From a virus: a stretch of 64,000 nt of DNA. Positions 1 through 64,000 of the stretch are shown one piece after another (the first letter of the stretch is position 1; each line of letters begins with the position of its first letter). The notes under the pieces are model-generated. The model was not told the DNA's origin, did not search any database, and saw nothing but the letters and a program-made list of their open reading frames with translations. The DNA lies in IMG/VR virus record IMGVR_UViG_3300032265_002113, positions 2,257 to 66,256 of that record; one strand, 5' to 3'. The position numbers and the translations under genes were made by a program.

Positions 1-195
1 GCACGAGCATATACGATTTTCAATGACCGTATGAAGGCTATCACCTTGTGTGTTAATCGTTTCGATGAAGAAACTAAGACTGCATTTCTTGACCTGTACA
101 GCAAAGTCGATGCAAAAGTCCATGCACCTGAACCAGTGTCGGCGCCTGCAAAACCAATTGCACCGGCAACTGATGATGACGAAATTCCCTTTTAA
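1..195 (+). CDS. cobS: 3' end of CobS-like AAA+ ATPase of T4-like phages (partial)
   Basis: Frame 1 reads ARAYTIFNDRMKAITLCVNRFDEETKTAFLDLYSKVDA...DDDEIPF*. The CVNRFD-ETK-AFL-LY-KVD segment matches the C-terminus of phage CobS-like proteins. Not in the ORF track because it has no start in the window. Confidence 0.75.
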   Translation, partial: ARAYTIFNDRMKAITLCVNRFDEETKTAFLDLYSKVDAKVHAPEPVSAPAKPIAPATDDDEIPF

Positions 196-210
196 TTGAA
201 AGAACATATT

Positions 211-564
211 ATGGCTACAAAACTTAAAGTACGCACAGGCAAACAAAATCGCCACGAAAAAATTACCGTTGTGATGTTGTCAGGCCTGCCTGTATCACCA
301 GATGCTATTAAGGCCTGCTTCAAGGGTACAGACCAAGAGGCAGTCCTGTATCGGTTGCCGACTAATATATACAATATCCGTCGTGATGGAGGCGTGATTA
401 AAGTGTTCAAGACAGGTCGCAATGTCACCGCATATCAACTAAAGAATTGTAACGAATTTAACGCAGAAGGACGATACATTGGTCGACCTACTACTGTGAC
501 ACCTGTTGTCCGTGAGGAACCTATCGTAACGCATATTGTAACAGAAGAATTGGAGACTGTATGA
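211..564 (+). CDS. hypothetical protein
   Basis: ORF with ATG at 211, tightly packed with its neighbours. Confidence 0.7.
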   Translation: MATKLKVRTGKQNRHEKITVVMLSGLPVSPDAIKACFKGTDQEAVLYRLPTNIYNIRRDGGVIKVFKTGRNVTAYQLKNCNEFNAEGRYIGRPTTVTPVVREEPIVTHIVTEELETV

Positions 565-797
565 GTGGTTGGAGAAAACGTCAGATTGCCGATAAACTTG
601 AAGATGATACGACCAATGCGAGGAGTATCTCGCAATGGTATATTGAAAACAATGTAGAAGTTACTTGGTATGTGCTAGGTATCTTAACAATGTCTGTAAT
701 GGATTCTTTAATCAAACGTGAATATTCAGCTGCAGGATTTATTTTTGTCCTTATGATTGCTAACTATTTACTACGAAGTCATGGATTCCGCAAATGA
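561..797 (+). CDS. hypothetical membrane protein (two hydrophobic segments)
   Basis: ATGA overlap with previous gene; hydrophobic VTWYVLGILTM and AAGFIFVLMIANYLL. Confidence 0.7.
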   Translation: MSGWRKRQIADKLEDDTTNARSISQWYIENNVEVTWYVLGILTMSVMDSLIKREYSAAGFIFVLMIANYLLRSHGFRK

Positions 798-994
798 AAA
801 TAAATTCAATTCAAACACACACTAATGAAATGTATCGTTTACAGGATAGTAAAAGAATAGAAAAAGAACATACTGAACGAATGCAGGAAGAAATTAGAAT
901 CAAAGAGCATCGAAAAGTTGATGAGGCTCAGCGTGTTGAAATGAATCGTAAATTAAACCGTCCCACGGGACAAAGAGTGGATACATTGGCATGA
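794..994 (+). CDS. hypothetical protein
   Basis: ATGA overlaps on both sides. Confidence 0.65.
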   Translation: MKINSIQTHTNEMYRLQDSKRIEKEHTERMQEEIRIKEHRKVDEAQRVEMNRKLNRPTGQRVDTLA

Positions 995-1221
995 AAAAAA
1001 GAGACCGAAAAAACCTACATTACCTATTAAGTTTGGATGAAATGACACTACTTGCGTGGTGGTTGTCGGCTCCCGGTCCGGACAGAGAATATGCATCCGA
1101 ACTTTTGAAAATGTATAGTGAAGAGCTTGACAATCGTCTGGCTTTGTGTTATGATGGTCCCGAGGACGGGGATTTTGCCCAGGCAAATGACCTAATCAAT
1201 AGTATTAAGAGTAAATTGTAA
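991..1221 (+). CDS. hypothetical protein
   Basis: ATGA overlap, continuous operon. Confidence 0.65.
   Translation: MKKRDRKNLHYLLSLDEMTLLAWWLSAPGPDREYASELLKMYSEELDNRLALCYDGPEDGDFAQANDLINSIKSKL
1127..1155 (+). promoter_or_regulatory. sigma70-type early promoter
   Basis: TTGACA-N17-TATGAT with extended -10 TG; spacer nearly identical to the promoter at 4640. Confidence 0.7.
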
Positions 1222-1232
1222 ATAGAGGATAT

Positions 1233-1490
1233 ATGATGAATCGTAAATGGTTTGAAGAATTGTTGACTGACCAAGTTGTAACAGTGGCTTTTGTTAAGAA
1301 AGATGGTACCGACCGCAATATGCGTTGTACACTTATGCCTGAATGGCTGCCTGTCAAAGACCTGCCTGAATCAACTGAAACTACACAGCGTTCTAAATCT
1401 GAAACATCGGTTGCTGTGTTTGATTTGGACATTAAAGGCTGGCGTGCATTCAGTATTGAATCTGTTAAGTCGATTACATTCGGAGCATAA
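1233..1490 (+). CDS. WYL_2/Sm-like domain protein (T4 gp61.1-like)
   Basis: V-V-F-KKDGT-R-M-CTL and VFDLD-KGWR-F motifs; GAGG Shine-Dalgarno. Confidence 0.75.
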   Translation: MMNRKWFEELLTDQVVTVAFVKKDGTDRNMRCTLMPEWLPVKDLPESTETTQRSKSETSVAVFDLDIKGWRAFSIESVKSITFGA

Positions 1491-1492
1491 TT

Positions 1493-1720
1493 ATGGCTTT
1501 TGTTGAAGTTGAAGTTCATCTGGACGATTTTGATACTGATGATGTGATTGATTACCTTGAGCGTCAAGGTTATACGGTAATGCATTCTGCTGGTAGTCAT
1601 CTTCCGATGAATAATCCTACAGATGAATTGCGTTTGATTTGGGAAGCAATGTATCTTGGTAAACCATATGATGAAATGGTGCGAAGGTTTGTTAGTGGCC
1701 ATACTGGTCGTTTTTTGTGA
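1493..1720 (+). CDS. hypothetical protein
   Basis: ORF with GGAG Shine-Dalgarno, in operon. Confidence 0.7.
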   Translation: MAFVEVEVHLDDFDTDDVIDYLERQGYTVMHSAGSHLPMNNPTDELRLIWEAMYLGKPYDEMVRRFVSGHTGRFL

Positions 1721-1734
1721 AAAGTGAGTATATT

Positions 1735-2067
1735 ATGAAAGTTAAATTGTTTGCAGCTTTGGCTGCTGTTGTTCTTGTTACTGGATGTTCTACTGCAACT
1801 AGAACAGCATGGGAAGTAAATGTGCCTGCAAAAGAAGCAGCTGCACCTACTGTTATTGTTAATATGCCTAAGCCTGTTGAAACAGATACCTATAAGTTGC
1901 AAAACTATAAGGGTCCAGAAGCAATGGATTCTAATGAACTAGCGATGCATTCCCGTGAGTGTGTTCTTTCTAAATTGCGTCCTCGCGTGACCTATGTTTC
2001 AGTCCGTGCAGAAGCAGGTAAGATTTTGGTGCCTGTATCTGTTAATTGCGAACCTTACATCCAATAA
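1735..2067 (+). CDS. putative lipoprotein
   Basis: MKVK + hydrophobic stretch + lipobox LVTG-C. Confidence 0.7.
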   Translation: MKVKLFAALAAVVLVTGCSTATRTAWEVNVPAKEAAAPTVIVNMPKPVETDTYKLQNYKGPEAMDSNELAMHSRECVLSKLRPRVTYVSVRAEAGKILVPVSVNCEPYIQ

Positions 2068-2070
2068 AAA

Positions 2071-2568
2071 ATGGACTATATCTACATGCCGGTTTTTTGG
2101 ATGTGTTTTATCGCATCCGGTGGTAATTGTCAATTCATGCAACCTGAAAATACAGTTTACTACAAAACTTCTTCAGCTTGTGCAAGAATTCTTGAAAGAG
2201 AGAAAAAATCTATTTTAGACAAAATCAAAAAAGATAAAAATCAACCCGATATATTTGGATCAAATTGTATTACACTTATTGTACAATCTCCTAATTATCC
2301 ACTTGAGCAAGTAGAAATCTTTTACAAAACTAAAAACGTGGAAAATTCTTTGGCTTTGGATGTAAATACTTACAAAACCAAGGTGGTTAAAGCTGATGAT
2401 TTGGATGAACTTGAAAAAGAAGTTGAAGCTGCAACCAAAAAACCTGTTAATAAAACCAAAGAAATAGAGTATATAGTAAATGAAGCACCTAAATCTTTTG
2501 TTATTGATTGTATGCGTTATATGAGTCTTTCAAAAAGTGATTGTGAGAAGAGCTGGTTTATCAAATAA
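2071..2568 (+). CDS. hypothetical protein (Cys-containing)
   Basis: 165-aa ORF in operon. Confidence 0.65.
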   Translation: MDYIYMPVFWMCFIASGGNCQFMQPENTVYYKTSSACARILEREKKSILDKIKKDKNQPDIFGSNCITLIVQSPNYPLEQVEIFYKTKNVENSLALDVNTYKTKVVKADDLDELEKEVEAATKKPVNKTKEIEYIVNEAPKSFVIDCMRYMSLSKSDCEKSWFIK

Positions 2569-2583
2569 TTCAATTATTTGCTA

Positions 2584-2591
2584 TATAAATA
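2584..2591 (+). promoter_or_regulatory. T4-type late promoter
   Basis: Exact TATAAATA in an intergenic gap. Confidence 0.7.
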
Positions 2592-2648
2592 TGTGTAACA
2601 TTGATTAGTCAATGTAATTTTAAATTTTTAACTGATGGAGTATCTAAA

Positions 2649-2810
2649 ATGAATGAACTAAAATTATCTACCAACCTTGTGAACGCTATTCTTCAATATT
2701 TGGCAACAAAGCCATATCAAGAAGTTTACCAAATTGTTGAAGCAATTCAAAAAGAAGCATCACCACAAGCACAACCTGGTGTTGTAACAGACGCAGCGCC
2801 TGCGGTTTAA
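2649..2810 (+). CDS. small hypothetical protein
   Basis: GGAG Shine-Dalgarno before ATG 2649; flanked by a late promoter and a terminator. Confidence 0.7.
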   Translation: MNELKLSTNLVNAILQYLATKPYQEVYQIVEAIQKEASPQAQPGVVTDAAPAV

Positions 2811-2815
2811 TCAAC

Positions 2816-2842
2816 AAACCTTGCACTCGCAAGGTTTTTTAT
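2816..2842 (+). terminator. Rho-independent terminator
   Basis: AAACCTTGC-ACTC-GCAAGGTTT hairpin followed by a T run. Confidence 0.75.
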
Positions 2843-2847
2843 AAATT

Positions 2848-3537
2848 ATGAAAATCAAAATTGGTCCTCATATCAATTGGATTGGCCCATATCAAATTGC
2901 AGACATGCTTTGCTTTTGGGTCAAACCAGTAAAAGACGAACATGGCTTTAAAGATAAACCAGATTGGGTACACCAGTTTGGTAAACGCTTAAGTAAAAAC
3001 AGCAAAGGTGAAGAATCACTTTTGTCTAAGTTTTGCCACTGGGTACATTCAAAAAGAAATCAAACTGTCAAGGTAAAGATTGACCGTTGGGATACTTGGA
3101 ACATGGACTCAACATTGGCTTTGATTATTCTTCCAATGTTGAAACAACTAAGAGATAAAAAACACGGTGCACCTTTTGTGCGTGATGAAGATGTACCTGA
3201 AGGTTTGAATCTCCGTTCTACTGAAGCACCACCTAAAGAAAATGAATGGGACACAGATGAAAACCATTTCAAGCGTTGGGATTGGGTGCTCGATGAAATC
3301 ATTTGGGGTTTTGAACAAGAACATCCTGATTGTGATTGGGATGCTCAATACCATACAGGTGTAATTGACACTGAATGGATTCCAATAACCGATGAAAATG
3401 GCAATCAATTGTTTGAAATGAAGAAAACAGAAAAAGATACCAGCCATTTTGATATTGAAGGTTACAAAGCACATTCGGAACGTATTGACAATGCTATGCT
3501 TTTGTTTGGTCGTTACTATAGAGGACTTTGGGACTGA
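2848..3537 (+). CDS. conserved phage hypothetical protein
   Basis: 229-aa Trp-rich ORF (WDTWNMD-TLA-II-P-L, RWDWVLDE-IW-F). Confidence 0.75.
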   Translation: MKIKIGPHINWIGPYQIADMLCFWVKPVKDEHGFKDKPDWVHQFGKRLSKNSKGEESLLSKFCHWVHSKRNQTVKVKIDRWDTWNMDSTLALIILPMLKQLRDKKHGAPFVRDEDVPEGLNLRSTEAPPKENEWDTDENHFKRWDWVLDEIIWGFEQEHPDCDWDAQYHTGVIDTEWIPITDENGNQLFEMKKTEKDTSHFDIEGYKAHSERIDNAMLLFGRYYRGLWD

Positions 3538-3680
3538 TGGACTATAATACCATCGGTCGTGAATTGGTTGAAATGTTTGGTGATAAACTGCCTAATCCCA
3601 TACATGAACCTATTCGTTTTGCGTACTATATAAAATTATATAACTATGAAAAGTCGATGAAAAATGAGCCACGAGGATGA
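3537..3680 (+). CDS. small hypothetical protein (47 aa)
   Basis: TGATG overlap; MDYNTIGRELVEMFGDKLPNPIHEPIRFAYY...; below the ORF-track cutoff. Confidence 0.55.
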   Translation: MDYNTIGRELVEMFGDKLPNPIHEPIRFAYYIKLYNYEKSMKNEPRG

Positions 3681-3954
3681 CAAATTCAAACACAGTAAAC
3701 GCCTACTCAAAGATGAGAATGCTGTAAACAAGCAATCTAAAATCGCTAAGGCATTTGGTGTACAGGTTAAAGAACCACATAAGTTTGCCAAGAAACATGC
3801 AATGAATTGTGGTAATCCTAATTGTGTAATGTGTGGTAATCCACGCAAAGTATTTAAAGAACCAACACAACAAGAAAAACGCCTGTTTCAAGATGTTGAT
3901 GCACCCACAAATAAACATAGTAATGGTTTAAACATAATTGAAGAAAACCTATGA
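3664..3954 (+). CDS. hypothetical protein with CxxxxCxxC motif
   Basis: HAMNCGNPNCVMCGNPRK, a possible zinc site. Confidence 0.7.
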   Translation: MSHEDDKFKHSKRLLKDENAVNKQSKIAKAFGVQVKEPHKFAKKHAMNCGNPNCVMCGNPRKVFKEPTQQEKRLFQDVDAPTNKHSNGLNIIEENL

Positions 3955-4466
3955 GTAATTTAATTAAACACGCCGAAACAGAATTGGATCTTATTGGTCT
4001 AACTGATGGAGATGATTACAATTCTGCAATGCGGAAACACATTCTGCACATGATTAAAGAATTTGCAGATGAAGGCCATTCTGGTTTCTCTGGTGCTTAT
4101 GCAATTCAAATTTTAACCAAATTGATGGACTTTAAACCATTGACTCCATTGACTGGTGAAGATTCTGAATGGACTGATGTATCATCCTACGGAGATGGAA
4201 CTAATATGCGTTGGCAAAATAACCGACATGGTTCTGTATTCAAAGATGCTGATGGTTCTTGTTATGATATTGATGGCATAGTATTCTGGGAATGGTTTAG
4301 AGATTTGGAAACAGGTAAGGCAATCAAAACATATTATACTGCTAGTGATTCCCGTGTGCCTGTGACATTTCCATATACTGTACCAGATAAACCAATATAT
4401 CAATATCGACAACCCGATGATTCTGACGAGATTGCTTTGCAAAACGAAAATGGTTTTTTCCGATGA
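3951..4466 (+). CDS. conserved phage hypothetical protein
   Basis: F-DEGHSGFS and PLTPLTGEDSEW motifs. Confidence 0.75.
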   Translation: MSNLIKHAETELDLIGLTDGDDYNSAMRKHILHMIKEFADEGHSGFSGAYAIQILTKLMDFKPLTPLTGEDSEWTDVSSYGDGTNMRWQNNRHGSVFKDADGSCYDIDGIVFWEWFRDLETGKAIKTYYTASDSRVPVTFPYTVPDKPIYQYRQPDDSDEIALQNENGFFR

Positions 4467-4720
4467 AATCCATATTTAATTATTTTGAGGCGAAGAATAG
4501 GTTGCGTGAAGCCAAAAAAACTATCCTAATGATGGGTGGTGAAGATGAATGTCAACCTATGCTTCTAGGCCAAAGAGACTTCTTGGAATTAGAAGTTGAT
4601 TATTACCATGATGAAATGGTATCCTTAGGATATAAGACCTTGACAATCGTTTGTCTTTGTGTTATACTGTATTTTGTTAATAATTTTTTAGGATTATATG
4701 AAAACCCCTTCCACTTTTAA
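4463..4720 (+). CDS. hypothetical membrane-anchored protein
   Basis: ATGA overlap; C-terminal hydrophobic segment. Confidence 0.6.
   Translation: MKSIFNYFEAKNRLREAKKTILMMGGEDECQPMLLGQRDFLELEVDYYHDEMVSLGYKTLTIVCLCVILYFVNNFLGLYENPFHF
4640..4668 (+). promoter_or_regulatory. sigma70-type early promoter
   Basis: TTGACA-N17-TATACT with extended -10 TG. Confidence 0.7.
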
Positions 4721-4877
4721 ACTATCTAAAAGAAACAAAACTATGATTGCGCTGCTTCCATTTGCGTATAGAGAGCAACGGGAAGCTTTCAAGCAAAACA
4801 TGATTCAAGCTCAATACATTGCTTCAACATCCGAACGACAACAAATGGGTGTAAATGCTAAGGGCAAAGACGAATAA
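4698..4877 (+). CDS. small hypothetical protein (59 aa)
   Basis: AGGA Shine-Dalgarno, just downstream of the promoter; MKTPSTFKLSKRNK...; below the ORF-track cutoff. Confidence 0.55.
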   Translation: MKTPSTFKLSKRNKTMIALLPFAYREQREAFKQNMIQAQYIASTSERQQMGVNAKGKDE

Positions 4878-4908
4878 ATACAACCCACAACTAACTTGAA
4901 AGAATATT

Positions 4909-5226
4909 ATGAGCACATTTATCGAAGTATTTTCTGTTGAAAAAAACACCAAAGTAATTATCAATCTAGATTCAATTCTAGAAATTGCGCCGCTGCGTGA
5001 AGGTGGTTGTAATTTGTTTTTCCCTGATGCTGCGGCTGTTGGTGGTAAAAACTCTATGAAGGTTACAGATTCTTATTCAATGTTCCAACAATTTGCATTG
5101 CAGACAGTATCACCAGAAGATATTGCATCACGAATTCAAAGAATGCAACCGCAAGAAACTGAACGCCGTGGTCCAGGTCGCCCACCAAAAGTAACTATGG
5201 GCAATACTACCGCTGGTCTTGAATAA
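4909..5226 (+). CDS. hypothetical protein
   Basis: 105-aa ORF with RRGPGRPPK (AT-hook-like) near the C-terminus. Confidence 0.7.
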   Translation: MSTFIEVFSVEKNTKVIINLDSILEIAPLREGGCNLFFPDAAAVGGKNSMKVTDSYSMFQQFALQTVSPEDIASRIQRMQPQETERRGPGRPPKVTMGNTTAGLE

Positions 5227-5498
5227 TGGATAATAACCGCGAAGTGTTGTTAATTGCACAAGAAGAATGTGCAGAGGTAATACAAGCGATTAGTAAGTGT
5301 TTTAGGTTTGGCCTCGATAACATCAAGCCAAACACAACTAAAACTAATCGTGAACACCTAGAAGAAGAAATTGGTGACCTGATGGCTATGGTTTACATTT
5401 GTTATGATTTGAAAATTATTAATCCCGTCAAGGTGCTTGAAGCACAAGAAAACAAAATTCACAAACTTAAAAAATGGTCTACAGTATTTGATGAGTAA
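5226..5498 (+). CDS. MazG-like nucleotide pyrophosphohydrolase
   Basis: EECAEVIQAISK and EEEIGDL motifs (ExxE...ExxD). Confidence 0.7.
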   Translation: MDNNREVLLIAQEECAEVIQAISKCFRFGLDNIKPNTTKTNREHLEEEIGDLMAMVYICYDLKIINPVKVLEAQENKIHKLKKWSTVFDE

Positions 5499-5766
5499 TA
5501 TTTTAAAATGGATTAGTAATGATTACGAAAGCAATAGAGTACGTTTTTATTTTGAGATCCTTGCTTGGGCTTTATCTGTTGGTTGTGCTATCACTATGGC
5601 CCTCACCGTGCCTAATCCTCCCCTTCTTATCATGTACCCAGTTTGGATTACAGGTTGTCTTATATACGCTGGGTGCGCTTATACTCGGCGTTCCTTTGGT
5701 ATGCTCGCTAATTATTTCCTATTGGTCACCATCGACTCTATCGGATTATTAAGGATGGTATTGTGA
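5491..5766 (+). CDS. small multi-pass membrane protein
   Basis: Three hydrophobic segments; ATG at 5491. Confidence 0.7.
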   Translation: MSNILKWISNDYESNRVRFYFEILAWALSVGCAITMALTVPNPPLLIMYPVWITGCLIYAGCAYTRRSFGMLANYFLLVTIDSIGLLRMVL

Positions 5767-6035
5767 CATTTACTGAGGATGATACTGTGACATTAACGAC
5801 AAATGCATTTAATGTTGTACAACAAACACCTTATATTCCACCAACGCCGGCACCAACTTGGTATGTTACAATGCCTGAACCAATCAGTTATGAGTTTCGG
5901 GTGGTTGAATATATGAAAGATGGAAAAATAGATAAAGTTGCTTTACAGATGTGTAAACATATACACGACCAATATGGCAATATAAAAACACAGGGAATTT
6001 GGCAAGAAGTACCACGAACACAAATTCAATTATGA
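5763..6035 (+). CDS. hypothetical protein
   Basis: GTGA overlap, in operon. Confidence 0.6.
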   Translation: MTFTEDDTVTLTTNAFNVVQQTPYIPPTPAPTWYVTMPEPISYEFRVVEYMKDGKIDKVALQMCKHIHDQYGNIKTQGIWQEVPRTQIQL

Positions 6036-6595
6036 ATATCTTTTACCTCGACAACGATCCAAAAGTGTGTGCAGAAATGCACAACAATAAGCATACAATA
6101 AAAATGATTCTTGAATACTCTCAACTATTGTCCACCGCTCATCGGGTGCTTGACGGTGAAGAATATTTCGAGTTGACTGCAAATGGTCGCCGAATTAAAC
6201 GCTGGGAATTATCAGATGACCGTGAAGAAAAACTTTACAAAGCTTCACATATCAATCATCCTTCCGCTATTTGGTGTCGTAAAGGTATAATCCAATACCG
6301 CTGGCTGCATAATCTTTTGATTGAACTATGTAAAGAATACACATATCGTTATGGTAAAATTCACAAAGTTGAACGGGATGGTCTACTCTGGAAATTAGAA
6401 CAACCACCAAAAAATATACATACTGATGTATTCTGGTCTGAACCAACACCTGCAATGCCTGATGAAGTAAAGATTGCCGGTGATTCTGTTGCATCGTATA
6501 GGAATTATTATATAAATAATAAGACGCACCTAGCCTCATGGCGTGGTAAGATTAACTCTCGTAATGTTCCAGGATGGTATAATGCCCAGCTATGA
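6032..6595 (+). CDS. pyrimidine-dimer DNA glycosylase-like (DenV family-like) protein
   Basis: MNIFYLD, KH-IKMILE-SQLLSTAH, HINHPSAIW and PAMPD motifs. Confidence 0.7.
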   Translation: MNIFYLDNDPKVCAEMHNNKHTIKMILEYSQLLSTAHRVLDGEEYFELTANGRRIKRWELSDDREEKLYKASHINHPSAIWCRKGIIQYRWLHNLLIELCKEYTYRYGKIHKVERDGLLWKLEQPPKNIHTDVFWSEPTPAMPDEVKIAGDSVASYRNYYINNKTHLASWRGKINSRNVPGWYNAQL

Positions 6596-6860
6596 TTTCT
6601 TAAATAAAGATACAAACAAAGTAGAAGAACACCGTATGAGAATTGCGGAACTAGATTCGTTTGTTGAAAACAATCCACACCTTGAACGCTATCATACAGC
6701 ACACAATCTTCCAATTATGTCAGATGGTGCTCGTATGTCTGTTCCCGGTATTGGTCAAGCTCACATGGCCTTTGAACGCGGTGTCATTCAACGCATGAAA
6801 GAATCCATTCCAGGAAACACAATGTCGGGTCATAAAACAAAGTTGCCTAGAGAATGGTAA
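6582..6860 (+). CDS. FmdB-like small protein (Cys-less variant)
   Basis: MPSYDF start, and usual position upstream of phoH in T4-like phages. Confidence 0.55.
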   Translation: MPSYDFLNKDTNKVEEHRMRIAELDSFVENNPHLERYHTAHNLPIMSDGARMSVPGIGQAHMAFERGVIQRMKESIPGNTMSGHKTKLPREW

Positions 6861-7009
6861 TTAATCGTCCTTATCGCATTCCTGCACTTCTTGGTACTGG
6901 CTATTACAAACAGCCACAAAAACAACAAGCACAACCCAAGAAAGTTCCACAAACCAAAGTAGCTGCTTTACTAAAGAAGGATCCTGCAACAACAAAAACC
7001 TCCAAATAA
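6854..7009 (+). CDS. small basic hypothetical protein (51 aa)
   Basis: MVINRPYRIPALLGTGYYKQPQK... fills the gap before phoH. Confidence 0.45.
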   Translation: MVINRPYRIPALLGTGYYKQPQKQQAQPKKVPQTKVAALLKKDPATTKTSK

Positions 7010-7036
7010 TCCCGCAACAACAACAAGGATGTTTCA

Positions 7037-7801
7037 ATGGCAACCAACAGAAAAACAGCAATACAAAAACGTGAAGATTCAATTGAAGGTGATACAACAA
7101 CACACAGACACCAACCAGTTTCAAACTCATTAAAAATAAAATTAGACCATTTAAAAACTTTTGAAGCACTAACACAAAATCAACAAAAATTCTTTGATGC
7201 ATACAAGACAGGTGATTACTTCATTGGCCTACTAGGATCACCAGGTGTTGGTAAAACATTCTTAGCATTGTATCGTGCGATTGAAGAGGTTCTAAACAAA
7301 GATAATCCGTTCACTCATGTTGTAGTTGTTCGTTCTGCTGTACAGGTAAGAGACCAAGGTTTTGTTCCAGGTACATTAGAGGAAAAAATGGAGATTTATG
7401 AAGTGCCTTACAAAGAAATTTGTGAGACACTTTTTGGTCGTTCCGATGCATGGGATAGACTAAAGGAACAAGGATATGCTAGATTTATTTCAACTACTGC
7501 TATTCGTGGTATCTCTATTGATAACTCTATCATTATTGTAGATGAATGTCAGTCGATGACATTTCATGAATTGAGTTCTGTTATCTCCCGTGTTGGTCAC
7601 CGTTCTAAGATTATTTTTGTTGGTGACCTAAAACAGAATGATTTGATTAAGAGTAGAAATGATATATCAGGTCTTGCTGAGTTTTTGAATGTTGCAAGAC
7701 ATATGGATGAGTTTACTGAAATCAATTTTACACCAGACGATATTGTTCGCAGCAGTTTGGTTAAATCATGGATTGTTGCCTGCGATAAATTAGGAATATA
7801 A
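7037..7801 (+). CDS. phoH: PhoH-like ATPase
   Basis: Walker A GSPGVGKT, GFVPGTLEEK, RG, IIVDECQ, SRVG, GDLKQND, DIVRS. Confidence 0.92.
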   Translation: MATNRKTAIQKREDSIEGDTTTHRHQPVSNSLKIKLDHLKTFEALTQNQQKFFDAYKTGDYFIGLLGSPGVGKTFLALYRAIEEVLNKDNPFTHVVVVRSAVQVRDQGFVPGTLEEKMEIYEVPYKEICETLFGRSDAWDRLKEQGYARFISTTAIRGISIDNSIIIVDECQSMTFHELSSVISRVGHRSKIIFVGDLKQNDLIKSRNDISGLAEFLNVARHMDEFTEINFTPDDIVRSSLVKSWIVACDKLGI

Positions 7802-8463
7802 TGTTTAACTACTGCCCACCAAAACCTTTACAAGATTTACAATCTACTACTTTTCCTGATGGTAAAAGATACTATCATTTAGCTGATGGTACAAGATTGC
7901 CTTCTATTACCACTGTTTTAGGTGCGATGAGTAAAGCTGACATACTTGCATGGCGTAAACGTGTTGGTGAAGAAGAAGCTAATAAAATCTCACGCAAAGC
8001 ATCTGGCCGTGGTACAAATGTGCATAGTATCTGTGAAGCATATCTAAACAATAATGTGGATTATTCAAAGAAGGCTATGCCTGATGCATTGGAAATGTTC
8101 AAGAGTCTTAAACCAATCATAGATGCGAATGTATCTGATATTTGGTATCAAGAGTGTACATTGTTTTCCAAAAAACTTGGTGTTGCAGGTCGTGTTGACT
8201 TGATTGCACATTGGGACGGAAAACTATCCATTATTGACTTCAAGACCAGTAGTAGAATCAAAACTAGAGATAAAGTTATGTCTTATTTTTGGCAAGAAAC
8301 TGCATATGCATTGATGTTGGAGGAAATGATTGGTGAACCTGTCGACCAGATTGTTACACTTATGGCTGTAGATGGTTCTGAACCATTAGTATTTGTTGAA
8401 AAGACACAAGACCATATAGATGGACTTGTCAAAGCGATTGAATTTTATAAAACAACCTTATAA
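7801..8463 (+). CDS. PD-(D/E)XK exonuclease (Cas4/RecB-like phage nuclease)
   Basis: PSITTVL, W-KRVGEEEA, RGT-VH, AGRVD, IIDFKTS, Q-TAYA. Confidence 0.85.
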   Translation: MFNYCPPKPLQDLQSTTFPDGKRYYHLADGTRLPSITTVLGAMSKADILAWRKRVGEEEANKISRKASGRGTNVHSICEAYLNNNVDYSKKAMPDALEMFKSLKPIIDANVSDIWYQECTLFSKKLGVAGRVDLIAHWDGKLSIIDFKTSSRIKTRDKVMSYFWQETAYALMLEEMIGEPVDQIVTLMAVDGSEPLVFVEKTQDHIDGLVKAIEFYKTTL

Positions 8464-8466
8464 ATA
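8459..8466 (+). promoter_or_regulatory. T4-type late promoter
   Basis: Exact TATAAATA upstream of the mini fibre gene. Confidence 0.7.
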
Positions 8467-8491
8467 AATATAATAAAAAAAGGAGAACACA

Positions 8492-8860
8492 ATGTCAGCA
8501 ACATTAGGAAATGGATCAATTACATTTGGAGACGGTACCACACAGTCAACAGCGGCCTCCGATATAGGTGTAGGCCAAACCTGGCAAAGTTTCACTTACC
8601 CCGGAAGGATATGGAGCACAACTTACACTAATACTACAGGAAAACCTATAATGGTTATAATTAGCGGTCATTGCCAACCAAATCAAGAATACTGGCTTGA
8701 TATAGATGGAGTGCATACTATGGGAAACAGTATGGGTGGAGGAATGTCAGGAGATGGTTATCTAGCTGCTATTATTAGACCCGGTGGAACATATCTTGCA
8801 AATAATAATGGATCTGGATTTGACACTGGTTCCGGTTTTAGATGGTTTGAACTTCGTTAA
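8492..8860 (+). CDS. stand-alone mini tail-fibre tip protein
   Basis: ITFGDGTTQSTA N-terminal motif plus IGVGQTWQ...TYTNTTGKPIMV...WFELR fibre-tip domain; AGGAG Shine-Dalgarno. Confidence 0.65.
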   Translation: MSATLGNGSITFGDGTTQSTAASDIGVGQTWQSFTYPGRIWSTTYTNTTGKPIMVIISGHCQPNQEYWLDIDGVHTMGNSMGGGMSGDGYLAAIIRPGGTYLANNNGSGFDTGSGFRWFELR

Positions 8861-8878
8861 CGAATAAAAGGATTATAA

Positions 8879-9160
8879 ATGCCACATTACAAAAATACTG
8901 AAAATGATATTCATTGGTTAGATTCTTCGGATGAAGAAAAAGATTATTTGCCAGAAGGTTTTATTCAAATAACAGACGATGAAGCTGAAGACATTCGTGA
9001 AGCAAAAAGAATCGCATTATATGAAAATTTAACTTATGCACAAAAACGTGCAGCTGAATACCCATTGTTTGCAGACCAGCTCGATTTGTTATATCATGGA
9101 GGTATAGATGAATGGAAAGCAGCTATTCAAGTTATCAAAGATAAGTATCCCAAAACATAA
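8879..9160 (+). CDS. tail-fibre assembly chaperone-like protein
   Basis: YAQKRAAEYP--ADQLD-LYH...VIKDKYPK motif typical of small genes that follow fibre genes. Confidence 0.6.
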   Translation: MPHYKNTENDIHWLDSSDEEKDYLPEGFIQITDDEAEDIREAKRIALYENLTYAQKRAAEYPLFADQLDLLYHGGIDEWKAAIQVIKDKYPKT

Positions 9161-9173
9161 ATTCATGAGAGGC

Positions 9174-9202
9174 TTGACAATCCTCTAATCCTGTGATATA
9201 AT
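9174..9202 (+). promoter_or_regulatory. consensus sigma70 promoter driving the RNA locus
   Basis: Perfect TTGACA-N17-TATAAT with extended -10 TG. Confidence 0.85.
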
Positions 9203-9210
9203 ATATACTT

Positions 9211-9303
9211 TACACACTTATGAACTGGGACATGGCTCAGCTGTGCAATTAGACTAAGTTCCCACTCTGTGGGTACGGGAGTGAGAATCTCCCTAAGTGT
9301 GTA
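9211..9303 (+). ncRNA. tRNA-like structured element (acceptor-like stem, T-arm, variable-arm hairpin; no CCA, no canonical anticodon arm)
   Basis: TACACACTTA/TAAGTGTGTA 10-bp stem; GGGAG-TGAGAAT-CTCCC arm abutting the 3' strand; CCCAC-TCT-GTGGG hairpin. Confidence 0.55.
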
Positions 9304-9306
9304 TTT

Positions 9307-9711
9307 TATTGCTGTATGAAGCAAAGAGAAAAGTGTTCTGGACGGGGGTGCGAATCCCCCCAGGTCCACCATAAGGAAATTTGATGAAATTGGAAAAAGT
9401 AAAACAGTATTTTGTTGTAGTAGACAAAGATGACACAGTAAAAAGAGTGTGTTGGGCACCTTTACTTTGGGATATGACTAAACGTGGATATCGTTTTACA
9501 GGATTTAAAGGATTGAATTATCCTCTTCCAAAGTTTCTTTATGTTGGGCCTGCATAGTTTCGACAGAGCAAAGAGTAACAGAGTGGACAGCACGGTAGGC
9601 GATGACCGTTAATCAAGCAAAAAACGTAAATGCAAACGACTCCGCATATCGCCTAGCTGCTTAAGCTAAGCTGAGGTTTCGCCGACTGTCCTTATTATCC
9701 AATCAGTCGGC
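9307..9711 (+). ncRNA. ssrA: circularly permuted (two-piece) tmRNA gene
   Basis: Acceptor piece ends GAC-GGGGG-TGCGAAT-CCCCC-CAGGTCC-ACCA (9371). Coding piece starts GGGCCTG-CATAGTTTCGAC (9546), pairing with CAGGTCC and giving G3-U70. P2 pairings GTTCTG/CAGAGC and TGCTGT/ACAGCA. Tag frame 9632-9664 encodes ANDSAYRLAA*. 3' hairpin GCCGACTG/CAGTCGGC. Outer ends are approximate. Confidence 0.92.
9384..9557 (+). CDS. 57-aa ORF occupying the tmRNA intervening segment
   Basis: AAGGA 6 nt before ATG; MKLEKVKQYFVVVDKDDTVKRVCWAPLLWDMTKRGYRFTGFKGLNYPLPKFLYVGPA*. Confidence 0.5.
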   Translation: MKLEKVKQYFVVVDKDDTVKRVCWAPLLWDMTKRGYRFTGFKGLNYPLPKFLYVGPA

Positions 9712-9734
9712 ACATTAAGTAAGAAAGGAAACAA

Positions 9735-10286
9735 ATGCGAAGTAAACCAATACTTTTCAGCATAGTAGTTTCCGCAATAGTTCTTTGCCTCTCCATGGTA
9801 AATATTAATTTTAGAATTCCTCTAAAAGCTAATTATCAGGATCTCACTGAGGCAACAAAGAGGCAGGTTACATGCCTTGCAGAGAACATTTACTTTGAAG
9901 CTGGACATGAACCATTGAGTGGTAAACAAGCTGTTGCTTTTGTTACCATTAATCGTGTTCAATCCGGTTACAGTAAAGATATTTGCGGAGTTGTTCATCA
10001 AAAGTCGGGAGAGACCTGTCAGTTTTCCTGGTTGTGTGATAAAAACATTACCAGTAAACGCTTGACAATTAGAGATAGTTCGTTGTATAATGAAGTTCGT
10101 GAGTTAGCCGTGGACATGATTCTAAATCGTGACCTCAAGGAAGATGTTACACAAGGTGCAACATACTACCATGCTGACTATGTAAATCCTCATTGGCCTT
10201 ACAAGAAAGTAAAGCAAATTGGTGCTCATATTTTCTATGTAAACCATGCGGATAAAATTGACAGAAATAGGAGTTTTTATGAATAA
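9735..10286 (+). CDS. cell wall hydrolase, SleB/CwlJ (Hydrolase_2) family with N-terminal membrane anchor
   Basis: CLAENIYFEA, AVA-V--NRV, CQFSW, GATYYHADYV-P-W, IGAHIFY. Confidence 0.88.
   Translation: MRSKPILFSIVVSAIVLCLSMVNINFRIPLKANYQDLTEATKRQVTCLAENIYFEAGHEPLSGKQAVAFVTINRVQSGYSKDICGVVHQKSGETCQFSWLCDKNITSKRLTIRDSSLYNEVRELAVDMILNRDLKEDVTQGATYYHADYVNPHWPYKKVKQIGAHIFYVNHADKIDRNRSFYE
10062..10091 (+). promoter_or_regulatory. sigma70-type promoter inside the hydrolase gene, upstream of gp33/gp59
   Basis: TTGACA-N18-TATAAT. Confidence 0.6.
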
Positions 10287-10494
10287 AGATATTATGACTT
10301 TAGTTGTTAGCATAACCATTTTACTAGCAGGTATTATTGCAGGTGTAACAGTTTATCATCTGAATGACAGAATGAACTTTGCAAAGAACATGGAATCAGC
10401 AATTGCCAAAGGTGTTGATCCTCTTTCGGTTAAGTGTTCCTATGAGGAACGTCCTACTTCAACTTGCATTGCATATGCATTAGGTAAACGCTAA
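10279..10494 (+). CDS. small membrane-anchored hypothetical protein
   Basis: AGGAG Shine-Dalgarno; N-terminal hydrophobic helix. Confidence 0.7.
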   Translation: MNKDIMTLVVSITILLAGIIAGVTVYHLNDRMNFAKNMESAIAKGVDPLSVKCSYEERPTSTCIAYALGKR

Positions 10495-10715
10495 TGGCTA
10501 CTAGAGAAGAAATATCTGAATTCTCTACTAAAATATTGGAGATGGCTGACGAACAAGGTCAATCTTGTATGGATGTCATTATCCAATATTGTGATGAAAC
10601 AGGCATCGAGGTAGAGGTCGCAGCAACATTGGTTTCTTCATTTCTAAAGGCTCGCATTCGTGAAGAAGCACAGTCAATTAATCTAATCAAAAAGGCCGCA
10701 AAGCTACCACTATGA
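10494..10715 (+). CDS. gp33: late transcription co-activator gp33
   Basis: FS--I...MD-II-YC-E-GIE-E-AA-L....K--I--EA pattern; located upstream of gp59. Confidence 0.8.
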   Translation: MATREEISEFSTKILEMADEQGQSCMDVIIQYCDETGIEVEVAATLVSSFLKARIREEAQSINLIKKAAKLPL

Positions 10716-11317
10716 ATGAAGGTACAGGCTTTGCGGCCTTTGCGTTATACAATGCATTGAAGTTACATTTCACCTCGTCTTCCTATGATTTTTTCAAGTA
10801 TCATGGGAAGACTAATGTGAGCAAAGATACTTTTCTGAAGCGCAAAGATAAATATAGCTTCTACAAGTTATCACGCAAATACTCATTGGATGAACTCAGG
10901 AACTTCTATGTGGCTAATTTTGTATACGGTGACTCGACTTGGGTTGGTGAAATGACTGGACCAAGTGGTGAAGATGTATATAAAAAGTGGCAAAAGATTT
11001 CTCAAAGCTTGACATATAATTTTGAATCTGATATAGTACGCATCTTAGAACAGGTAAATAGTCCTGATGAATTGATGAAGGTAAGGTCTGGTGAATATCC
11101 TGACCTACTAGTTGGTGCAATGCAGAATTCAATATCAATTGAAACATTGGTGATACTGAATGATATGATGAACTTCTTTTCCATGTGGGATAAAAAGATT
11201 AGTGATGACATTATTTGGCCATCCTACAAATTGAAGTGTGAAAAGTATGCACCATTTATTACATACGATAAAGTTAAGTTTAAGAATATTTTAAAAGAGG
11301 CAATTACAAATGAGTAA
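10712..11317 (+). CDS. gp59: helicase loader gp59
   Basis: Y-ALKLHF---YDFFKY-GK...F-KRKD-Y-F-KLS; ISIETLVIL. Confidence 0.88.
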   Translation: MNEGTGFAAFALYNALKLHFTSSSYDFFKYHGKTNVSKDTFLKRKDKYSFYKLSRKYSLDELRNFYVANFVYGDSTWVGEMTGPSGEDVYKKWQKISQSLTYNFESDIVRILEQVNSPDELMKVRSGEYPDLLVGAMQNSISIETLVILNDMMNFFSMWDKKISDDIIWPSYKLKCEKYAPFITYDKVKFKNILKEAITNE

Positions 11318-11801
11318 ATATACAAAAATCTATTTGGACATGGACGGCGTGATTGCTGACTTTGCTAAAAGATATAAAGAATTATTCCATATTACACCTG
11401 AACAAGCTGATAGGAATAAAAATTTTGGTCCTTACTTCAATACCTTTATTGAAACTAAACAATTTGCAAGCCTTGATATGATGCCTGATGCAAGGATGTT
11501 ATTGGATCACCTGAACACATTAGATATTCCTGTAGAGATTCTTTCTTCTACAGCAAGACAAGATTCTCATGAGGATATTTCAGACCAGAAAAGAGTATGG
11601 TTGATTTCTCATGGTATCAACTATCCACGCAATTTTGTACCAGGTAAAAGCCTAAAGTACACCTTTGCGTCACCAGAATCCATTATCATTGATGACACAT
11701 TTTCTGTTATCATTGACTGGGTTGAGGCACGGGGTACAGCAATCCATCACACGGATGCTGCATCTACTATTGCTTCATTAGACGCTTTATTGAGCGACTA
11801 A
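11310..11801 (+). CDS. 5'(3')-deoxyribonucleotidase, HAD superfamily
   Basis: IYLDMDGVIADF, K--W and IIIDD motifs. Confidence 0.8.
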   Translation: MSKYTKIYLDMDGVIADFAKRYKELFHITPEQADRNKNFGPYFNTFIETKQFASLDMMPDARMLLDHLNTLDIPVEILSSTARQDSHEDISDQKRVWLISHGINYPRNFVPGKSLKYTFASPESIIIDDTFSVIIDWVEARGTAIHHTDAASTIASLDALLSD

Positions 11802-11873
11802 ATACACTTATATTATGCATAAAGTGGATAATCCGTTTTTATTTTTTACACTCCGTTATATAAAGGAAAAATC

Positions 11874-12764
11874 ATGGTAGATTTCGCAAATCTTAAACGC
11901 TCTTCGGGCAATCTTGACAAACTCTCTAAAGCTATCGAAGCTTTAAACACCTCAGAGGGTTCTGACAACAAAGACAATTATTGGAAACCTGAAGTAGACA
12001 AAGCCGGCAACGGCATGGCTGTTCTCCGTTTTCTTCCAGCTCCGGCTGTAGATGGTGATGACGCACTTCCGTGGGTCAAATTATTCTCACACGGCTTTCA
12101 AGGTCCTGGTGGTTGGCTTATTGACAACTGCTTGACAACCAAAAATCAACAATGTCCTGTGTGTGAACACAATTCTTCATTGTGGAATTCTGGTATTGAA
12201 GCCAATAAAGAGATTGTACGCAAACAAAAGCGTAAACTAAACTACATTGCAAATGTCTATATCGTTTCGGATCCAAAACATCCTGAGAACGAAGGACAAA
12301 TCAAGTTGTTCCGTTTCGGTAAGAAAATCTTTGATAAGATTACTGAAGCAATGAACCCACAGTTTGCTGATGAACAGGCAATCAATCCGTTCGACCTGTG
12401 GGCTGGTGCTAACTTCAAGTTGAAGATTCGTAAAGTTGAGGGTTACCAAAACTATGATAAGTCTGAATTTGAATCTCCTGCACCATTGTCCACAGATGAT
12501 GCAAAGCTTGAGAAAATCTGGAAATCAGAACACTCTTTGAAAGAGATGACTGCTGATAAGGAATTCAAAACTTATGATGAACTATCGACTCGCTTGAATC
12601 GTGTTCTCGGTTTGAATGGTGAGACTGTTAAACCTAAGACTACTGTTGAACAGATGAAGGCAACACCTGAGGCATTTAAACCTAAGGCTGTTGAACCTGA
12701 ATTGTCACTATCTGGTGATGATGACGATATGGCCTACTTCTCAAAGTTGGCTGAAGAAGATTAA
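11874..12764 (+). CDS. gp32: single-stranded DNA-binding protein gp32
   Basis: DKAGNG-AVLRFLPA, HGFQGPGGW-I-NC, CPVCE, NYD-S-F, acidic tail ending YFSKLAEED. Confidence 0.95.
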   Translation: MVDFANLKRSSGNLDKLSKAIEALNTSEGSDNKDNYWKPEVDKAGNGMAVLRFLPAPAVDGDDALPWVKLFSHGFQGPGGWLIDNCLTTKNQQCPVCEHNSSLWNSGIEANKEIVRKQKRKLNYIANVYIVSDPKHPENEGQIKLFRFGKKIFDKITEAMNPQFADEQAINPFDLWAGANFKLKIRKVEGYQNYDKSEFESPAPLSTDDAKLEKIWKSEHSLKEMTADKEFKTYDELSTRLNRVLGLNGETVKPKTTVEQMKATPEAFKPKAVEPELSLSGDDDDMAYFSKLAEED

Positions 12765-12789
12765 ACTTCTTTCTTTCATGGAACTTGAT

Positions 12790-12813
12790 ACCCCGCCTAG
12801 TGCGGGGTTTTTT
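12790..12813. terminator. Rho-independent terminator between convergent operons
   Basis: ACCCCGC-CTAGT-GCGGGGT followed by a T run. Confidence 0.8.
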
Positions 12814-12814
12814 A

Positions 12815-14800
12815 TTATGCAAATGAGTGAGTATTTTTTTTCAGTATAAGTTTTAGAGTATCATCATCTGTGCGGACAGGAGTTGAAAAAATGGTGCCAG
12901 AATTACCGCCACCAGAAGTTGCAACACTTTTACTTGCATCTATTACAGTAGGTTCAAATTTTGTACTATCACCAGATAAAGTTAAACCATCAAACTCTTT
13001 TTGAATTTTTTGAAACATTTGACCGAGTGTGTTGTCACTTGTTTCTAGTGAAGATTTTTCACCAGATTCTAACATCATATTTTTAATTCTTTTTTCTTGG
13101 TCATCTCTTTGCCTTAATCGTTCTTTTACTTTATCTGCTTGGTTTATTTCAGATAAGTTGCTATCTTTTTTTTCTTCCGGAATTTTTATAACATCCAGTT
13201 CTCCTTTTTTATCTCTTGTCCACATTTCATCCGGTTTAATCCAATTGTAATTCTTAGGTGATTTTTTCATGTTGGAAATTGTTTCATCGGATATTTTAGA
13301 ATCTACTCTTATATTTTCTGCAATTTCTCTGTAAGGCTTACTAGCAGGTACAGCAGTTGCTGGTGGCGGATTTGGTGCTGATTCTTCTACTTTTACTGCT
13401 GAGGCACTAGTGTTGGCTACAGGTACTTTTTCTCTTTCTTCTGGTGCAGTTGATGAAGGTGTCACTGCCGTTTTGGCAGATACTGCTGCGGGTGGTGGTG
13501 GTGGTACAGGTGACGCCTTCGGCATTGGTTCCACTGAGTTATCAACATCTTCTGATCCAACTATAATATCACTACCAGCGCCTTGTCTATTTTCAATCTC
13601 CAGCTGACGAGGTGGCGGCGCAACATATTTTGCACTTTCCGGATCTTCTTTCTGAACAACTAAATTTTTGCGAGTATCACCAGATTGAACAACCAATTTG
13701 CCAGCATCGTTTTTAACACGGCCTTGAAACTCAGCAAATGATTCATCTTTTGTTGATTCATACCAATCTTCAGCTTCTTTTAAATCTTTAACACCAATTT
13801 TTTCCTCTTTTTGCGCTTTAGATAGGGAATCATCATCCAATATTCTTTTGATACCTGACCTACTGAATAACTTTTGCCTTTTCTTTGCATTTAAAGAAGC
13901 AGATTCAATCGAAGAATCACTTGAAATTTCACCCCTCTTAAACATTGCAGTTTGATTATTTAAAACACTTTGGTGATAAGGATCGGTTTGCGCTTTATCT
14001 TCTCTTTCATTGGCCGCTGGACCAACTGTTCCATTGGACGCAGCATCAATAGCCAATGCTACTAAAGCTAATTTTTTACCTCCTAGTCTCTTTGCAAGTG
14101 AGGCTCCCGCTTCCAAAAGTGTTATGGCCGCGCCAGGAAGCTTCTGTAAACTTTTAAGAAATTTCAATAAGGGTTTAATTTTTTCAAATATCTTAATCAA
14201 CATTTTCTTTACTATTTCAATCATCCTTTCAAGAAAACCTTTACCTTTTTTTTCACTTGTTGCAGTTCCACCCCCTAAATTTTTTAGAGCATCAAGTAAT
14301 TCTTTATGCCTTCTTTCTCTTTCATCTTCCTGTTCTTTTTCAAAATTTTTAGCAATTTCACTCTGTTGTTTTTCTTCTAAAATCTGTCTTTTTAACAAAT
14401 TGAAAATACGAGCCATAATAGTGGAAAGACCTTCACCTTTTCTGATTGGTCTATTTTCACCGTCGGATACTTTTGAAATTAATGGATCATTTTTAACTGG
14501 TGTAATACCCAATGCGTCAGAATTTACCGATGACCTTCTTCTTGTACCAGCAAAATAAGCCATATCTTCTTCACTTCGGCCTGCAAGTTTACCATAAGCA
14601 TATGCACCTAATCTTCCTCCAACCATACGAGAGATATTCATTGGATCAAATTTCTCTTTTAGGCCTGTTAATTTAGCTTTGGTTTTATCTTTTATCGAAC
14701 TGGAAATGGATTTACCAAAACCTTGACCAGCTAAAGTTCTGTCTACGATTAAATCTTTGAGACTTCGGCCTCTTAATATTTGTGCTCTTTGATATTCCAT
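12815..14800 (-). CDS. large virion hub/tape-measure-region protein (paralogue 1)
   Basis: 661-aa ORF downstream of gp26/gp51; helical N-terminal half, Pro/Ala-rich linkers. Confidence 0.6.
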   Translation of the reverse strand: MEYQRAQILRGRSLKDLIVDRTLAGQGFGKSISSSIKDKTKAKLTGLKEKFDPMNISRMVGGRLGAYAYGKLAGRSEEDMAYFAGTRRRSSVNSDALGITPVKNDPLISKVSDGENRPIRKGEGLSTIMARIFNLLKRQILEEKQQSEIAKNFEKEQEDERERRHKELLDALKNLGGGTATSEKKGKGFLERMIEIVKKMLIKIFEKIKPLLKFLKSLQKLPGAAITLLEAGASLAKRLGGKKLALVALAIDAASNGTVGPAANEREDKAQTDPYHQSVLNNQTAMFKRGEISSDSSIESASLNAKKRQKLFSRSGIKRILDDDSLSKAQKEEKIGVKDLKEAEDWYESTKDESFAEFQGRVKNDAGKLVVQSGDTRKNLVVQKEDPESAKYVAPPPRQLEIENRQGAGSDIIVGSEDVDNSVEPMPKASPVPPPPPAAVSAKTAVTPSSTAPEEREKVPVANTSASAVKVEESAPNPPPATAVPASKPYREIAENIRVDSKISDETISNMKKSPKNYNWIKPDEMWTRDKKGELDVIKIPEEKKDSNLSEINQADKVKERLRQRDDQEKRIKNMMLESGEKSSLETSDNTLGQMFQKIQKEFDGLTLSGDSTKFEPTVIDASKSVATSGGGNSGTIFSTPVRTDDDTLKLILKKNTHSFA

Positions 14801-14815
14801 TTTTATTCTCTTTTG

Positions 14816-16942
14816 TTATGCTGCATAAGGGGAATATGCATTGTAATCAGGATCCGTTGGCATTGAAGTAATTTCTTTTTTACTTGAACCTATTATATTT
14901 GTACTATTATTTACAATAACAATAGGTTGAATTCTATTTGCTTTTTTCTGATCCATATTTAAGGAAGAAATTTGTTTTAAACGTAAACCAGTCATAACAT
15001 CACTTGAACTTAGGCTGTTAGAATTACCAGAATCATTTGATGCTAATAAGGTTGGTGTTGTGTCTAAAGTGTTATAACTAATCTTTTCTGGTGCTGCTGG
15101 TACTGCCGGTGCCGCTGGTACTGCCGGTGCCGAGGCTTTACTTTGCGGAAGGGGTGATGTTTCCGCTTCAGGTTTAAAATTGGGATTTTTTATCCAGTGT
15201 ACAGGATCACTTGTAGGTAATGGACGATACCACCCATTTTTTGTAAGAAACTCTGTCATATCTTTATCTAAAATCCTACTTACATCAATAGCGGTACCCA
15301 TAAAGTGTCTACTATCTTCACCGACAGGTAAACCATCTTTAGTAAACCAATTGCCTTTGGCGTCTTGGTGATGTTTTAATTTTTCTTGTTCGGATTCTGT
15401 GCGAATATTACTGGTAATTGGAATTTCTTTTCCGGTTTTATTTTTATATTCTTGGTATAATCCATATAATTCTGGGGTCAAAACAACAAAGTTCTTACCA
15501 ATATTAAACTGAAATCTTTCTCCTCTATAATATTGTCGAGCTTTAGGTTCTGGTTTTGCTGTAGGTTTTGCTGTAGGTTTTTTGGCTGCAGCTGCGGAAG
15601 CTTGATTTTCTATAATCATTTCACTCGAAGTATCTTTTGCAGGAACAGCTGCTGCAGATTCAGCCGGTAATGGTGTAGCTGTAGCGTTAGCAGCGAGCAC
15701 AGGTTTTGCCGTTGCTGCAGCTGCAGGTTTAATTCGAATGTATCGGCCTTTTTCTTTTTCTATATCTGCTGGAAGAACCAATTTTTGAGTTTTAGATTGC
15801 ATATCAAATACAGAAACTAAATTGGGTAATTCACTATCTTTTTTCTTACTCATGTCCAGTGCTGGTGCTACTGGTACTGCTGGTGATACTGGTGCTACTG
15901 GTACTGCTGGTGCTACTGGTGCTACTGGTACTGCTGGTGCTACTGGTGATACTGGTACTGCTGGTGCTACTGGTACTGCTGGTGATACTGATTTTTTTGA
16001 AGTACCATCAGGATTCCATCCTTTTGCGTACTTAGAATCCCATGCTTGAGCTTGCATAGCATCTTTTGGACGTGGAGCAACTGATTCCGAAGAATTTTGC
16101 GGAAACATTTTTTTTGATTTATTTTCTTTACTTCCAGGAGATGTAAAGAAACTAAGCGCAACTGCACCTAAACCTAATCCAGCTATTAATTCTTTTGCGC
16201 CACTAGAAGCAACTTCTTCGTCTTTTTTTCCTGTACTTGTGGATTTATCTCCAGCACTATGACCCAAAGCTTTCATTATTTCATCATGTCTCCTCTTTTC
16301 ATTCCTTAGTTTAGGGTCACCAAAGTTTTGTTTTAACTCTTTGATTAATTTCTTTTCTTCTATATCATTTTTTAGAATGGAATAAATTTTAGATGCAACA
16401 TTTCCTGCGTTGTCACCTTTACGCAGTTTAGGTCTTTTAGAAGAACCAACTTTAGTATATAATTCTGTATTGACTTTTGAGTTTATTGTTTGAGATGTAT
16501 TTGATTTGGGTCCTAAAAACATATTCTTCATTTTCTGAGGAATAAACTTTTTGGCTATTTTCTTGAATCTATTATCCAATCGACCTGTTTTTGTTTCTTT
16601 ATTATCTTCAGGATCTTCTTCCTCTTGTTCCTGTTCTTCAGGTGGTTGTTCTGCCTTTTTTACATAACGACCAGTCTCAGGATCGCGGGAACGACCTTGT
16701 TCAGCAAGAATTTTTTGAATTAATGGAACTAATATATGTTCTTTATAACCAGGTTGCTTGGATAATTCCAATTGTCTTTTCTTTAATTCATTCTTAGACA
16801 ATTTTTTACCGAGTTCAATCAACTGGTCTACTTGTTTTTTAGACAAGTTTCCAACACTCAACAATTCATTGATTTTATTTTCATTAAACATTTGCTCAAA
16901 TTCACCGGACTTAAGCATACTGTCGAAAACTTTTTGTTCCAT
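14816..16942 (-). CDS. large virion hub-region protein with M15-type zinc peptidase domain (paralogue 2)
   Basis: ITS--R---Q...[11 protein letters not shown]...DPVHW motif; PAVPVA repeats. Confidence 0.7.
15861..15990. repeat. 9/18-nt tandem repeat encoding (PAVPV[A/S])n linker
   Basis: GCTGGTGCTACTGGTACT-type units repeated about 7 times. Confidence 0.85.
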
Positions 16943-16944
16943 TT

Positions 16945-17133
16945 TTATCTCTTAGTTGCGTTTTGTTGTTTTATCTTTTCATTTTCTTCTTGAATATGTT
17001 GTGTAAGTAAACTAATATAAACGTCCCTTTCCCAAGGTAACATGGTTTCTAATTCGGTCAGGCTATATTTGTGATGCTGCATCAATGCGAAATTAGTTGT
17101 ATAGTAATTTCTCAAAGTATCATGCCGCATCAC
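16945..17133 (-). CDS. gp51: baseplate hub assembly catalyst gp51-like
   Basis: L-NYY-TNFALMQHHKYSLTELE-M-PWERDVY. Confidence 0.85.
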   Translation of the reverse strand: MMRHDTLRNYYTTNFALMQHHKYSLTELETMLPWERDVYISLLTQHIQEENEKIKQQNATKR

Positions 17134-17858
17134 TACCCGAAAAAATTTTCGAGGCCCTCCACCTCAATAGTATGATGAAAACCACACTTCTTACAATCCA
17201 TTTCAATTCGCTTATTCAATACAGGAAGATTATCAAAGAAATCTTCGATTTTGGAAAATTGTTCTTGATTCAAAGACTCAATAAATTCAATCAATTCTTC
17301 TTTTGTTGTTTCGTTTGCATAATAAAATTGTTCACCATCAAAAATATGTTCAACACTATTCACAATCATTTCAAAAGCTATATCTGTAGAACTTTTTGAA
17401 TTTTTCACAGAATCAAGTGCAGAAAACTTTGGATAACTCAATTTAATCATAATCTTATCTGTAAGTTGGATTTCAGAGTTACTTTCTTGTGATTCAGTAA
17501 TCTTAATGTCCAATAAGTTTATGTTAACTTCCATCAAGTTACCACAAGATTTATCTTCTATCTTGTTCTCACAACGATATTTGTTTTGAACTACTTCACC
17601 AACGGATCTTGCTCTCAGTTGGATAAAGTAGTATTCAATATCAATGATAGGCAAATCATCAATATCAATATTTTCTGTCAAGGTACAATTATGGAGAACT
17701 TGCTTGATGTTCTTTTCAATTGTTTCCCTCTCATCTGCTTCCATAGCCATCATTAGGTTTCTCTGTTCTTTCACTAAGAAAGGACGGAAGCGTACTAATT
17801 TCTTACTGAGTGGTAAAGTCAATTCAAAAATTGGTGAATCTATTTTTGGTAAAGCCAT
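17133..17858 (-). CDS. gp26: baseplate hub subunit gp26
   Basis: MALPKI, RPFLVKE, D-EY-F--LRARSVGE, EGL-NFF. Confidence 0.9.
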   Translation of the reverse strand: MALPKIDSPIFELTLPLSKKLVRFRPFLVKEQRNLMMAMEADERETIEKNIKQVLHNCTLTENIDIDDLPIIDIEYYFIQLRARSVGEVVQNKYRCENKIEDKSCGNLMEVNINLLDIKITESQESNSEIQLTDKIMIKLSYPKFSALDSVKNSKSSTDIAFEMIVNSVEHIFDGEQFYYANETTKEELIEFIESLNQEQFSKIEDFFDNLPVLNKRIEMDCKKCGFHHTIEVEGLENFFG

Positions 17859-17892
17859 AGTTTATTTCCTTTTCATTAAGTAATTATATAAG

Positions 17893-18453
17893 TTATTGCC
17901 AACGAGTATATGCAAAAGTTACATTTAATTTGTGATAACCATCACTTGACCAATCCAAATCTAGTTGATTGACAGAAATTGGGAAAGCGTCTATGAGTTT
18001 AACTTGAAAAATTTCTTTATTTGATGTATCAAGTTGATTAATAAATATTGAACCGACATAATCCTCTTTATAAAGAAAATCGTAAGTAGTTGTTGGATTA
18101 ATTAAATTCATCCACTCATCAAAAAATTGTTTTTCGGGAAGTTTCGATGAAAAAGTATTGCCATTATGCGATTCGGTAACTATAAAAGTCATATCAATAT
18201 CATTATATGTTGTGTGATATGCATGTTTTTCTGTTGGATTTGATCCAAATTTTTGTTCCGTAGTTGCAAATGTTCTTCCTGGTATATTGGTGGATTCACA
18301 TCTTAAACTAAGAGTTTTATCAACACCAACAAGAGCACTTCTTCTGTTGTTAAAATAATTACTTAAACCGAATGGAATATTAATTTGAACATCAAAAAGT
18401 TTAGGTTTTGCAACTTCTCTAATACTATCTGTAAACTGACTTATTGTACCCAT
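17893..18453 (-). CDS. tail tube-family protein (gp54-like tube initiator)
   Basis: CES-NIPGR, F---W---I, L-DAFP-S...LDW...L-VTF-Y--W; probable start MGTISQF. Confidence 0.7.
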   Translation of the reverse strand: MGTISQFTDSIREVAKPKLFDVQINIPFGLSNYFNNRRSALVGVDKTLSLRCESTNIPGRTFATTEQKFGSNPTEKHAYHTTYNDIDMTFIVTESHNGNTFSSKLPEKQFFDEWMNLINPTTTYDFLYKEDYVGSIFINQLDTSNKEIFQVKLIDAFPISVNQLDLDWSSDGYHKLNVTFAYTRWQ

Positions 18454-18454
18454 T

Positions 18455-19078
18455 TTATTCTTCTTCCTGGTTAAAGTGTGCCATATGGTCTTTGTAATGT
18501 TGCATAGAATCTTTCCATACTGTGGAAGTTCTAGCACCTTTAAATTGCTGTAGAGGTAACATTGATGCAACATCCCATTCATTTGGTTGAATCATTAGTA
18601 ATTTTGACCTAAGGCGACCAAATAAGTATCTTTTCAACATTGGTCTGAACTCTGCGTATCTCTTGGCTGAGTTTAGGATCTCATAGGATATACGCATACG
18701 CTTAATATCATCTTCTGCTGTCAACTGAGCAAACCTCATCAGTTTAGACAGAAATGCCATCCTGTATTTTATTGGTAGATAATGCAAGTTCAATCCTAGA
18801 AAACCATCATTGTACCTTTCTAATACCAAAACTACTGGAAATTTATCCCAATACGGTAAATCATCTTTTGTTTTTGGATCATAAAAAAAACAATACATCA
18901 TTCCTATCTTGAACTGATTAGCTTTTCTAAATGTCTCACCTCTAATGGCGGCAGATATTTTATCTGGTCTTTTGATTTCAACAATCTTTTCTTTTAACCA
19001 AGCAATAGAATCCTTCGACATGGTTTTAAGGCCTGCCTGTTTCTTTTCTTCTGCTAATGTTGTTAATTTAGATTCCAT
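18455..19078 (-). CDS. gp2: DNA end protector protein gp2
   Basis: YDPKTK-DLPYWD-FP, FLGLNLHYLP, KRYL. Confidence 0.9.
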   Translation of the reverse strand: MESKLTTLAEEKKQAGLKTMSKDSIAWLKEKIVEIKRPDKISAAIRGETFRKANQFKIGMMYCFFYDPKTKDDLPYWDKFPVVLVLERYNDGFLGLNLHYLPIKYRMAFLSKLMRFAQLTAEDDIKRMRISYEILNSAKRYAEFRPMLKRYLFGRLRSKLLMIQPNEWDVASMLPLQQFKGARTSTVWKDSMQHYKDHMAHFNQEEE

Positions 19079-19089
19079 GTACTATTTAG

Positions 19090-19524
19090 TTAGAGGCCTA
19101 AATGGTCTTCCGTTATCACCATGAACTCCCAACCTCGGTCCAATGCATATTCTGTTGCAGCTTTCCATTTGGCCTGATTGATACCCCATGTGGTAACTTC
19201 TTGGATATATTGCCTTGTTACTTTTTTCTTTTTTTCAGGTTCTACAGATTGCTTTTTTGGTTTAACTTCAATGATGGTTGTCTTCAATTTATTATCTTTT
19301 GTCTTAGATTTAACTATAAAATCTGGGAAATATCTATGTCTTTTTCCATCCACCGGTGATATATAAGGGATTATAAGTTCTTCTGATGCCCATGAAACGA
19401 TATTTGGGTTTGAATCTAACCAATACATCACCTTACACTCCCAGGAAGAGCGATAAATAATATTAGTGTAATCACCCACATATTTATGTGGATATTTGGG
19501 AATAAATTTGCCTGAGTATGCCAT
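19090..19524 (-). CDS. gp4: head completion nuclease gp4
   Basis: MAYSG-F-P--P-KY-GD, YRSSWE, HRYFPDF, EVKP, N-AKW-AA. Confidence 0.92.
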   Translation of the reverse strand: MAYSGKFIPKYPHKYVGDYTNIIYRSSWECKVMYWLDSNPNIVSWASEELIIPYISPVDGKRHRYFPDFIVKSKTKDNKLKTTIIEVKPKKQSVEPEKKKKVTRQYIQEVTTWGINQAKWKAATEYALDRGWEFMVITEDHLGL

Positions 19525-19557
19525 AAATAGTATGTATAATCTTTTTAGGAAAAATAA

Positions 19558-20667
19558 ATGGCGGCTATTGAAGTATTGACCGTTGAACAAGCTACTGCTC
19601 TCAAGTCAAAAGGTCTATCAACAGGATCAATTGGTCCATTGGCTGTGTTGGATACAGACCCCAATGCTTCTGAAACTGTTCAATATCCACTTAAACTTAG
19701 AAGTGTCAATTATCCCCATTATGTTGCATTTATTGTCAAAGACATTATACCACAAAAATTAGATAAATTAGTAACAGAGGTTAATACCGCCCTAAGTTCA
19801 GCTAACAGTGCGTCCACTCTATTGCAAGAAAACCCAAATTTAGAAATAAATGCCACAGAAGAAAAATCTTTTTCCAGTCTTAAATCTTTTCTTAAATCTG
19901 CAAGTGAAGCAATGGATATACAATCCAACAGGACACAAGTTAAAGCATTTATTAATTTGTATATGCCAGATTCTTTGAAAGATAATTATAATCCAGATTA
20001 CGGTTCAATTAGTATAAGAGATGACCTTGGTCCAATATTAGGTGGAATAAGGTCTGCAGCTTCGATAGCGGGTAATGCTGCAAGTTCTTCAGGAACTGTA
20101 GTAGATTCTATATCAAACGATCCAGCAGCTATTAAATTTTCTGTTGATAAAATAGTAGGATTATTGGGCGGCGCCGGCGGAATAACTGAAGCCTTACTGC
20201 AAACACAAGGATACACATCGAATCCTCAACTACAGATGATTTACCGAGGTTCTCGGTTTAGAACTTTTTCTTTGGATTTTTTATTTACACCTGTGTCAGG
20301 TCCAGAAGCAGAAGTAGTTAGGAAAATTATATATTTGTTCAAATTTTTTGCGGCTCCTACAGTTGGTGTTGGTGTAGCTACAGCGAAAGAAGCTATGTTT
20401 TTAACCCCACCCGCTCTTTTTCAAGTTAAATTTATGAAGAATGGTGTTGAAAATATAAATTTACCAAAATATACAGATTGTGTATTAGATGATATATCTG
20501 TCGATTATGCACCTAATGGTTTTGCTGCACATAGTGGAGACGAATCGGGCCAAGGTGATGGTGCGCCAGTTCAAACACATCTAACATTAACTTTCCAAGA
20601 AGTTGAGATTTTAGATAGGAAAAGACTGAGAGATGGATTTCAAGGTGGAGAGGCAGGATTAAGATAA
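19558..20667 (+). CDS. gp48: baseplate tail-tube cap gp48
   Basis: LYMP, NPQLQ--Y-G--FR-F-LDF-FTP, L-L-FQE-EIL. Confidence 0.8.
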   Translation: MAAIEVLTVEQATALKSKGLSTGSIGPLAVLDTDPNASETVQYPLKLRSVNYPHYVAFIVKDIIPQKLDKLVTEVNTALSSANSASTLLQENPNLEINATEEKSFSSLKSFLKSASEAMDIQSNRTQVKAFINLYMPDSLKDNYNPDYGSISIRDDLGPILGGIRSAASIAGNAASSSGTVVDSISNDPAAIKFSVDKIVGLLGGAGGITEALLQTQGYTSNPQLQMIYRGSRFRTFSLDFLFTPVSGPEAEVVRKIIYLFKFFAAPTVGVGVATAKEAMFLTPPALFQVKFMKNGVENINLPKYTDCVLDDISVDYAPNGFAAHSGDESGQGDGAPVQTHLTLTFQEVEILDRKRLRDGFQGGEAGLR

Positions 20668-21326
20668 TGAAATATTTTGAAACTCTGCCTAAAATATCAA
20701 GTATCGATTACAGTGGAAATAAGATATTGTTGACCAATCTTATGGTCAGGTCTGAAATTGTACCTAGCTTATTAAAAAATCCTTTGTTGTTCTATTCATA
20801 TAATGTAAAAGATAGTGATTCACCTGAAATAATTGCAAGTAAGTATTACGAAGATCCATATCGTTACTGGATTGTTCTGTTCGCTAATCAAATCATTGAT
20901 CCGGAATGGGATTGGCCAATGAATTCTAATTTATTCACTAATTATATTCAAAATAAGTATACTCCAGATTGTGCAACATTTTATAACATTCCAGAAAGTT
21001 CAGTAACATCTGCTCAAATTTTATCTTATACTCAAGTCCAGATAAAATACTATGTTAAATCTGTTAAAACAATAGACAACAGTACAAACAAGGCAAACAT
21101 ATTAAATTATCATGTTAGTCTTGATGAATATCTGACTATACAAGAAGATACAATTGTAAGAACTTTTACAACTGGTGCTCAAGTAACACAAATAGTTAGT
21201 AAGTATACAGAAACAATTTATGATTATGAATTGAATCTAAACGAATCTCGTAGGTCAATTTACTTGGTTAACGCAAAATATGTTTCTGAATTTGAAATGC
21301 AGTTTTATAATTTGATGAAAATGTGA
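20667..21326 (+). CDS. gp53: baseplate wedge protein gp53
   Basis: YF--LP, Y-VKD-D-PE-IA-KYY-D----WIVL-AN-I-DP--DWP, NE-RR-I. Confidence 0.88.
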   Translation: MKYFETLPKISSIDYSGNKILLTNLMVRSEIVPSLLKNPLLFYSYNVKDSDSPEIIASKYYEDPYRYWIVLFANQIIDPEWDWPMNSNLFTNYIQNKYTPDCATFYNIPESSVTSAQILSYTQVQIKYYVKSVKTIDNSTNKANILNYHVSLDEYLTIQEDTIVRTFTTGAQVTQIVSKYTETIYDYELNLNESRRSIYLVNAKYVSEFEMQFYNLMKM

Positions 21327-21327
21327 C

Positions 21328-22683
21328 ATGGCAAACAATTTAAGATATCCGGGTAATTTTCAATTAATTAGTATAGTTGTTCATTCAGCCACTAGTGATA
21401 TTGATTTGTCTTTTAATTTTATAGAAATATCTTATAATGAGGATCTGTTTAATAACACGGCTTCCGGTTATGTAATGATTAAAGATTCCATAGACTTAGC
21501 AAATAGTTTAAGTATGTCTGGTAATGAATTCATTCATTTACATTTTGGTAAAGCTGATGATACCACAAACATCATTAAAAAGAGTTTTCGTATTTTTACA
21601 ATAAGTAAAAGAGAACCTTTGAATGAAGGAAATACAGAAACATATTCAATCTACTTTTGTTCTGAAGAATTGTTTCTTTCTGAACAATATAAAATAAGTA
21701 AATCTTATAAAAATTCAGATATAACGACAAACATAAAAGATATATTAAAGACGTATCTACAGGTGCCAGATAATAGAATGGGGCAAATAGATAAAACATA
21801 TGGTGTTTATGATTTTATAGTTCCATTTTTAAAACCTTTTGATGCTATTAACTGGTTGGCTACATATGCAAGACCAGGAGCTTTTGGATCTATTACTATG
21901 GTTGGTGCTGATATGTTATTTTATGAGAATAAATTTGGATATAATTTTAGGTCTTTACAAAATTTGTATGAACAAAGTCCAATGAGAGAATATAATTATT
22001 CTCCTAGGAATTTAAATGTTGTCGATATGCCATACAATTTATCTAATGCACTTTCATATGAAATAATGGATTCTTTTGATACATTAGCTGGTGTAAATCA
22101 AGGTATGTTTGCAAATCGTTTATTGTCGGTTGATCCTTTATTGAGAAGATATAAAGTAACAGATTTCAGTTACGCAGATTATAATAATAAAGTTGAAAAA
22201 TTAAACAATTGGCCAATAACTAACAATTACAAAAATCGCAACGGTGATACTTTATATCAAACACCAGAAGCATCTTTTAAATTGGTTTTTGCAAATTCAA
22301 ATCAAAACGATTATGCTGTTATAAAAAATAAACCAGGTTCAGTTGCGCGTGATATTTTTGCAGATACCTACATACCGAATAGAACTGCACAAATACCTTT
22401 GGCAAATTATAATAGAATGAAAATTTCAGTTTGGGGTGATCCAGCATTGACTGTTGGATCTGTTATTAAATTTAATTTACTTTCAAAAGATCCAGTTAGA
22501 CAAGCTAAAGGCTTAGATGATTTCTATTCAGGAAATTATTTGGTTACTGCGGTGAGACACATTTTGGATCAATTTAAATATAGAACTATTTTGGAAATAT
22601 GTAAAGAGAGTGTTCCTAATCTATATGCTGATCCTAATAATGGCTCTGTTGGTTGGAGTAATGCGGTTAAAGGAGTTATATAA
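21328..22683 (+). CDS. baseplate hub protein (gp27-like)
   Basis: Position between gp53 and gp5; PFDAINWL, FYEN--G-NF-S, YSG-YLVTAVRH. Confidence 0.65.
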   Translation: MANNLRYPGNFQLISIVVHSATSDIDLSFNFIEISYNEDLFNNTASGYVMIKDSIDLANSLSMSGNEFIHLHFGKADDTTNIIKKSFRIFTISKREPLNEGNTETYSIYFCSEELFLSEQYKISKSYKNSDITTNIKDILKTYLQVPDNRMGQIDKTYGVYDFIVPFLKPFDAINWLATYARPGAFGSITMVGADMLFYENKFGYNFRSLQNLYEQSPMREYNYSPRNLNVVDMPYNLSNALSYEIMDSFDTLAGVNQGMFANRLLSVDPLLRRYKVTDFSYADYNNKVEKLNNWPITNNYKNRNGDTLYQTPEASFKLVFANSNQNDYAVIKNKPGSVARDIFADTYIPNRTAQIPLANYNRMKISVWGDPALTVGSVIKFNLLSKDPVRQAKGLDDFYSGNYLVTAVRHILDQFKYRTILEICKESVPNLYADPNNGSVGWSNAVKGVI

Positions 22684-23012
22684 TGTCAAAGGCGACCACT
22701 AATTTTGCAGGTTTGAATGGATTTGTTTGGTGGATGGGTGTTGTTAAAAATAGAGCTGATCCATTGGGTTTAGGAAGATGTAAAGTTAGAATATTTGGAT
22801 GGCACACAGATAATGTTACTCTGATTCCTGATGCGGATTTACCTTGGGCTACACCAATGAACGCCATAAATACTTCAAAAACATTTGGTGTACCTGAACT
22901 CAATGATTGGGTTGTTGGTTTCTTTTTGGATGGTGAAAGTGGCCAATTTCCCGTGATGATGGGTGTATTACCGGGAATATCACCAGAACAAAAAGCTGGT
23001 TATGCAACTTAA
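22683..23012 (+). CDS. gp5: gp5 N-terminal OB-fold as a stand-alone protein
   Basis: F-WW-GVV--R-DPL-LGR-KVRIFGWH, LPWA, WVVGFFLDG---Q-P--MG-LPG; stops after 109 aa. Confidence 0.85.
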   Translation: MSKATTNFAGLNGFVWWMGVVKNRADPLGLGRCKVRIFGWHTDNVTLIPDADLPWATPMNAINTSKTFGVPELNDWVVGFFLDGESGQFPVMMGVLPGISPEQKAGYAT

Positions 23013-23023
23013 TAGGAGGAATT

Positions 23024-23911
23024 ATGGCAATTCAAGCTGAACTCTCATTGGATTATGTTAATTATAAACCAGCAACTGGACCAACACTGGAGATGAATCC
23101 TAATCCAAATGCATCAAATGGCCTTTATGTATCAGATTTTGGAAAGCCGGCGCAGTGGGCTTGGGGTGGTTCGTTTTCAACCAAAGGTGTTCAAACTTCC
23201 CCCGGTATTGCTAGAGGTGCATTAATCAATACGGGTGTTTATATTACTAACAGTCAAGTTGCTCACGTTTGTGATTTTAAATTTAGATTAAATGCAAATT
23301 TATCTTTGACTGCTTTAGTTCCAAATGTAGGAATATTATTAGGTGCAATTAAAAATGGTAAAAATGCTGCATCAGCTGCAATTCGCACAGCAATAACAAG
23401 ACTAAATCAATTATTCAGAACTGCAATTGATGCAATTTTAGCAGGATTAAATATTGATGCTACAGGTGTTCTTTCAACTAATTTCTCCTTTTTGAAAGAG
23501 AAAGTAAGAGAAATTAATGAAAAATTAAAAATTGCAGCTCAAGTTATAGCCGATATTTCTATGGTTTATTTTTTATTAAAACAACTAGATGAAATTACAA
23601 ATTGGATAAAATCATTACCTGCTCAAGTTCAACAAATATTAGAAGAATGTGTATTAAATTTCAAGGCAGGAATAGCTTCTGTAGGCGCACAATTTGCCAA
23701 TGGTTTTGCCGGAACAGAAGCTGAGTTAACAGCAGCTTATAATAATGAGAATAATGCACCACAACCAACAACTATAACAACATATGTAACTGATCCAGTA
23801 AACGCTAATATAGACAACCTTAGTGCATCAATTAACGCTGGAATAGAATCAGGTAAAGCAGCGGCAGCTAATTATTTTGGTCCTAAATTCAGTAATTCAA
23901 GTAAACCATGA
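23024..23911 (+). CDS. hypothetical structural protein between the two gp5 parts
   Basis: AGGAG Shine-Dalgarno; helical Ala/Leu-rich C-terminal part. Confidence 0.7.
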   Translation: MAIQAELSLDYVNYKPATGPTLEMNPNPNASNGLYVSDFGKPAQWAWGGSFSTKGVQTSPGIARGALINTGVYITNSQVAHVCDFKFRLNANLSLTALVPNVGILLGAIKNGKNAASAAIRTAITRLNQLFRTAIDAILAGLNIDATGVLSTNFSFLKEKVREINEKLKIAAQVIADISMVYFLLKQLDEITNWIKSLPAQVQQILEECVLNFKAGIASVGAQFANGFAGTEAELTAAYNNENNAPQPTTITTYVTDPVNANIDNLSASINAGIESGKAAAANYFGPKFSNSSKP

Positions 23912-23924
23912 TAGGATATTTATA

Positions 23925-24803
23925 ATGACAGTTTTAAAACCAGGTTATTTTGCCAGCTGGATAGAACCCAAATCTGCCGCAAATACAGATATTAATCAGA
24001 TAACCGGTGCAGCGGGAACTTATTTGCCGATTCCTCCTTTTAATAATGCAACACAGACACCTAGTGGCCATGCATTCGAATTGGATGACACTCCAACAAG
24101 AGAACGTGTCAGATTACAACACCGTTCAAAGACATTTATTGAAATGCATCCTAATGGTGATGAGGTTCATAAAATATATGGTGATGGATATGAAATTACT
24201 CTTAATGATAGAAATATATTAATTGGATCATCTGGCAAAGGAAATTTAAACATAGAAATCCACGGCGATGTAAATATGAATGTTGTAAATGGCAGTGTCA
24301 ATCAACAAATTGATGGTAACTACGAATTGCATGTTAAAGGAAACTATTCAACTGTAGTTGAAGGATTAACCAGCTTTGTTTCACAGGGTGACATGGACAT
24401 TAAAGCTGGTGGTGCATTGAGTGGTGGATTATTTGTTACACCAGGCGACTATGTAAGTATTCGCGGAGATTTAAAGGTCAACGGAGAAATCACAGCCTCT
24501 AAAATTTTCTCCAAAGGTCGAGTAGATTGTTTATCAGGTATGTCAGCTACATCTGGAGGATTTACAACTCAATTTGGTGGTATTACTGTTGGCCCATTAG
24601 AAATATATCCAGTTCCGGGCACAATTAATTGTACTGGTCCAATCAATTCAAGAACTTTAATGTCTGCACCGTTAATAAATGCAGGTGTATCATCTTCACT
24701 TTTATCTAAAGATATTGTTAATAGTATCATACGAAATATGCAGATACATATTGCACCTTATGGACCAACAAGTCCACCAACAACGCAAGAAATAGGATTT
24801 TAA
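23925..24803 (+). CDS. gp5: gp5 C-terminal beta-helix spike portion
   Basis: T-SGH-FE-DDTP--ER----HRS-TF-E-HP-G followed by V-G/I-G repeats. Confidence 0.8.
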   Translation: MTVLKPGYFASWIEPKSAANTDINQITGAAGTYLPIPPFNNATQTPSGHAFELDDTPTRERVRLQHRSKTFIEMHPNGDEVHKIYGDGYEITLNDRNILIGSSGKGNLNIEIHGDVNMNVVNGSVNQQIDGNYELHVKGNYSTVVEGLTSFVSQGDMDIKAGGALSGGLFVTPGDYVSIRGDLKVNGEITASKIFSKGRVDCLSGMSATSGGFTTQFGGITVGPLEIYPVPGTINCTGPINSRTLMSAPLINAGVSSSLLSKDIVNSIIRNMQIHIAPYGPTSPPTTQEIGF

Positions 24804-24812
24804 GGATATATT

Positions 24813-25655
24813 ATGAGCATTTATGGAAGATTAGGGTTTAATTCAACAGACCCAACGACTAACGCGACAGTTTCAAATTACAGTAGTGGTGTTGCAAATA
24901 ATATGGCGTTAATGCCGCCGTTGTTGAATACATGGCAAACAGAGGATATCTCTACATCCAATGTGGGTGGGTATTTTGTTAATCCTGTGGGATCATTAAC
25001 AATAACAATAAATTCTGCTCTGAATTCAATAAATGCCGCAACACTTGCTATTAACGTACAATCAACTATATCTTCTACAGTCACACAAGCTTTGCATGAT
25101 TTAGGTAATACAGCCGTTGGTGCAGTAGGTACAGTAAACAATTACTTATATGTTACGAATAGGCAGTCAAATGTTGTTGATCCGGGAACTGATGTGACTA
25201 CAGTTCATTACAGAATGGCAATAGGATATGGTAAAATATTGTCTTATATTACATATCAGTCTGATGGTGTGCAAAATAATTCACCCATCATGGGTAATTT
25301 TACTAGTATAACTTTAGGTAATACATTAAGTACACTTAGTAACACATTGTCCTCACAACAAATTACACTTTCAAATAGTATTACGATGGGTACACCAAAT
25401 ACTTCTAATTTAACTTTGGCACAAACACAAGCAATAAGTAGCACTATAGGATCCATCACTTCTTTGATGACAACTTATACTACACAAGATAATGCATTCT
25501 TTACAAATACAAAAGCCATTATGGCAGATTATTCTACAGTTTCTCCTTTGGGTGACATGGGTGCAACTGAAACTCTATTAGTAAACACTTATATTGGAAC
25601 AGACAAATTGAAAACCAGAATATTGTCTCAGACACAAACCGCAAATGTCTCTTAA
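24813..25655 (+). CDS. hypothetical virion structural protein
   Basis: 280-aa Thr/Ser/Asn-rich ORF between gp5 and gp25. Confidence 0.7.
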   Translation: MSIYGRLGFNSTDPTTNATVSNYSSGVANNMALMPPLLNTWQTEDISTSNVGGYFVNPVGSLTITINSALNSINAATLAINVQSTISSTVTQALHDLGNTAVGAVGTVNNYLYVTNRQSNVVDPGTDVTTVHYRMAIGYGKILSYITYQSDGVQNNSPIMGNFTSITLGNTLSTLSNTLSSQQITLSNSITMGTPNTSNLTLAQTQAISSTIGSITSLMTTYTTQDNAFFTNTKAIMADYSTVSPLGDMGATETLLVNTYIGTDKLKTRILSQTQTANVS

Positions 25656-25674
25656 TAAGAGTAATAAATAGAAG

Positions 25675-26067
25675 ATGGCAACATTAAAAAAAATATACTC
25701 AGATATAGACCTCACATTCAAGCGTGTGCCAGGTACAAATGATATAGCTCTCCGTTATGATGAGAATGCCGTAATAGCCTCGGTTAGAAATCTTTTGTTG
25801 ACTAATTTTTATGAGAGGCCTTTTCAGCCTGATGTTGGTTCCAATTTAAATCGATTACTATTTGAACCAGCGACAGAAGTTACCGCCTCAATTTTAGATA
25901 CAGAAATAAGAAATACTATTAAAAATTATGAGCCAAGGGTTGCTATTGATGAGTTGGAAATTACACTTAATGAAGATGGAAATTCATTTTTAGTTTATTT
26001 AAGTTTTTATGTTGGAAATAACTCAGTACCAACAGCAGTTAACCTAATTCTTCAAAGGTCCAGATAA
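25675..26067 (+). CDS. gp25: baseplate wedge subunit gp25
   Basis: YSDIDL-F, SVRNL-LT--YERPF-P--G, YEPRV; AATAAATA late promoter at 25663. Confidence 0.92.
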   Translation: MATLKKIYSDIDLTFKRVPGTNDIALRYDENAVIASVRNLLLTNFYERPFQPDVGSNLNRLLFEPATEVTASILDTEIRNTIKNYEPRVAIDELEITLNEDGNSFLVYLSFYVGNNSVPTAVNLILQRSR

Positions 26068-28142
26068 TGGCATCAAATACAAACATACAGGTAGCTAACT
26101 TAGATTTCTCGGATATTAAGAGAAATTTCATTACCTATTTGCAATCTCAAGATACATTCAAAGATTACAACTTCACAGGTTCAGCTCTTTCCACACTATT
26201 GGATGTTCTTGCATACAACACACAATACAATGCTTTCTATCTAAACATGGTTGCAAATGAAATGTTTTTAGATTCGGCGTTGCAGCGTTCTTCTGTTGTA
26301 TCTCATGCAAAATTAATGAATTATGTTCCAAAATCGGCAATTGGACCTATTGCAGAAATTAATCTAGTTTTTACTGGAGTAACAACTACAAACTTTACAA
26401 TTCCAAAATATACAAAGTTCCTTTCAGAACCTGTTAATGGAACAAATTATAATTATGTTACCACAACAGCTACAACAGTAAGCACGGTTGGGAATGTTGC
26501 AACATTCCCAGGTATTGAATTAAAACAAGGCAGTTTTTCATCATATAATTTTATCGTAAACTCTACAAATAATCCAAATTACATATATGAAATACCGGAT
26601 TCAAATGTTGATTTGTCTACAATAGAAGTATTAGTTCAAGAGTCTAGCACAAATAATTATTATGAAATTTATAATAGTGAAACAAGTTATTTGGAATTAA
26701 ATCCAACAAGCAAAGTATATTTTGTTCAAGAAGCTGTAAATGGAAATTATCAAATTTATTTTGGTGACGGTGTTTTAGGTAAACAATTGTCTGATGGAAA
26801 TATCGTAAGAGTTAACTATCTAACAACATTAGGAACTGCTGGTGGTTTGGCCAATAACTTTGTGTTAATGGATAATATTGGTTCTTATTCAACTGTAACC
26901 ATCAATCCAATTACACCAGCAACTCAAGGTACATCAAAAGAAACGGTAGCTTCTATTAAATTTCAAGCACCAAAAGCTTTTGCAGCACAAAGTCGCGCAG
27001 TAAGTAAAAATGATTATATTACAGCGGTTCAACAAAATTCTTTGGGCATTTCTTTTGATGCAGTATCTGTTTGGGGTGGAGAAGAAAATGTCCCAGTAGT
27101 TTATGGCCAAGTGTTTATCTCATTAAAACCAAAAGGTGCATATGATTTAACATTAACACAGAAGCAATTAATATTATCTCAAGTTATCAAACCAATCAGT
27201 ATGATGACCGTTGAACCTACGATTATTGATCCAGATTATACTTACATTCAACTTTCCGCAAATGTATTATATAATACAGCTCAAACCACTTTGTCTCCTG
27301 GAACGATGCAGGTTGGAATACAAAATGCTATTTACAATTATTCGGCAAACAATCTAAACACTTTTAATTCAACTTTTAGTTCATATGATGTTTTAACCAC
27401 AATAAACTCATATAATAAATCGATAGTATCTTCAGATTTTATTATAAATGTTCAGAAGAAGTTTTATCCCACATTAGGCACAGCAACATCTTACAATTTA
27501 TATTTCAATAGTTCACTAAAACGCGGTCTATATGGAACATCTTTAGTTAGTTATCCTAGTGTGACGATTACAAATCCAAGTAATACCGCAACAACATTGA
27601 GTGGTGTTTATTTTGAAGAAGTTCCAACATCAACTGTTGGTGTTGATTCTATTTCAGTATTAAATGGAGGTTATAATTATACAGACACTCCATCTGTGGT
27701 AATTACAGGTGACGGCACAGGTGCGACTGCTACTGCAAAAATTGTTAACAATAAACTCTATTCAGTCACCGTAACGAATGCTGGTGTAGGTTATACATCT
27801 GCACTAGCCACTATTGTACCCGCTGTTGGAGACACAACAGGCACAGGTGCATCAGTGCTGGTTCAGTTACAAGGACAATACGGAACAATCAGAAGTTATA
27901 TAAATGATACAATTAAAGGTAAAGTTATTATTTCTGCTAATGTTGGTACAATCGATTATACAAATGGTATTGTTGTACTAAGCAATTTTAACCCAATATC
28001 AGTTAATAATGATTTGGGTCAATTGACTATCTCATGTCAACCAACAACAACAATCATATCATCTTCATTAAATAGAATAATTACAATTGATCCATATGAT
28101 CCTGCAGCAGTAAGTGTTTCTGTTACAGCTAAGAAAAGTTAA
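26067..28142 (+). CDS. gp6: baseplate wedge subunit gp6
   Basis: LDF--IK, DYNF-GS-LS-LLDVLAYNT-YNA, E-FLDSA--R-SVVS-AK, FGDG-LG, Q-RAV---DY, WGGE. Confidence 0.93.
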   Translation: MASNTNIQVANLDFSDIKRNFITYLQSQDTFKDYNFTGSALSTLLDVLAYNTQYNAFYLNMVANEMFLDSALQRSSVVSHAKLMNYVPKSAIGPIAEINLVFTGVTTTNFTIPKYTKFLSEPVNGTNYNYVTTTATTVSTVGNVATFPGIELKQGSFSSYNFIVNSTNNPNYIYEIPDSNVDLSTIEVLVQESSTNNYYEIYNSETSYLELNPTSKVYFVQEAVNGNYQIYFGDGVLGKQLSDGNIVRVNYLTTLGTAGGLANNFVLMDNIGSYSTVTINPITPATQGTSKETVASIKFQAPKAFAAQSRAVSKNDYITAVQQNSLGISFDAVSVWGGEENVPVVYGQVFISLKPKGAYDLTLTQKQLILSQVIKPISMMTVEPTIIDPDYTYIQLSANVLYNTAQTTLSPGTMQVGIQNAIYNYSANNLNTFNSTFSSYDVLTTINSYNKSIVSSDFIINVQKKFYPTLGTATSYNLYFNSSLKRGLYGTSLVSYPSVTITNPSNTATTLSGVYFEEVPTSTVGVDSISVLNGGYNYTDTPSVVITGDGTGATATAKIVNNKLYSVTVTNAGVGYTSALATIVPAVGDTTGTGASVLVQLQGQYGTIRSYINDTIKGKVIISANVGTIDYTNGIVVLSNFNPISVNNDLGQLTISCQPTTTIISSSLNRIITIDPYDPAAVSVSVTAKKS

Positions 28143-28146
28143 TTAA

Positions 28147-31100
28147 ATGTTACAAAGTACCAATAAAACATCGTTACTGGTTCCTTTTCAACTTCCTAAA
28201 TTTATTAGTGAGGACCCAAACTATGCCAATTTTGTTCTATTCATACAGGCATACTACGAATGGTTAGAAGAACAAAATAACACTTTAGACTTCTCTAAGA
28301 ATCTTTTAAATTACATGGATGTGGATACAACCACAGACCAGTTTTTACAGTATTATATAAATGATTTTATGTCTTATTTTCCGCAAGACATATTAGCGGA
28401 TAAAAGAAAAGCAATCAAGATAGCAAAACAACTATATCAGAGTAAAGGTACACCGGCTTCATATAAGTTTTTGTTTAGAATACTTTACAATTCTGATGTG
28501 GAATTTTTCTACACCAAGGACGCTTTGTTAAAAGCTTCTTCTGGTAAATGGTATGTTCCTAGAAGTTTAAAATTGGCAACAAGTGATAAAAACTTTTTGG
28601 CAATTCAAAATCTTAGAGTATTTGGTAACATTTCAAAATCTATTGCAACAGTTGAAACTGCAATATTTGATGGTATTAAAACAGAAGTATTCATTTCAAA
28701 TGTAGAGAGATTGTTTCAGTCAGGAGAAACTGTTACTGTTGTTGACACAAATAATCAAACATTATATTTTCTAAATGGTGAAATAGTACCCGAAGGAACA
28801 GTAGGTTCAGAGTCTTTAACAGCATTGATTGTTGGTCAAATTAGTCAAATTAAAGTTGATCCAAACAATAGAGGATTATCTTATCAAACTGGTGATCCTG
28901 TTGTTTTTTATGGTGGTTTAAATTCAAACGTAGCTGGACCAGTTGGTGCAACAGCTTATGTTGAAGAAGTTACATCAGGTTCTGTTCAACGTATTGTTGT
29001 TGCAAATGAAGGTTATGGTTATACTACATCTACAGCAAATTTACAAATAGGTGGTGCAAACACTTATATACAATTTACAAACTTGGCAGGTACAAGTCCT
29101 CAAGCACCAATTGCGACAATTGGTTCTTTGGATCCAACAGGAATTGCAAATGTAACTTTTATTCCAACAGATAGTATACAACTAAAAAGATACCATTATC
29201 TTGGAAATATTGCAGGTAGTTCTGGTGCAAACACATATAATCCATCAACAGGACTTTGGACACAACAATCTTATCAATTTGCAAATAATATAAGTGCAAA
29301 TGCAAATACAACTTTAGCTAATGCTTTTTCATTTACAGGTTTTACAACGTATCCAATTGCATCTGTTATTGTGCAAAATCAAGGTGGCGGTTTAAGTTCA
29401 CCACCAACTGTACAAGCTATATCTGAGTACACGACAGATGTTTATTCACAAACAAACTTGGCTAATTTGGGTATTCTTGCACCAATTCAAATTGTTAAAG
29501 CAGGTTCAGGTTATGCAAACAATGACCAGATTGCAATCATTGGTGGTTCAGGTTACGGAGCGTTTGCAAATGTAACTGTAAATAGTTCAGGTTCAATCGT
29601 ATCTGCAACTTATGTAAGTAACTCAACAAACAGAATTTCTTTAGGTGGTATGGGTTATATGAACTCACTACCTATTGCTGTAGTTAAACGGACAGCTAAT
29701 GGAAATGTAACAGTAAGTACAACTAGTTCAGTAGTTACCGGTAACGGAACAAACTTCACTACACAGTTTAGTAATGGTGCTTTGCTCGTAACAAATACAA
29801 ATATTGTAATTGGAACGGTTCAATCTGTTGTAAATGCAAACTCAATGATACTTACTGCAAATTCAAAAATCAATGGAAATGCAAATTCATATTATCTTGG
29901 AACTGCACAATTATCTGTACCGGGAATATTAGGCACAGGTGCAACATTCTCACAAACACTAAATCGCGTTGGTTCAATTACATCATTCAATATTGTAGAA
30001 AATGGCCAAGATTATGTTAGCGCACCTAAAGTATCTTTAAAAGTCCAAGATTTAGTTGTTTCAAATGTTTCCACATTAAGTATTCCTGTAGCAGGAGACA
30101 TAATCTATCAAGGTGCGAATGTTAATACTGCCACATATATTGCTTCGGTGGATTCAATCAATGCTTTGCAAAATTATGTTCCCGCGAACAACAGTATATA
30201 CCAATTAAGAGTATACAACTATAATTCAGTACCTAAAAAATCTCTACCATTGAAGATTGATGCCAGAGGTGCTGCACTTTCTTTAGTTGGCGGTTATACA
30301 ACTGTACATAATACATCATTTGATAATAGTGTAAATAATACAAGATTTGATTCTGCAAATGGTGTAATTACATATGGTGATGGTTATGCAAAGGCAAATG
30401 CAACTTTCTTGAATGGTCTAGTTATTGGAAATGGCCAATATTTGGATACTACTGGTCAACCAAGTGCTTTCGATGTATTGCAAAGTGTAGATTACAATAA
30501 CTACACATATCAAATAACTCTTTCAAAAGAGATTGAAAAATATCGTAGTGTTTTATTGAATCTATTACATCCATCTGGAACAAGAGTTATTGGCCGAATC
30601 GCAATGCGTTCAAGTAATAACATGAACTTTATTGTTAATGATGCTTTAGACAGAGGTTATCAATTAAGTTACTATGTTGGAAATGCTGCAACAGTTTCAA
30701 TTTCGGCAGGTAATGCAACAACTCCAAGTAATAACATTGTTACCTTTAATAATCTATATGGTGCAAATATTGCCAATTTTCTTACTGCCAACACTACAGA
30801 AATTGTATTTACTTACGGAACAGGAATCAATGATTCAGTTCATGGTTTAGTTTCTAAAATAAATTATGCAGCCAATACTATAACATTAGAAGATAATGTT
30901 TGGACATATTTTGCCAATGTAGCTGTAGGTACTGCATCAAACGGTAATAACCAGATAATAAATATAACATCATTGACCTACAGTTATAACATAGTCAATA
31001 ATGGTTCTTATAGTAATACTGCATACCCTATATTAGATATTATTCGTGTTGGTGATACGATTACAGTTAATGGAGTAGCTCAGACAGTAACATCATTTAC

Positions 31101-31302
31101 TTCACCTTATACTTCTGTTAATTTGAGTGGTCCTCTGACAAGTGGTGCAAACGGATACATTTCTGTTAGTAGAACTATTACTTCTCTTTATGATAATGTA
31201 CAAATTATTGGACCAGTAGGAACACAGTATCTTGGACAACTAGGAACAGAAAACGGCAATATATTAACTTCAGAAACAGGCGCATGGCTTCTAATAGGAT
31301 AA
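28147..31302 (+). CDS. gp7: baseplate wedge initiator gp7-like
   Basis: QLP-F----Y--FV-F--AYYEWLE, Y-SKGT--S--FLFR-L, HPSG; follows gp6. Confidence 0.8.
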   Translation: MLQSTNKTSLLVPFQLPKFISEDPNYANFVLFIQAYYEWLEEQNNTLDFSKNLLNYMDVDTTTDQFLQYYINDFMSYFPQDILADKRKAIKIAKQLYQSKGTPASYKFLFRILYNSDVEFFYTKDALLKASSGKWYVPRSLKLATSDKNFLAIQNLRVFGNISKSIATVETAIFDGIKTEVFISNVERLFQSGETVTVVDTNNQTLYFLNGEIVPEGTVGSESLTALIVGQISQIKVDPNNRGLSYQTGDPVVFYGGLNSNVAGPVGATAYVEEVTSGSVQRIVVANEGYGYTTSTANLQIGGANTYIQFTNLAGTSPQAPIATIGSLDPTGIANVTFIPTDSIQLKRYHYLGNIAGSSGANTYNPSTGLWTQQSYQFANNISANANTTLANAFSFTGFTTYPIASVIVQNQGGGLSSPPTVQAISEYTTDVYSQTNLANLGILAPIQIVKAGSGYANNDQIAIIGGSGYGAFANVTVNSSGSIVSATYVSNSTNRISLGGMGYMNSLPIAVVKRTANGNVTVSTTSSVVTGNGTNFTTQFSNGALLVTNTNIVIGTVQSVVNANSMILTANSKINGNANSYYLGTAQLSVPGILGTGATFSQTLNRVGSITSFNIVENGQDYVSAPKVSLKVQDLVVSNVSTLSIPVAGDIIYQGANVNTATYIASVDSINALQNYVPANNSIYQLRVYNYNSVPKKSLPLKIDARGAALSLVGGYTTVHNTSFDNSVNNTRFDSANGVITYGDGYAKANATFLNGLVIGNGQYLDTTGQPSAFDVLQSVDYNNYTYQITLSKEIEKYRSVLLNLLHPSGTRVIGRIAMRSSNNMNFIVNDALDRGYQLSYYVGNAATVSISAGNATTPSNNIVTFNNLYGANIANFLTANTTEIVFTYGTGINDSVHGLVSKINYAANTITLEDNVWTYFANVAVGTASNGNNQIINITSLTYSYNIVNNGSYSNTAYPILDIIRVGDTITVNGVAQTVTSFTSPYTSVNLSGPLTSGANGYISVSRTITSLYDNVQIIGPVGTQYLGQLGTENGNILTSETGAWLLIG

Positions 31303-31305
31303 AAA

Positions 31306-32964
31306 ATGTCAACAATTAAAATCTCAGAATTACCTAAATTTACAATAATCAATGCAAATACATCAAACACCTTGTTTGTTGGTGTTGATATACCATCTGC
31401 ACAAACATTCCAGTTTTCTGCTGGAACATTAGCAGCCGGTCTTTATGCAAACACCGCATTGGTTGTAGGTAACAATACGACACTTTTACCTAATACGATT
31501 GCACAGTTTTCATTGGCTGGAGAATCATATGTACAAACCAACTTTGTTAATTTGAGTGGTGGTGGTACAGCGGACCATGTTATTACTGCAAACAACGGTA
31601 CAGATTCTACATATTTCTTAGATTTAGGATTGGCAAATCCAGGTTATCAACCAGGTTCAGAATTCAATAACATTGGAACTGCTGTTGCTCCTTTAGATGG
31701 TTATCTGTATGTTCAAGGTGGATCAACCGCAGGTTTTCTTGGTGGTAATTTGATTATTGGCACTACAACAGCAAATACAGAAACTAGATTTATGGTTTCT
31801 GGTGGAACATCATCTAATGTTATTGCTAAGATGACTTCTACCGGTTTCAAGATGGTCAATGGAAATCAAATTTTCTTCTCAGACGGAACTTCACAGAATA
31901 CCGCGGCCGCTTCAAATGCATACTCGCAAGCAGCTTTCAGTAAAGCAAACAACGCACTGGCAAATACAACAGGTACTTTTGCAGGCTCTTTAACATTTAC
32001 GGGTGGAATTACTGCCAATTCAAGTAATATTGGTAATCTAACACTTGCAAACAATGCAATATATTCCACTGCAACCAGTGTTGATATGGTTATTGGTCAA
32101 TCAATAGCAACTGCAAATTTGGTTATCAATCGTACAACAAACATTACCAAAGATATTAATATAACTGGTAATTTAGTAACTAACGGAACACTAATTGATT
32201 TCAACAACACAACTTTTGATCCAAATACGGCTTTTGTACAAATAACAGGAGCAAATACAGCCTATCCTGCATCAAATACAAATTATATGTTGCAAATTAC
32301 AGGTAAAGCGAATTCAACAACACGCTTAGTATTAGATAGTTTTGGTGCAGCTACTTATCCGGTAGTTATTGGTCGAATGGCTCGAGGTTCTTCTGCATCA
32401 CCAGCGGCAACTTCAAACAATGACATTATGATGAGAATTGTTGGCAATGGTTTCACAGGAACACAATTTCCTGGATCCAGTCCAACAAAAATTGACTTTG
32501 TTGCATCTGAAAATTTCACTGATTCTGCAAGAGGAACTCGTATTGAATTTTATAATACACCGGTTGGTTCAAATACAATTCAAAGAATCGCGTCATTTAA
32601 TGCAGATTCTGTAACTTTTACAGGCCGTGTTGAACCGCAAAAAGGTTTCATTTACACTCCAACAATATATCCTGGTGCTCAAACCGCAATAACAATTGAT
32701 TTTGCAAATAATTCTCTTGTTAGGGCTCAAACAGCCACAGGTTTAGTTGTTACTCTATCTAATTTATTAGCAGGTAAAGAAGTTGTTGCATGGATTACAA
32801 ACACAGCTGGAACAAACCAAACATTCACAACCGGTGTACCAGCATTAAATTCAACATTAAATGCAACAACATATAATATTCCAGGAACATCAACCATTTT
32901 AGCTAGATATATGTCAATAGATGGTACCGTGCAAAATACTTTCTGTTCTGTCACACACGCTTAA
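31306..32964 (+). CDS. baseplate-associated fibre-like protein
   Basis: KISELP N-terminus; F-DGT-Q-TAA and ANNA segments; inserted between gp7 and gp8. Confidence 0.65.
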   Translation: MSTIKISELPKFTIINANTSNTLFVGVDIPSAQTFQFSAGTLAAGLYANTALVVGNNTTLLPNTIAQFSLAGESYVQTNFVNLSGGGTADHVITANNGTDSTYFLDLGLANPGYQPGSEFNNIGTAVAPLDGYLYVQGGSTAGFLGGNLIIGTTTANTETRFMVSGGTSSNVIAKMTSTGFKMVNGNQIFFSDGTSQNTAAASNAYSQAAFSKANNALANTTGTFAGSLTFTGGITANSSNIGNLTLANNAIYSTATSVDMVIGQSIATANLVINRTTNITKDINITGNLVTNGTLIDFNNTTFDPNTAFVQITGANTAYPASNTNYMLQITGKANSTTRLVLDSFGAATYPVVIGRMARGSSASPAATSNNDIMMRIVGNGFTGTQFPGSSPTKIDFVASENFTDSARGTRIEFYNTPVGSNTIQRIASFNADSVTFTGRVEPQKGFIYTPTIYPGAQTAITIDFANNSLVRAQTATGLVVTLSNLLAGKEVVAWITNTAGTNQTFTTGVPALNSTLNATTYNIPGTSTILARYMSIDGTVQNTFCSVTHA

Positions 32965-32974
32965 TAAATAAATC

Positions 32975-34399
32975 ATGGCATCAAATCTAAACATTCTCAC
33001 AAATCAAGCAAAAGTAATCAGAGTTGAGACGGATTATTACAATCCAACAGTCAAACTCAATGGTGCTTCGATTAATTCCATATATGCTTTTATTGGCCAA
33101 GAAGATCCATGGCCAACAGTAAGTTCAAATGAAACTCCAACACAACCAACGGAAGACCAGACATATCTGAAAAAAATCTTCAAAAATATGTTTGGAGCAA
33201 AATTAATTAACTCTAGTAACATTTCACCTGTTATCCAAAGAATTAATTGGGCAAATAATACCAACTTCTTTGCATATTCTGATTCAGTAAATATGAATGC
33301 AAAAGATGCCAATGGATTTCCACTTTATAATTTTTATGTAAAGAACCGTTACGACCAAGTTTTCAAATGCCTTGCAAACAATAACGGAGGATTATCAACT
33401 TCGGAACCATATTTCCAACCAGGTTCTTATGGCACAAATAACATTTATCAAGGTGATGACTTTTATAAATGGAAATATATGTACACCATCGATGCAGGTC
33501 TCAAGAAAAACTTCTTGGATACTGATTGGATGCCTGTCCCAATTGGTGCAAACACACCTCAACCATACTTGACTACTGCTGGATGTGGAGACATTGAGGT
33601 AATCAATGTGACTAATGGAGGATCAGGTTATGATGCAGTTAACACATTTATCGTTGTTACTGTTACAGGAGATGGCACAGGAACCATTGCGAATGTAACC
33701 AGTTCACAAATAGTGGCTGGCGTAATTAAAGATGTTGTAGTTAAAGCCGGTTTTGCGGGAAATAACTATACCTATGCAAATGTTTCAATCAAAGCATATA
33801 CTTCAGCAAACTTAACTTATATTTCACCTTTGGGTTCTGGTGCAATCGCTGTAGCTCCAATTTCTCCAGTTGGTGGTCATGCATATGATCCAATCTCAGA
33901 ACTAGGTTGCAATCATGTTATGTATTCAGTTGAATTCAATGGTTCTGAAGGTGGTGTTTTGCCAACAACAGGTGTAAATTATCGTCAAGTTGGACTTCTT
34001 GTTAATCCACAAGTATATGGAATCTCCGGTCCTCTACTTGCTAATGGAGCAATTTATAACACTTCGACACAATTTTTAGTTTCTGCCGGTGCAGGAAATG
34101 TATATACTTCTGATGAGGTTGTACAACAATTCGACAATAATGGAAATGTTACATATTACGGAACTGTTTTAAATTTTAACACTTCAAGCAATTTATTACA
34201 GTTGATAAATACAAATGGAACATACACAGTTGGTCAATCAATTATTGGTTCTTCTTCTGGTGCATCAAGGGTAGTTTTCTCTGTAACTCCACCGTCACTT
34301 ATTCCATTTTCAGGATATATAACATATGTTGAGAATCGTGTCGGCGTTCAGAGAAGTAGTGATGGCATCGAGCAATTTAAATTTGTACTAGGATACTAA
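32975..34399 (+). CDS. gp8: baseplate wedge subunit gp8
   Basis: R-NW, FYV-N---VFKCL-N, D-YKWKYMYTI, P-GGH--DP--ELG, Y-ENR. Confidence 0.88.
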   Translation: MASNLNILTNQAKVIRVETDYYNPTVKLNGASINSIYAFIGQEDPWPTVSSNETPTQPTEDQTYLKKIFKNMFGAKLINSSNISPVIQRINWANNTNFFAYSDSVNMNAKDANGFPLYNFYVKNRYDQVFKCLANNNGGLSTSEPYFQPGSYGTNNIYQGDDFYKWKYMYTIDAGLKKNFLDTDWMPVPIGANTPQPYLTTAGCGDIEVINVTNGGSGYDAVNTFIVVTVTGDGTGTIANVTSSQIVAGVIKDVVVKAGFAGNNYTYANVSIKAYTSANLTYISPLGSGAIAVAPISPVGGHAYDPISELGCNHVMYSVEFNGSEGGVLPTTGVNYRQVGLLVNPQVYGISGPLLANGAIYNTSTQFLVSAGAGNVYTSDEVVQQFDNNGNVTYYGTVLNFNTSSNLLQLINTNGTYTVGQSIIGSSSGASRVVFSVTPPSLIPFSGYITYVENRVGVQRSSDGIEQFKFVLGY

Positions 34400-34408
34400 A
34401 GGAAAAAA

Positions 34409-37400
34409 ATGTCTTTAAATTTCAATGTTGGTCCATATTTTGACGATTTTGACCCATCAAAAAACTTCCATCGTATACTATTTAAACCGGGTTATGCGGT
34501 TCAAGCTCGCGAATTAACACAATCACAAACAATTCTACAGAATCAAATTTCTGAATTTGCTTCCGCAATTTATTCTACAAATACACCAGTTTCTGGTGGC
34601 CAAGTCACAATTAATCAAAATTGTTATTTTATTAAATTGAATACCACTTACAATGGTGTTACAGTAACTGCTCAAAATTTTGCAGGACAAATTATTCAAG
34701 ATACAACAGGAACAATTCTTGCTAGAGTTATTGCTACGGCTGAAACAACAACCAGTGGTTCTACAGTTGGTGACCCACCAACATTGATTGTTTCTTATCT
34801 TTCAGGTGCCCAATTTACTGATGGTAGTGTTATTACAACAACCACAGGTGCAACATACTACGCTTCTGTGGCTACTTCCACAAGTACGGTTGTTAATGGA
34901 GTAACAACAACTTCACCTTCTACAGGTTTATCATCAACCGCTTCTATTGCAAATGGTGTCTTTTATGTTGTTAATGGATATTCCATTTCAAACAGTACAG
35001 GAGTCCAATATTCAATAGGTAATTTTGTTGATGTAAATCCACAAACAATCATTTTGGACAAGTATGATAACATACCTTCTTATCGTGTTGGTTTGCAAAT
35101 CACAGAAACAATTTACGATTATATAAACGATTCTTCTTTATTGGATCCTGCTATTGGTGCTTCCAACTATCAAGCACCAGGTGCAGACAGATATGTTATT
35201 ACATTAACATTGGTTACATTGCCTTTAACTTTGGGTAATGATGACAATTTCATTGAGTTAGTTCGTATTCAAAATGGTAACATCTTAAAACAAGTTGATG
35301 GTACAGTATATTCCACTATCGATGATTACTTTGCTAAACGCGATTATGAAACAAACGGCGATTATATTGTCAATGATTTCAAACTAACACCATCCGCAAA
35401 TTCAACATCAAATGCAACATATGATTTAAGTATCAGTAAAGGTATTGCATATGTTCATGGTTACAGAGTGGAAAACCAATCCGATATTAAATTAACAAAC
35501 ACAAGAGCTCAAGATGTTGCAAATATCAGCAATAATCCAGTTTATGCAGATTACGGAAATTATTTTGTTGTAGATACTTCGAATGGTATTTTTGATATTT
35601 CTACAATGCCTCAAGTTGATTTGCACTGCGTACCTGCAGCTAATATTGTTTCAACAAATACCACAACCTATTCATCAACAGTTGTTGGTACCGCATTTAT
35701 GCGAAACATAACATATGCCTCAGGTACTGGAACAACTACTAAAAATTATGTTTACAATGCATATATTTCAGATTTTTCTGCAAATACATTATCTGGAAAT
35801 GTTACTTCCGGTACTGCAACAACATTCACAATTAACGATACCAATGGTTCATTCTCAGCCACCTCTAACGCCTATTTCAATGTAACTGTTAGTATGAACA
35901 CTGGTGGTATTATCGATTTAAGAAATATCACAAGTTATAACGGCGCTTCTAAAGTGGTGAATGTCAGTTCTCCATTTACCGTAACACCGACATCAACATC
36001 AACCTTCTCTTTGATATATCAGAATTATGATGTTGAATCTATTGTTAAGACTGCTGGTTCTGGTTCATATGCATTGACGGCAAATGTGAATATAAATGCA
36101 GCTGGAGGTAAAGTTAATGGACTTGCAAATACAGATACAATATTGTATTCACAAGTTGCACCTGAAATGATATTCAAAATTGGTTATCCATATGTTGCAC
36201 AATTAACCACCACATCTTACTTTACACAAAGTGTATATCGTCAGAAAACATTCACAGGTAACACATTAACACTACAAGCAACATCAGGTAACGCAAGTAA
36301 TCCATTGAGATTTGAAGGAACAAGCACACTATCAAGTTCTGCTGCTCAACAGTTATTCATGGTTATAGATAATGCAACAGGTAATATTTTAGATTTTACT
36401 AGTTCAGGCAATACAATTTCAATTTCTTCTGATAAAACTCAAGCAACATTTACAGTTGGTTCTGGTGTAGGTACAAACAAAAATGTCACAATTATTGCAC
36501 AAGTTCAAGCAAGCAGTGGTGATTCTTCGAGTTATGTTCTGAAATCTAAGTCTCTGGTTACAGGCAATACCATAACCGTTGGTACACTTGCGGCAGTTTC
36601 TGGAACAAATTCATATCAAGACCTAACAAAAGGTCAAATTACAATCAGTAAAACAGACTTTACAGTATCTGGCAAAATGTCATTGTATGTAAATGACGTT
36701 AAGAAAATTACTAAAATTGTTGATTCGGGTGTTGCTGGTACAAACCCAACCGGTGCATTATCAAATTATACTGATGTTACTAACTATTATACATTAGATA
36801 ATGGCCAAAGAGATAATTATTATGACCATGCATCCATTTCATTGGTTGCTGGTGCGCCACCACCTACAGGAAATATTCTTGTTGTTGTAGATTATTATTC
36901 ACACACACAGGCTTCTTCGGGTGATGGATATTTCAGTATTCAATCATACAATACTTCAGGTTCAACGTATGGTGGTGTGTCGAGTTCAGCTGAAGCATAT
37001 GCACAAATTGGAACTTACACTGCTAAAAGTGGTATACAATATCCATTAAGAGATTGTATCGATTTTAGGCCTTGTCGTGTCAATGGTCAGACTGCATATA
37101 TTTGGGAATATTCAGGTACACAATCTTCTACCAACGATATTGGTATGTTGATACCTAATAATCTATCAAACTTTACAGGTTTCTATCAATACTATTTGGG
37201 TAGAAAAGACAAATTAGTATTAACAAAAGATAAAAGCTTTAACATAATTAAAGGTACACCTTCTGTTAATCCTTTATTGCCAAATGAACCATCAGGTTCT
37301 ATGATAATTGCAAATTTAATTCATGACCCATACACAGCTTATGTGCCAGGTGAAGGAACGCCAGGTGTTCCATCAAACTTATCTGTCAATAAAATTATTC

Positions 37401-39718
37401 ATAAGCGTTGGGCTAAAGAAGATATTACAGATTTAGAAACTCGTGTTAATAATTTGGAATATTATACTTCTCTGAGTATCTTAGAACAGAAAGCTAGTTC
37501 TTTACAGATTCCTGATGCTAATGGTTTAAATCGTTTCAAAAATGGTATTTTGGTTGATGATTTTTCATCGTTTGGAACAGCAGATACACAGAATCCAGAT
37601 TATGCGGCGAATATCAATGTTCGTAAAAATCAATTAACAGCATTGCAATTGGTTGACAATTTCCAATTACAAAATCCTGTTGTTCTTGCAAGTTTGGGAA
37701 CAGTAGCAAATACAAATAGTTATAGAATCAATAGTATCAATGGTGCTCAGACAAATCTATTTACTTTACCATACACAACAGAAAATGTTGCTGTTCAACC
37801 TTTAGCAAGTAGCACAGTTTCTGTCAATCCATTCAATGTTACAATACAAGAGGGCTTATTGCAAATGAACCCTCCAATGGACAATTGGGTAGATAACAAT
37901 CAAGCACCAGCAATTCTAATTACTGATCCTAATTTCCAAGTGTATCAGGCTACAACCGGTGTTAACTTATTGAACTCAGGAGATTATCAAACTATTCCTG
38001 GTACTTTAGGAACAACAAGTAGAACTAGCACAAGTTCTGTTAATAATGGTGCTTCTACAACAATCACAACAAGCACGACAACACAAACATATGCAAGTCA
38101 AATACAAAATGTTACTTCGGGCGCATATAATCCTACTTCTTCCACATTTGGAGTAAGTAATGGATATTTGACAAATATTGCACTATTGCCTTACATCAGA
38201 CCACAACAAATTATTATTCGTGCAGCTGGTTTATTGGTTAACTCAAACGTATCAACATTCTTTGACGGTGTAGATGTATCTAAATATATGACTGCACCAA
38301 ATACAATTGAATTGACTGGTGTTTCTGGAACATTCAACAATGATGATATTGTTGGTTTCTATATTGCAAACGTATTTTATCCAATTGCTCGTGTAACAAC
38401 TGTTTATTATTATACAGACACATCAAAAGTTCGTTTGTATGTTGCTGACATTATTGGTGTACCCAATTTATTAGGTTCAACAACACTAAGAAATGCAACA
38501 TTTGATTCTACAGGTAATTACTTGGCTTCTTCAGCATCTGGTACAGTAGCTTCCAGTTCCGTAATAAGCATAAGTCAAAGTGGTTCTATTAGTGGTGTTG
38601 GTGGTGGTTGGTCAAATACATTGAATGGTGGTGTTACAACACAAATATTTGGAACACCAATTGTGCAAGGTTACTCATCATTACTAAACAATTATGGTGT
38701 TTGGGGTGATGGAACCAATAGCACCTCTTTCAATTTTACTTCACCTGTTACATTCACTACTGCTGGAACATATACTATAGAAGTTGGTGCATCAGGGTCA
38801 TCTACAGTTTATGCGAATGGTACAAGCATTGGTACTTCATTATCAAGTACACCTGCATCCACAACAACTTTCACCTATACAGTATCAACTGTACCGGCAA
38901 CAGTAAAAATTGGATGGTCGGCAACAAGTTCAGGTACAACAACCTCTGCTTTTGGTATGACGATTAAAGATCCAACAAACAGCATTGTATACACCTCAAT
39001 TAATCCTCCAGTTACATATACTAATGCAGGAACTTCTGTTAATATGCCAGCAGGAGGACAATGGTTTGTAGGTGCAACTCAATTAAGATTGGATCCAGCC
39101 ACTGCGTCAAATGTTTCGACCTATTATGTGGGTTCCACCATTAATATCACATCAAAATATGTTTACAGTTTTGATGTGTCGGCAACATATGTTCCACCTG
39201 CACCAAAACCTTCCGGTGGTGGCGGCGGAGGTAAAATTATCTGTACTAAACTATATCAATTAGGACTAATGGATGAATCAATCTACAAAGCAGACCAAGA
39301 ATTTGGTGAATTGTTAAGATTGAATGATCCTGCAGCTTACTACGGATATATTCGTTGGGCTACTGTTGTTGTTGATTGGATGTCTGGTGAAGGTCCACAA
39401 TGTATGTTCTGGATTAAAGATGACAAGAAGCGTTCAGAAATTCAAGCTAAACTTGCAACAAAATGGGCTCACAGAATTGCAACACCTTGGGCTGAACACA
39501 TGGCATATGTAATGGGTAAGAGAGATAAAGATAATCTCGCTGGTAAAATTATTATGAACATTGGTAAACCAATTAGTAAAATAGTCAACTTATTACCAAG
39601 AAAAGACAAGCAAGCTGGCATAGTAACAGGTTACGGAATGTGGGCATTATTTGCTTTCTTATATACAATTAGTAAAATCTTTGGTGATAAATCATTTCCT
39701 AAGACAATAAATACTTAA
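34409..39718 (+). CDS. DUF4815/VrlC-like large virion structural protein, N-terminal part, ending in a KIICT module
   Basis: N--PYFDDFD--KNF-RILFKPG-AVQARELTQ-Q-ILQNQ, APGADR, LEYYTSL, RFKNG-LVD-F; C-terminal GGGGGGKIICT domain. Confidence 0.85.
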   Translation: MSLNFNVGPYFDDFDPSKNFHRILFKPGYAVQARELTQSQTILQNQISEFASAIYSTNTPVSGGQVTINQNCYFIKLNTTYNGVTVTAQNFAGQIIQDTTGTILARVIATAETTTSGSTVGDPPTLIVSYLSGAQFTDGSVITTTTGATYYASVATSTSTVVNGVTTTSPSTGLSSTASIANGVFYVVNGYSISNSTGVQYSIGNFVDVNPQTIILDKYDNIPSYRVGLQITETIYDYINDSSLLDPAIGASNYQAPGADRYVITLTLVTLPLTLGNDDNFIELVRIQNGNILKQVDGTVYSTIDDYFAKRDYETNGDYIVNDFKLTPSANSTSNATYDLSISKGIAYVHGYRVENQSDIKLTNTRAQDVANISNNPVYADYGNYFVVDTSNGIFDISTMPQVDLHCVPAANIVSTNTTTYSSTVVGTAFMRNITYASGTGTTTKNYVYNAYISDFSANTLSGNVTSGTATTFTINDTNGSFSATSNAYFNVTVSMNTGGIIDLRNITSYNGASKVVNVSSPFTVTPTSTSTFSLIYQNYDVESIVKTAGSGSYALTANVNINAAGGKVNGLANTDTILYSQVAPEMIFKIGYPYVAQLTTTSYFTQSVYRQKTFTGNTLTLQATSGNASNPLRFEGTSTLSSSAAQQLFMVIDNATGNILDFTSSGNTISISSDKTQATFTVGSGVGTNKNVTIIAQVQASSGDSSSYVLKSKSLVTGNTITVGTLAAVSGTNSYQDLTKGQITISKTDFTVSGKMSLYVNDVKKITKIVDSGVAGTNPTGALSNYTDVTNYYTLDNGQRDNYYDHASISLVAGAPPPTGNILVVVDYYSHTQASSGDGYFSIQSYNTSGSTYGGVSSSAEAYAQIGTYTAKSGIQYPLRDCIDFRPCRVNGQTAYIWEYSGTQSSTNDIGMLIPNNLSNFTGFYQYYLGRKDKLVLTKDKSFNIIKGTPSVNPLLPNEPSGSMIIANLIHDPYTAYVPGEGTPGVPSNLSVNKIIHKRWAKEDITDLETRVNNLEYYTSLSILEQKASSLQIPDANGLNRFKNGILVDDFSSFGTADTQNPDYAANINVRKNQLTALQLVDNFQLQNPVVLASLGTVANTNSYRINSINGAQTNLFTLPYTTENVAVQPLASSTVSVNPFNVTIQEGLLQMNPPMDNWVDNNQAPAILITDPNFQVYQATTGVNLLNSGDYQTIPGTLGTTSRTSTSSVNNGASTTITTSTTTQTYASQIQNVTSGAYNPTSSTFGVSNGYLTNIALLPYIRPQQIIIRAAGLLVNSNVSTFFDGVDVSKYMTAPNTIELTGVSGTFNNDDIVGFYIANVFYPIARVTTVYYYTDTSKVRLYVADIIGVPNLLGSTTLRNATFDSTGNYLASSASGTVASSSVISISQSGSISGVGGGWSNTLNGGVTTQIFGTPIVQGYSSLLNNYGVWGDGTNSTSFNFTSPVTFTTAGTYTIEVGASGSSTVYANGTSIGTSLSSTPASTTTFTYTVSTVPATVKIGWSATSSGTTTSAFGMTIKDPTNSIVYTSINPPVTYTNAGTSVNMPAGGQWFVGATQLRLDPATASNVSTYYVGSTINITSKYVYSFDVSATYVPPAPKPSGGGGGGKIICTKLYQLGLMDESIYKADQEFGELLRLNDPAAYYGYIRWATVVVDWMSGEGPQCMFWIKDDKKRSEIQAKLATKWAHRIATPWAEHMAYVMGKRDKDNLAGKIIMNIGKPISKIVNLLPRKDKQAGIVTGYGMWALFAFLYTISKIFGDKSFPKTINT
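39706..39713 (+). promoter_or_regulatory. late promoter-like motif before the second half of the split structural gene
   Basis: AATAAATA, same type as the motifs before gp25 and gp8. Confidence 0.5.
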
Positions 39719-39737
39719 TAAAATTTTGGAAAAATAA

Positions 39738-41939
39738 ATGACAACACTTTATCGCTCAAGTCTTTACACCTATACCGCAACCATTACGGCGTATGATCCA
39801 GTAACAAAACTGGTTACACTTGATACTCCTGTAAATTTATCTTTAGGTACAAATACACAAATGGGTGGAGACATTAGTTCTCGTTATTCTATTTCTGGCA
39901 ACTTAACTAAAATTAATTCGGCAGTACAAGCAGGAACTGCGTTAGCTAAACCATCGACAGATGAAGCTGGTAATTTTGTTGGTATTTTCAATGTTCCTTC
40001 TACAAAATTCCAAACAGGAAGTAGAGTATTTCGTGTAGATAATAGAACCGTATCTAGTGATCCATCAACAGCAACAAGTTATGCACAAGGAACATTTACT
40101 GCTTCAGGTCTTTCAACAACTTCACAAAAATTAGATTTTGCAGCTTCAATTGATTCATCTAAGTCTGTATTTACACAAGTAAATCAAAAATCAAATCAAC
40201 TAATCAGCACGGTCACAAACACAAGTTCTATTACTCTTGCTAATCCATTTGCTGGTGGTGGTGATCCTGTTTGCCAAACATTTATTGTTTCAAAAGATAA
40301 CTATCCTAATGGTATTTTCTTATACTCAATTAAATTGTTTTTCTACTCAAAACCCGGAACTAATATTCCAGTAAAACTTAGTATTTTACCTACAGTTAAT
40401 GGTTATCCTGGTGGAGCTGCTTTAGATTATTCTACAGTATTATTGCTTCCAAATCAAGTAAATACATCCAGTACACCACATTATTTGGATCCAAGTGCAT
40501 ATACAGAATTTGTTTTTGACGCACCGGTTTATATTCAATCTAATGTATTATATGGATTCATGGTTCAATCATCATCTAAAGATTATGTATTGTATTACGG
40601 TCAACAAAATCAAATAGCAGTACCGTCAACAGCAAAAGCTAATGTGAATGATGCAAATCCAACCAATCCAACAAAAATTGGTGCGGCACCTTATGTCGGC
40701 GCATTGTTTGAATCACAAAATGGTATTACATGGACTGCTGACCAAACAAAAGATTTGATGTTTGTTATTGATAAATGTGTATTCTCAACAACTTCAGCTT
40801 CTGTTCAATTTACTATTCCAAAAGGTTTGCCATTTAGAAAAATGGGTCATCAAGATATTTTGAATAAATTGGATGCAAATAGTGCTTCGCAAATATTTGG
40901 TAACTATTCACCAAGTAGAGTTTATGATGCAATGAATCTTACAACAACCGACCTTACGCCAACCGGTACAAACATCAATTATTCTTATGCCGGAACACTA
41001 AGTACAGGAAATGTACCAACAGGAACAAACTCAGTTACTCCTGGAAGATTAGGTAGTCCTTTACCTGATGACATTTATTTGAATGATGGTAATGGAGAAA
41101 GAACCCTATTGAAATATTCAAACAGTTCGTTCTCGTTGTATGCAACAATGGCAACAAGCGATCCTAACGTAACTCCAATCATTTCGGACGATGGTGTTAC
41201 GATGTATGCAATATCATATGTCATCAATAACATGGGAATTGGTAATAATGTTATATCTATTACCAATCCAGGTTATGGTTATAATGTCAATGCAACAACA
41301 ATATCAATTTCGAGTCCAGATGTTGGTTCAAATGTTGCAACATTAGGATTTACCGCAAACGCAAACGGTGCGATTACCTCCGTGTATACAATTACACCAG
41401 GTTCAGGTTATCTAACAACACCAACAATTACAATTTCGAATCCAGCTACTCGCGGAGGAAATGCAAATGCCGTGGTTACAGTAACTGGTGAAACTTCATC
41501 AAAAGGTGGTAACTCATACGCAAAATATTTCACCAAGAAAGTTGTTCTTGCACCAGGAAATGATTCAGGAGATTTGCGTGTATTCTACACTGCTTATAAA
41601 CCATTAGGTACAGCAATTTACGTTTACTATAAGATTTTGAATTCATTAGATACGGCACCATTCGAATCAGGTAACTGGCAGTTAATGACAACTATGCAAA
41701 ATCCGAATACATATTCTACGTCTAGAACTGATTTGTACGAGTATGAATGTGCTCCTGGTATTTTTGCGAGTAATCAAGCAAATAACAGCATTAGTTACAC
41801 TAGTGCAACAACTGGTCAAAAATATTCATCATTTATTCAATTTGCAATTAAAATAGTTTTAGCAACAAGTGATAATACTAATGTTCCATTCTTAACAGAC
41901 CTTCGTGCATTAGCATTACCAGCAGGAACAGGAATCTAA
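39738..41939 (+). CDS. DUF4815/VrlC-like structural protein, C-terminal part
   Basis: TD--G---G-F--P---F-TG-R-F, DP--QTF, G-LF-SQNG-TWTADQ--DL-F, FAIKIVL...DLRALAL. Confidence 0.85.
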   Translation: MTTLYRSSLYTYTATITAYDPVTKLVTLDTPVNLSLGTNTQMGGDISSRYSISGNLTKINSAVQAGTALAKPSTDEAGNFVGIFNVPSTKFQTGSRVFRVDNRTVSSDPSTATSYAQGTFTASGLSTTSQKLDFAASIDSSKSVFTQVNQKSNQLISTVTNTSSITLANPFAGGGDPVCQTFIVSKDNYPNGIFLYSIKLFFYSKPGTNIPVKLSILPTVNGYPGGAALDYSTVLLLPNQVNTSSTPHYLDPSAYTEFVFDAPVYIQSNVLYGFMVQSSSKDYVLYYGQQNQIAVPSTAKANVNDANPTNPTKIGAAPYVGALFESQNGITWTADQTKDLMFVIDKCVFSTTSASVQFTIPKGLPFRKMGHQDILNKLDANSASQIFGNYSPSRVYDAMNLTTTDLTPTGTNINYSYAGTLSTGNVPTGTNSVTPGRLGSPLPDDIYLNDGNGERTLLKYSNSSFSLYATMATSDPNVTPIISDDGVTMYAISYVINNMGIGNNVISITNPGYGYNVNATTISISSPDVGSNVATLGFTANANGAITSVYTITPGSGYLTTPTITISNPATRGGNANAVVTVTGETSSKGGNSYAKYFTKKVVLAPGNDSGDLRVFYTAYKPLGTAIYVYYKILNSLDTAPFESGNWQLMTTMQNPNTYSTSRTDLYEYECAPGIFASNQANNSISYTSATTGQKYSSFIQFAIKIVLATSDNTNVPFLTDLRALALPAGTGI

Positions 41940-41940
41940 A

Positions 41941-42162
41941 ATGGAAGTAGTAAGAGTTACTGGAACAAATTTTGTTCGTGATATAAACAGTAGAGCTCTT
42001 TTGCCTACAGATAATACAGAAAAAAATGAGTATTATGCTAAGCTTAGGATGGTAAAGAACCAAAAAGAAGAAATAAATAAAGTAAAATCAGAAATAGATT
42101 GCATCAAAACGGACATGAGTGAAATAAAATCTTTGTTGCAACAATTACTAAAAAAAGGTTAA
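41941..42162 (+). CDS. small coiled-coil protein following the VrlC-like gene
   Basis: VRD--S-A and EIKSLLQQLL. Confidence 0.75.
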   Translation: MEVVRVTGTNFVRDINSRALLPTDNTEKNEYYAKLRMVKNQKEEINKVKSEIDCIKTDMSEIKSLLQQLLKKG

Positions 42163-42163
42163 G

Positions 42164-44866
42164 ATGGCAAATACAGTTAATATTTTAGGTTTCGCCAACA
42201 CATTTGGTGACTGGATTGTTGCAACAAATGCCGATTCAAATGAAATCAACTCAATCGGTAAATATGATTGGACAAAAGATTCCGGAACTTTAATTCTAAA
42301 TGGTGCAGGCACATCTTTATCCGTTGGCAATAATGCAATCATTTCTGGCCAACTACAAGTTACCGGTACATCTTCTTCTGCAACTATAGACAACAATTTA
42401 ACTGTTGGTAAACAAGTATATTTCACAAACACTTCACAGAGTTTGGTTGCAAGCGGCACAATCACTTCTAACGGAACTATTTTTGCTACAAATACAGGCA
42501 CTAGTTTATCAGTATCTAACAATTCGACCTTAGGTGGAACACTAGCTGTTTCTGGTACAACAACCATTTCTAATACAATCAATGTATTGGGTGCAACAAC
42601 ATTACAAAATTCATTGACTGTTGGTGCTGGAGCAGGAATTACAGGAAATGTAAGTATAACAGGAAACACTTATACATCATTTTTAACTTCAAATAATAGA
42701 ATTAATGCTGGCCAATTAACAGTAACTTCAAATGGTAATTTTGGAGGTTCCATTATTGCAGCAACAAGCGCAGTTGTTAATGGTTATGATATTATTGCAT
42801 ACATCTTAGGAGCATTTACACAAGCTAATTCAGCTTATGGTTCTCAAAATACTACCGGAATATATTCCAATTCGGCATTTAGTTTTGCCAATTCTTCGTA
42901 TTTGTTTGCTAATAATCTACAGTCTGGTGCTCAAACAATCAATAATATGACATTGACTGGATCATCACTTTCAGCAACAAATGCTGTTGGTGCTTTTCAA
43001 TCATTGACAACATCAGGTTCAGTAACTGTTGGCGGTTCTTTTGTACTTAATGGAACAGTTGTTTATACAACAAATAATTTTGTAATAAATGCAAACACAA
43101 ATACACCTGTTATAAGTTATTTTAGTGTTAATAGAGGTACTGCAAATAATCAACCAACTGGTATTCCAAATGCCAATGCGACTATACGTTGGTATGAAAC
43201 AGGTAAATATTTTGATATTTTAGATGTAAACAATGGTACACAGTACTCACAAATCATGACTGCAAATATGATTTCTGATAGTACAACATCAACAAGCACA
43301 ACAACAGTACCAACAAATAAAGTTTTAACTGGTGCTTTTATCCAAGCAAATGCCGCTTTTAGTGCTGCTAATACGGCGGCTCTATCTGCACAACCTGCGT
43401 TTACACAAGCAAATTCAGCATATCAATCTCAAAATACGACAGGCACTTATGCTAACTCTGCATATTTGGCGGCAAATAATGCCAACGCTAATGCAATAAC
43501 ATCTGGTGCTTATGCTAACTCAGCATTTAGTGCTGCTAATACGGCGGCTTTATCTGCACAACCTGCATTTATTCAGGCAAATGCTGCATATACACAAGCA
43601 AATACAGCAACAACAAATGCAGCTACAGCAGACACTAAAGCAGTAACAGCTGGTTCTTATGCAAATTCTGCATTTACTACAGCGAATAATGCACTACCAA
43701 GAACTGGTGGTACTTTATCTGGTGATTTGGGTGTTACTGGTAACCTATTTGTTAATGGAACTTCTTCATATATCAATGTTTCTACATTCCAAACAGTTGA
43801 CTCATTGATTGAATTAGCTGCAAACAATTTATCAGATACAATCGATATTGGTTTCTACGGACAATATGCAAGTGTGGGTACAAAATATGCAGGTTTAGTA
43901 AGAAGTGCTGCAAGTAACTTTTATCTGTTCCAAGGTATAGCAACAAATCCAACAAGTAACTCAGTTGGAGCCATAGCATTCGCAAACTATGGAACTTTAA
44001 ATGCAAATATTGCTGCAGGACAAATAACTTCTTCACAACCTTTACCCGTTACATCTGGTGGTACAGGTGTTACAACAAGTACAGGAACAGGTTCAAATGT
44101 ATTATCAACCAGTCCTTCTATATCGAGTCCAACCTTTACAACACCAATTCTTGGTACTCCACAATCAGGTAACTTATCAAACTGTACATTCCCAACATTG
44201 AATCAAAATACCACTGGTACTGCTGCTGGTCTTTCATCAACTCTTGCTGTTGCTTCTGGTGGTACAGGTGTTACATCAAGTACAGGAACTGGTTCAGTTG
44301 TATTGTCAAACAGTCCTTCACTAACAAGTCCATCTCTTACAACCCCTACTCTTGGTACTCCAGCATCTGGTAATTTATCAAACTGTACATTCCCAACTTT
44401 AAATCAAAACACATCAGGTACTGCCGGCGGTTTATCAGGAACTCCAAACATTACTGTTGGAACAATTAATGGTGGTAATTCACAACTTAATTCTTTAGGT
44501 ATTAATACGGCATCATCAGGAACTGCTGGTGAAATCAGAGCAACAGGAAACATTACTGCATACTATTCTGATGATAGACTAAAAACAAAATTAGGAAATA
44601 TCACAGGTGCATTGAGTAAAATTAAGACACTTAATGGTTTCTACTATGAAGCGAATCAAACTGCACAAGATTTGGGTTACAAAGTAAGGCGTGAAGTTGG
44701 TGTTTCTGCACAAGAAGTACAATCAATTTTACCTGAAATTGTTTCTCCAGCACCTATAGATGCTCAATATTTAACAATCGATTATGAACGTCTTGTGCCA
44801 TTGTTGATTGAAGCTATCAAGGAATTAAGTGACCAAGTAGAAGAACTGAAGGCAAAACTACCGTAA
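42164..44866 (+). CDS. tail fibre with C-terminal intramolecular chaperone (peptidase S74-like)
   Basis: ANxA heptads, GGTG repeats, YSDDRLK...GVSAQEV---LPE-V...YERLVPLLIEAIKEL. Confidence 0.85.
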   Translation: MANTVNILGFANTFGDWIVATNADSNEINSIGKYDWTKDSGTLILNGAGTSLSVGNNAIISGQLQVTGTSSSATIDNNLTVGKQVYFTNTSQSLVASGTITSNGTIFATNTGTSLSVSNNSTLGGTLAVSGTTTISNTINVLGATTLQNSLTVGAGAGITGNVSITGNTYTSFLTSNNRINAGQLTVTSNGNFGGSIIAATSAVVNGYDIIAYILGAFTQANSAYGSQNTTGIYSNSAFSFANSSYLFANNLQSGAQTINNMTLTGSSLSATNAVGAFQSLTTSGSVTVGGSFVLNGTVVYTTNNFVINANTNTPVISYFSVNRGTANNQPTGIPNANATIRWYETGKYFDILDVNNGTQYSQIMTANMISDSTTSTSTTTVPTNKVLTGAFIQANAAFSAANTAALSAQPAFTQANSAYQSQNTTGTYANSAYLAANNANANAITSGAYANSAFSAANTAALSAQPAFIQANAAYTQANTATTNAATADTKAVTAGSYANSAFTTANNALPRTGGTLSGDLGVTGNLFVNGTSSYINVSTFQTVDSLIELAANNLSDTIDIGFYGQYASVGTKYAGLVRSAASNFYLFQGIATNPTSNSVGAIAFANYGTLNANIAAGQITSSQPLPVTSGGTGVTTSTGTGSNVLSTSPSISSPTFTTPILGTPQSGNLSNCTFPTLNQNTTGTAAGLSSTLAVASGGTGVTSSTGTGSVVLSNSPSLTSPSLTTPTLGTPASGNLSNCTFPTLNQNTSGTAGGLSGTPNITVGTINGGNSQLNSLGINTASSGTAGEIRATGNITAYYSDDRLKTKLGNITGALSKIKTLNGFYYEANQTAQDLGYKVRREVGVSAQEVQSILPEIVSPAPIDAQYLTIDYERLVPLLIEAIKELSDQVEELKAKLP
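44041..44440 (+). repeat. 201-nt tandem duplication (67 aa) inside the fibre gene
   Basis: SGGTGVT-STGTGS-VLS-SPS...LGTP-SGNLSNCTFPTLNQNT-GTA-GLS occurs twice, 201 nt apart. Confidence 0.85.
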
Positions 44867-44912
44867 AAAATATCATAAATATGATGAGTGCAGAAATTAA
44901 AAGGTACAAAAA

Positions 44913-45278
44913 ATGGCCGCAGGATATTCAGACCAATATTTGGAACAAGGTTCCACTTTTACATCCCAATTAACCTTAGCTGACGATTACGGAAATCCAT
45001 ATAATCTTACGGGTTTTACCGTATCGTCTAGGGCTAAAAAATCATATACTACTGCCAATGTTGCGTTCAATCTAACAACATCTATTACTAGTGCAAATAA
45101 TGGAATTATAACACTCTCACTGGATGCACCAACAACGGCAAACATTCCATATGGCAAATATGTATATGATGTTATCACAACAAGTGTAACCAATCAAGTT
45201 TCTCGCGTACTAGAAGGACAAATTTATGTATCTCCAGGAGTTACTGGTGTAACGAATTCTTATGGTACAGATGCATAA
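44913..45278 (+). CDS. small virion structural/adaptor protein
   Basis: EQG-TF, NLTG-T, G-YVYDV, RVLEG-I-V-PGV; CATAAATA late promoter at 44874. Confidence 0.75.
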   Translation: MAAGYSDQYLEQGSTFTSQLTLADDYGNPYNLTGFTVSSRAKKSYTTANVAFNLTTSITSANNGIITLSLDAPTTANIPYGKYVYDVITTSVTNQVSRVLEGQIYVSPGVTGVTNSYGTDA

Positions 45279-45676
45279 TGGCAACAGTAGTAGTAACTCC
45301 TTTATCACAAATTAATGTAAGGGTTGGGCCAGGTTCACCGGCAGCTGTACAGTCTACTGCACAATTTGTAGGTGCTTCAGACCAAACTGCACAAATTCAA
45401 CGCATTTATGATGTTGCCAATGCAGCTTCAGCTACTGCAAATACTGCTTTATCACAAGTTGGTGCAGCTTTTCTTAAAGCAAATTCAGCTTACGCCAGTC
45501 AAAATACTACTGGTACTTATGCCAATTCGGCTTATTTTAGCCAAAACACGACTGGAATTTATGCAAACTCCGCCTATTCAAGTCAAAACACCACTGGAAT
45601 TTATGCAAATTCAGCATTTACTGCTGCAAATACAGCTGCTTCCGATGCATTAGCATATGCGATTGCATTAGGTTGA
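45278..45676 (+). CDS. short fibre-like protein with ANxA heptads
   Basis: SQNTTG-YANSA repeats; C-terminal ALAYAIALG. Confidence 0.75.
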   Translation: MATVVVTPLSQINVRVGPGSPAAVQSTAQFVGASDQTAQIQRIYDVANAASATANTALSQVGAAFLKANSAYASQNTTGTYANSAYFSQNTTGIYANSAYSSQNTTGIYANSAFTAANTAASDALAYAIALG

Positions 45677-45702
45677 TAAATATAAGTTATTAGGAAACAA
45701 AA

Positions 45703-46029
45703 ATGGCAAATAGTTTTAAAAATTATGGAGCAGCCGCAGTAGGAATATCCACAACGGTGGTATATACAGCCAATACTGGAGTTCAAGCAACCATTATTGG
45801 TATGTCAGTTGCGAATATATTAAATAATTCAATAACCGCAAATGTTATTGTAAATATTAGCAATTCTAATTTTTATATGGTTAAAAATGCTCAAGTTGAT
45901 CCTGGTAGTGCTTTAATTCCAATAGGTGGAGGACAAAAATTAGTATTAGAAGCTGGTGATTCAATTTCAGTAAATACAAACACAGCTTCTTCAGTTGATG
46001 TAATATTGAGTCTATTAGAAATAAGTTAA
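45703..46029 (+). CDS. small beta-sandwich virion adaptor protein
   Basis: MANSFK...IIG---AN...KLVLEAGD-I...DV-LS-LE pattern. Confidence 0.75.
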   Translation: MANSFKNYGAAAVGISTTVVYTANTGVQATIIGMSVANILNNSITANVIVNISNSNFYMVKNAQVDPGSALIPIGGGQKLVLEAGDSISVNTNTASSVDVILSLLEIS

Positions 46030-46030
46030 C

Positions 46031-49000
46031 ATGAAGACCAATTATACCAATTTAGGTAATCAAGAAAATAAAGAAGTTCGGGTTGCCGGAAGTTATGCTA
46101 ATAATGCATATGTCCAGGCGAATTCGGCTTATGATTCTCAAAATAGTTCTGGACTATATGCCAACACTGCATTCATAAAAGCCAATTCAGCTTATGATTC
46201 CCAAAACACTACTGGGATTTATGCAAATGCGGCTTTCTTACAAGCAAATGCAGCTTATATCCACGGCAATTCTGGTCACTCCCAAGCAAATTCTGCTGCA
46301 CTTTATGCTAATGGCGCTTTCATACAGGCAAACGCTGCCTACATCAGCCAAAACACAACAGGCATATATGCAAACAGTTCATTTACTAAAGCAAATTCAG
46401 CTTACGATAGCCAAAACGTAACTGGCACCTACGCCAATTCGGCTTACTATACAGCTAACTCAGCTCAACTGTATGCCAATGGAGCTTTCGTTCAATCTAA
46501 TGCAGCTTACTATACGGCCAATTCAGCACAGTTATATGCTAATGGTGCCTTTGCACAATCAAATGCATCTTATTATACTTCGAATTCGGCACAACTATAT
46601 GCTAATGGAGCTTTCATTCAAGCAAATGCAGCATTTAATTCTCAGAACGTAACCGGTACCTATGCTAACTCGGCATATTACACATCTAACTCAGCTCAGT
46701 TATATGCCAACGGTGCCTTTATTCAAGCCAATGCATCTTACAATAGCCAAAATGTAACAGGCACTTATGCTAACTCAGCATATTATACTGCCAATTCCGC
46801 TGGAGTATATGCTAACGGTGCTCTCGTACAAGCAAATGGAGCTTATAATAGTCAAAACACAACAGGCATCTATGCTAACTCCGCATATGCACAGGCTAAT
46901 AGTGCATCACTATATGCAAATGGTGCTTTTGTACAAGCCAATGCGGCTTATGGTTCACAGAATGTAACAGGCACTTATGCCAATTCTGCATATCTAGCAG
47001 CTAATAATGCAAATTCTAACGCAATAACATCTGGTGCATATGCTAATAGTGCTTTTCTACAGGCAAATGCAGCATTTATATTTGCCAATTCAATATCCAG
47101 TACACACAACACCGCAATTGCCGCGGCCTTTGCACAAGCAAATGCGGCATATGCTTCTCAAAATGTAACTGGTACATATGCCAATTCAGCATACTATACC
47201 GCCAATTCAGCTCAGTTATATGCCAACGGTGCCTTTATTCAAGCCAATGCATCTTACAATAGCCAAAATGTAACAGGCACTTATGCTAACTCTGCTTACT
47301 TTACTGCAAACTCAGCTCAGTTATATGCCAATGGAGCTTTTATTCAGGCCAATGCTGCATACGGTTCCCAAAACGTAACCGGTACCTATGCTAACTCGGC
47401 ATATTTGGCCGCGAATAATGCAAATGCAAATGCGATAACATCTGGTGCATATGCTAATGGTGCTTTTGTACAAGCTAATGCCGTTTTTATATTTGCCAAT
47501 TCTGTTATCGCTAGTCATAATGCCAGTATTGCAGCGGCATTCTCTCAAGCTAATGCTGCTTATACATCACAGAATGTAACTGGCACATACGCTAATTCAT
47601 CATACTATACTGCAAACTCGGCACAACTATATGCTAATGGAGCTTTCACTCAGGCAAATGCTGCATACGGTTCCCAAAACGTAACAGGTACATACGCTAA
47701 TTCAGCTTACTTAGCTGCCAACAATGCCAACGCTAACGCAATAACAACAGGTACATATGCTAATGGTGCCTTTGTTCAAGCTAATGCATCATTCAATATT
47801 GCAAATTCAGCTTCACTATACGCTAATGGTGCCTTTGTACAAGCTAATGCAGCTTATGCATCTCAAAATGTAACTGGTACCTATGCTAATTCAGCATATC
47901 TAGCAGCTAATGGTGCCAATGCTAATGCAATAACTACTGGTACATATGCCAATTCAGCATATTACACCGCAAACTCAGCACAACTATATGCTAATGGAGC
48001 ATTCACACAAGCCAATGCATCTTATGGTTCTCAGAACGTAACTGGTACATATGCTAACTCTGCTTACTTAGCTGCCAATGGTGCCAATGCAAATGCAATA
48101 ACAACAGGCACATATGCTAACTCTGCATATTTGGCAGCTAATAACGCTAATGCCAACGCAATAACCTCTGGTGTATATGCCAACGGAGCATTTGTACAAG
48201 CTAACGCAGTATTCATATTTGCTAATTCTGTATTTAATACTCAGAACACCAGTATAGCGGCCGCGTTTATTCAAGCAAATTCAGCTTACTCTAGCCAAAA
48301 CGTAACTGGTACATACGCTAACTCGGCGTATTTGGCTGCCAATAATGCTAATGCAAATGCCATAACAACAGGCACTTATGCCAACTCCGCGTATGCACAG
48401 GCTAATGGTGCAAGTTTATATGCTAATGGTGCTTTTGTACAAGCCAATTCTGCATATGGTTCTCAAAATGTAACTGGTACATATGCCAATTCAGCATATC
48501 TAGCAGCTAATGGTGCCAACGCTAATGCAATAACTACAGGAACTTATGCCAATTCAGCATACTATACTGCAAATTCAGCTCAGTTGTATGCAAACGGTGC
48601 ATTCACTCAAGCTAATGCCGCATACAATAGTCAAAACGTAACTGGTTCATATGCAAATTCAGCTTACTTAGCTGCCAATGGTGCCAATGCGAACGCTATT
48701 ACTACTGGCACATATGCTAACTCAGCATATTACACCGCCAATTCAGCTCAGTTGTATGCTAATGGTGCTTTTGTACAAGCCAATGCGGCTTATGTATCAC
48801 AGAATGTAACAGGTACTTACGCCAATACTGCACTTAGTTTTGCTAACTCAGCTGGGTCATATGCAAATTCTGCGTTCTTGAAAGCTAATAATGCTTTACC
48901 TTTGGCAGGCGGAACAATTACAGGCAATTTAACCATTGTCCAAGATGCAACAATTCAAGGTAACTTGACTGTATTAGGTACTACTACAACAACCAATACT

Positions 49001-51991
49001 GAATCTTTTACTGTAAAAGATACTTTGATATTATTGGGTTTAGGAAATTATTACTCAGATGCATTAGATATTGGTTTTGCTGCACATTATAATAATGGAA
49101 CAAACGCACACACAGGTTTTTTTCGAGATTCAGATACAAAAGAATGGAATATATTTGAAGGTTATACACCAGAAGTATCACCTAATAACAATATTATAAT
49201 TACGGATCCTTCTTATAGAAATGCAAATCTTATAGCAAATACTGTAAAAGCAAATGTCATAGCCAACACAATATATGTTAGTGGATATAATGTATTCACA
49301 TACATCACAAATGCATACACACAGGCAAATGCAGCTTACATAAGTCAGAACACGACTGGTTCATATGCCAACTCAGCCTACTATACGGCGAATTCGGCAC
49401 AACTATATGCTAATGGTGCCTTTATACAGGCAAATGCAGCTTATGGTTCTCAGAATGTAACCGGCACTTATGCTAACTCTGCTTACTTTACTGCAAACTC
49501 AGCTCAGTTATATGCCAATGGAGCTTTCGTACAATCAAACGCCGGATTTAATGTTGCAAACTCAGCATCGTTATATGCCAATGGTGCATTCGTACAAGCT
49601 AATGCGGCTTATGGTAGTCAGAATGTAACAGGCACTTACGCCAATTCTGCATACCTGGCAGCCAATGGCGCGAATGCAAATGCTATTACTACTGGCATCT
49701 ATGCTAACTCCGCATATGCACAAGCTAATGGTGCAAGTCTATATGCTAACGGTGCCTTCGTACAAGCTAATGCAGCTTATGGTAGTCAAAACGTAACTGG
49801 TACCTATGCCAATTCAGCTTACTTAGCAGCTAATGGTGCCAACGCTAATGCAATAACAACAGGTACATATGCCAATTCAGCATATGCTCAAGCTAATGGT
49901 GCAAGTCTATATGCTAATGGTGCCTTTACTCAAGCAAATGCCGTTTTTATATTTGCTAACTCAGTATTCACTACACACAATACCAGTATTACGGCGGCAT
50001 TCACCCAAGCAAATTCAGCTTATGCATCACAAAATGTAACTGGTACATATGCCAATTCGGCATATTTGGCTGCTAACAATGCCAATGCAAATGCAATAAC
50101 AACAGGTACATATGCCAATTCAGCTTATTTGGCAGCCAATGGTGCAAATGCCAACGCAATAACATCTGGTGCATATGCTAACTCGGCATACCTAGCAGCT
50201 AATAATGCAAATGCTAATGCAATAACAACAGGCACATATGCAAATTCAGCTTACTTAGCGGCCAATGGTGCGAATGCAAATGCTATTACTACTGGCACAT
50301 ATGCCAATTCAGCATATGCACAAGCCAATAGCGCAAGTCTATATGCTAATGGTGCATTCGTACAAGCTAATGCGGCTTATGGTTCTCAAAACGTAACTGG
50401 TACCTATGCCAACTCTGCATATTTGGCGGCGAATAATGCCAATGCTAATGCAATAACATCTGGTGTTTATGCTAATTCGGCATATGCACAAGCAAATGGT
50501 GCTTCGATATATGCTAATGGCGCCTTTGTACAAGCTAATGCAGCTTATGCGTCACAAAATGTAACCGGTACATATGCAAATTCAGCTTACTTAGCGGCCA
50601 ATGGTGCGAATGCAAATGCAATAACAACAGGTACATACGCTAATTCAGCTTACTTAGCTGCCAACAATGCCAACGCTAACGCAATAACAACAGGTACATA
50701 TGCTAATGGTGCCTTCGTTCAGGCTAATGCCGTTTTCATATTTGCTAACTCGGTATTCACTACACACAATACAAGTATTTCAGCAGCATTTACTCAAGCA
50801 AATTCAGCTTATGGTTCTCAGAACGTAACTGGCACTTATGCCAACTCTGCTTACTTAGCAGCTAATGGTGCCAACGCAAATGCTATTACTACTGGAACTT
50901 ACGCTAACTCGGCATACTATACGGCCAATTCAGCACAACTATATGCTAATGGTGCATTCGTACAAGCTAATGCGGCTTATGGTTCTCAAAACGTAACAGG
51001 CACATACGCTAACTCAGCTTATTTGGCAGCCAATGGTGCCAATGCAAATGCAATAACAACTGGCACCTATGCTAACTCTGCATATCTAGCAGCTAATAAT
51101 GCAAATGCTAATGCGATAACATCTGGTGCGTATGCTAATTCCGCATTTACTCAAGCTAATGCAGTTTATATATTTGCTAACTCGGTATTCACTACACACA
51201 ATACTAGTATTTCAGCTGCGTTCACGCAAGCAAACTCAGCTTATGGTTCTCAAAATACTACAGGAATTTACGCCAATGCCGCATATGTAGCCGCTAACTC
51301 AGCAGGTGTATATGCAAATGGTGCTCTAGTACAGGCCAACGGTGCTTTCAGTTCTCAGAACGTAACTGGAATTTATGCTAATGCAGCTTATTACACCGCA
51401 AATTCAGCACAACTTTATGCCAATGGTGCTTTTGTACAAGCAAATGCGGCTTACACTGGTCAAAACGTAACTGGAACTTATGCTAACTCCGCATACTACA
51501 CCGCGAATTCAGCACAACTTTATGCTAACGGAGCTTTTGTACAAGCAAATGCGGCATTCAATACTCAAAATGTATCTGGTTCATACGCTAACTCGGCATA
51601 CCTAGCAGCTAATAATGCAAATGCAAATGCGATAACATCTGGTGCTTATGCCAATTCCGCATTTACTCAAGCTAATTCTGCTTTTTCATCTTCTAACGGA
51701 ATTAATTTAACACAGAATACCAGTATTACGGCGGCATTCACTCAAGCTAATTCTGCTTACGGTTCACAAAACACAACAGGCATTTATGCGAATGCGGCAT
51801 TTATTCAAGCAAATGCGGCTTATGCGGTTGCTAATGTTGCGGCTACTCCATTAGTTCTTATTAACAGCACATATATAACCAGTAATGTAACAATTGCAGC
51901 AAATACAAATGGACTCTCTGTTGGACCTTTAGCGATTGCTAATAGTTACTATGTCAATGTCGCAAGCGGCCAGCGTTGGATAATTTTATAA
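46031..51991 (+). CDS. giant heptad-repeat fibre protein (1986 aa)
   Basis: Two long blocks of xANxAxx heptads around a globular insert; C-terminal SVGP...SGQRW domain. Confidence 0.85.
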   Translation: MKTNYTNLGNQENKEVRVAGSYANNAYVQANSAYDSQNSSGLYANTAFIKANSAYDSQNTTGIYANAAFLQANAAYIHGNSGHSQANSAALYANGAFIQANAAYISQNTTGIYANSSFTKANSAYDSQNVTGTYANSAYYTANSAQLYANGAFVQSNAAYYTANSAQLYANGAFAQSNASYYTSNSAQLYANGAFIQANAAFNSQNVTGTYANSAYYTSNSAQLYANGAFIQANASYNSQNVTGTYANSAYYTANSAGVYANGALVQANGAYNSQNTTGIYANSAYAQANSASLYANGAFVQANAAYGSQNVTGTYANSAYLAANNANSNAITSGAYANSAFLQANAAFIFANSISSTHNTAIAAAFAQANAAYASQNVTGTYANSAYYTANSAQLYANGAFIQANASYNSQNVTGTYANSAYFTANSAQLYANGAFIQANAAYGSQNVTGTYANSAYLAANNANANAITSGAYANGAFVQANAVFIFANSVIASHNASIAAAFSQANAAYTSQNVTGTYANSSYYTANSAQLYANGAFTQANAAYGSQNVTGTYANSAYLAANNANANAITTGTYANGAFVQANASFNIANSASLYANGAFVQANAAYASQNVTGTYANSAYLAANGANANAITTGTYANSAYYTANSAQLYANGAFTQANASYGSQNVTGTYANSAYLAANGANANAITTGTYANSAYLAANNANANAITSGVYANGAFVQANAVFIFANSVFNTQNTSIAAAFIQANSAYSSQNVTGTYANSAYLAANNANANAITTGTYANSAYAQANGASLYANGAFVQANSAYGSQNVTGTYANSAYLAANGANANAITTGTYANSAYYTANSAQLYANGAFTQANAAYNSQNVTGSYANSAYLAANGANANAITTGTYANSAYYTANSAQLYANGAFVQANAAYVSQNVTGTYANTALSFANSAGSYANSAFLKANNALPLAGGTITGNLTIVQDATIQGNLTVLGTTTTTNTESFTVKDTLILLGLGNYYSDALDIGFAAHYNNGTNAHTGFFRDSDTKEWNIFEGYTPEVSPNNNIIITDPSYRNANLIANTVKANVIANTIYVSGYNVFTYITNAYTQANAAYISQNTTGSYANSAYYTANSAQLYANGAFIQANAAYGSQNVTGTYANSAYFTANSAQLYANGAFVQSNAGFNVANSASLYANGAFVQANAAYGSQNVTGTYANSAYLAANGANANAITTGIYANSAYAQANGASLYANGAFVQANAAYGSQNVTGTYANSAYLAANGANANAITTGTYANSAYAQANGASLYANGAFTQANAVFIFANSVFTTHNTSITAAFTQANSAYASQNVTGTYANSAYLAANNANANAITTGTYANSAYLAANGANANAITSGAYANSAYLAANNANANAITTGTYANSAYLAANGANANAITTGTYANSAYAQANSASLYANGAFVQANAAYGSQNVTGTYANSAYLAANNANANAITSGVYANSAYAQANGASIYANGAFVQANAAYASQNVTGTYANSAYLAANGANANAITTGTYANSAYLAANNANANAITTGTYANGAFVQANAVFIFANSVFTTHNTSISAAFTQANSAYGSQNVTGTYANSAYLAANGANANAITTGTYANSAYYTANSAQLYANGAFVQANAAYGSQNVTGTYANSAYLAANGANANAITTGTYANSAYLAANNANANAITSGAYANSAFTQANAVYIFANSVFTTHNTSISAAFTQANSAYGSQNTTGIYANAAYVAANSAGVYANGALVQANGAFSSQNVTGIYANAAYYTANSAQLYANGAFVQANAAYTGQNVTGTYANSAYYTANSAQLYANGAFVQANAAFNTQNVSGSYANSAYLAANNANANAITSGAYANSAFTQANSAFSSSNGINLTQNTSITAAFTQANSAYGSQNTTGIYANAAFIQANAAYAVANVAATPLVLINSTYITSNVTIAANTNGLSVGPLAIANSYYVNVASGQRWIIL
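46090..51840 (+). repeat. degenerate 21-nt-unit coding repeat array (interrupted ~48880-49310)
   Basis: Units YANSAYY/TANSAQL/YANGAFV/QANAAYG/SQNVTGT/AANNANA/NAITTGT with synonymous variation. Confidence 0.9.
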
Positions 51992-52000
51992 AAATAAAAA

Positions 52001-54142
52001 ATGAGCACAATATCAACAGGAACATTACTCACAACAGCATTCGTAGTAAAGTCAGATTTATCTGGTACTTTACAGATACAAACTGGTGCCAGTTCAGCTA
52101 ATGCAGTCTATATCGATTCAAGTCAGAACGTGGGTGTTGGTAATATTTCTCCGAGCGCAAAGCTAGATGTAACTGGCAATATATTGCTTTCTGCTTCAAA
52201 CCCCTTACTTCGGTTTAACGCAGGTGGCCCGCAGCTTTATGTTACGGTAGGCAACACACTACAGTTTTCAATGAATGGTGGCGGAAGTGAGGCCATGCGT
52301 ATTGACAGCAACGGCAATTTAGGTATTGGTACTTCTTCACCATCAGTGAGGCTAGATGTTCAAGATACAGCCGCAATTGCAAGAGTTACCTCAACTACAG
52401 GAACAAACGCAGTAAGGTATCAAGTAATAAATACTGGAGGAACATCACAATTTGGTAGAGAATCAAGTGGTGGTGGAACAATACTATCCGGTGCAGATGG
52501 TTATTCAACTGTACTAACAGGTGCGGGCGCATATCCAATGGTGTTTGGCACAAACTCCGCAGAGCGTATGCGTATTGATTCTAGCGGCAACGTGGGGATT
52601 GGTGTTACACCTAGTGCTTGGCTGTCAACTGTAAAGGCAATTCAATTAAGTAATAGAGCTTCCATTTATACAGATTCAAGTGGAAACACTATTGTTGGTA
52701 ACAATTCGTTTGTTAATAGCAGTAGTCAAGACACTTATTTACAAACAGCACAAGCATCAGCTTATTTGCAAGGTGCTGGTCAACATAAATGGTACAACGC
52801 CCCATCAGGCACAGCAGGAAACGCAATAACATTCACCCAAGCAATGACACTGGATGCGTCTGGTAATTTGGGGATTGGTACTACTTCGCCTGTAACCAAC
52901 TTGACTATTTCTAGTGCATCCGCTGCAACAGGTGGTGATGGCACTCAATACGTCCAAGCTATATATACAGGCACAGGAACTACTAACGCAGGATACACCA
53001 CCAAAAACTATTACGGCACTTCCCAGTTTTTCCAATGGAACAACAACGGCACGCGCCTAGGCAACCGCATTATTACAAATAGTGGAAGTGGTGCTTTAGT
53101 ATTTACCTATGGCAATGATTCCGAGGGTATGCGTATTGATTCTAGCGGCAACGTGGGGATTGGGACTAGTTCGCCTATTGGAAAACTTGATATTAGTGCT
53201 GGCTCGTCAAACACAGCTTTTGCAGTTACATCAAATTCAAACGGTAGTTTGCCATCTGCAACGCCATCGGGTTTAGTTATTGGCCAAAACTACGGAGGTG
53301 GTTCTGCTGGTTCCGCTGAAATAGATTTTATTTTTAACTCATCAACGTATGTTGGTGACAACGGCGGATTTAGGTTTTACCAAAGAACAGGCGCGTCTAC
53401 TGTGAATGAAATGATGCGTATGACGCAAAATGCGTTGTATATGTATACCGGCGGCACAGAACGTATGCGTATTGATTCTAGTGGCAATGTGGGAATTGGT
53501 ACAGGTTCGCCAATACGGAAGTTGACCGTTTCTACTGCCGGTTCCTGTGAATTCGTATTGCAAGATAGTTCACAAGGAACAGATTCTAAAAATTGGCGCA
53601 TTTTTAACACTGGCGCACAAATGTATCTTGGTACACTAAATGATGCTGGATCAGCGGGTACTGATGTAATGATTATGGATCGAACTGGCCGTGTTAGAAT
53701 GCCAAATCAACCATATTTACACGCAACAGTCAATTCTGGCGTGGCTGGACCTAATTTTTCAGTTCATAATACTGTTACTATACCATACAATTCTATTATT
53801 ACAAACACTGGAAATTATTTTAATACGTCAACGTATACGTTTACTTGTCCGGTAGCAGGAGTATATCTTGTATATGCTTCAATTCAAATTGGTAGTATGC
53901 AAGGAACAAGTGGTGTTGGACCAAATTTCCAAATTGTTAGGAATGGTACTGTTATAACAGGGACATATAATTTCATACTAACGGGTACAGGATATCAAAA
54001 AGAAGAAGGCACTGCATATGTAAAATGTGCTGCTAATGATACATTATATGTAAATTATTATACTGGTAGTGCCATGACTGGTGGTGGCGCTGAATTTAAT
54101 GGTGATGTAAGAAATGCTTTATGTATTGCATTTATAGGATAA
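52001..54142 (+). CDS. fibre tip protein with C-terminal C1q/TNF-like domain
   Basis: MRIDSSGNVGIG repeats; NTG-YFN-STY-FTCPVAGVY C1q-like motif. Confidence 0.8.
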   Translation: MSTISTGTLLTTAFVVKSDLSGTLQIQTGASSANAVYIDSSQNVGVGNISPSAKLDVTGNILLSASNPLLRFNAGGPQLYVTVGNTLQFSMNGGGSEAMRIDSNGNLGIGTSSPSVRLDVQDTAAIARVTSTTGTNAVRYQVINTGGTSQFGRESSGGGTILSGADGYSTVLTGAGAYPMVFGTNSAERMRIDSSGNVGIGVTPSAWLSTVKAIQLSNRASIYTDSSGNTIVGNNSFVNSSSQDTYLQTAQASAYLQGAGQHKWYNAPSGTAGNAITFTQAMTLDASGNLGIGTTSPVTNLTISSASAATGGDGTQYVQAIYTGTGTTNAGYTTKNYYGTSQFFQWNNNGTRLGNRIITNSGSGALVFTYGNDSEGMRIDSSGNVGIGTSSPIGKLDISAGSSNTAFAVTSNSNGSLPSATPSGLVIGQNYGGGSAGSAEIDFIFNSSTYVGDNGGFRFYQRTGASTVNEMMRMTQNALYMYTGGTERMRIDSSGNVGIGTGSPIRKLTVSTAGSCEFVLQDSSQGTDSKNWRIFNTGAQMYLGTLNDAGSAGTDVMIMDRTGRVRMPNQPYLHATVNSGVAGPNFSVHNTVTIPYNSIITNTGNYFNTSTYTFTCPVAGVYLVYASIQIGSMQGTSGVGPNFQIVRNGTVITGTYNFILTGTGYQKEEGTAYVKCAANDTLYVNYYTGSAMTGGGAEFNGDVRNALCIAFIG

Positions 54143-54155
54143 TTAAGGAGTAAAA

Positions 54156-54419
54156 ATGTCAAAAATTTATACAGTTACACTAAGTGATGCTGAAGACAAG
54201 GCACTTGGTTTTGTTTCAGTTTCACAAGATGATTGGATTCAAAATGCAGTCCATGAAAGGTGCCGTGTTGCTATTGAAGAAATTATAGCCGCAGAGGTGC
54301 AAAGATTATTAGCAGCCGGGCAATCAATTACAGGCACAAAAGATGATATTGTTTTAGCTGCACCAATTAAATCTGCTTATGAAGTTCATCAAGAATTTTT
54401 AGCTAGTCTAGCAAAATAA
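54156..54419 (+). CDS. small fibre-associated protein
   Basis: AAGGAG Shine-Dalgarno; WIQNAVHERCR-A-EEI; follows the tip gene. Confidence 0.7.
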   Translation: MSKIYTVTLSDAEDKALGFVSVSQDDWIQNAVHERCRVAIEEIIAAEVQRLLAAGQSITGTKDDIVLAAPIKSAYEVHQEFLASLAK

Positions 54420-54428
54420 TTATAAATT

Positions 54429-55043
54429 ATGCCATTATTTCTTAACGGTACAGATAATAGCGCAACAACTCCAGCAGTACAAGGTGGAACTGGTGGTACA
54501 ACCACCGGTGTCTACTATCCTGCAATAAATCAAATAGCTATATCTACCAATGGCACACAAGCTTTATTAATAGATTCAAGTCAAAATTCTACTTTTACTT
54601 CTAATGGTGCTGTAACTTTAACTAGAGGAACTACAGCACAACAACCAGCAAGTCCTGTCGTAGGTATGTTGAGATACAATACCTCAACTAATCAGTTTGA
54701 AGGTTATAGTGGTGCATCTCCTGCATGGGCTTCTGTTGGTGGTGCAGCAATCAGCAATGACACCGCAAATACTAGTTTTGCTTATCCATTGTTTGCATCA
54801 GCTACAAGTGGAACTGCATTGACTGTATACACAAGCAATGCTAAACTACTTTATAAACCTTCTACAGGTGACTTGCAATCATCACAAGTCACAGCAAATA
54901 ATGGCATCTTTTTAACTTCTGCAATCATTAGTAACAATTACACAATTCAAACAGGATACAATGCTCACAGCGTAGGTCCAGTTACTATGGCAAACGGTGT
55001 CACAGTTACAATTTCTAGCGGACAACGCTGGCTTGTGTTTTAA
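54429..55043 (+). CDS. fibre adaptor protein
   Basis: N-terminus shared with 61698; GTTAQ-P..GM-RYN...FEGY motif; C-terminus SVGP...SGQRW shared with the 1986-aa fibre. Confidence 0.75.
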   Translation: MPLFLNGTDNSATTPAVQGGTGGTTTGVYYPAINQIAISTNGTQALLIDSSQNSTFTSNGAVTLTRGTTAQQPASPVVGMLRYNTSTNQFEGYSGASPAWASVGGAAISNDTANTSFAYPLFASATSGTALTVYTSNAKLLYKPSTGDLQSSQVTANNGIFLTSAIISNNYTIQTGYNAHSVGPVTMANGVTVTISSGQRWLVF

Positions 55044-55052
55044 GGATAAGTT

Positions 55053-56879
55053 ATGGCATCTACAATTTCAGCAGGAACAACTAGCGCTACGGCAATGGTA
55101 TATACAGCAGACACATCTGGTGTCTTGCAGTTAGCTAGTAACAATGGCACTACAGCAATTACTGTAGACACAAGCCAGAACGTGGGTATTGGTACTACTG
55201 GGCCTTTATCTACTCAATCTAACCGCATTTATCTGTCACTAAAAGGCACAGGAACTGCCGCAGGAACAGGGCTAGGGGTTTTACAGTTTCAAACCAATGC
55301 TGCTGGTTCTACAGGACCAAATATGGGAAATATCGAGTGGGATTTGCCTGACAATTCGGGGTCAACGTCTCTAAGATGTTCTTACATAAGCAGTTCAGTG
55401 GAAGGGTCAACCGCAAACAATCGTGGTTCTAACATGTCATTTGCCACCAAGCCAGATGGTGTCAGTAGTGCAGGCGCCGAGGCAATGCGTATTGACTCAA
55501 GCCAGAATGTTGGTATTGGCACTACTTCACCTAACGGCATTAGACTTAATGTTGATAGCGCTGCTTTAAACACATCTACTGCTTATATTAAAAACAATGG
55601 CGCTTTACCCGACAACAATGACAACTCTGCTTTGTATGTTAATCATGCTGGCACTGCTGGAACAGGATTCCGTGTTCGCACAGACCAAGCATTAACAGGC
55701 ACAAACTTTGCTCACATATTAATCAACAACGCCAGCGCAAGCATTAACGGACTGCAAGTATCGCAGTATGGAACTGGATGGATTGCCAATTTTGATAAAA
55801 GCGGAACATCTGCTTTCTTTATTGGCAATAACAGCAAAGTTGGAATTGGCACTACTTCGCCAGGCGCAAACCTTGAGGTGAAAGGCGCATCCGGTCAAAA
55901 TATTTATGTGTCCTACACGAGCGGTTCGCAACTGCGTTTGAAATCGGATTCAGGTGATTCTGGTGTTGGCACTACTGGCTCGACGCCATTGTTGTTTTTG
56001 ATAAACAACGGAGAAGTTGGGCGTTTTGACACTAGTGGCAATTTGGGAATTGGTACTTCCGCTTTGTCCGGGTACAAGTTGTGCGTTGGGAACACATCTT
56101 CGGTGACCACACTAAACGGCGTTGGTTTGACTTTATTTACCTCTGGTAGCCTAACATCTAATATTGGCGGCGTATTGAACTTTAGACCGGGTCTTGGTCA
56201 AACTGCCAGCGACATTTTTAACTTGTCCATCTGTGCGTATGACCATAGCGGTGATACAAATACGGATGGATTAAGCATAAACGGCTATGACGGTATTTCT
56301 TTTTGTACAGGTAGTAATGCTCGAAACGAGCGTATGCGCATTTCTGGAAATGGCGATATAGTTATAATGAATGCCCTAACAGGCGGAACAGGAGCACTTT
56401 TTGTCGGCAGACAAACAACCATTGCAAACGGCAGAATTGAGGCAACTGGCAATGACAATATAATGGTTACTAATCAAACTGATACTGGATCTGGCGCAAA
56501 AAATATTCTTTACATTCTGAGAAATACTAATTACGTTGGCGGCATCACTTGTACTAATACAACTACTTCTTTTCCAACATCATCTGACTACCGCCTAAAG
56601 CAAGACATTGCGCCGATGACTGGCGCATTGAACAAAGTTGCCGCGCTGAAGCCTGTTACCTACAGGTGGAAGTTGGATGGTTCTGATGGTGAAGGCTTTA
56701 TTGCCCATGAATTGGCGGAGGTATGCCCCCATGCTGTGACAGGTGCGAAAGACGCTGTAGATGAAGATGGCAATCCCAAGTACCAAGGCATTGATGTATC
56801 GTTCCTCGTTGCTACCCTTACCGCAGCAATCCAAGAACTCAAGGCAGAATTTGATGCCTACAAAGCATCTCATCCGTAA
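55053..56879 (+). CDS. fibre tip protein with S74-like intramolecular chaperone
   Basis: VGIGT repeats; SSDYRLK...GFIAHEL...P-AV-G-KD...L-AAIQEL. Confidence 0.85.
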   Translation: MASTISAGTTSATAMVYTADTSGVLQLASNNGTTAITVDTSQNVGIGTTGPLSTQSNRIYLSLKGTGTAAGTGLGVLQFQTNAAGSTGPNMGNIEWDLPDNSGSTSLRCSYISSSVEGSTANNRGSNMSFATKPDGVSSAGAEAMRIDSSQNVGIGTTSPNGIRLNVDSAALNTSTAYIKNNGALPDNNDNSALYVNHAGTAGTGFRVRTDQALTGTNFAHILINNASASINGLQVSQYGTGWIANFDKSGTSAFFIGNNSKVGIGTTSPGANLEVKGASGQNIYVSYTSGSQLRLKSDSGDSGVGTTGSTPLLFLINNGEVGRFDTSGNLGIGTSALSGYKLCVGNTSSVTTLNGVGLTLFTSGSLTSNIGGVLNFRPGLGQTASDIFNLSICAYDHSGDTNTDGLSINGYDGISFCTGSNARNERMRISGNGDIVIMNALTGGTGALFVGRQTTIANGRIEATGNDNIMVTNQTDTGSGAKNILYILRNTNYVGGITCTNTTTSFPTSSDYRLKQDIAPMTGALNKVAALKPVTYRWKLDGSDGEGFIAHELAEVCPHAVTGAKDAVDEDGNPKYQGIDVSFLVATLTAAIQELKAEFDAYKASHP

Positions 56880-56926
56880 TCATCATGGCCAAAATGAATC
56901 TAAATAGTCCCAAAGGAATATAATTA

Positions 56927-59020
56927 ATGGCTAGCATCATATCAGCAGATTCAGGATTAGTATCAGGAGTACCAGGACTTAAAACAAGTGCTGATTCTTC
57001 TGGTACATTACAGTTACAATCAGGCAATAACGTAACTGCGCTTACGGTGGACGCAAGCCAGAACGTGGGTATTGGTACTACTTCACCTGTTGGCCTATAC
57101 GGTACAAATTTTACTTTATATAGTTCTCAAAATACAGGAACGGTAGCTTCAAACGCTTATGGTGTAATTCAAAGTGTAAATAGGAATGCTGTTATGGAGT
57201 TAGTTGGTACTTCAACAGCAACCAACGCTTTTAACTTTTCATCTACTACTCCTGGAACAGGTGTTGTGGCTGGTGTGATTGGTGATATTGCAAATCAAGC
57301 TATATTTTTTAGAACAGGTGGCCTGACAGAAAGATTGCGTATTGACTCCAGTGGTAGATTACTTATTGGAACATCTTCAGCATCAGGTTCAAATCTTTTA
57401 CAAGTCAATTCCGATGCCTTAATTTACGGACTCACCGTAGGTCGAGGCGCTGGTGCTGTGTACAACAACACGGTAGTTGGTTCATCCGCATTGGCATCAG
57501 GTTCACAAGCTGGCGGGAGCATTGTTGCAGTTGGATACAACACACTACAAAATAATACCACCGCAAGTTACAACACAGGTGTTGGGTATTACGCATTGAA
57601 TTTAACGACTACTGGAGGCAACAATACAGCTATTGGCGCAAGCGCACTTGCCTCCAACACCACCGCCAGCAACAACACCGCTGTAGGGTATCAGGCTGGG
57701 TATAGTAATACAACAGGAACACAGAATACCGCTGTCGGATACCAAGCTCTTAGAGCTAACACAACGGAAAATGCAAGTACGGCAGTTGGCTACAACGCTC
57801 TTGGTGCTTCTACCGCAAGGAACGATGCGTTTGGCTATTCTGCTTTAGCGGCAACCACAACAGGCGCATATAACGCAGCGTTTGGCTTTGCGGCTTTATA
57901 TGCCAACACCACAGGTGGTAATAATACTGCTGTTGGATACACGGCACTCAACAACAACACCACCGCCTCTAACAACACCGCTGTAGGGTATTCTTCTGGC
58001 TCCTCAATCACAACGGGCGCTAAGAACGTTATCCTCGGCAGCTACACAGGCGCTGCTGCTCCCATCTCTGCTACTGGCAGCAACTTCATCGTGCTGTCGG
58101 ACGGTGATGGCAATGTGCGCCAAGTTATTGACTCTAGTGGTAATGTAGGTATTGGTACTACTTCGCCTGGATATAAATTGGATGTGCAAAGCACGGCGTC
58201 TAGCGGCGCGCCGTTGCTGGCAAACTTTCAATCTGCTGGCGGTGACACACAAGTTTATGTTTATAACGGAACTGTCAAAACTCAGCTAACAGCAGACAAT
58301 ACAAATAGTGCGTCAATTGTCGGTTCGTTTAGCGCACATCCGCTTATTATCCGAACATCCAATACAGAACGGATGCGTATTGACACCAGCAGCAACGTGG
58401 GGATTGGTACTAGTTCGCCGAGTACATTTGTAAATAGCCAAGGCGTTACGCTAGTTGTTGGGGGGAATGGATCTAATTTTGCAACTATCCAAGGCCGTAC
58501 TGATGGCCCAACCGGTGCAACTAACGGCGTTGCTTACGGCGGGTCTTACTCTACAAACCCAATCAACGGTTCGCGGATGACCCTCAATGCGGAAGGTGGC
58601 TCGGGTCAAAGAGGCTCTGTTTCTTTTTGGACAAAAGCACTAGACGATAACTCAACTCAGCCACTTGAACGAATGCGTATTGACCAAAGCGGCAACTTGC
58701 TGTTTAACTCAGGCTACGGCTCTGTTGCCAAAGCGTATGGTTGCCGCGCTTGGTGTCAATACAATGGCTCACAGGCAATTGTTGGATCTGCAAATATAAC
58801 CAGCATTACTGTTAATGCTACAGGAGATTCAACGCTTAATTTCACAACGGCTATGCCTGATGCAAATTATTCTGCTGTAGCATCGACAAATGAAGACTCG
58901 GGTACTGCTAAATTTTGTAATATAACGCAACCATCAACCACTACTATTCGTGTTGTTACTTTTAACACTGCTGGAACAAAAATCAACAATACTTACAATT
59001 TTGTTGCTATATTTAGATAA
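56927..59020 (+). CDS. fibre tip protein with NTAVG beta-roll repeats
   Basis: NT-VGY-AL repeats (YadA-head-like); C-terminal CRAW...NF-TAMPDANY domain. Confidence 0.8.
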   Translation: MASIISADSGLVSGVPGLKTSADSSGTLQLQSGNNVTALTVDASQNVGIGTTSPVGLYGTNFTLYSSQNTGTVASNAYGVIQSVNRNAVMELVGTSTATNAFNFSSTTPGTGVVAGVIGDIANQAIFFRTGGLTERLRIDSSGRLLIGTSSASGSNLLQVNSDALIYGLTVGRGAGAVYNNTVVGSSALASGSQAGGSIVAVGYNTLQNNTTASYNTGVGYYALNLTTTGGNNTAIGASALASNTTASNNTAVGYQAGYSNTTGTQNTAVGYQALRANTTENASTAVGYNALGASTARNDAFGYSALAATTTGAYNAAFGFAALYANTTGGNNTAVGYTALNNNTTASNNTAVGYSSGSSITTGAKNVILGSYTGAAAPISATGSNFIVLSDGDGNVRQVIDSSGNVGIGTTSPGYKLDVQSTASSGAPLLANFQSAGGDTQVYVYNGTVKTQLTADNTNSASIVGSFSAHPLIIRTSNTERMRIDTSSNVGIGTSSPSTFVNSQGVTLVVGGNGSNFATIQGRTDGPTGATNGVAYGGSYSTNPINGSRMTLNAEGGSGQRGSVSFWTKALDDNSTQPLERMRIDQSGNLLFNSGYGSVAKAYGCRAWCQYNGSQAIVGSANITSITVNATGDSTLNFTTAMPDANYSAVASTNEDSGTAKFCNITQPSTTTIRVVTFNTAGTKINNTYNFVAIFR

Positions 59021-59029
59021 GGAATGTAA

Positions 59030-59290
59030 ATGTCACAGTTAATTATTTTTCAGTCTGAAGCAGGCAACGCCATATTGGTAATTCCTGCGCTTAATTGCGG
59101 TATTCCAATTGAAGAAATTGCCCGTAAAGATGTGCCAGCGGGCTTGCCCTATCATATTGTAGACGCAGCGCAAATCCCAACAGACCGCACTTTTTACGAA
59201 GCATGGGAGGCTGATTTCACCAACCCTACAGGACATGGCATTGGTGCATCAGCGTGGTTTGCAGAGCAAGCAGCTAAGGAGCAAGCATGA
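59030..59290 (+). CDS. fibre-associated chaperone-like protein
   Basis: IARKDVP-G-PY-IV..P-DR-F--AW motif. Confidence 0.7.
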   Translation: MSQLIIFQSEAGNAILVIPALNCGIPIEEIARKDVPAGLPYHIVDAAQIPTDRTFYEAWEADFTNPTGHGIGASAWFAEQAAKEQA

Positions 59291-59508
59291 TTACCGTCAA
59301 TATGGACAAGGCCAAAGCCATCACCAAGGCCCGTTTGCGAGTAGAACGTGAGCCATTGTTTGCGGCACAAGATGTGGCATTTCAACGGGCTTTAGAATCT
59401 GGTGCAGATACTTCCGCAATCGTAGCTGAAAAACAAAGATTAAGAGACATTACTAAATTGGCAGATGAAGCTACATCTCTAGAAGAATTGAAAGCCATAA
59501 AACCATGA
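59287..59508 (+). CDS. fibre-associated chaperone-like protein
   Basis: KAK-I----LR--R-P....D..F-RALE...KQ-LRDIT motif; ATGA overlaps. Confidence 0.7.
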   Translation: MITVNMDKAKAITKARLRVEREPLFAAQDVAFQRALESGADTSAIVAEKQRLRDITKLADEATSLEELKAIKP

Positions 59509-61529
59509 CAACAATAATTAATGCAAGTAATAGTGGTAGTGGTGGTTTAGTTCAAACCGCAGACGCCTCTGGAGTTCTTGCTCTACAAACGGCAGGAACT
59601 ACTGCGGTCACTGTAGACACGAGCCAGAACGTGGGTATTGGTACTACTTCTCCAGCAGCTAAATTAGAACTTGGAAGTGGCACATTGTTACTGACCAACA
59701 ATGTTTTTCTTCAACAAAAAGACTCAAGCGGGAACGCTAAAAATGTTGCTGGAGTAAATGCTTCAAATCAATATAGTTTTGGTGGTCTTGATGGCTCAAG
59801 CACTATAAACACAATTCGTGCATTAGTTGCGGGTAATGAAGCGATGCGTATTGACTCCAGCGGCAACGTATTGATTGGGCAAACTGGCGTAACAGGAGAT
59901 GGTGAAAAGGTCTCAATTAGCAATACTACAACATCAGGTAGCGCATACAACACAACGCTGCGTTTGATATCTACAACAACTGGCGCTGGTTCAGAAGCCA
60001 AGATGATGTTTAATCTTGGCGGTGCATCAACAGGCATTTCTTATATTTCTAGCCAACTTGAAGGCGCAGGCTATGGCAATTTGATATTTGCAACTAGGCC
60101 CAATGGTGGCAATCCATCTGAACGGATGCGTATTGATTCCACTGGTAATGTGGGTATTGGTACTACTTCACCTAGCAGTTACGGTCTATTGTCTGTTGTT
60201 TCTTCTACTGCCGGTTCTGCAAAAATATCTATTCAAGATACATCTGGTGGTTCATCTCCAGCACCATTGCTTCAATTTGGTGTAAACAATTCTAATGGAT
60301 TTAACACAGCTGATGCTGCAAGGATATGGACTACTGCGGCAACTTCATCTGTTGCAAATTTGAATTTCTCTGCTTATAATAATGGAGGAACATCATCAGC
60401 TCAAATGATATTAACTGGTGGTAATTTATTAGTTGGCGCAGCTAGTGCATCGGCTTTACCAACAGGTTATGTATCAGTAGCTAATACTTTTGGTTTCAAG
60501 AACCGCATCATCAACGGCGCGCTGGTGATTGACCAGCGCAATGCTGGGGCGAGTGTTAGCGGAACTACTGGGGTGTACACGGTTGACCGCTGGACGGTGC
60601 AAAACAACTCAGGAGCCGCACGGTTTAACGTACAGCAAAATGTGAACTCGGTTACACCGCCAGTGGGCTACAAATACTATCTTGGCGTCACGTCAACCTC
60701 CGCTTATACCGTAGCGGCGACTGACGTAATTGGTATTCAGCAATTTATTGAAGGCTACAACATTGCCGACCTAGGTTGGGGCGCTTCTGGCGCTGCAACA
60801 ATTACGTTTTCTTTTTGGGTTCGCAGTTCGTTAACAGGAACCTTTGGCGGCAGCATAGTTGAAGGCGCTGCTGGTACTGCGTTTTATCCTTTTACATACA
60901 CAATCTCATCAGCAAATACATGGGAACAAAAAACTGTAACGATTGCAGGACCAACTATAGGCACATGGAATTCTACAAACGGTCGTGGACCTCAAGTGTT
61001 ATTTAATTTAGGTACAGGTTCTACTTATATAGGAACTGCTGGTGCATGGACAGCCAATTCTTACTACGCTGCCACAGGTGCAACCAATTTTGTGGCAACA
61101 AACGGCGCCACCTTCTACATCACAGGCGTACAGTTGGAAAAAGGCTCAACAGCAACTAGTTTTGATTACAGACCTTATGGGACTGAGTTGCAATTGTGCC
61201 AAAGGTATTTTATTAGCTACGGTGGAACTACTGGCTACGAACGATTTGGAGTTGGTATGGGTAATGGCGCAACAACTGCTTCTATATGTATAGCTTTGCC
61301 TGTACCTATGAGGGTTGCACCAACTCTTGGTTATTCAGCGGTTGGTGATATTGGTTTATATGATGGAGCAAATGTAATAACAGCAACAGTTTTAGCTTTT
61401 GACCAGCCATCAGAGAAAGTGCTAACTGTTGCAGTTACGGTAGCTAGTGGGGGAACTCAGTATAGACCAATGGCATTAATTGCAACTAATAACACATCGG
61501 CTCGTCTTAGATTTTCAGCGGAGTTATAA
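59505..61529 (+). CDS. fibre tip protein with carbohydrate-binding-like C-terminal domain
   Basis: FKNRIING---IDQR, DRW, GVQLE-G--AT-F--R----EL-LCQRY. Confidence 0.8.
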   Translation: MTTIINASNSGSGGLVQTADASGVLALQTAGTTAVTVDTSQNVGIGTTSPAAKLELGSGTLLLTNNVFLQQKDSSGNAKNVAGVNASNQYSFGGLDGSSTINTIRALVAGNEAMRIDSSGNVLIGQTGVTGDGEKVSISNTTTSGSAYNTTLRLISTTTGAGSEAKMMFNLGGASTGISYISSQLEGAGYGNLIFATRPNGGNPSERMRIDSTGNVGIGTTSPSSYGLLSVVSSTAGSAKISIQDTSGGSSPAPLLQFGVNNSNGFNTADAARIWTTAATSSVANLNFSAYNNGGTSSAQMILTGGNLLVGAASASALPTGYVSVANTFGFKNRIINGALVIDQRNAGASVSGTTGVYTVDRWTVQNNSGAARFNVQQNVNSVTPPVGYKYYLGVTSTSAYTVAATDVIGIQQFIEGYNIADLGWGASGAATITFSFWVRSSLTGTFGGSIVEGAAGTAFYPFTYTISSANTWEQKTVTIAGPTIGTWNSTNGRGPQVLFNLGTGSTYIGTAGAWTANSYYAATGATNFVATNGATFYITGVQLEKGSTATSFDYRPYGTELQLCQRYFISYGGTTGYERFGVGMGNGATTASICIALPVPMRVAPTLGYSAVGDIGLYDGANVITATVLAFDQPSEKVLTVAVTVASGGTQYRPMALIATNNTSARLRFSAEL

Positions 61530-61530
61530 A

Positions 61531-61701
61531 ATGATTCAATACAAATTACAAAAGGGTTCATTTGGTGATGTTGTTGCTGTAACGATTATTGGACAGAATA
61601 TTAGTATTCCACTAGTTGAAGGTAACTCCGACTACCAGCAATACCTTGCATGGCTTGCAGAGGGCAACACACCACAACCCGCGGATGAGGTAACACAATG
61701 A
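61531..61701 (+). CDS. small fibre chaperone-like protein
   Basis: IP---GNSDYQ-YL-W-AEGNTP-PAD motif; ATG at 61531. Confidence 0.7.
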   Translation: MIQYKLQKGSFGDVVAVTIIGQNISIPLVEGNSDYQQYLAWLAEGNTPQPADEVTQ

Positions 61702-63554
61702 CTCTTGTTCTTAACGGTACAGATAATAGTACAACAGCTCCAGCAGTACAAGGTGGAACTGGAGGCACAACTACAGGTCTTTATTATCCAGCTAATAACC
61801 AAGTATCGATTTCTACCAACGGCACACAAGCTTTATTGGTAGATTCAAATCAGAATATAGGTATTGGTACTGCTTCACCCAGTTATAAATTTGACCTTGC
61901 GGGAACTTCAGGTTCTTCTACAACTTTTAGAATTCAAGGCTACGCAGCTGCACCATATCTTGATTCATATTCCGCAGAAGGAACAGCAGCTTCACCTACA
62001 GCAGCAGTAAATGGAAGACAAATTGTATCTTTACGCGGATGGGGTTATGACGGCGCATCGTATATTTTTGCTGGTGGCATGGATTTACAGGCCGAAAGTG
62101 CATTTTCTGTGGGTAATAATCCAACGTATATAAGATTCAGAACTTCTCCTGCTGTTGGTAGTGGAACAGAAAGAATGCGTATTGACTCCAGTGGTAACGT
62201 GGGGATTGGTACTTCTTCGCCAGTATCTCAATTAACTCTAGCAAAAACAAGCGACCTTGTATTTACTCAAAATGGTTATGGTATAACATGGTCTTCAGAT
62301 AACGGTAGTCCTAGAATCTATGGAACAAGCGGTGGAGCATTAAGTTTCAAACATGGTGGCGGCTCTGTTGGCATGCTTATGAATTCAAGTGGCCAAGTAG
62401 GTATTGGAATTACTTCACCTGCAGCATTATTGCATGTTGGAGCATTAAACGGTACTGGTTCTCTTAATGGATATACAAAAGTGGCGATTGAGGCAACGGA
62501 TTACGCCGTACTTACATTGAAAGGTCCATCAGCTAACTTTGAGCAAATTATTTTTACTGATACAACCAGCACATATCTTGGAGGTATCAACTACTTCAAC
62601 TCAACAAATTCCACGCCAAATGCGATGGCGTTCCTTGTAGGTGGTTCAGGATCAGAACGTATGCGTATTGACTCCAGCGGCAACGTGGGGATTGGTACTA
62701 CTTCGCCAAGTTACAGAGTCGATGCTGTTGGCACTGGAACCGCATCAACAGGAATTATCAGAACATCAAGTAATTTTACAAATTCCACAACAAAGTATGG
62801 CTATTACACAGTTGGTCATTACACAAACGCTACTGCGCCTTTTGGTTTTATCCAAGGCGAAAGCAATAGCACAGATAATAACGTCCACATAGGCGGTGGT
62901 GCTGGCGAAGTGACTGCGGCAACAAGGATTGATTTTTATACCGCTGCAAACAATACCACCACTAACGGCACAGAACGGATGCGTATTGGTTCAGATGGAA
63001 CATGGTACTTAAATACAACTGACGCAGATGCGTTTATCGGCAGTTCCACAAGCCAAACCGGATTTACTTTCAGGCCGGGACTTGGGCCACGACTTTCATT
63101 GGTAAATGACTTTTATATCAATAGGTCTAATGGTGACGGAAATATATTTGCATTTAGACGCAATGGTACTGACGTAGGAAGGATTACTGTCTCAAGCGGC
63201 GCTACTGCCTATGTAACATCTTCTGACTACCGTCTCAAACAAGATATTGTTCCAATGACGGGCGCGTTAGCAAAAGTGGCTGCACTCAAACCTGTCACCT
63301 ACAAGTGGAAATCGGATGGCTCTGATGGTGAAGGCTTCGTTGCCCACGAACTGGCAGAGATATGCCCCCACGCAGTGACAGGCGAAAAGGACGCTGTAGA
63401 CGAAGAAGGCAACCCAAAATACCAAGGCATTGACACCAGCTTCTTGGTTGCAACCCTGGCCGCCGCAATTCAAGAACAACAAGGACTAATCCAAGAGCAA
63501 CAAGCCCTCATTGCATCCTTAACTGGTCGCATTTTAGCACTTGAAACTAAATAA
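61698..63554 (+). CDS. fibre tip protein with S74-like intramolecular chaperone
   Basis: ERMRIDSSGNVGIGT repeats; SSDYRLK...GFVAHEL...AAIQEQQ. Confidence 0.85.
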   Translation: MTLVLNGTDNSTTAPAVQGGTGGTTTGLYYPANNQVSISTNGTQALLVDSNQNIGIGTASPSYKFDLAGTSGSSTTFRIQGYAAAPYLDSYSAEGTAASPTAAVNGRQIVSLRGWGYDGASYIFAGGMDLQAESAFSVGNNPTYIRFRTSPAVGSGTERMRIDSSGNVGIGTSSPVSQLTLAKTSDLVFTQNGYGITWSSDNGSPRIYGTSGGALSFKHGGGSVGMLMNSSGQVGIGITSPAALLHVGALNGTGSLNGYTKVAIEATDYAVLTLKGPSANFEQIIFTDTTSTYLGGINYFNSTNSTPNAMAFLVGGSGSERMRIDSSGNVGIGTTSPSYRVDAVGTGTASTGIIRTSSNFTNSTTKYGYYTVGHYTNATAPFGFIQGESNSTDNNVHIGGGAGEVTAATRIDFYTAANNTTTNGTERMRIGSDGTWYLNTTDADAFIGSSTSQTGFTFRPGLGPRLSLVNDFYINRSNGDGNIFAFRRNGTDVGRITVSSGATAYVTSSDYRLKQDIVPMTGALAKVAALKPVTYKWKSDGSDGEGFVAHELAEICPHAVTGEKDAVDEEGNPKYQGIDTSFLVATLAAAIQEQQGLIQEQQALIASLTGRILALETK

Positions 63555-63563
63555 AGATTTACC

Positions 63564-63596
63564 ATGAATATTATAATTTGAAAAATTCAACAAACA
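63564..63596 (+). pseudogene. degenerate copy of the 5' end of the next gene
   Basis: ATTATAATTTGAAAAATTCAACAAAC versus ATTACAACTTGGAAAATTCAACAAAC; Trp TGG changed to TGA. Confidence 0.5.
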
Positions 63597-63614
63597 ATTA
63601 AATAAGGACTTACA

Positions 63615-63911
63615 ATGATTACAACTTGGAAAATTCAACAAACCGACTACTTGGTATCAGATGGTTTTATCACCACCGCGCACTGGACAGCAACAGCTGT
63701 TGATGGTGATTATACTGCTGGTTCTTATGGCACTTGCGGATTCTCTACATCTACTCCAACTATTCCTTATAATCAAGTAACTGAACAAGAAGTTCTTGAT
63801 TGGTGTTGGGAAAACGGCGTTGATAAAGAATCTGTTGAATCTAGCTTACAATCACAAATTGATGCATTAAAAAATCCAGTGAAAGAATCTGGACTTCCTT
63901 GGGGTAATTAA
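63615..63911 (+). CDS. small fibre-associated protein
   Basis: W-I, HW, F....PY--VTE--VL-W, GLPW motif typical after S74-bearing fibres. Confidence 0.75.
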   Translation: MITTWKIQQTDYLVSDGFITTAHWTATAVDGDYTAGSYGTCGFSTSTPTIPYNQVTEQEVLDWCWENGVDKESVESSLQSQIDALKNPVKESGLPWGN

Positions 63912-63962
63912 AAAACTAATGACTATTGTTATGGATAAATAGGACATAATAGGAGTTTTTCA

Positions 63963-64000
63963 ATGCCGACCATTAACAATAGACAAGAATTTATAGATTA
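63963..64000 (+). CDS. gp13: 5' start of neck protein gp13 (partial)
   Basis: AGGAG Shine-Dalgarno, GATAAATA late promoter at 63934, MPTINNRQEFID resembles gp13 N-termini; only 12 codons visible. Confidence 0.55.
   Translation, partial: MPTINNRQEFID

Follow-up and report, generated by a model that had tools for sequence, protein, structure and literature searches.

A VrlC baseplate gene encoded in two pieces carries an exchangeable C-terminal module at the break in a freshwater T4-like phage

The window analysed here, a stretch of 64,000 nt from the viral record IMGVR_UViG_3300032265_002113, belongs to a freshwater T4-like phage in which the baseplate protein VrlC is made from two adjoining genes. 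The first vrlC gene (N-half, P0001; 34409..39718, plus strand) is taken from the ORF list and its translation, encodes 1769 aa including the hinge and the KIICT module described below, and matches DUF4815 (PF16075) in Pfam with an E-value of 1e-58 and 199.5 bits against a cut-off of 30. The second (C-half, P0002; 39738..41939, plus strand) encodes 733 aa in another frame than the first. The profile phrog_358 covers both genes in order, with positions 5-1274 falling in the first and positions 1278-1608 in the second, and the first gene lies directly downstream of a gp8-like baseplate wedge gene, the same order as in syn9 and P-SSM7. Judged by these profile matches and the gene order, the two genes are jointly a VrlC homologue at its customary site after gp8. 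Two papers (PMC7029224, PMC4621102) assign VrlC/DUF4815 proteins to two-layered baseplates and describe them as substitutes for T4 gp7 in cyano- and pelagimyophages. Compared with the VrlC proteins syn9 gp105 and P-SSM7 094, the version in the window is split and its first piece bears an additional module; the excerpted literature on DUF4815, or on VrlC in connection with the baseplate, makes no mention of a split or an end-module.

Direct reading of the sequence shows the VrlC/DUF4815 gene to be broken at 39716/39738. The first ORF runs through ...ASNVSTYYVGSTINITSKY...PPAPKPS-GGGGGG-KIICT, where the K of KIICT begins at 39233. The Pro/Gly hinge PPAPKPSGGGGGG (39194..39232, plus strand) forms, according to the comparison of relatives, the left edge of an exchangeable cassette, and it leads into a module of 161 aa, here called KIICT (39233..39715, plus strand). 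The double in-frame stop TAATAA (39716..39721, plus strand) closes the gene. It is followed by a 19-nt spacer (39719..39737) with GGA at 39728-39730, which the comparison of loci marks as the right edge of the cassette, and the second ORF, starting at 39738, reads MTTLYRSSLYTYTATITAYDPVTKLVTLDTPV. A preliminary description of this DNA had reported a new ORF in another frame 19 nt on; this was borne out, and all of its sequence statements and coordinates proved exact. Regardless of cassette type, 13 of 17 compared loci have the spacer GGAAAAATAAATGACAAC or a close variant ahead of the second gene (L055, L056, L057 and L066 have differing spacers), and GGAAAAATAAATG, as contained in the 19-nt spacer, is also present upstream of another gene at 19558 in the window. 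The second-gene start region, too, is common to loci of differing cassette type. Within the last codons of the module, AATAAATA (39706..39713, plus strand) resembles the T4 late promoter consensus. A motif count gave 20 copies of ATAAATA on the plus strand of the window and 3 on the minus strand; 7 of the 20 plus-strand copies are located 8-45 nt before an ORF start, and the AATAAATA copy is located 25 nt before 39738. The promoter-like motif is found again ahead of the second gene in loci carrying other cassettes.

Unsplit homologues of 2332-2338 aa share ~80-82% identity with the first piece and 84-85% with the second. Their alignment extends to the hinge and is taken up again at residue 5 of the second gene, whose residues 5-733 align with residues 1606-2332 of the unsplit protein P0158 at 85% identity. 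At the tip of a beta-hairpin, the DNA has ~517 nt where the homologues have 16 nt. In a complex model of the two chains, the beta domain is rebuilt from strands of the first chain (39044..39181, plus strand; P0001 residues 1546-1591, with chain 1 interface residues 147-164 and 167-192) and of the second chain (39738..39902, plus strand; residues 1-55, with interface residues 1-21, 23-28, 30-42, 46 and 48-55), and VGSTINIT of chain 1 runs antiparallel to YTYTATIT of chain 2. The ipSAE was 0.74, compared with 0.00 for the best of three controls, and among benchmark cases, 58 of 80 solved complexes attain the mark applied to this score, as do 2 of 110 mismatched pairs. The model is a prediction from alignments compiled in this analysis; its runs agree in at least 87% of contacts, and the pLDDT of the partner is at least 58. 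Homologue alignments and complex model agree with the preliminary description that the break falls within one beta domain, and the model renders plausible its suggestion that two chains rebuild one fold. An unbroken small domain located earlier in the protein (35858..35977, plus strand; residue 484 onward) had been described as an intact copy of the split one. It is indeed present, but in pairwise comparison a shuffle test finds it only marginally similar to the split domain, as a score of 37 with the C-side piece was matched by 84 of 2000 shuffles and a score of 25 with the N-side piece by 734 of 2000.

The AlphaFold model of the KIICT module (pLDDT 88.6, pTM 0.82) consists of six helices and is Trp-rich, and a hydrophobic C-terminal helix occupies module residues 128-146 (39614..39670, plus strand; helix 130-150 in the model). 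A helical C-terminal domain of ~160 aa with a hydrophobic end, as proposed from the first inspection, is what the model shows. The tail in the window is moderately hydrophobic, with a Kyte-Doolittle 19-residue mean (KD19) of 1.45, under the usual 1.6; among 150 representatives of the family, the last 45 residues reach a KD19 of at least 1.6 in 92, and the matches of 30 stop short of the tail. The module had no Pfam, PHROG or NCBIfam match, and at E<=1 NCBIfam returned nothing for KIICT (module A), for the module B introduced below or for the downstream partner proteins. YibX was discarded as a chance match (E=0.08). Foldseek of the model against the PDB gave 0 matches at E<=1e-3, the BFVD structure search returned uncharacterised family members only and the protein atlas search viral hypothetical clusters only. 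The best VIA match, to the NEL domains of SspH1 and SlrP (IpaH/SspH E3 ligase; Z 5.6, rmsd 3.8, 106 aligned), falls short of the noise level that the tool gives for helical proteins.

The KIICT family has 731 clusters at E<=1e-3 (50% identity clusters). In 146 of the 150 best representatives it ends no more than 30 residues from the C-terminus, and 31-60 residues from it in the other 4. The cysteine at module residue 4 (codon 39242..39244, plus strand) is present in 134 of the 134 representatives whose match extends to the module start, 76 of which have a Gly-rich linker ahead of the module; further invariant columns are D21, G25, G38, Y39, W86, M90, G104 and G111. Among the host proteins are Gly_rich_2 proteins, a gp5-OB-like hub (P0013) and He_PIG repeat proteins, and KIICT also marks further breaks in DUF4815 proteins. 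Elsewhere, the downstream 'partner' protein itself bears a divergent KIICT copy, and some other proteins have a VHN-terminated Hint domain joined immediately ahead of KIICT. A scan of the genomes of 185,579 cellular species yielded 5 loci, 4 of them on short MAG contigs; this near-absence is a weak negative because the scan used a single peptide pattern. From these comparisons, the family is large and unnamed and appears to be essentially phage-only, and in every case seen it constitutes the C-terminal end of baseplate, hub or fibre-like proteins, behind a flexible linker. The earlier idea of a recurrent mobile module was upheld: in the course of evolution KIICT has passed from gene to gene, and DUF4815 proteins contain it at more than one break. 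The analysis defines a large domain family with an invariant Cys that is unnamed in Pfam, NCBIfam and PHROGs, and a literature search on its motifs found no paper on the family.

KIICT is one of several endings found at this hinge. We compared 120 relatives of the N-half, of which 16 are unsplit and 104 end at this break; the latter carry KIICT (33), a Cys-led module B (29), a Hint domain (16) or tails only (26), and the viral loci show the same mix of cassettes as the 120 relatives. An S74 domain was seen at this hinge in none of the 120 relatives and in none of 32 viral loci. The short tails at the same site are Trp-rich. The Hint cassette begins with GG|CF, like Hedgehog, has no C-terminal HN and continues into a helical tail. 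A profile comparison of modules A and B gave a probability of 0.45%, which shows no relationship. The hinge is common to split relatives with cassettes A, B and C, to some short-tail (D) forms and to the unsplit L041/P0157 type. A tree built from 24 C-halves, which is unrooted and gives no direction of change (insertion or loss), requires a minimum of nine changes of cassette, and the sister rows L057 and L059 have different cassettes. The cassettes at the hinge appear to have been swapped, shortened or lost many times. Recombination probably brought this about, with the hinge codons on one side and the start region of the second gene on the other, both of them conserved. At the hairpin tip of the main baseplate protein, no fewer than four kinds of ending have been exchanged among close relatives; this hot spot points to a site under diversifying pressure that is probably host-facing.

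Genes split by homing endonucleases are known in T4-like phages. The 'fractured genes' of phages (Dassa et al. 2009, PMC2677866) are a further kind of gene in pieces. The organization in the window resembles both arrangements in that inserted DNA brings a stop and a restart into a conserved phage gene and divides it into two neighbouring ORFs, the function being presumably kept by reassembly of the pieces. In contrast to both, the window contains no split-intein halves, translation of the insert yields the C-terminal domain of the first piece, and the host gene is structural rather than that of a DNA-metabolism enzyme. An endonuclease-split gene was rejected because the halves are separated by 19 nt only, with no free-standing homing endonuclease between them. 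The locus illustrates how a structural phage gene can be broken without endonuclease or intein: the stop comes with a translated end-module, and behind it lies a conserved restart region.

We consider it probable that the locus is a gene-in-pieces with non-covalent reassembly of its halves, and that its hinge bears an exchangeable end-module, a putative envelope-tethering device. The first gene would pass from the beta-hairpin tip via the Pro/Gly hinge into the exchangeable KIICT module and then reach the double stop, and the remainder of VrlC would come from a late gene of its own, 19 nt further on, equipped with a ribosome-binding site and a promoter-like motif. Both products would reassemble without a covalent bond, via strand pairing across the broken hairpin. 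At the periphery of the baseplate, KIICT may then serve as a tethered device for binding a membrane or the cell envelope rather than as a ligating element; a membrane role is proposed because of the hydrophobic tail in 92 of 150 representatives and the Trp-rich short tails at the same place. In the model, the position of the helix fits that in tail-anchored membrane proteins, which have a single membrane-inserted TM helix within ~30 residues of the C-terminus. C-terminal sorting signals, including CFI-box-CTERM, GlyGly-CTERM and MYXO-CTERM, consist of a Gly-rich stretch, a Cys motif, a hydrophobic helix and basic residues, and KIICT may resemble them in these features. It differs from them in having a folded domain of ~130 aa before the helix instead of being a short signal, and its carriers are phage virion proteins made in the cytoplasm. 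For CFI-box-CTERM and related signals, NCBIfam gave no match at E<=1. Were the module an anchor, it would have a bearing on the way in which double-layered baseplates engage the cell. However, an invariant Cys right behind a flexible linker would be poorly explained by a simple anchor, and a processing site would fit it better.

KIICT might instead be a self-processing or cleavable assembly aid that is cut at or near the Cys and absent from the mature baseplate, which we regard as unlikely. The Cys behind the linker and the Hint cassette at the same hinge of sister phages speak in its favor, as does the VHN-ending Hint domain ahead of KIICT in other proteins, which would release the module; both placements of Hint suggest that the end-piece is meant to come off. 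A review (PMC7765530) states that Hint domains of the bacterial intein-like (BIL) and Hog types cleave but do not splice, and two fibre genes in the window use C-terminal Peptidase_S74 domains. The proposed aid to assembly or localisation is comparable to the S74 intramolecular chaperones of fibres or to a Hog domain. Like the Peptidase_S74 (PF13884) domains of fibres and spikes, KIICT is a modular C-terminal end-domain on a virion protein; unlike them, it has an invariant Cys near its start, its cleavage is only putative and the search that detected PF13884 in the two fibre genes found none in the module. While relatives bear the Hedgehog-like Hint domain and helical tail at exactly this hinge, the module in the window is all-helical, without a Hint match. 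Cleavage is further opposed by the lack of a conserved catalytic set, with the His of PWAEHMAY replaced by E or Q in several members, by the lack of a fold match to a known autoprotease, and by the residues K-I-I before the Cys, which are conserved as part of helix 1, unlike an intein junction. Moreover, the short-tail forms are split though they have no such module. A more specific version, in our view improbable, is that KIICT, and perhaps the unrelated module B, is a new Cys-dependent autoprocessing C-terminal domain without a Hint fold that cuts at the linker/Cys junction, as the Hog-like Hint cassette does in sister phages, and might pass the new C-terminus to a membrane lipid or another acceptor. 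A self-processing or lipid-directed module would be a new protein-chemistry tool.

Very unlikely, in our estimation, is a delivered membrane-active effector on virion proteins, which would for example breach or depolarise the host envelope, in a layout likened to the C-terminal domains of polymorphic toxins or evolved spike proteins. Such a role would suit the restriction of the module to the C-terminus of baseplate, hub (P0013) and fibre-like proteins, the upstream 'releasing' Hint domain of some members, the variable cassettes and the common hydrophobic helix. Yet the structure searches described above revealed no toxin or pore-former similarity, with no PDB match by Foldseek and the best VIA match within helical noise, and the gene downstream is here merely the other half of VrlC. 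Nor would an immunity gene be expected to bear a divergent copy of the module itself, as the downstream 'partner' does elsewhere.

The preliminary description had read the module as a trans-ligating, intein-analogous element without a Hint fold that rejoins the chains covalently, a reading prompted by a break inside one domain and a conserved Cys behind a Gly linker. This we consider highly improbable, given that 71 of the 104 relatives that end at this break have no KIICT and are split at the same place all the same. The second gene has only 4 residues unmatched to unsplit homologues, leaving no room for a C-terminal splicing partner, and the module is always chain-terminal, here behind a double stop. 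A Hint signature had been noted as missing, and indeed no Hint family was found at E<=0.1 for the module. A split intein was likewise rejected, as the module has no Hint fold or blocks and the start of the second gene has no complementary piece.

That the stop and frame change reflect damage or mis-assembly has a negligible probability, because a stop within a gene family usually encoded as one chain is all that suggests it, both ORFs are intact, with 60-90% identity kept across many contigs, the arrangement is bridged in other metagenome studies and the KIICT module is a conserved family. Seven IMG/VR contigs with a module identity of 96-98% carry the same split, and both junctions are bridged by contigs from three other metagenome runs, two of them from other studies. 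No contig skipping the insert was found among four sequencing runs examined. An Rfam scan of 38000-41000 at E<=1 detected no intron RNA family, only a chance match to mir-2, and a self-splicing intron was rejected since no Rfam intron matches across the insert, which is a conserved in-frame protein domain. The sole RNA run contained one 182-nt contig, wholly inside the second gene, that may be DNA carry-over and is uninformative on transcription of the module. In two runs, an additional GGC follows position 39220, showing that the length of the Gly run in the hinge varies.

The window derives from a 66-kb IMG/VR virus record with an estimated completeness of 40%, and its gene order is T4-like, running from wedge genes through a gp8-like gene (32975-34399) and a split vrlC to the fibre genes. 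The first vrlC gene (34409-39718) encodes a 1769-aa protein, P0001, with a DUF4815 match (E = 1e-58) and a match to the phrog_358 profile over its positions 5-1274, and the second (39738-41939) encodes P0002, a 733-aa protein that carries this profile on from position 1278 to 1608. The homologue 3′ of gp8 is a single chain, of 2391 aa in Synechococcus phage syn9 and 2534 aa in Prochlorococcus phage P-SSM7. Published work describes VrlC as the substitute for T4 gp7 in pelagimyophages and cyanomyophages, and ties it to double-layered baseplates (PMC7029224, PMC4621102).

When longer proteins related to P0002 were sought, unsplit ones of 2332-2338 aa with 84-85% identity to it emerged. Their residues 1-1599 correspond to P0001 residues 1-1607, and their residues 1606-2332 or 1606-2338 to P0002 residues 5-733. 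The junction reads ..INITSKYVYKFNTSATYVPPPQLPSGGAGG-LTLKNG-YRASLYNYTATITAYD.. in the unsplit proteins and ..INITSKYVYSFDVSATYVPPAPKPSGGGGGG-[module, TAATAA, 19 nt, M]TTLYRSSLYTYTATITAYD.. in the window; at the DNA level, 517 nt of the window (39240-39756) occupy the place of 16 nt in L041, an unsplit viral locus that has the Pro/Gly hinge (39194-39232 in the window). Further unsplit relatives have a short hairpin at the break position and lack the hinge. Three further metagenome runs, of which two belong to separate studies, yielded contigs that bridge both junctions, and no insert-skipping contig was found in the runs examined. The Gly run at 39220 varies by one codon: loci of the L036 type have an additional GGC, as do contigs from two freshwater runs.

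The well-supported account is that of a gene in pieces whose first half carries, on a hinge, an end-module at its C-terminus that can be exchanged. Among the best 120 of 210 matches to the end of the first half, 33 terminate in the KIICT module (type A), 29 in a different module of ~118 aa starting C-V-V-A-T-A/E-L (B), 16 in a Hint domain that starts GG|CF, lacks the C-terminal HN and is followed by a helical tail (C, backed by Pfam Hint matches), 21 in a short, often Trp-rich tail (D) and five in a low-complexity tail of 62-90 aa, while 16 are unsplit. The mix is similar in 32 viral loci (A 9, B 10, C 2, D 4, unsplit 7), and no kinship between modules A and B was detectable. An S74 domain at this hinge was seen in none of these 120 matches or 32 loci. 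A tree built from 24 second halves requires at least nine changes of cassette, against a minimum possible of four; the well-supported clade of the window contains A, B and unsplit forms, and the sister rows L057 and L059 carry different cassettes. The short Trp/aromatic-rich tails recur at the hinge in several lineages. Examples past the hinge of module-less first halves are ..GGWWSWSDWF and ..NWFNQRGWW (P0290-P0371; L052, L055, L057).

Just 5′ of the second gene, GGAAAAATAAATGACAAC is common to loci with different cassette types; with both the hinge and the start region of the second gene conserved, the cassette therefore lies between two conserved edges. An ATAAATA motif, which fits a T4-type late promoter core, is located 25 nt 5′ of the second start codon. 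The window holds 20 copies on the + strand (e.g., 8460, 19523, 39707, 44875 and 45676) versus three on the - strand, and seven of the 20 are positioned 8-45 nt ahead of ORF starts. The second vrlC gene looks like an ordinary late gene with its own expression.

For the KIICT module itself (39233-39715, the last 161 aa of P0001), a confident six-helix model was obtained (pLDDT 88.6, pTM 0.82). Neither Pfam, PHROGs and NCBIfam nor, by Foldseek, the PDB gave a match, and the best VIA Z of 5.6 is no higher than noise among helical folds. When 1.84 billion representatives were scanned in full with HMMER, 731 clusters passed E ≤ 1e-3, and E ≤ 1e-10 was passed by 266; a single-pattern scan of cellular genomes found the family near-absent (five loci, four on short MAG contigs). 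In the best 150 representatives the module ends at most 30 residues from the C-terminus in 146 and 31-60 residues from it in four, and position 4 is Cys in all 134 matches that reach the module start. The 15 residues ahead of these 134 are Gly-rich in 76, Cys-rich in 11, hydrophobic in five, Pro-rich in four, Hint-like (..VHN) in three, of other kinds in 34 and too short in one. An Asn-Cys repeat linker (CNCNCNC..) directly precedes the module in 11 of the 134 (P0010, P0032, P0033, P0036; L024, L026, L032).

The carriers, ~150 to 1859 aa long, include Gly_rich_2 proteins, a gp5-OB-like hub protein, He_PIG repeat proteins and several DUF4815 proteins. In DUF4815 first halves the module also forms the terminus at further break positions, near syn9 residue 1280-1300 (L029, P0028, P0030, P0042) and just ahead of a conserved DPxAQSF stretch ~170 residues into P0002 (L028, P0034). 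In Synechococcus phage SynMITS9220M01, a 616-aa Gly_rich_2 protein (SynMITS9220M01_028; L001 6669-8519) has a KIICT-type module behind a linker of ~35 prolines and eight arginines; the small conserved ORF 3′ of it shares an NC[IV]IYNA motif with downstream ORFs of L015-L025. P0013 (392 aa), a gp5-OB-like hub or spike protein (Gp5_OB E = 0.006, below the cut-off), terminates in the module, which follows a poly-Pro linker. In Gly-rich-protein contexts (L015-L020, ORFs ~6369-7298, and L021), the gene 3′ of the KIICT-bearing gene ends in its own divergent KIICT-like domain (E ~1e-10), and in L021 the adjoining genes 3719-4780 and 4771-6453 both terminate in the module.

We favor a tethered device that would bind a membrane or envelope, given that the helices are rich in Trp, that short Trp-rich tails can occupy this position, and that a hydrophobic helix near the end is common, though not universal (92 of 150 representatives; moderate in the window copy). 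The main rival, a cleavable or self-processing role, is kept in play by the invariant Cys and by the Hint domains that relatives carry at this hinge and that directly precede KIICT in other proteins. A ligating, intein-like role, as proposed in the preliminary description, is very unlikely, since 71 of 104 split relatives (among the best 120 of 210 matches) break at the same place without KIICT and P0002, matching unsplit homologues from residue 5, leaves no room for a splicing partner.

That two chains rebuild one fold, also proposed there, is plausible from a predicted complex of P0001 1400-1600 with P0002 1-140 (17-row alignment for each), which reached an ipSAE of 0.74 versus 0.00 for the best of three controls; the mark was attained by 58 of 80 solved complexes and two of 110 mismatched pairs, counts that are approximate because the analyst's own alignments were used. 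Runs agreed in at least 87% of contacts, with partner pLDDT of at least 58, and the closest contacts place VGSTINIT of the first chain antiparallel to YTYTATIT of the second. The model supports binding between the end of P0001 and the start of P0002. The argument from an internal repeat for a break inside one domain is weak when taken alone.

A 1986-aa ORF of the fibre region (46031-51991) has no Pfam match at E ≤ 1e-3, and the 713-aa protein encoded at 52001-54142, which carries a C1q domain at its C-terminus (E = 8e-8), is probably a receptor-binding tip. Two fibre-like proteins of 608 and 618 aa (55053-56879 and 61698-63554) end in a Peptidase_S74 intramolecular chaperone domain (E = 5e-13 and 7e-12); therefore, this phage also employs a classical cleavable end-module.
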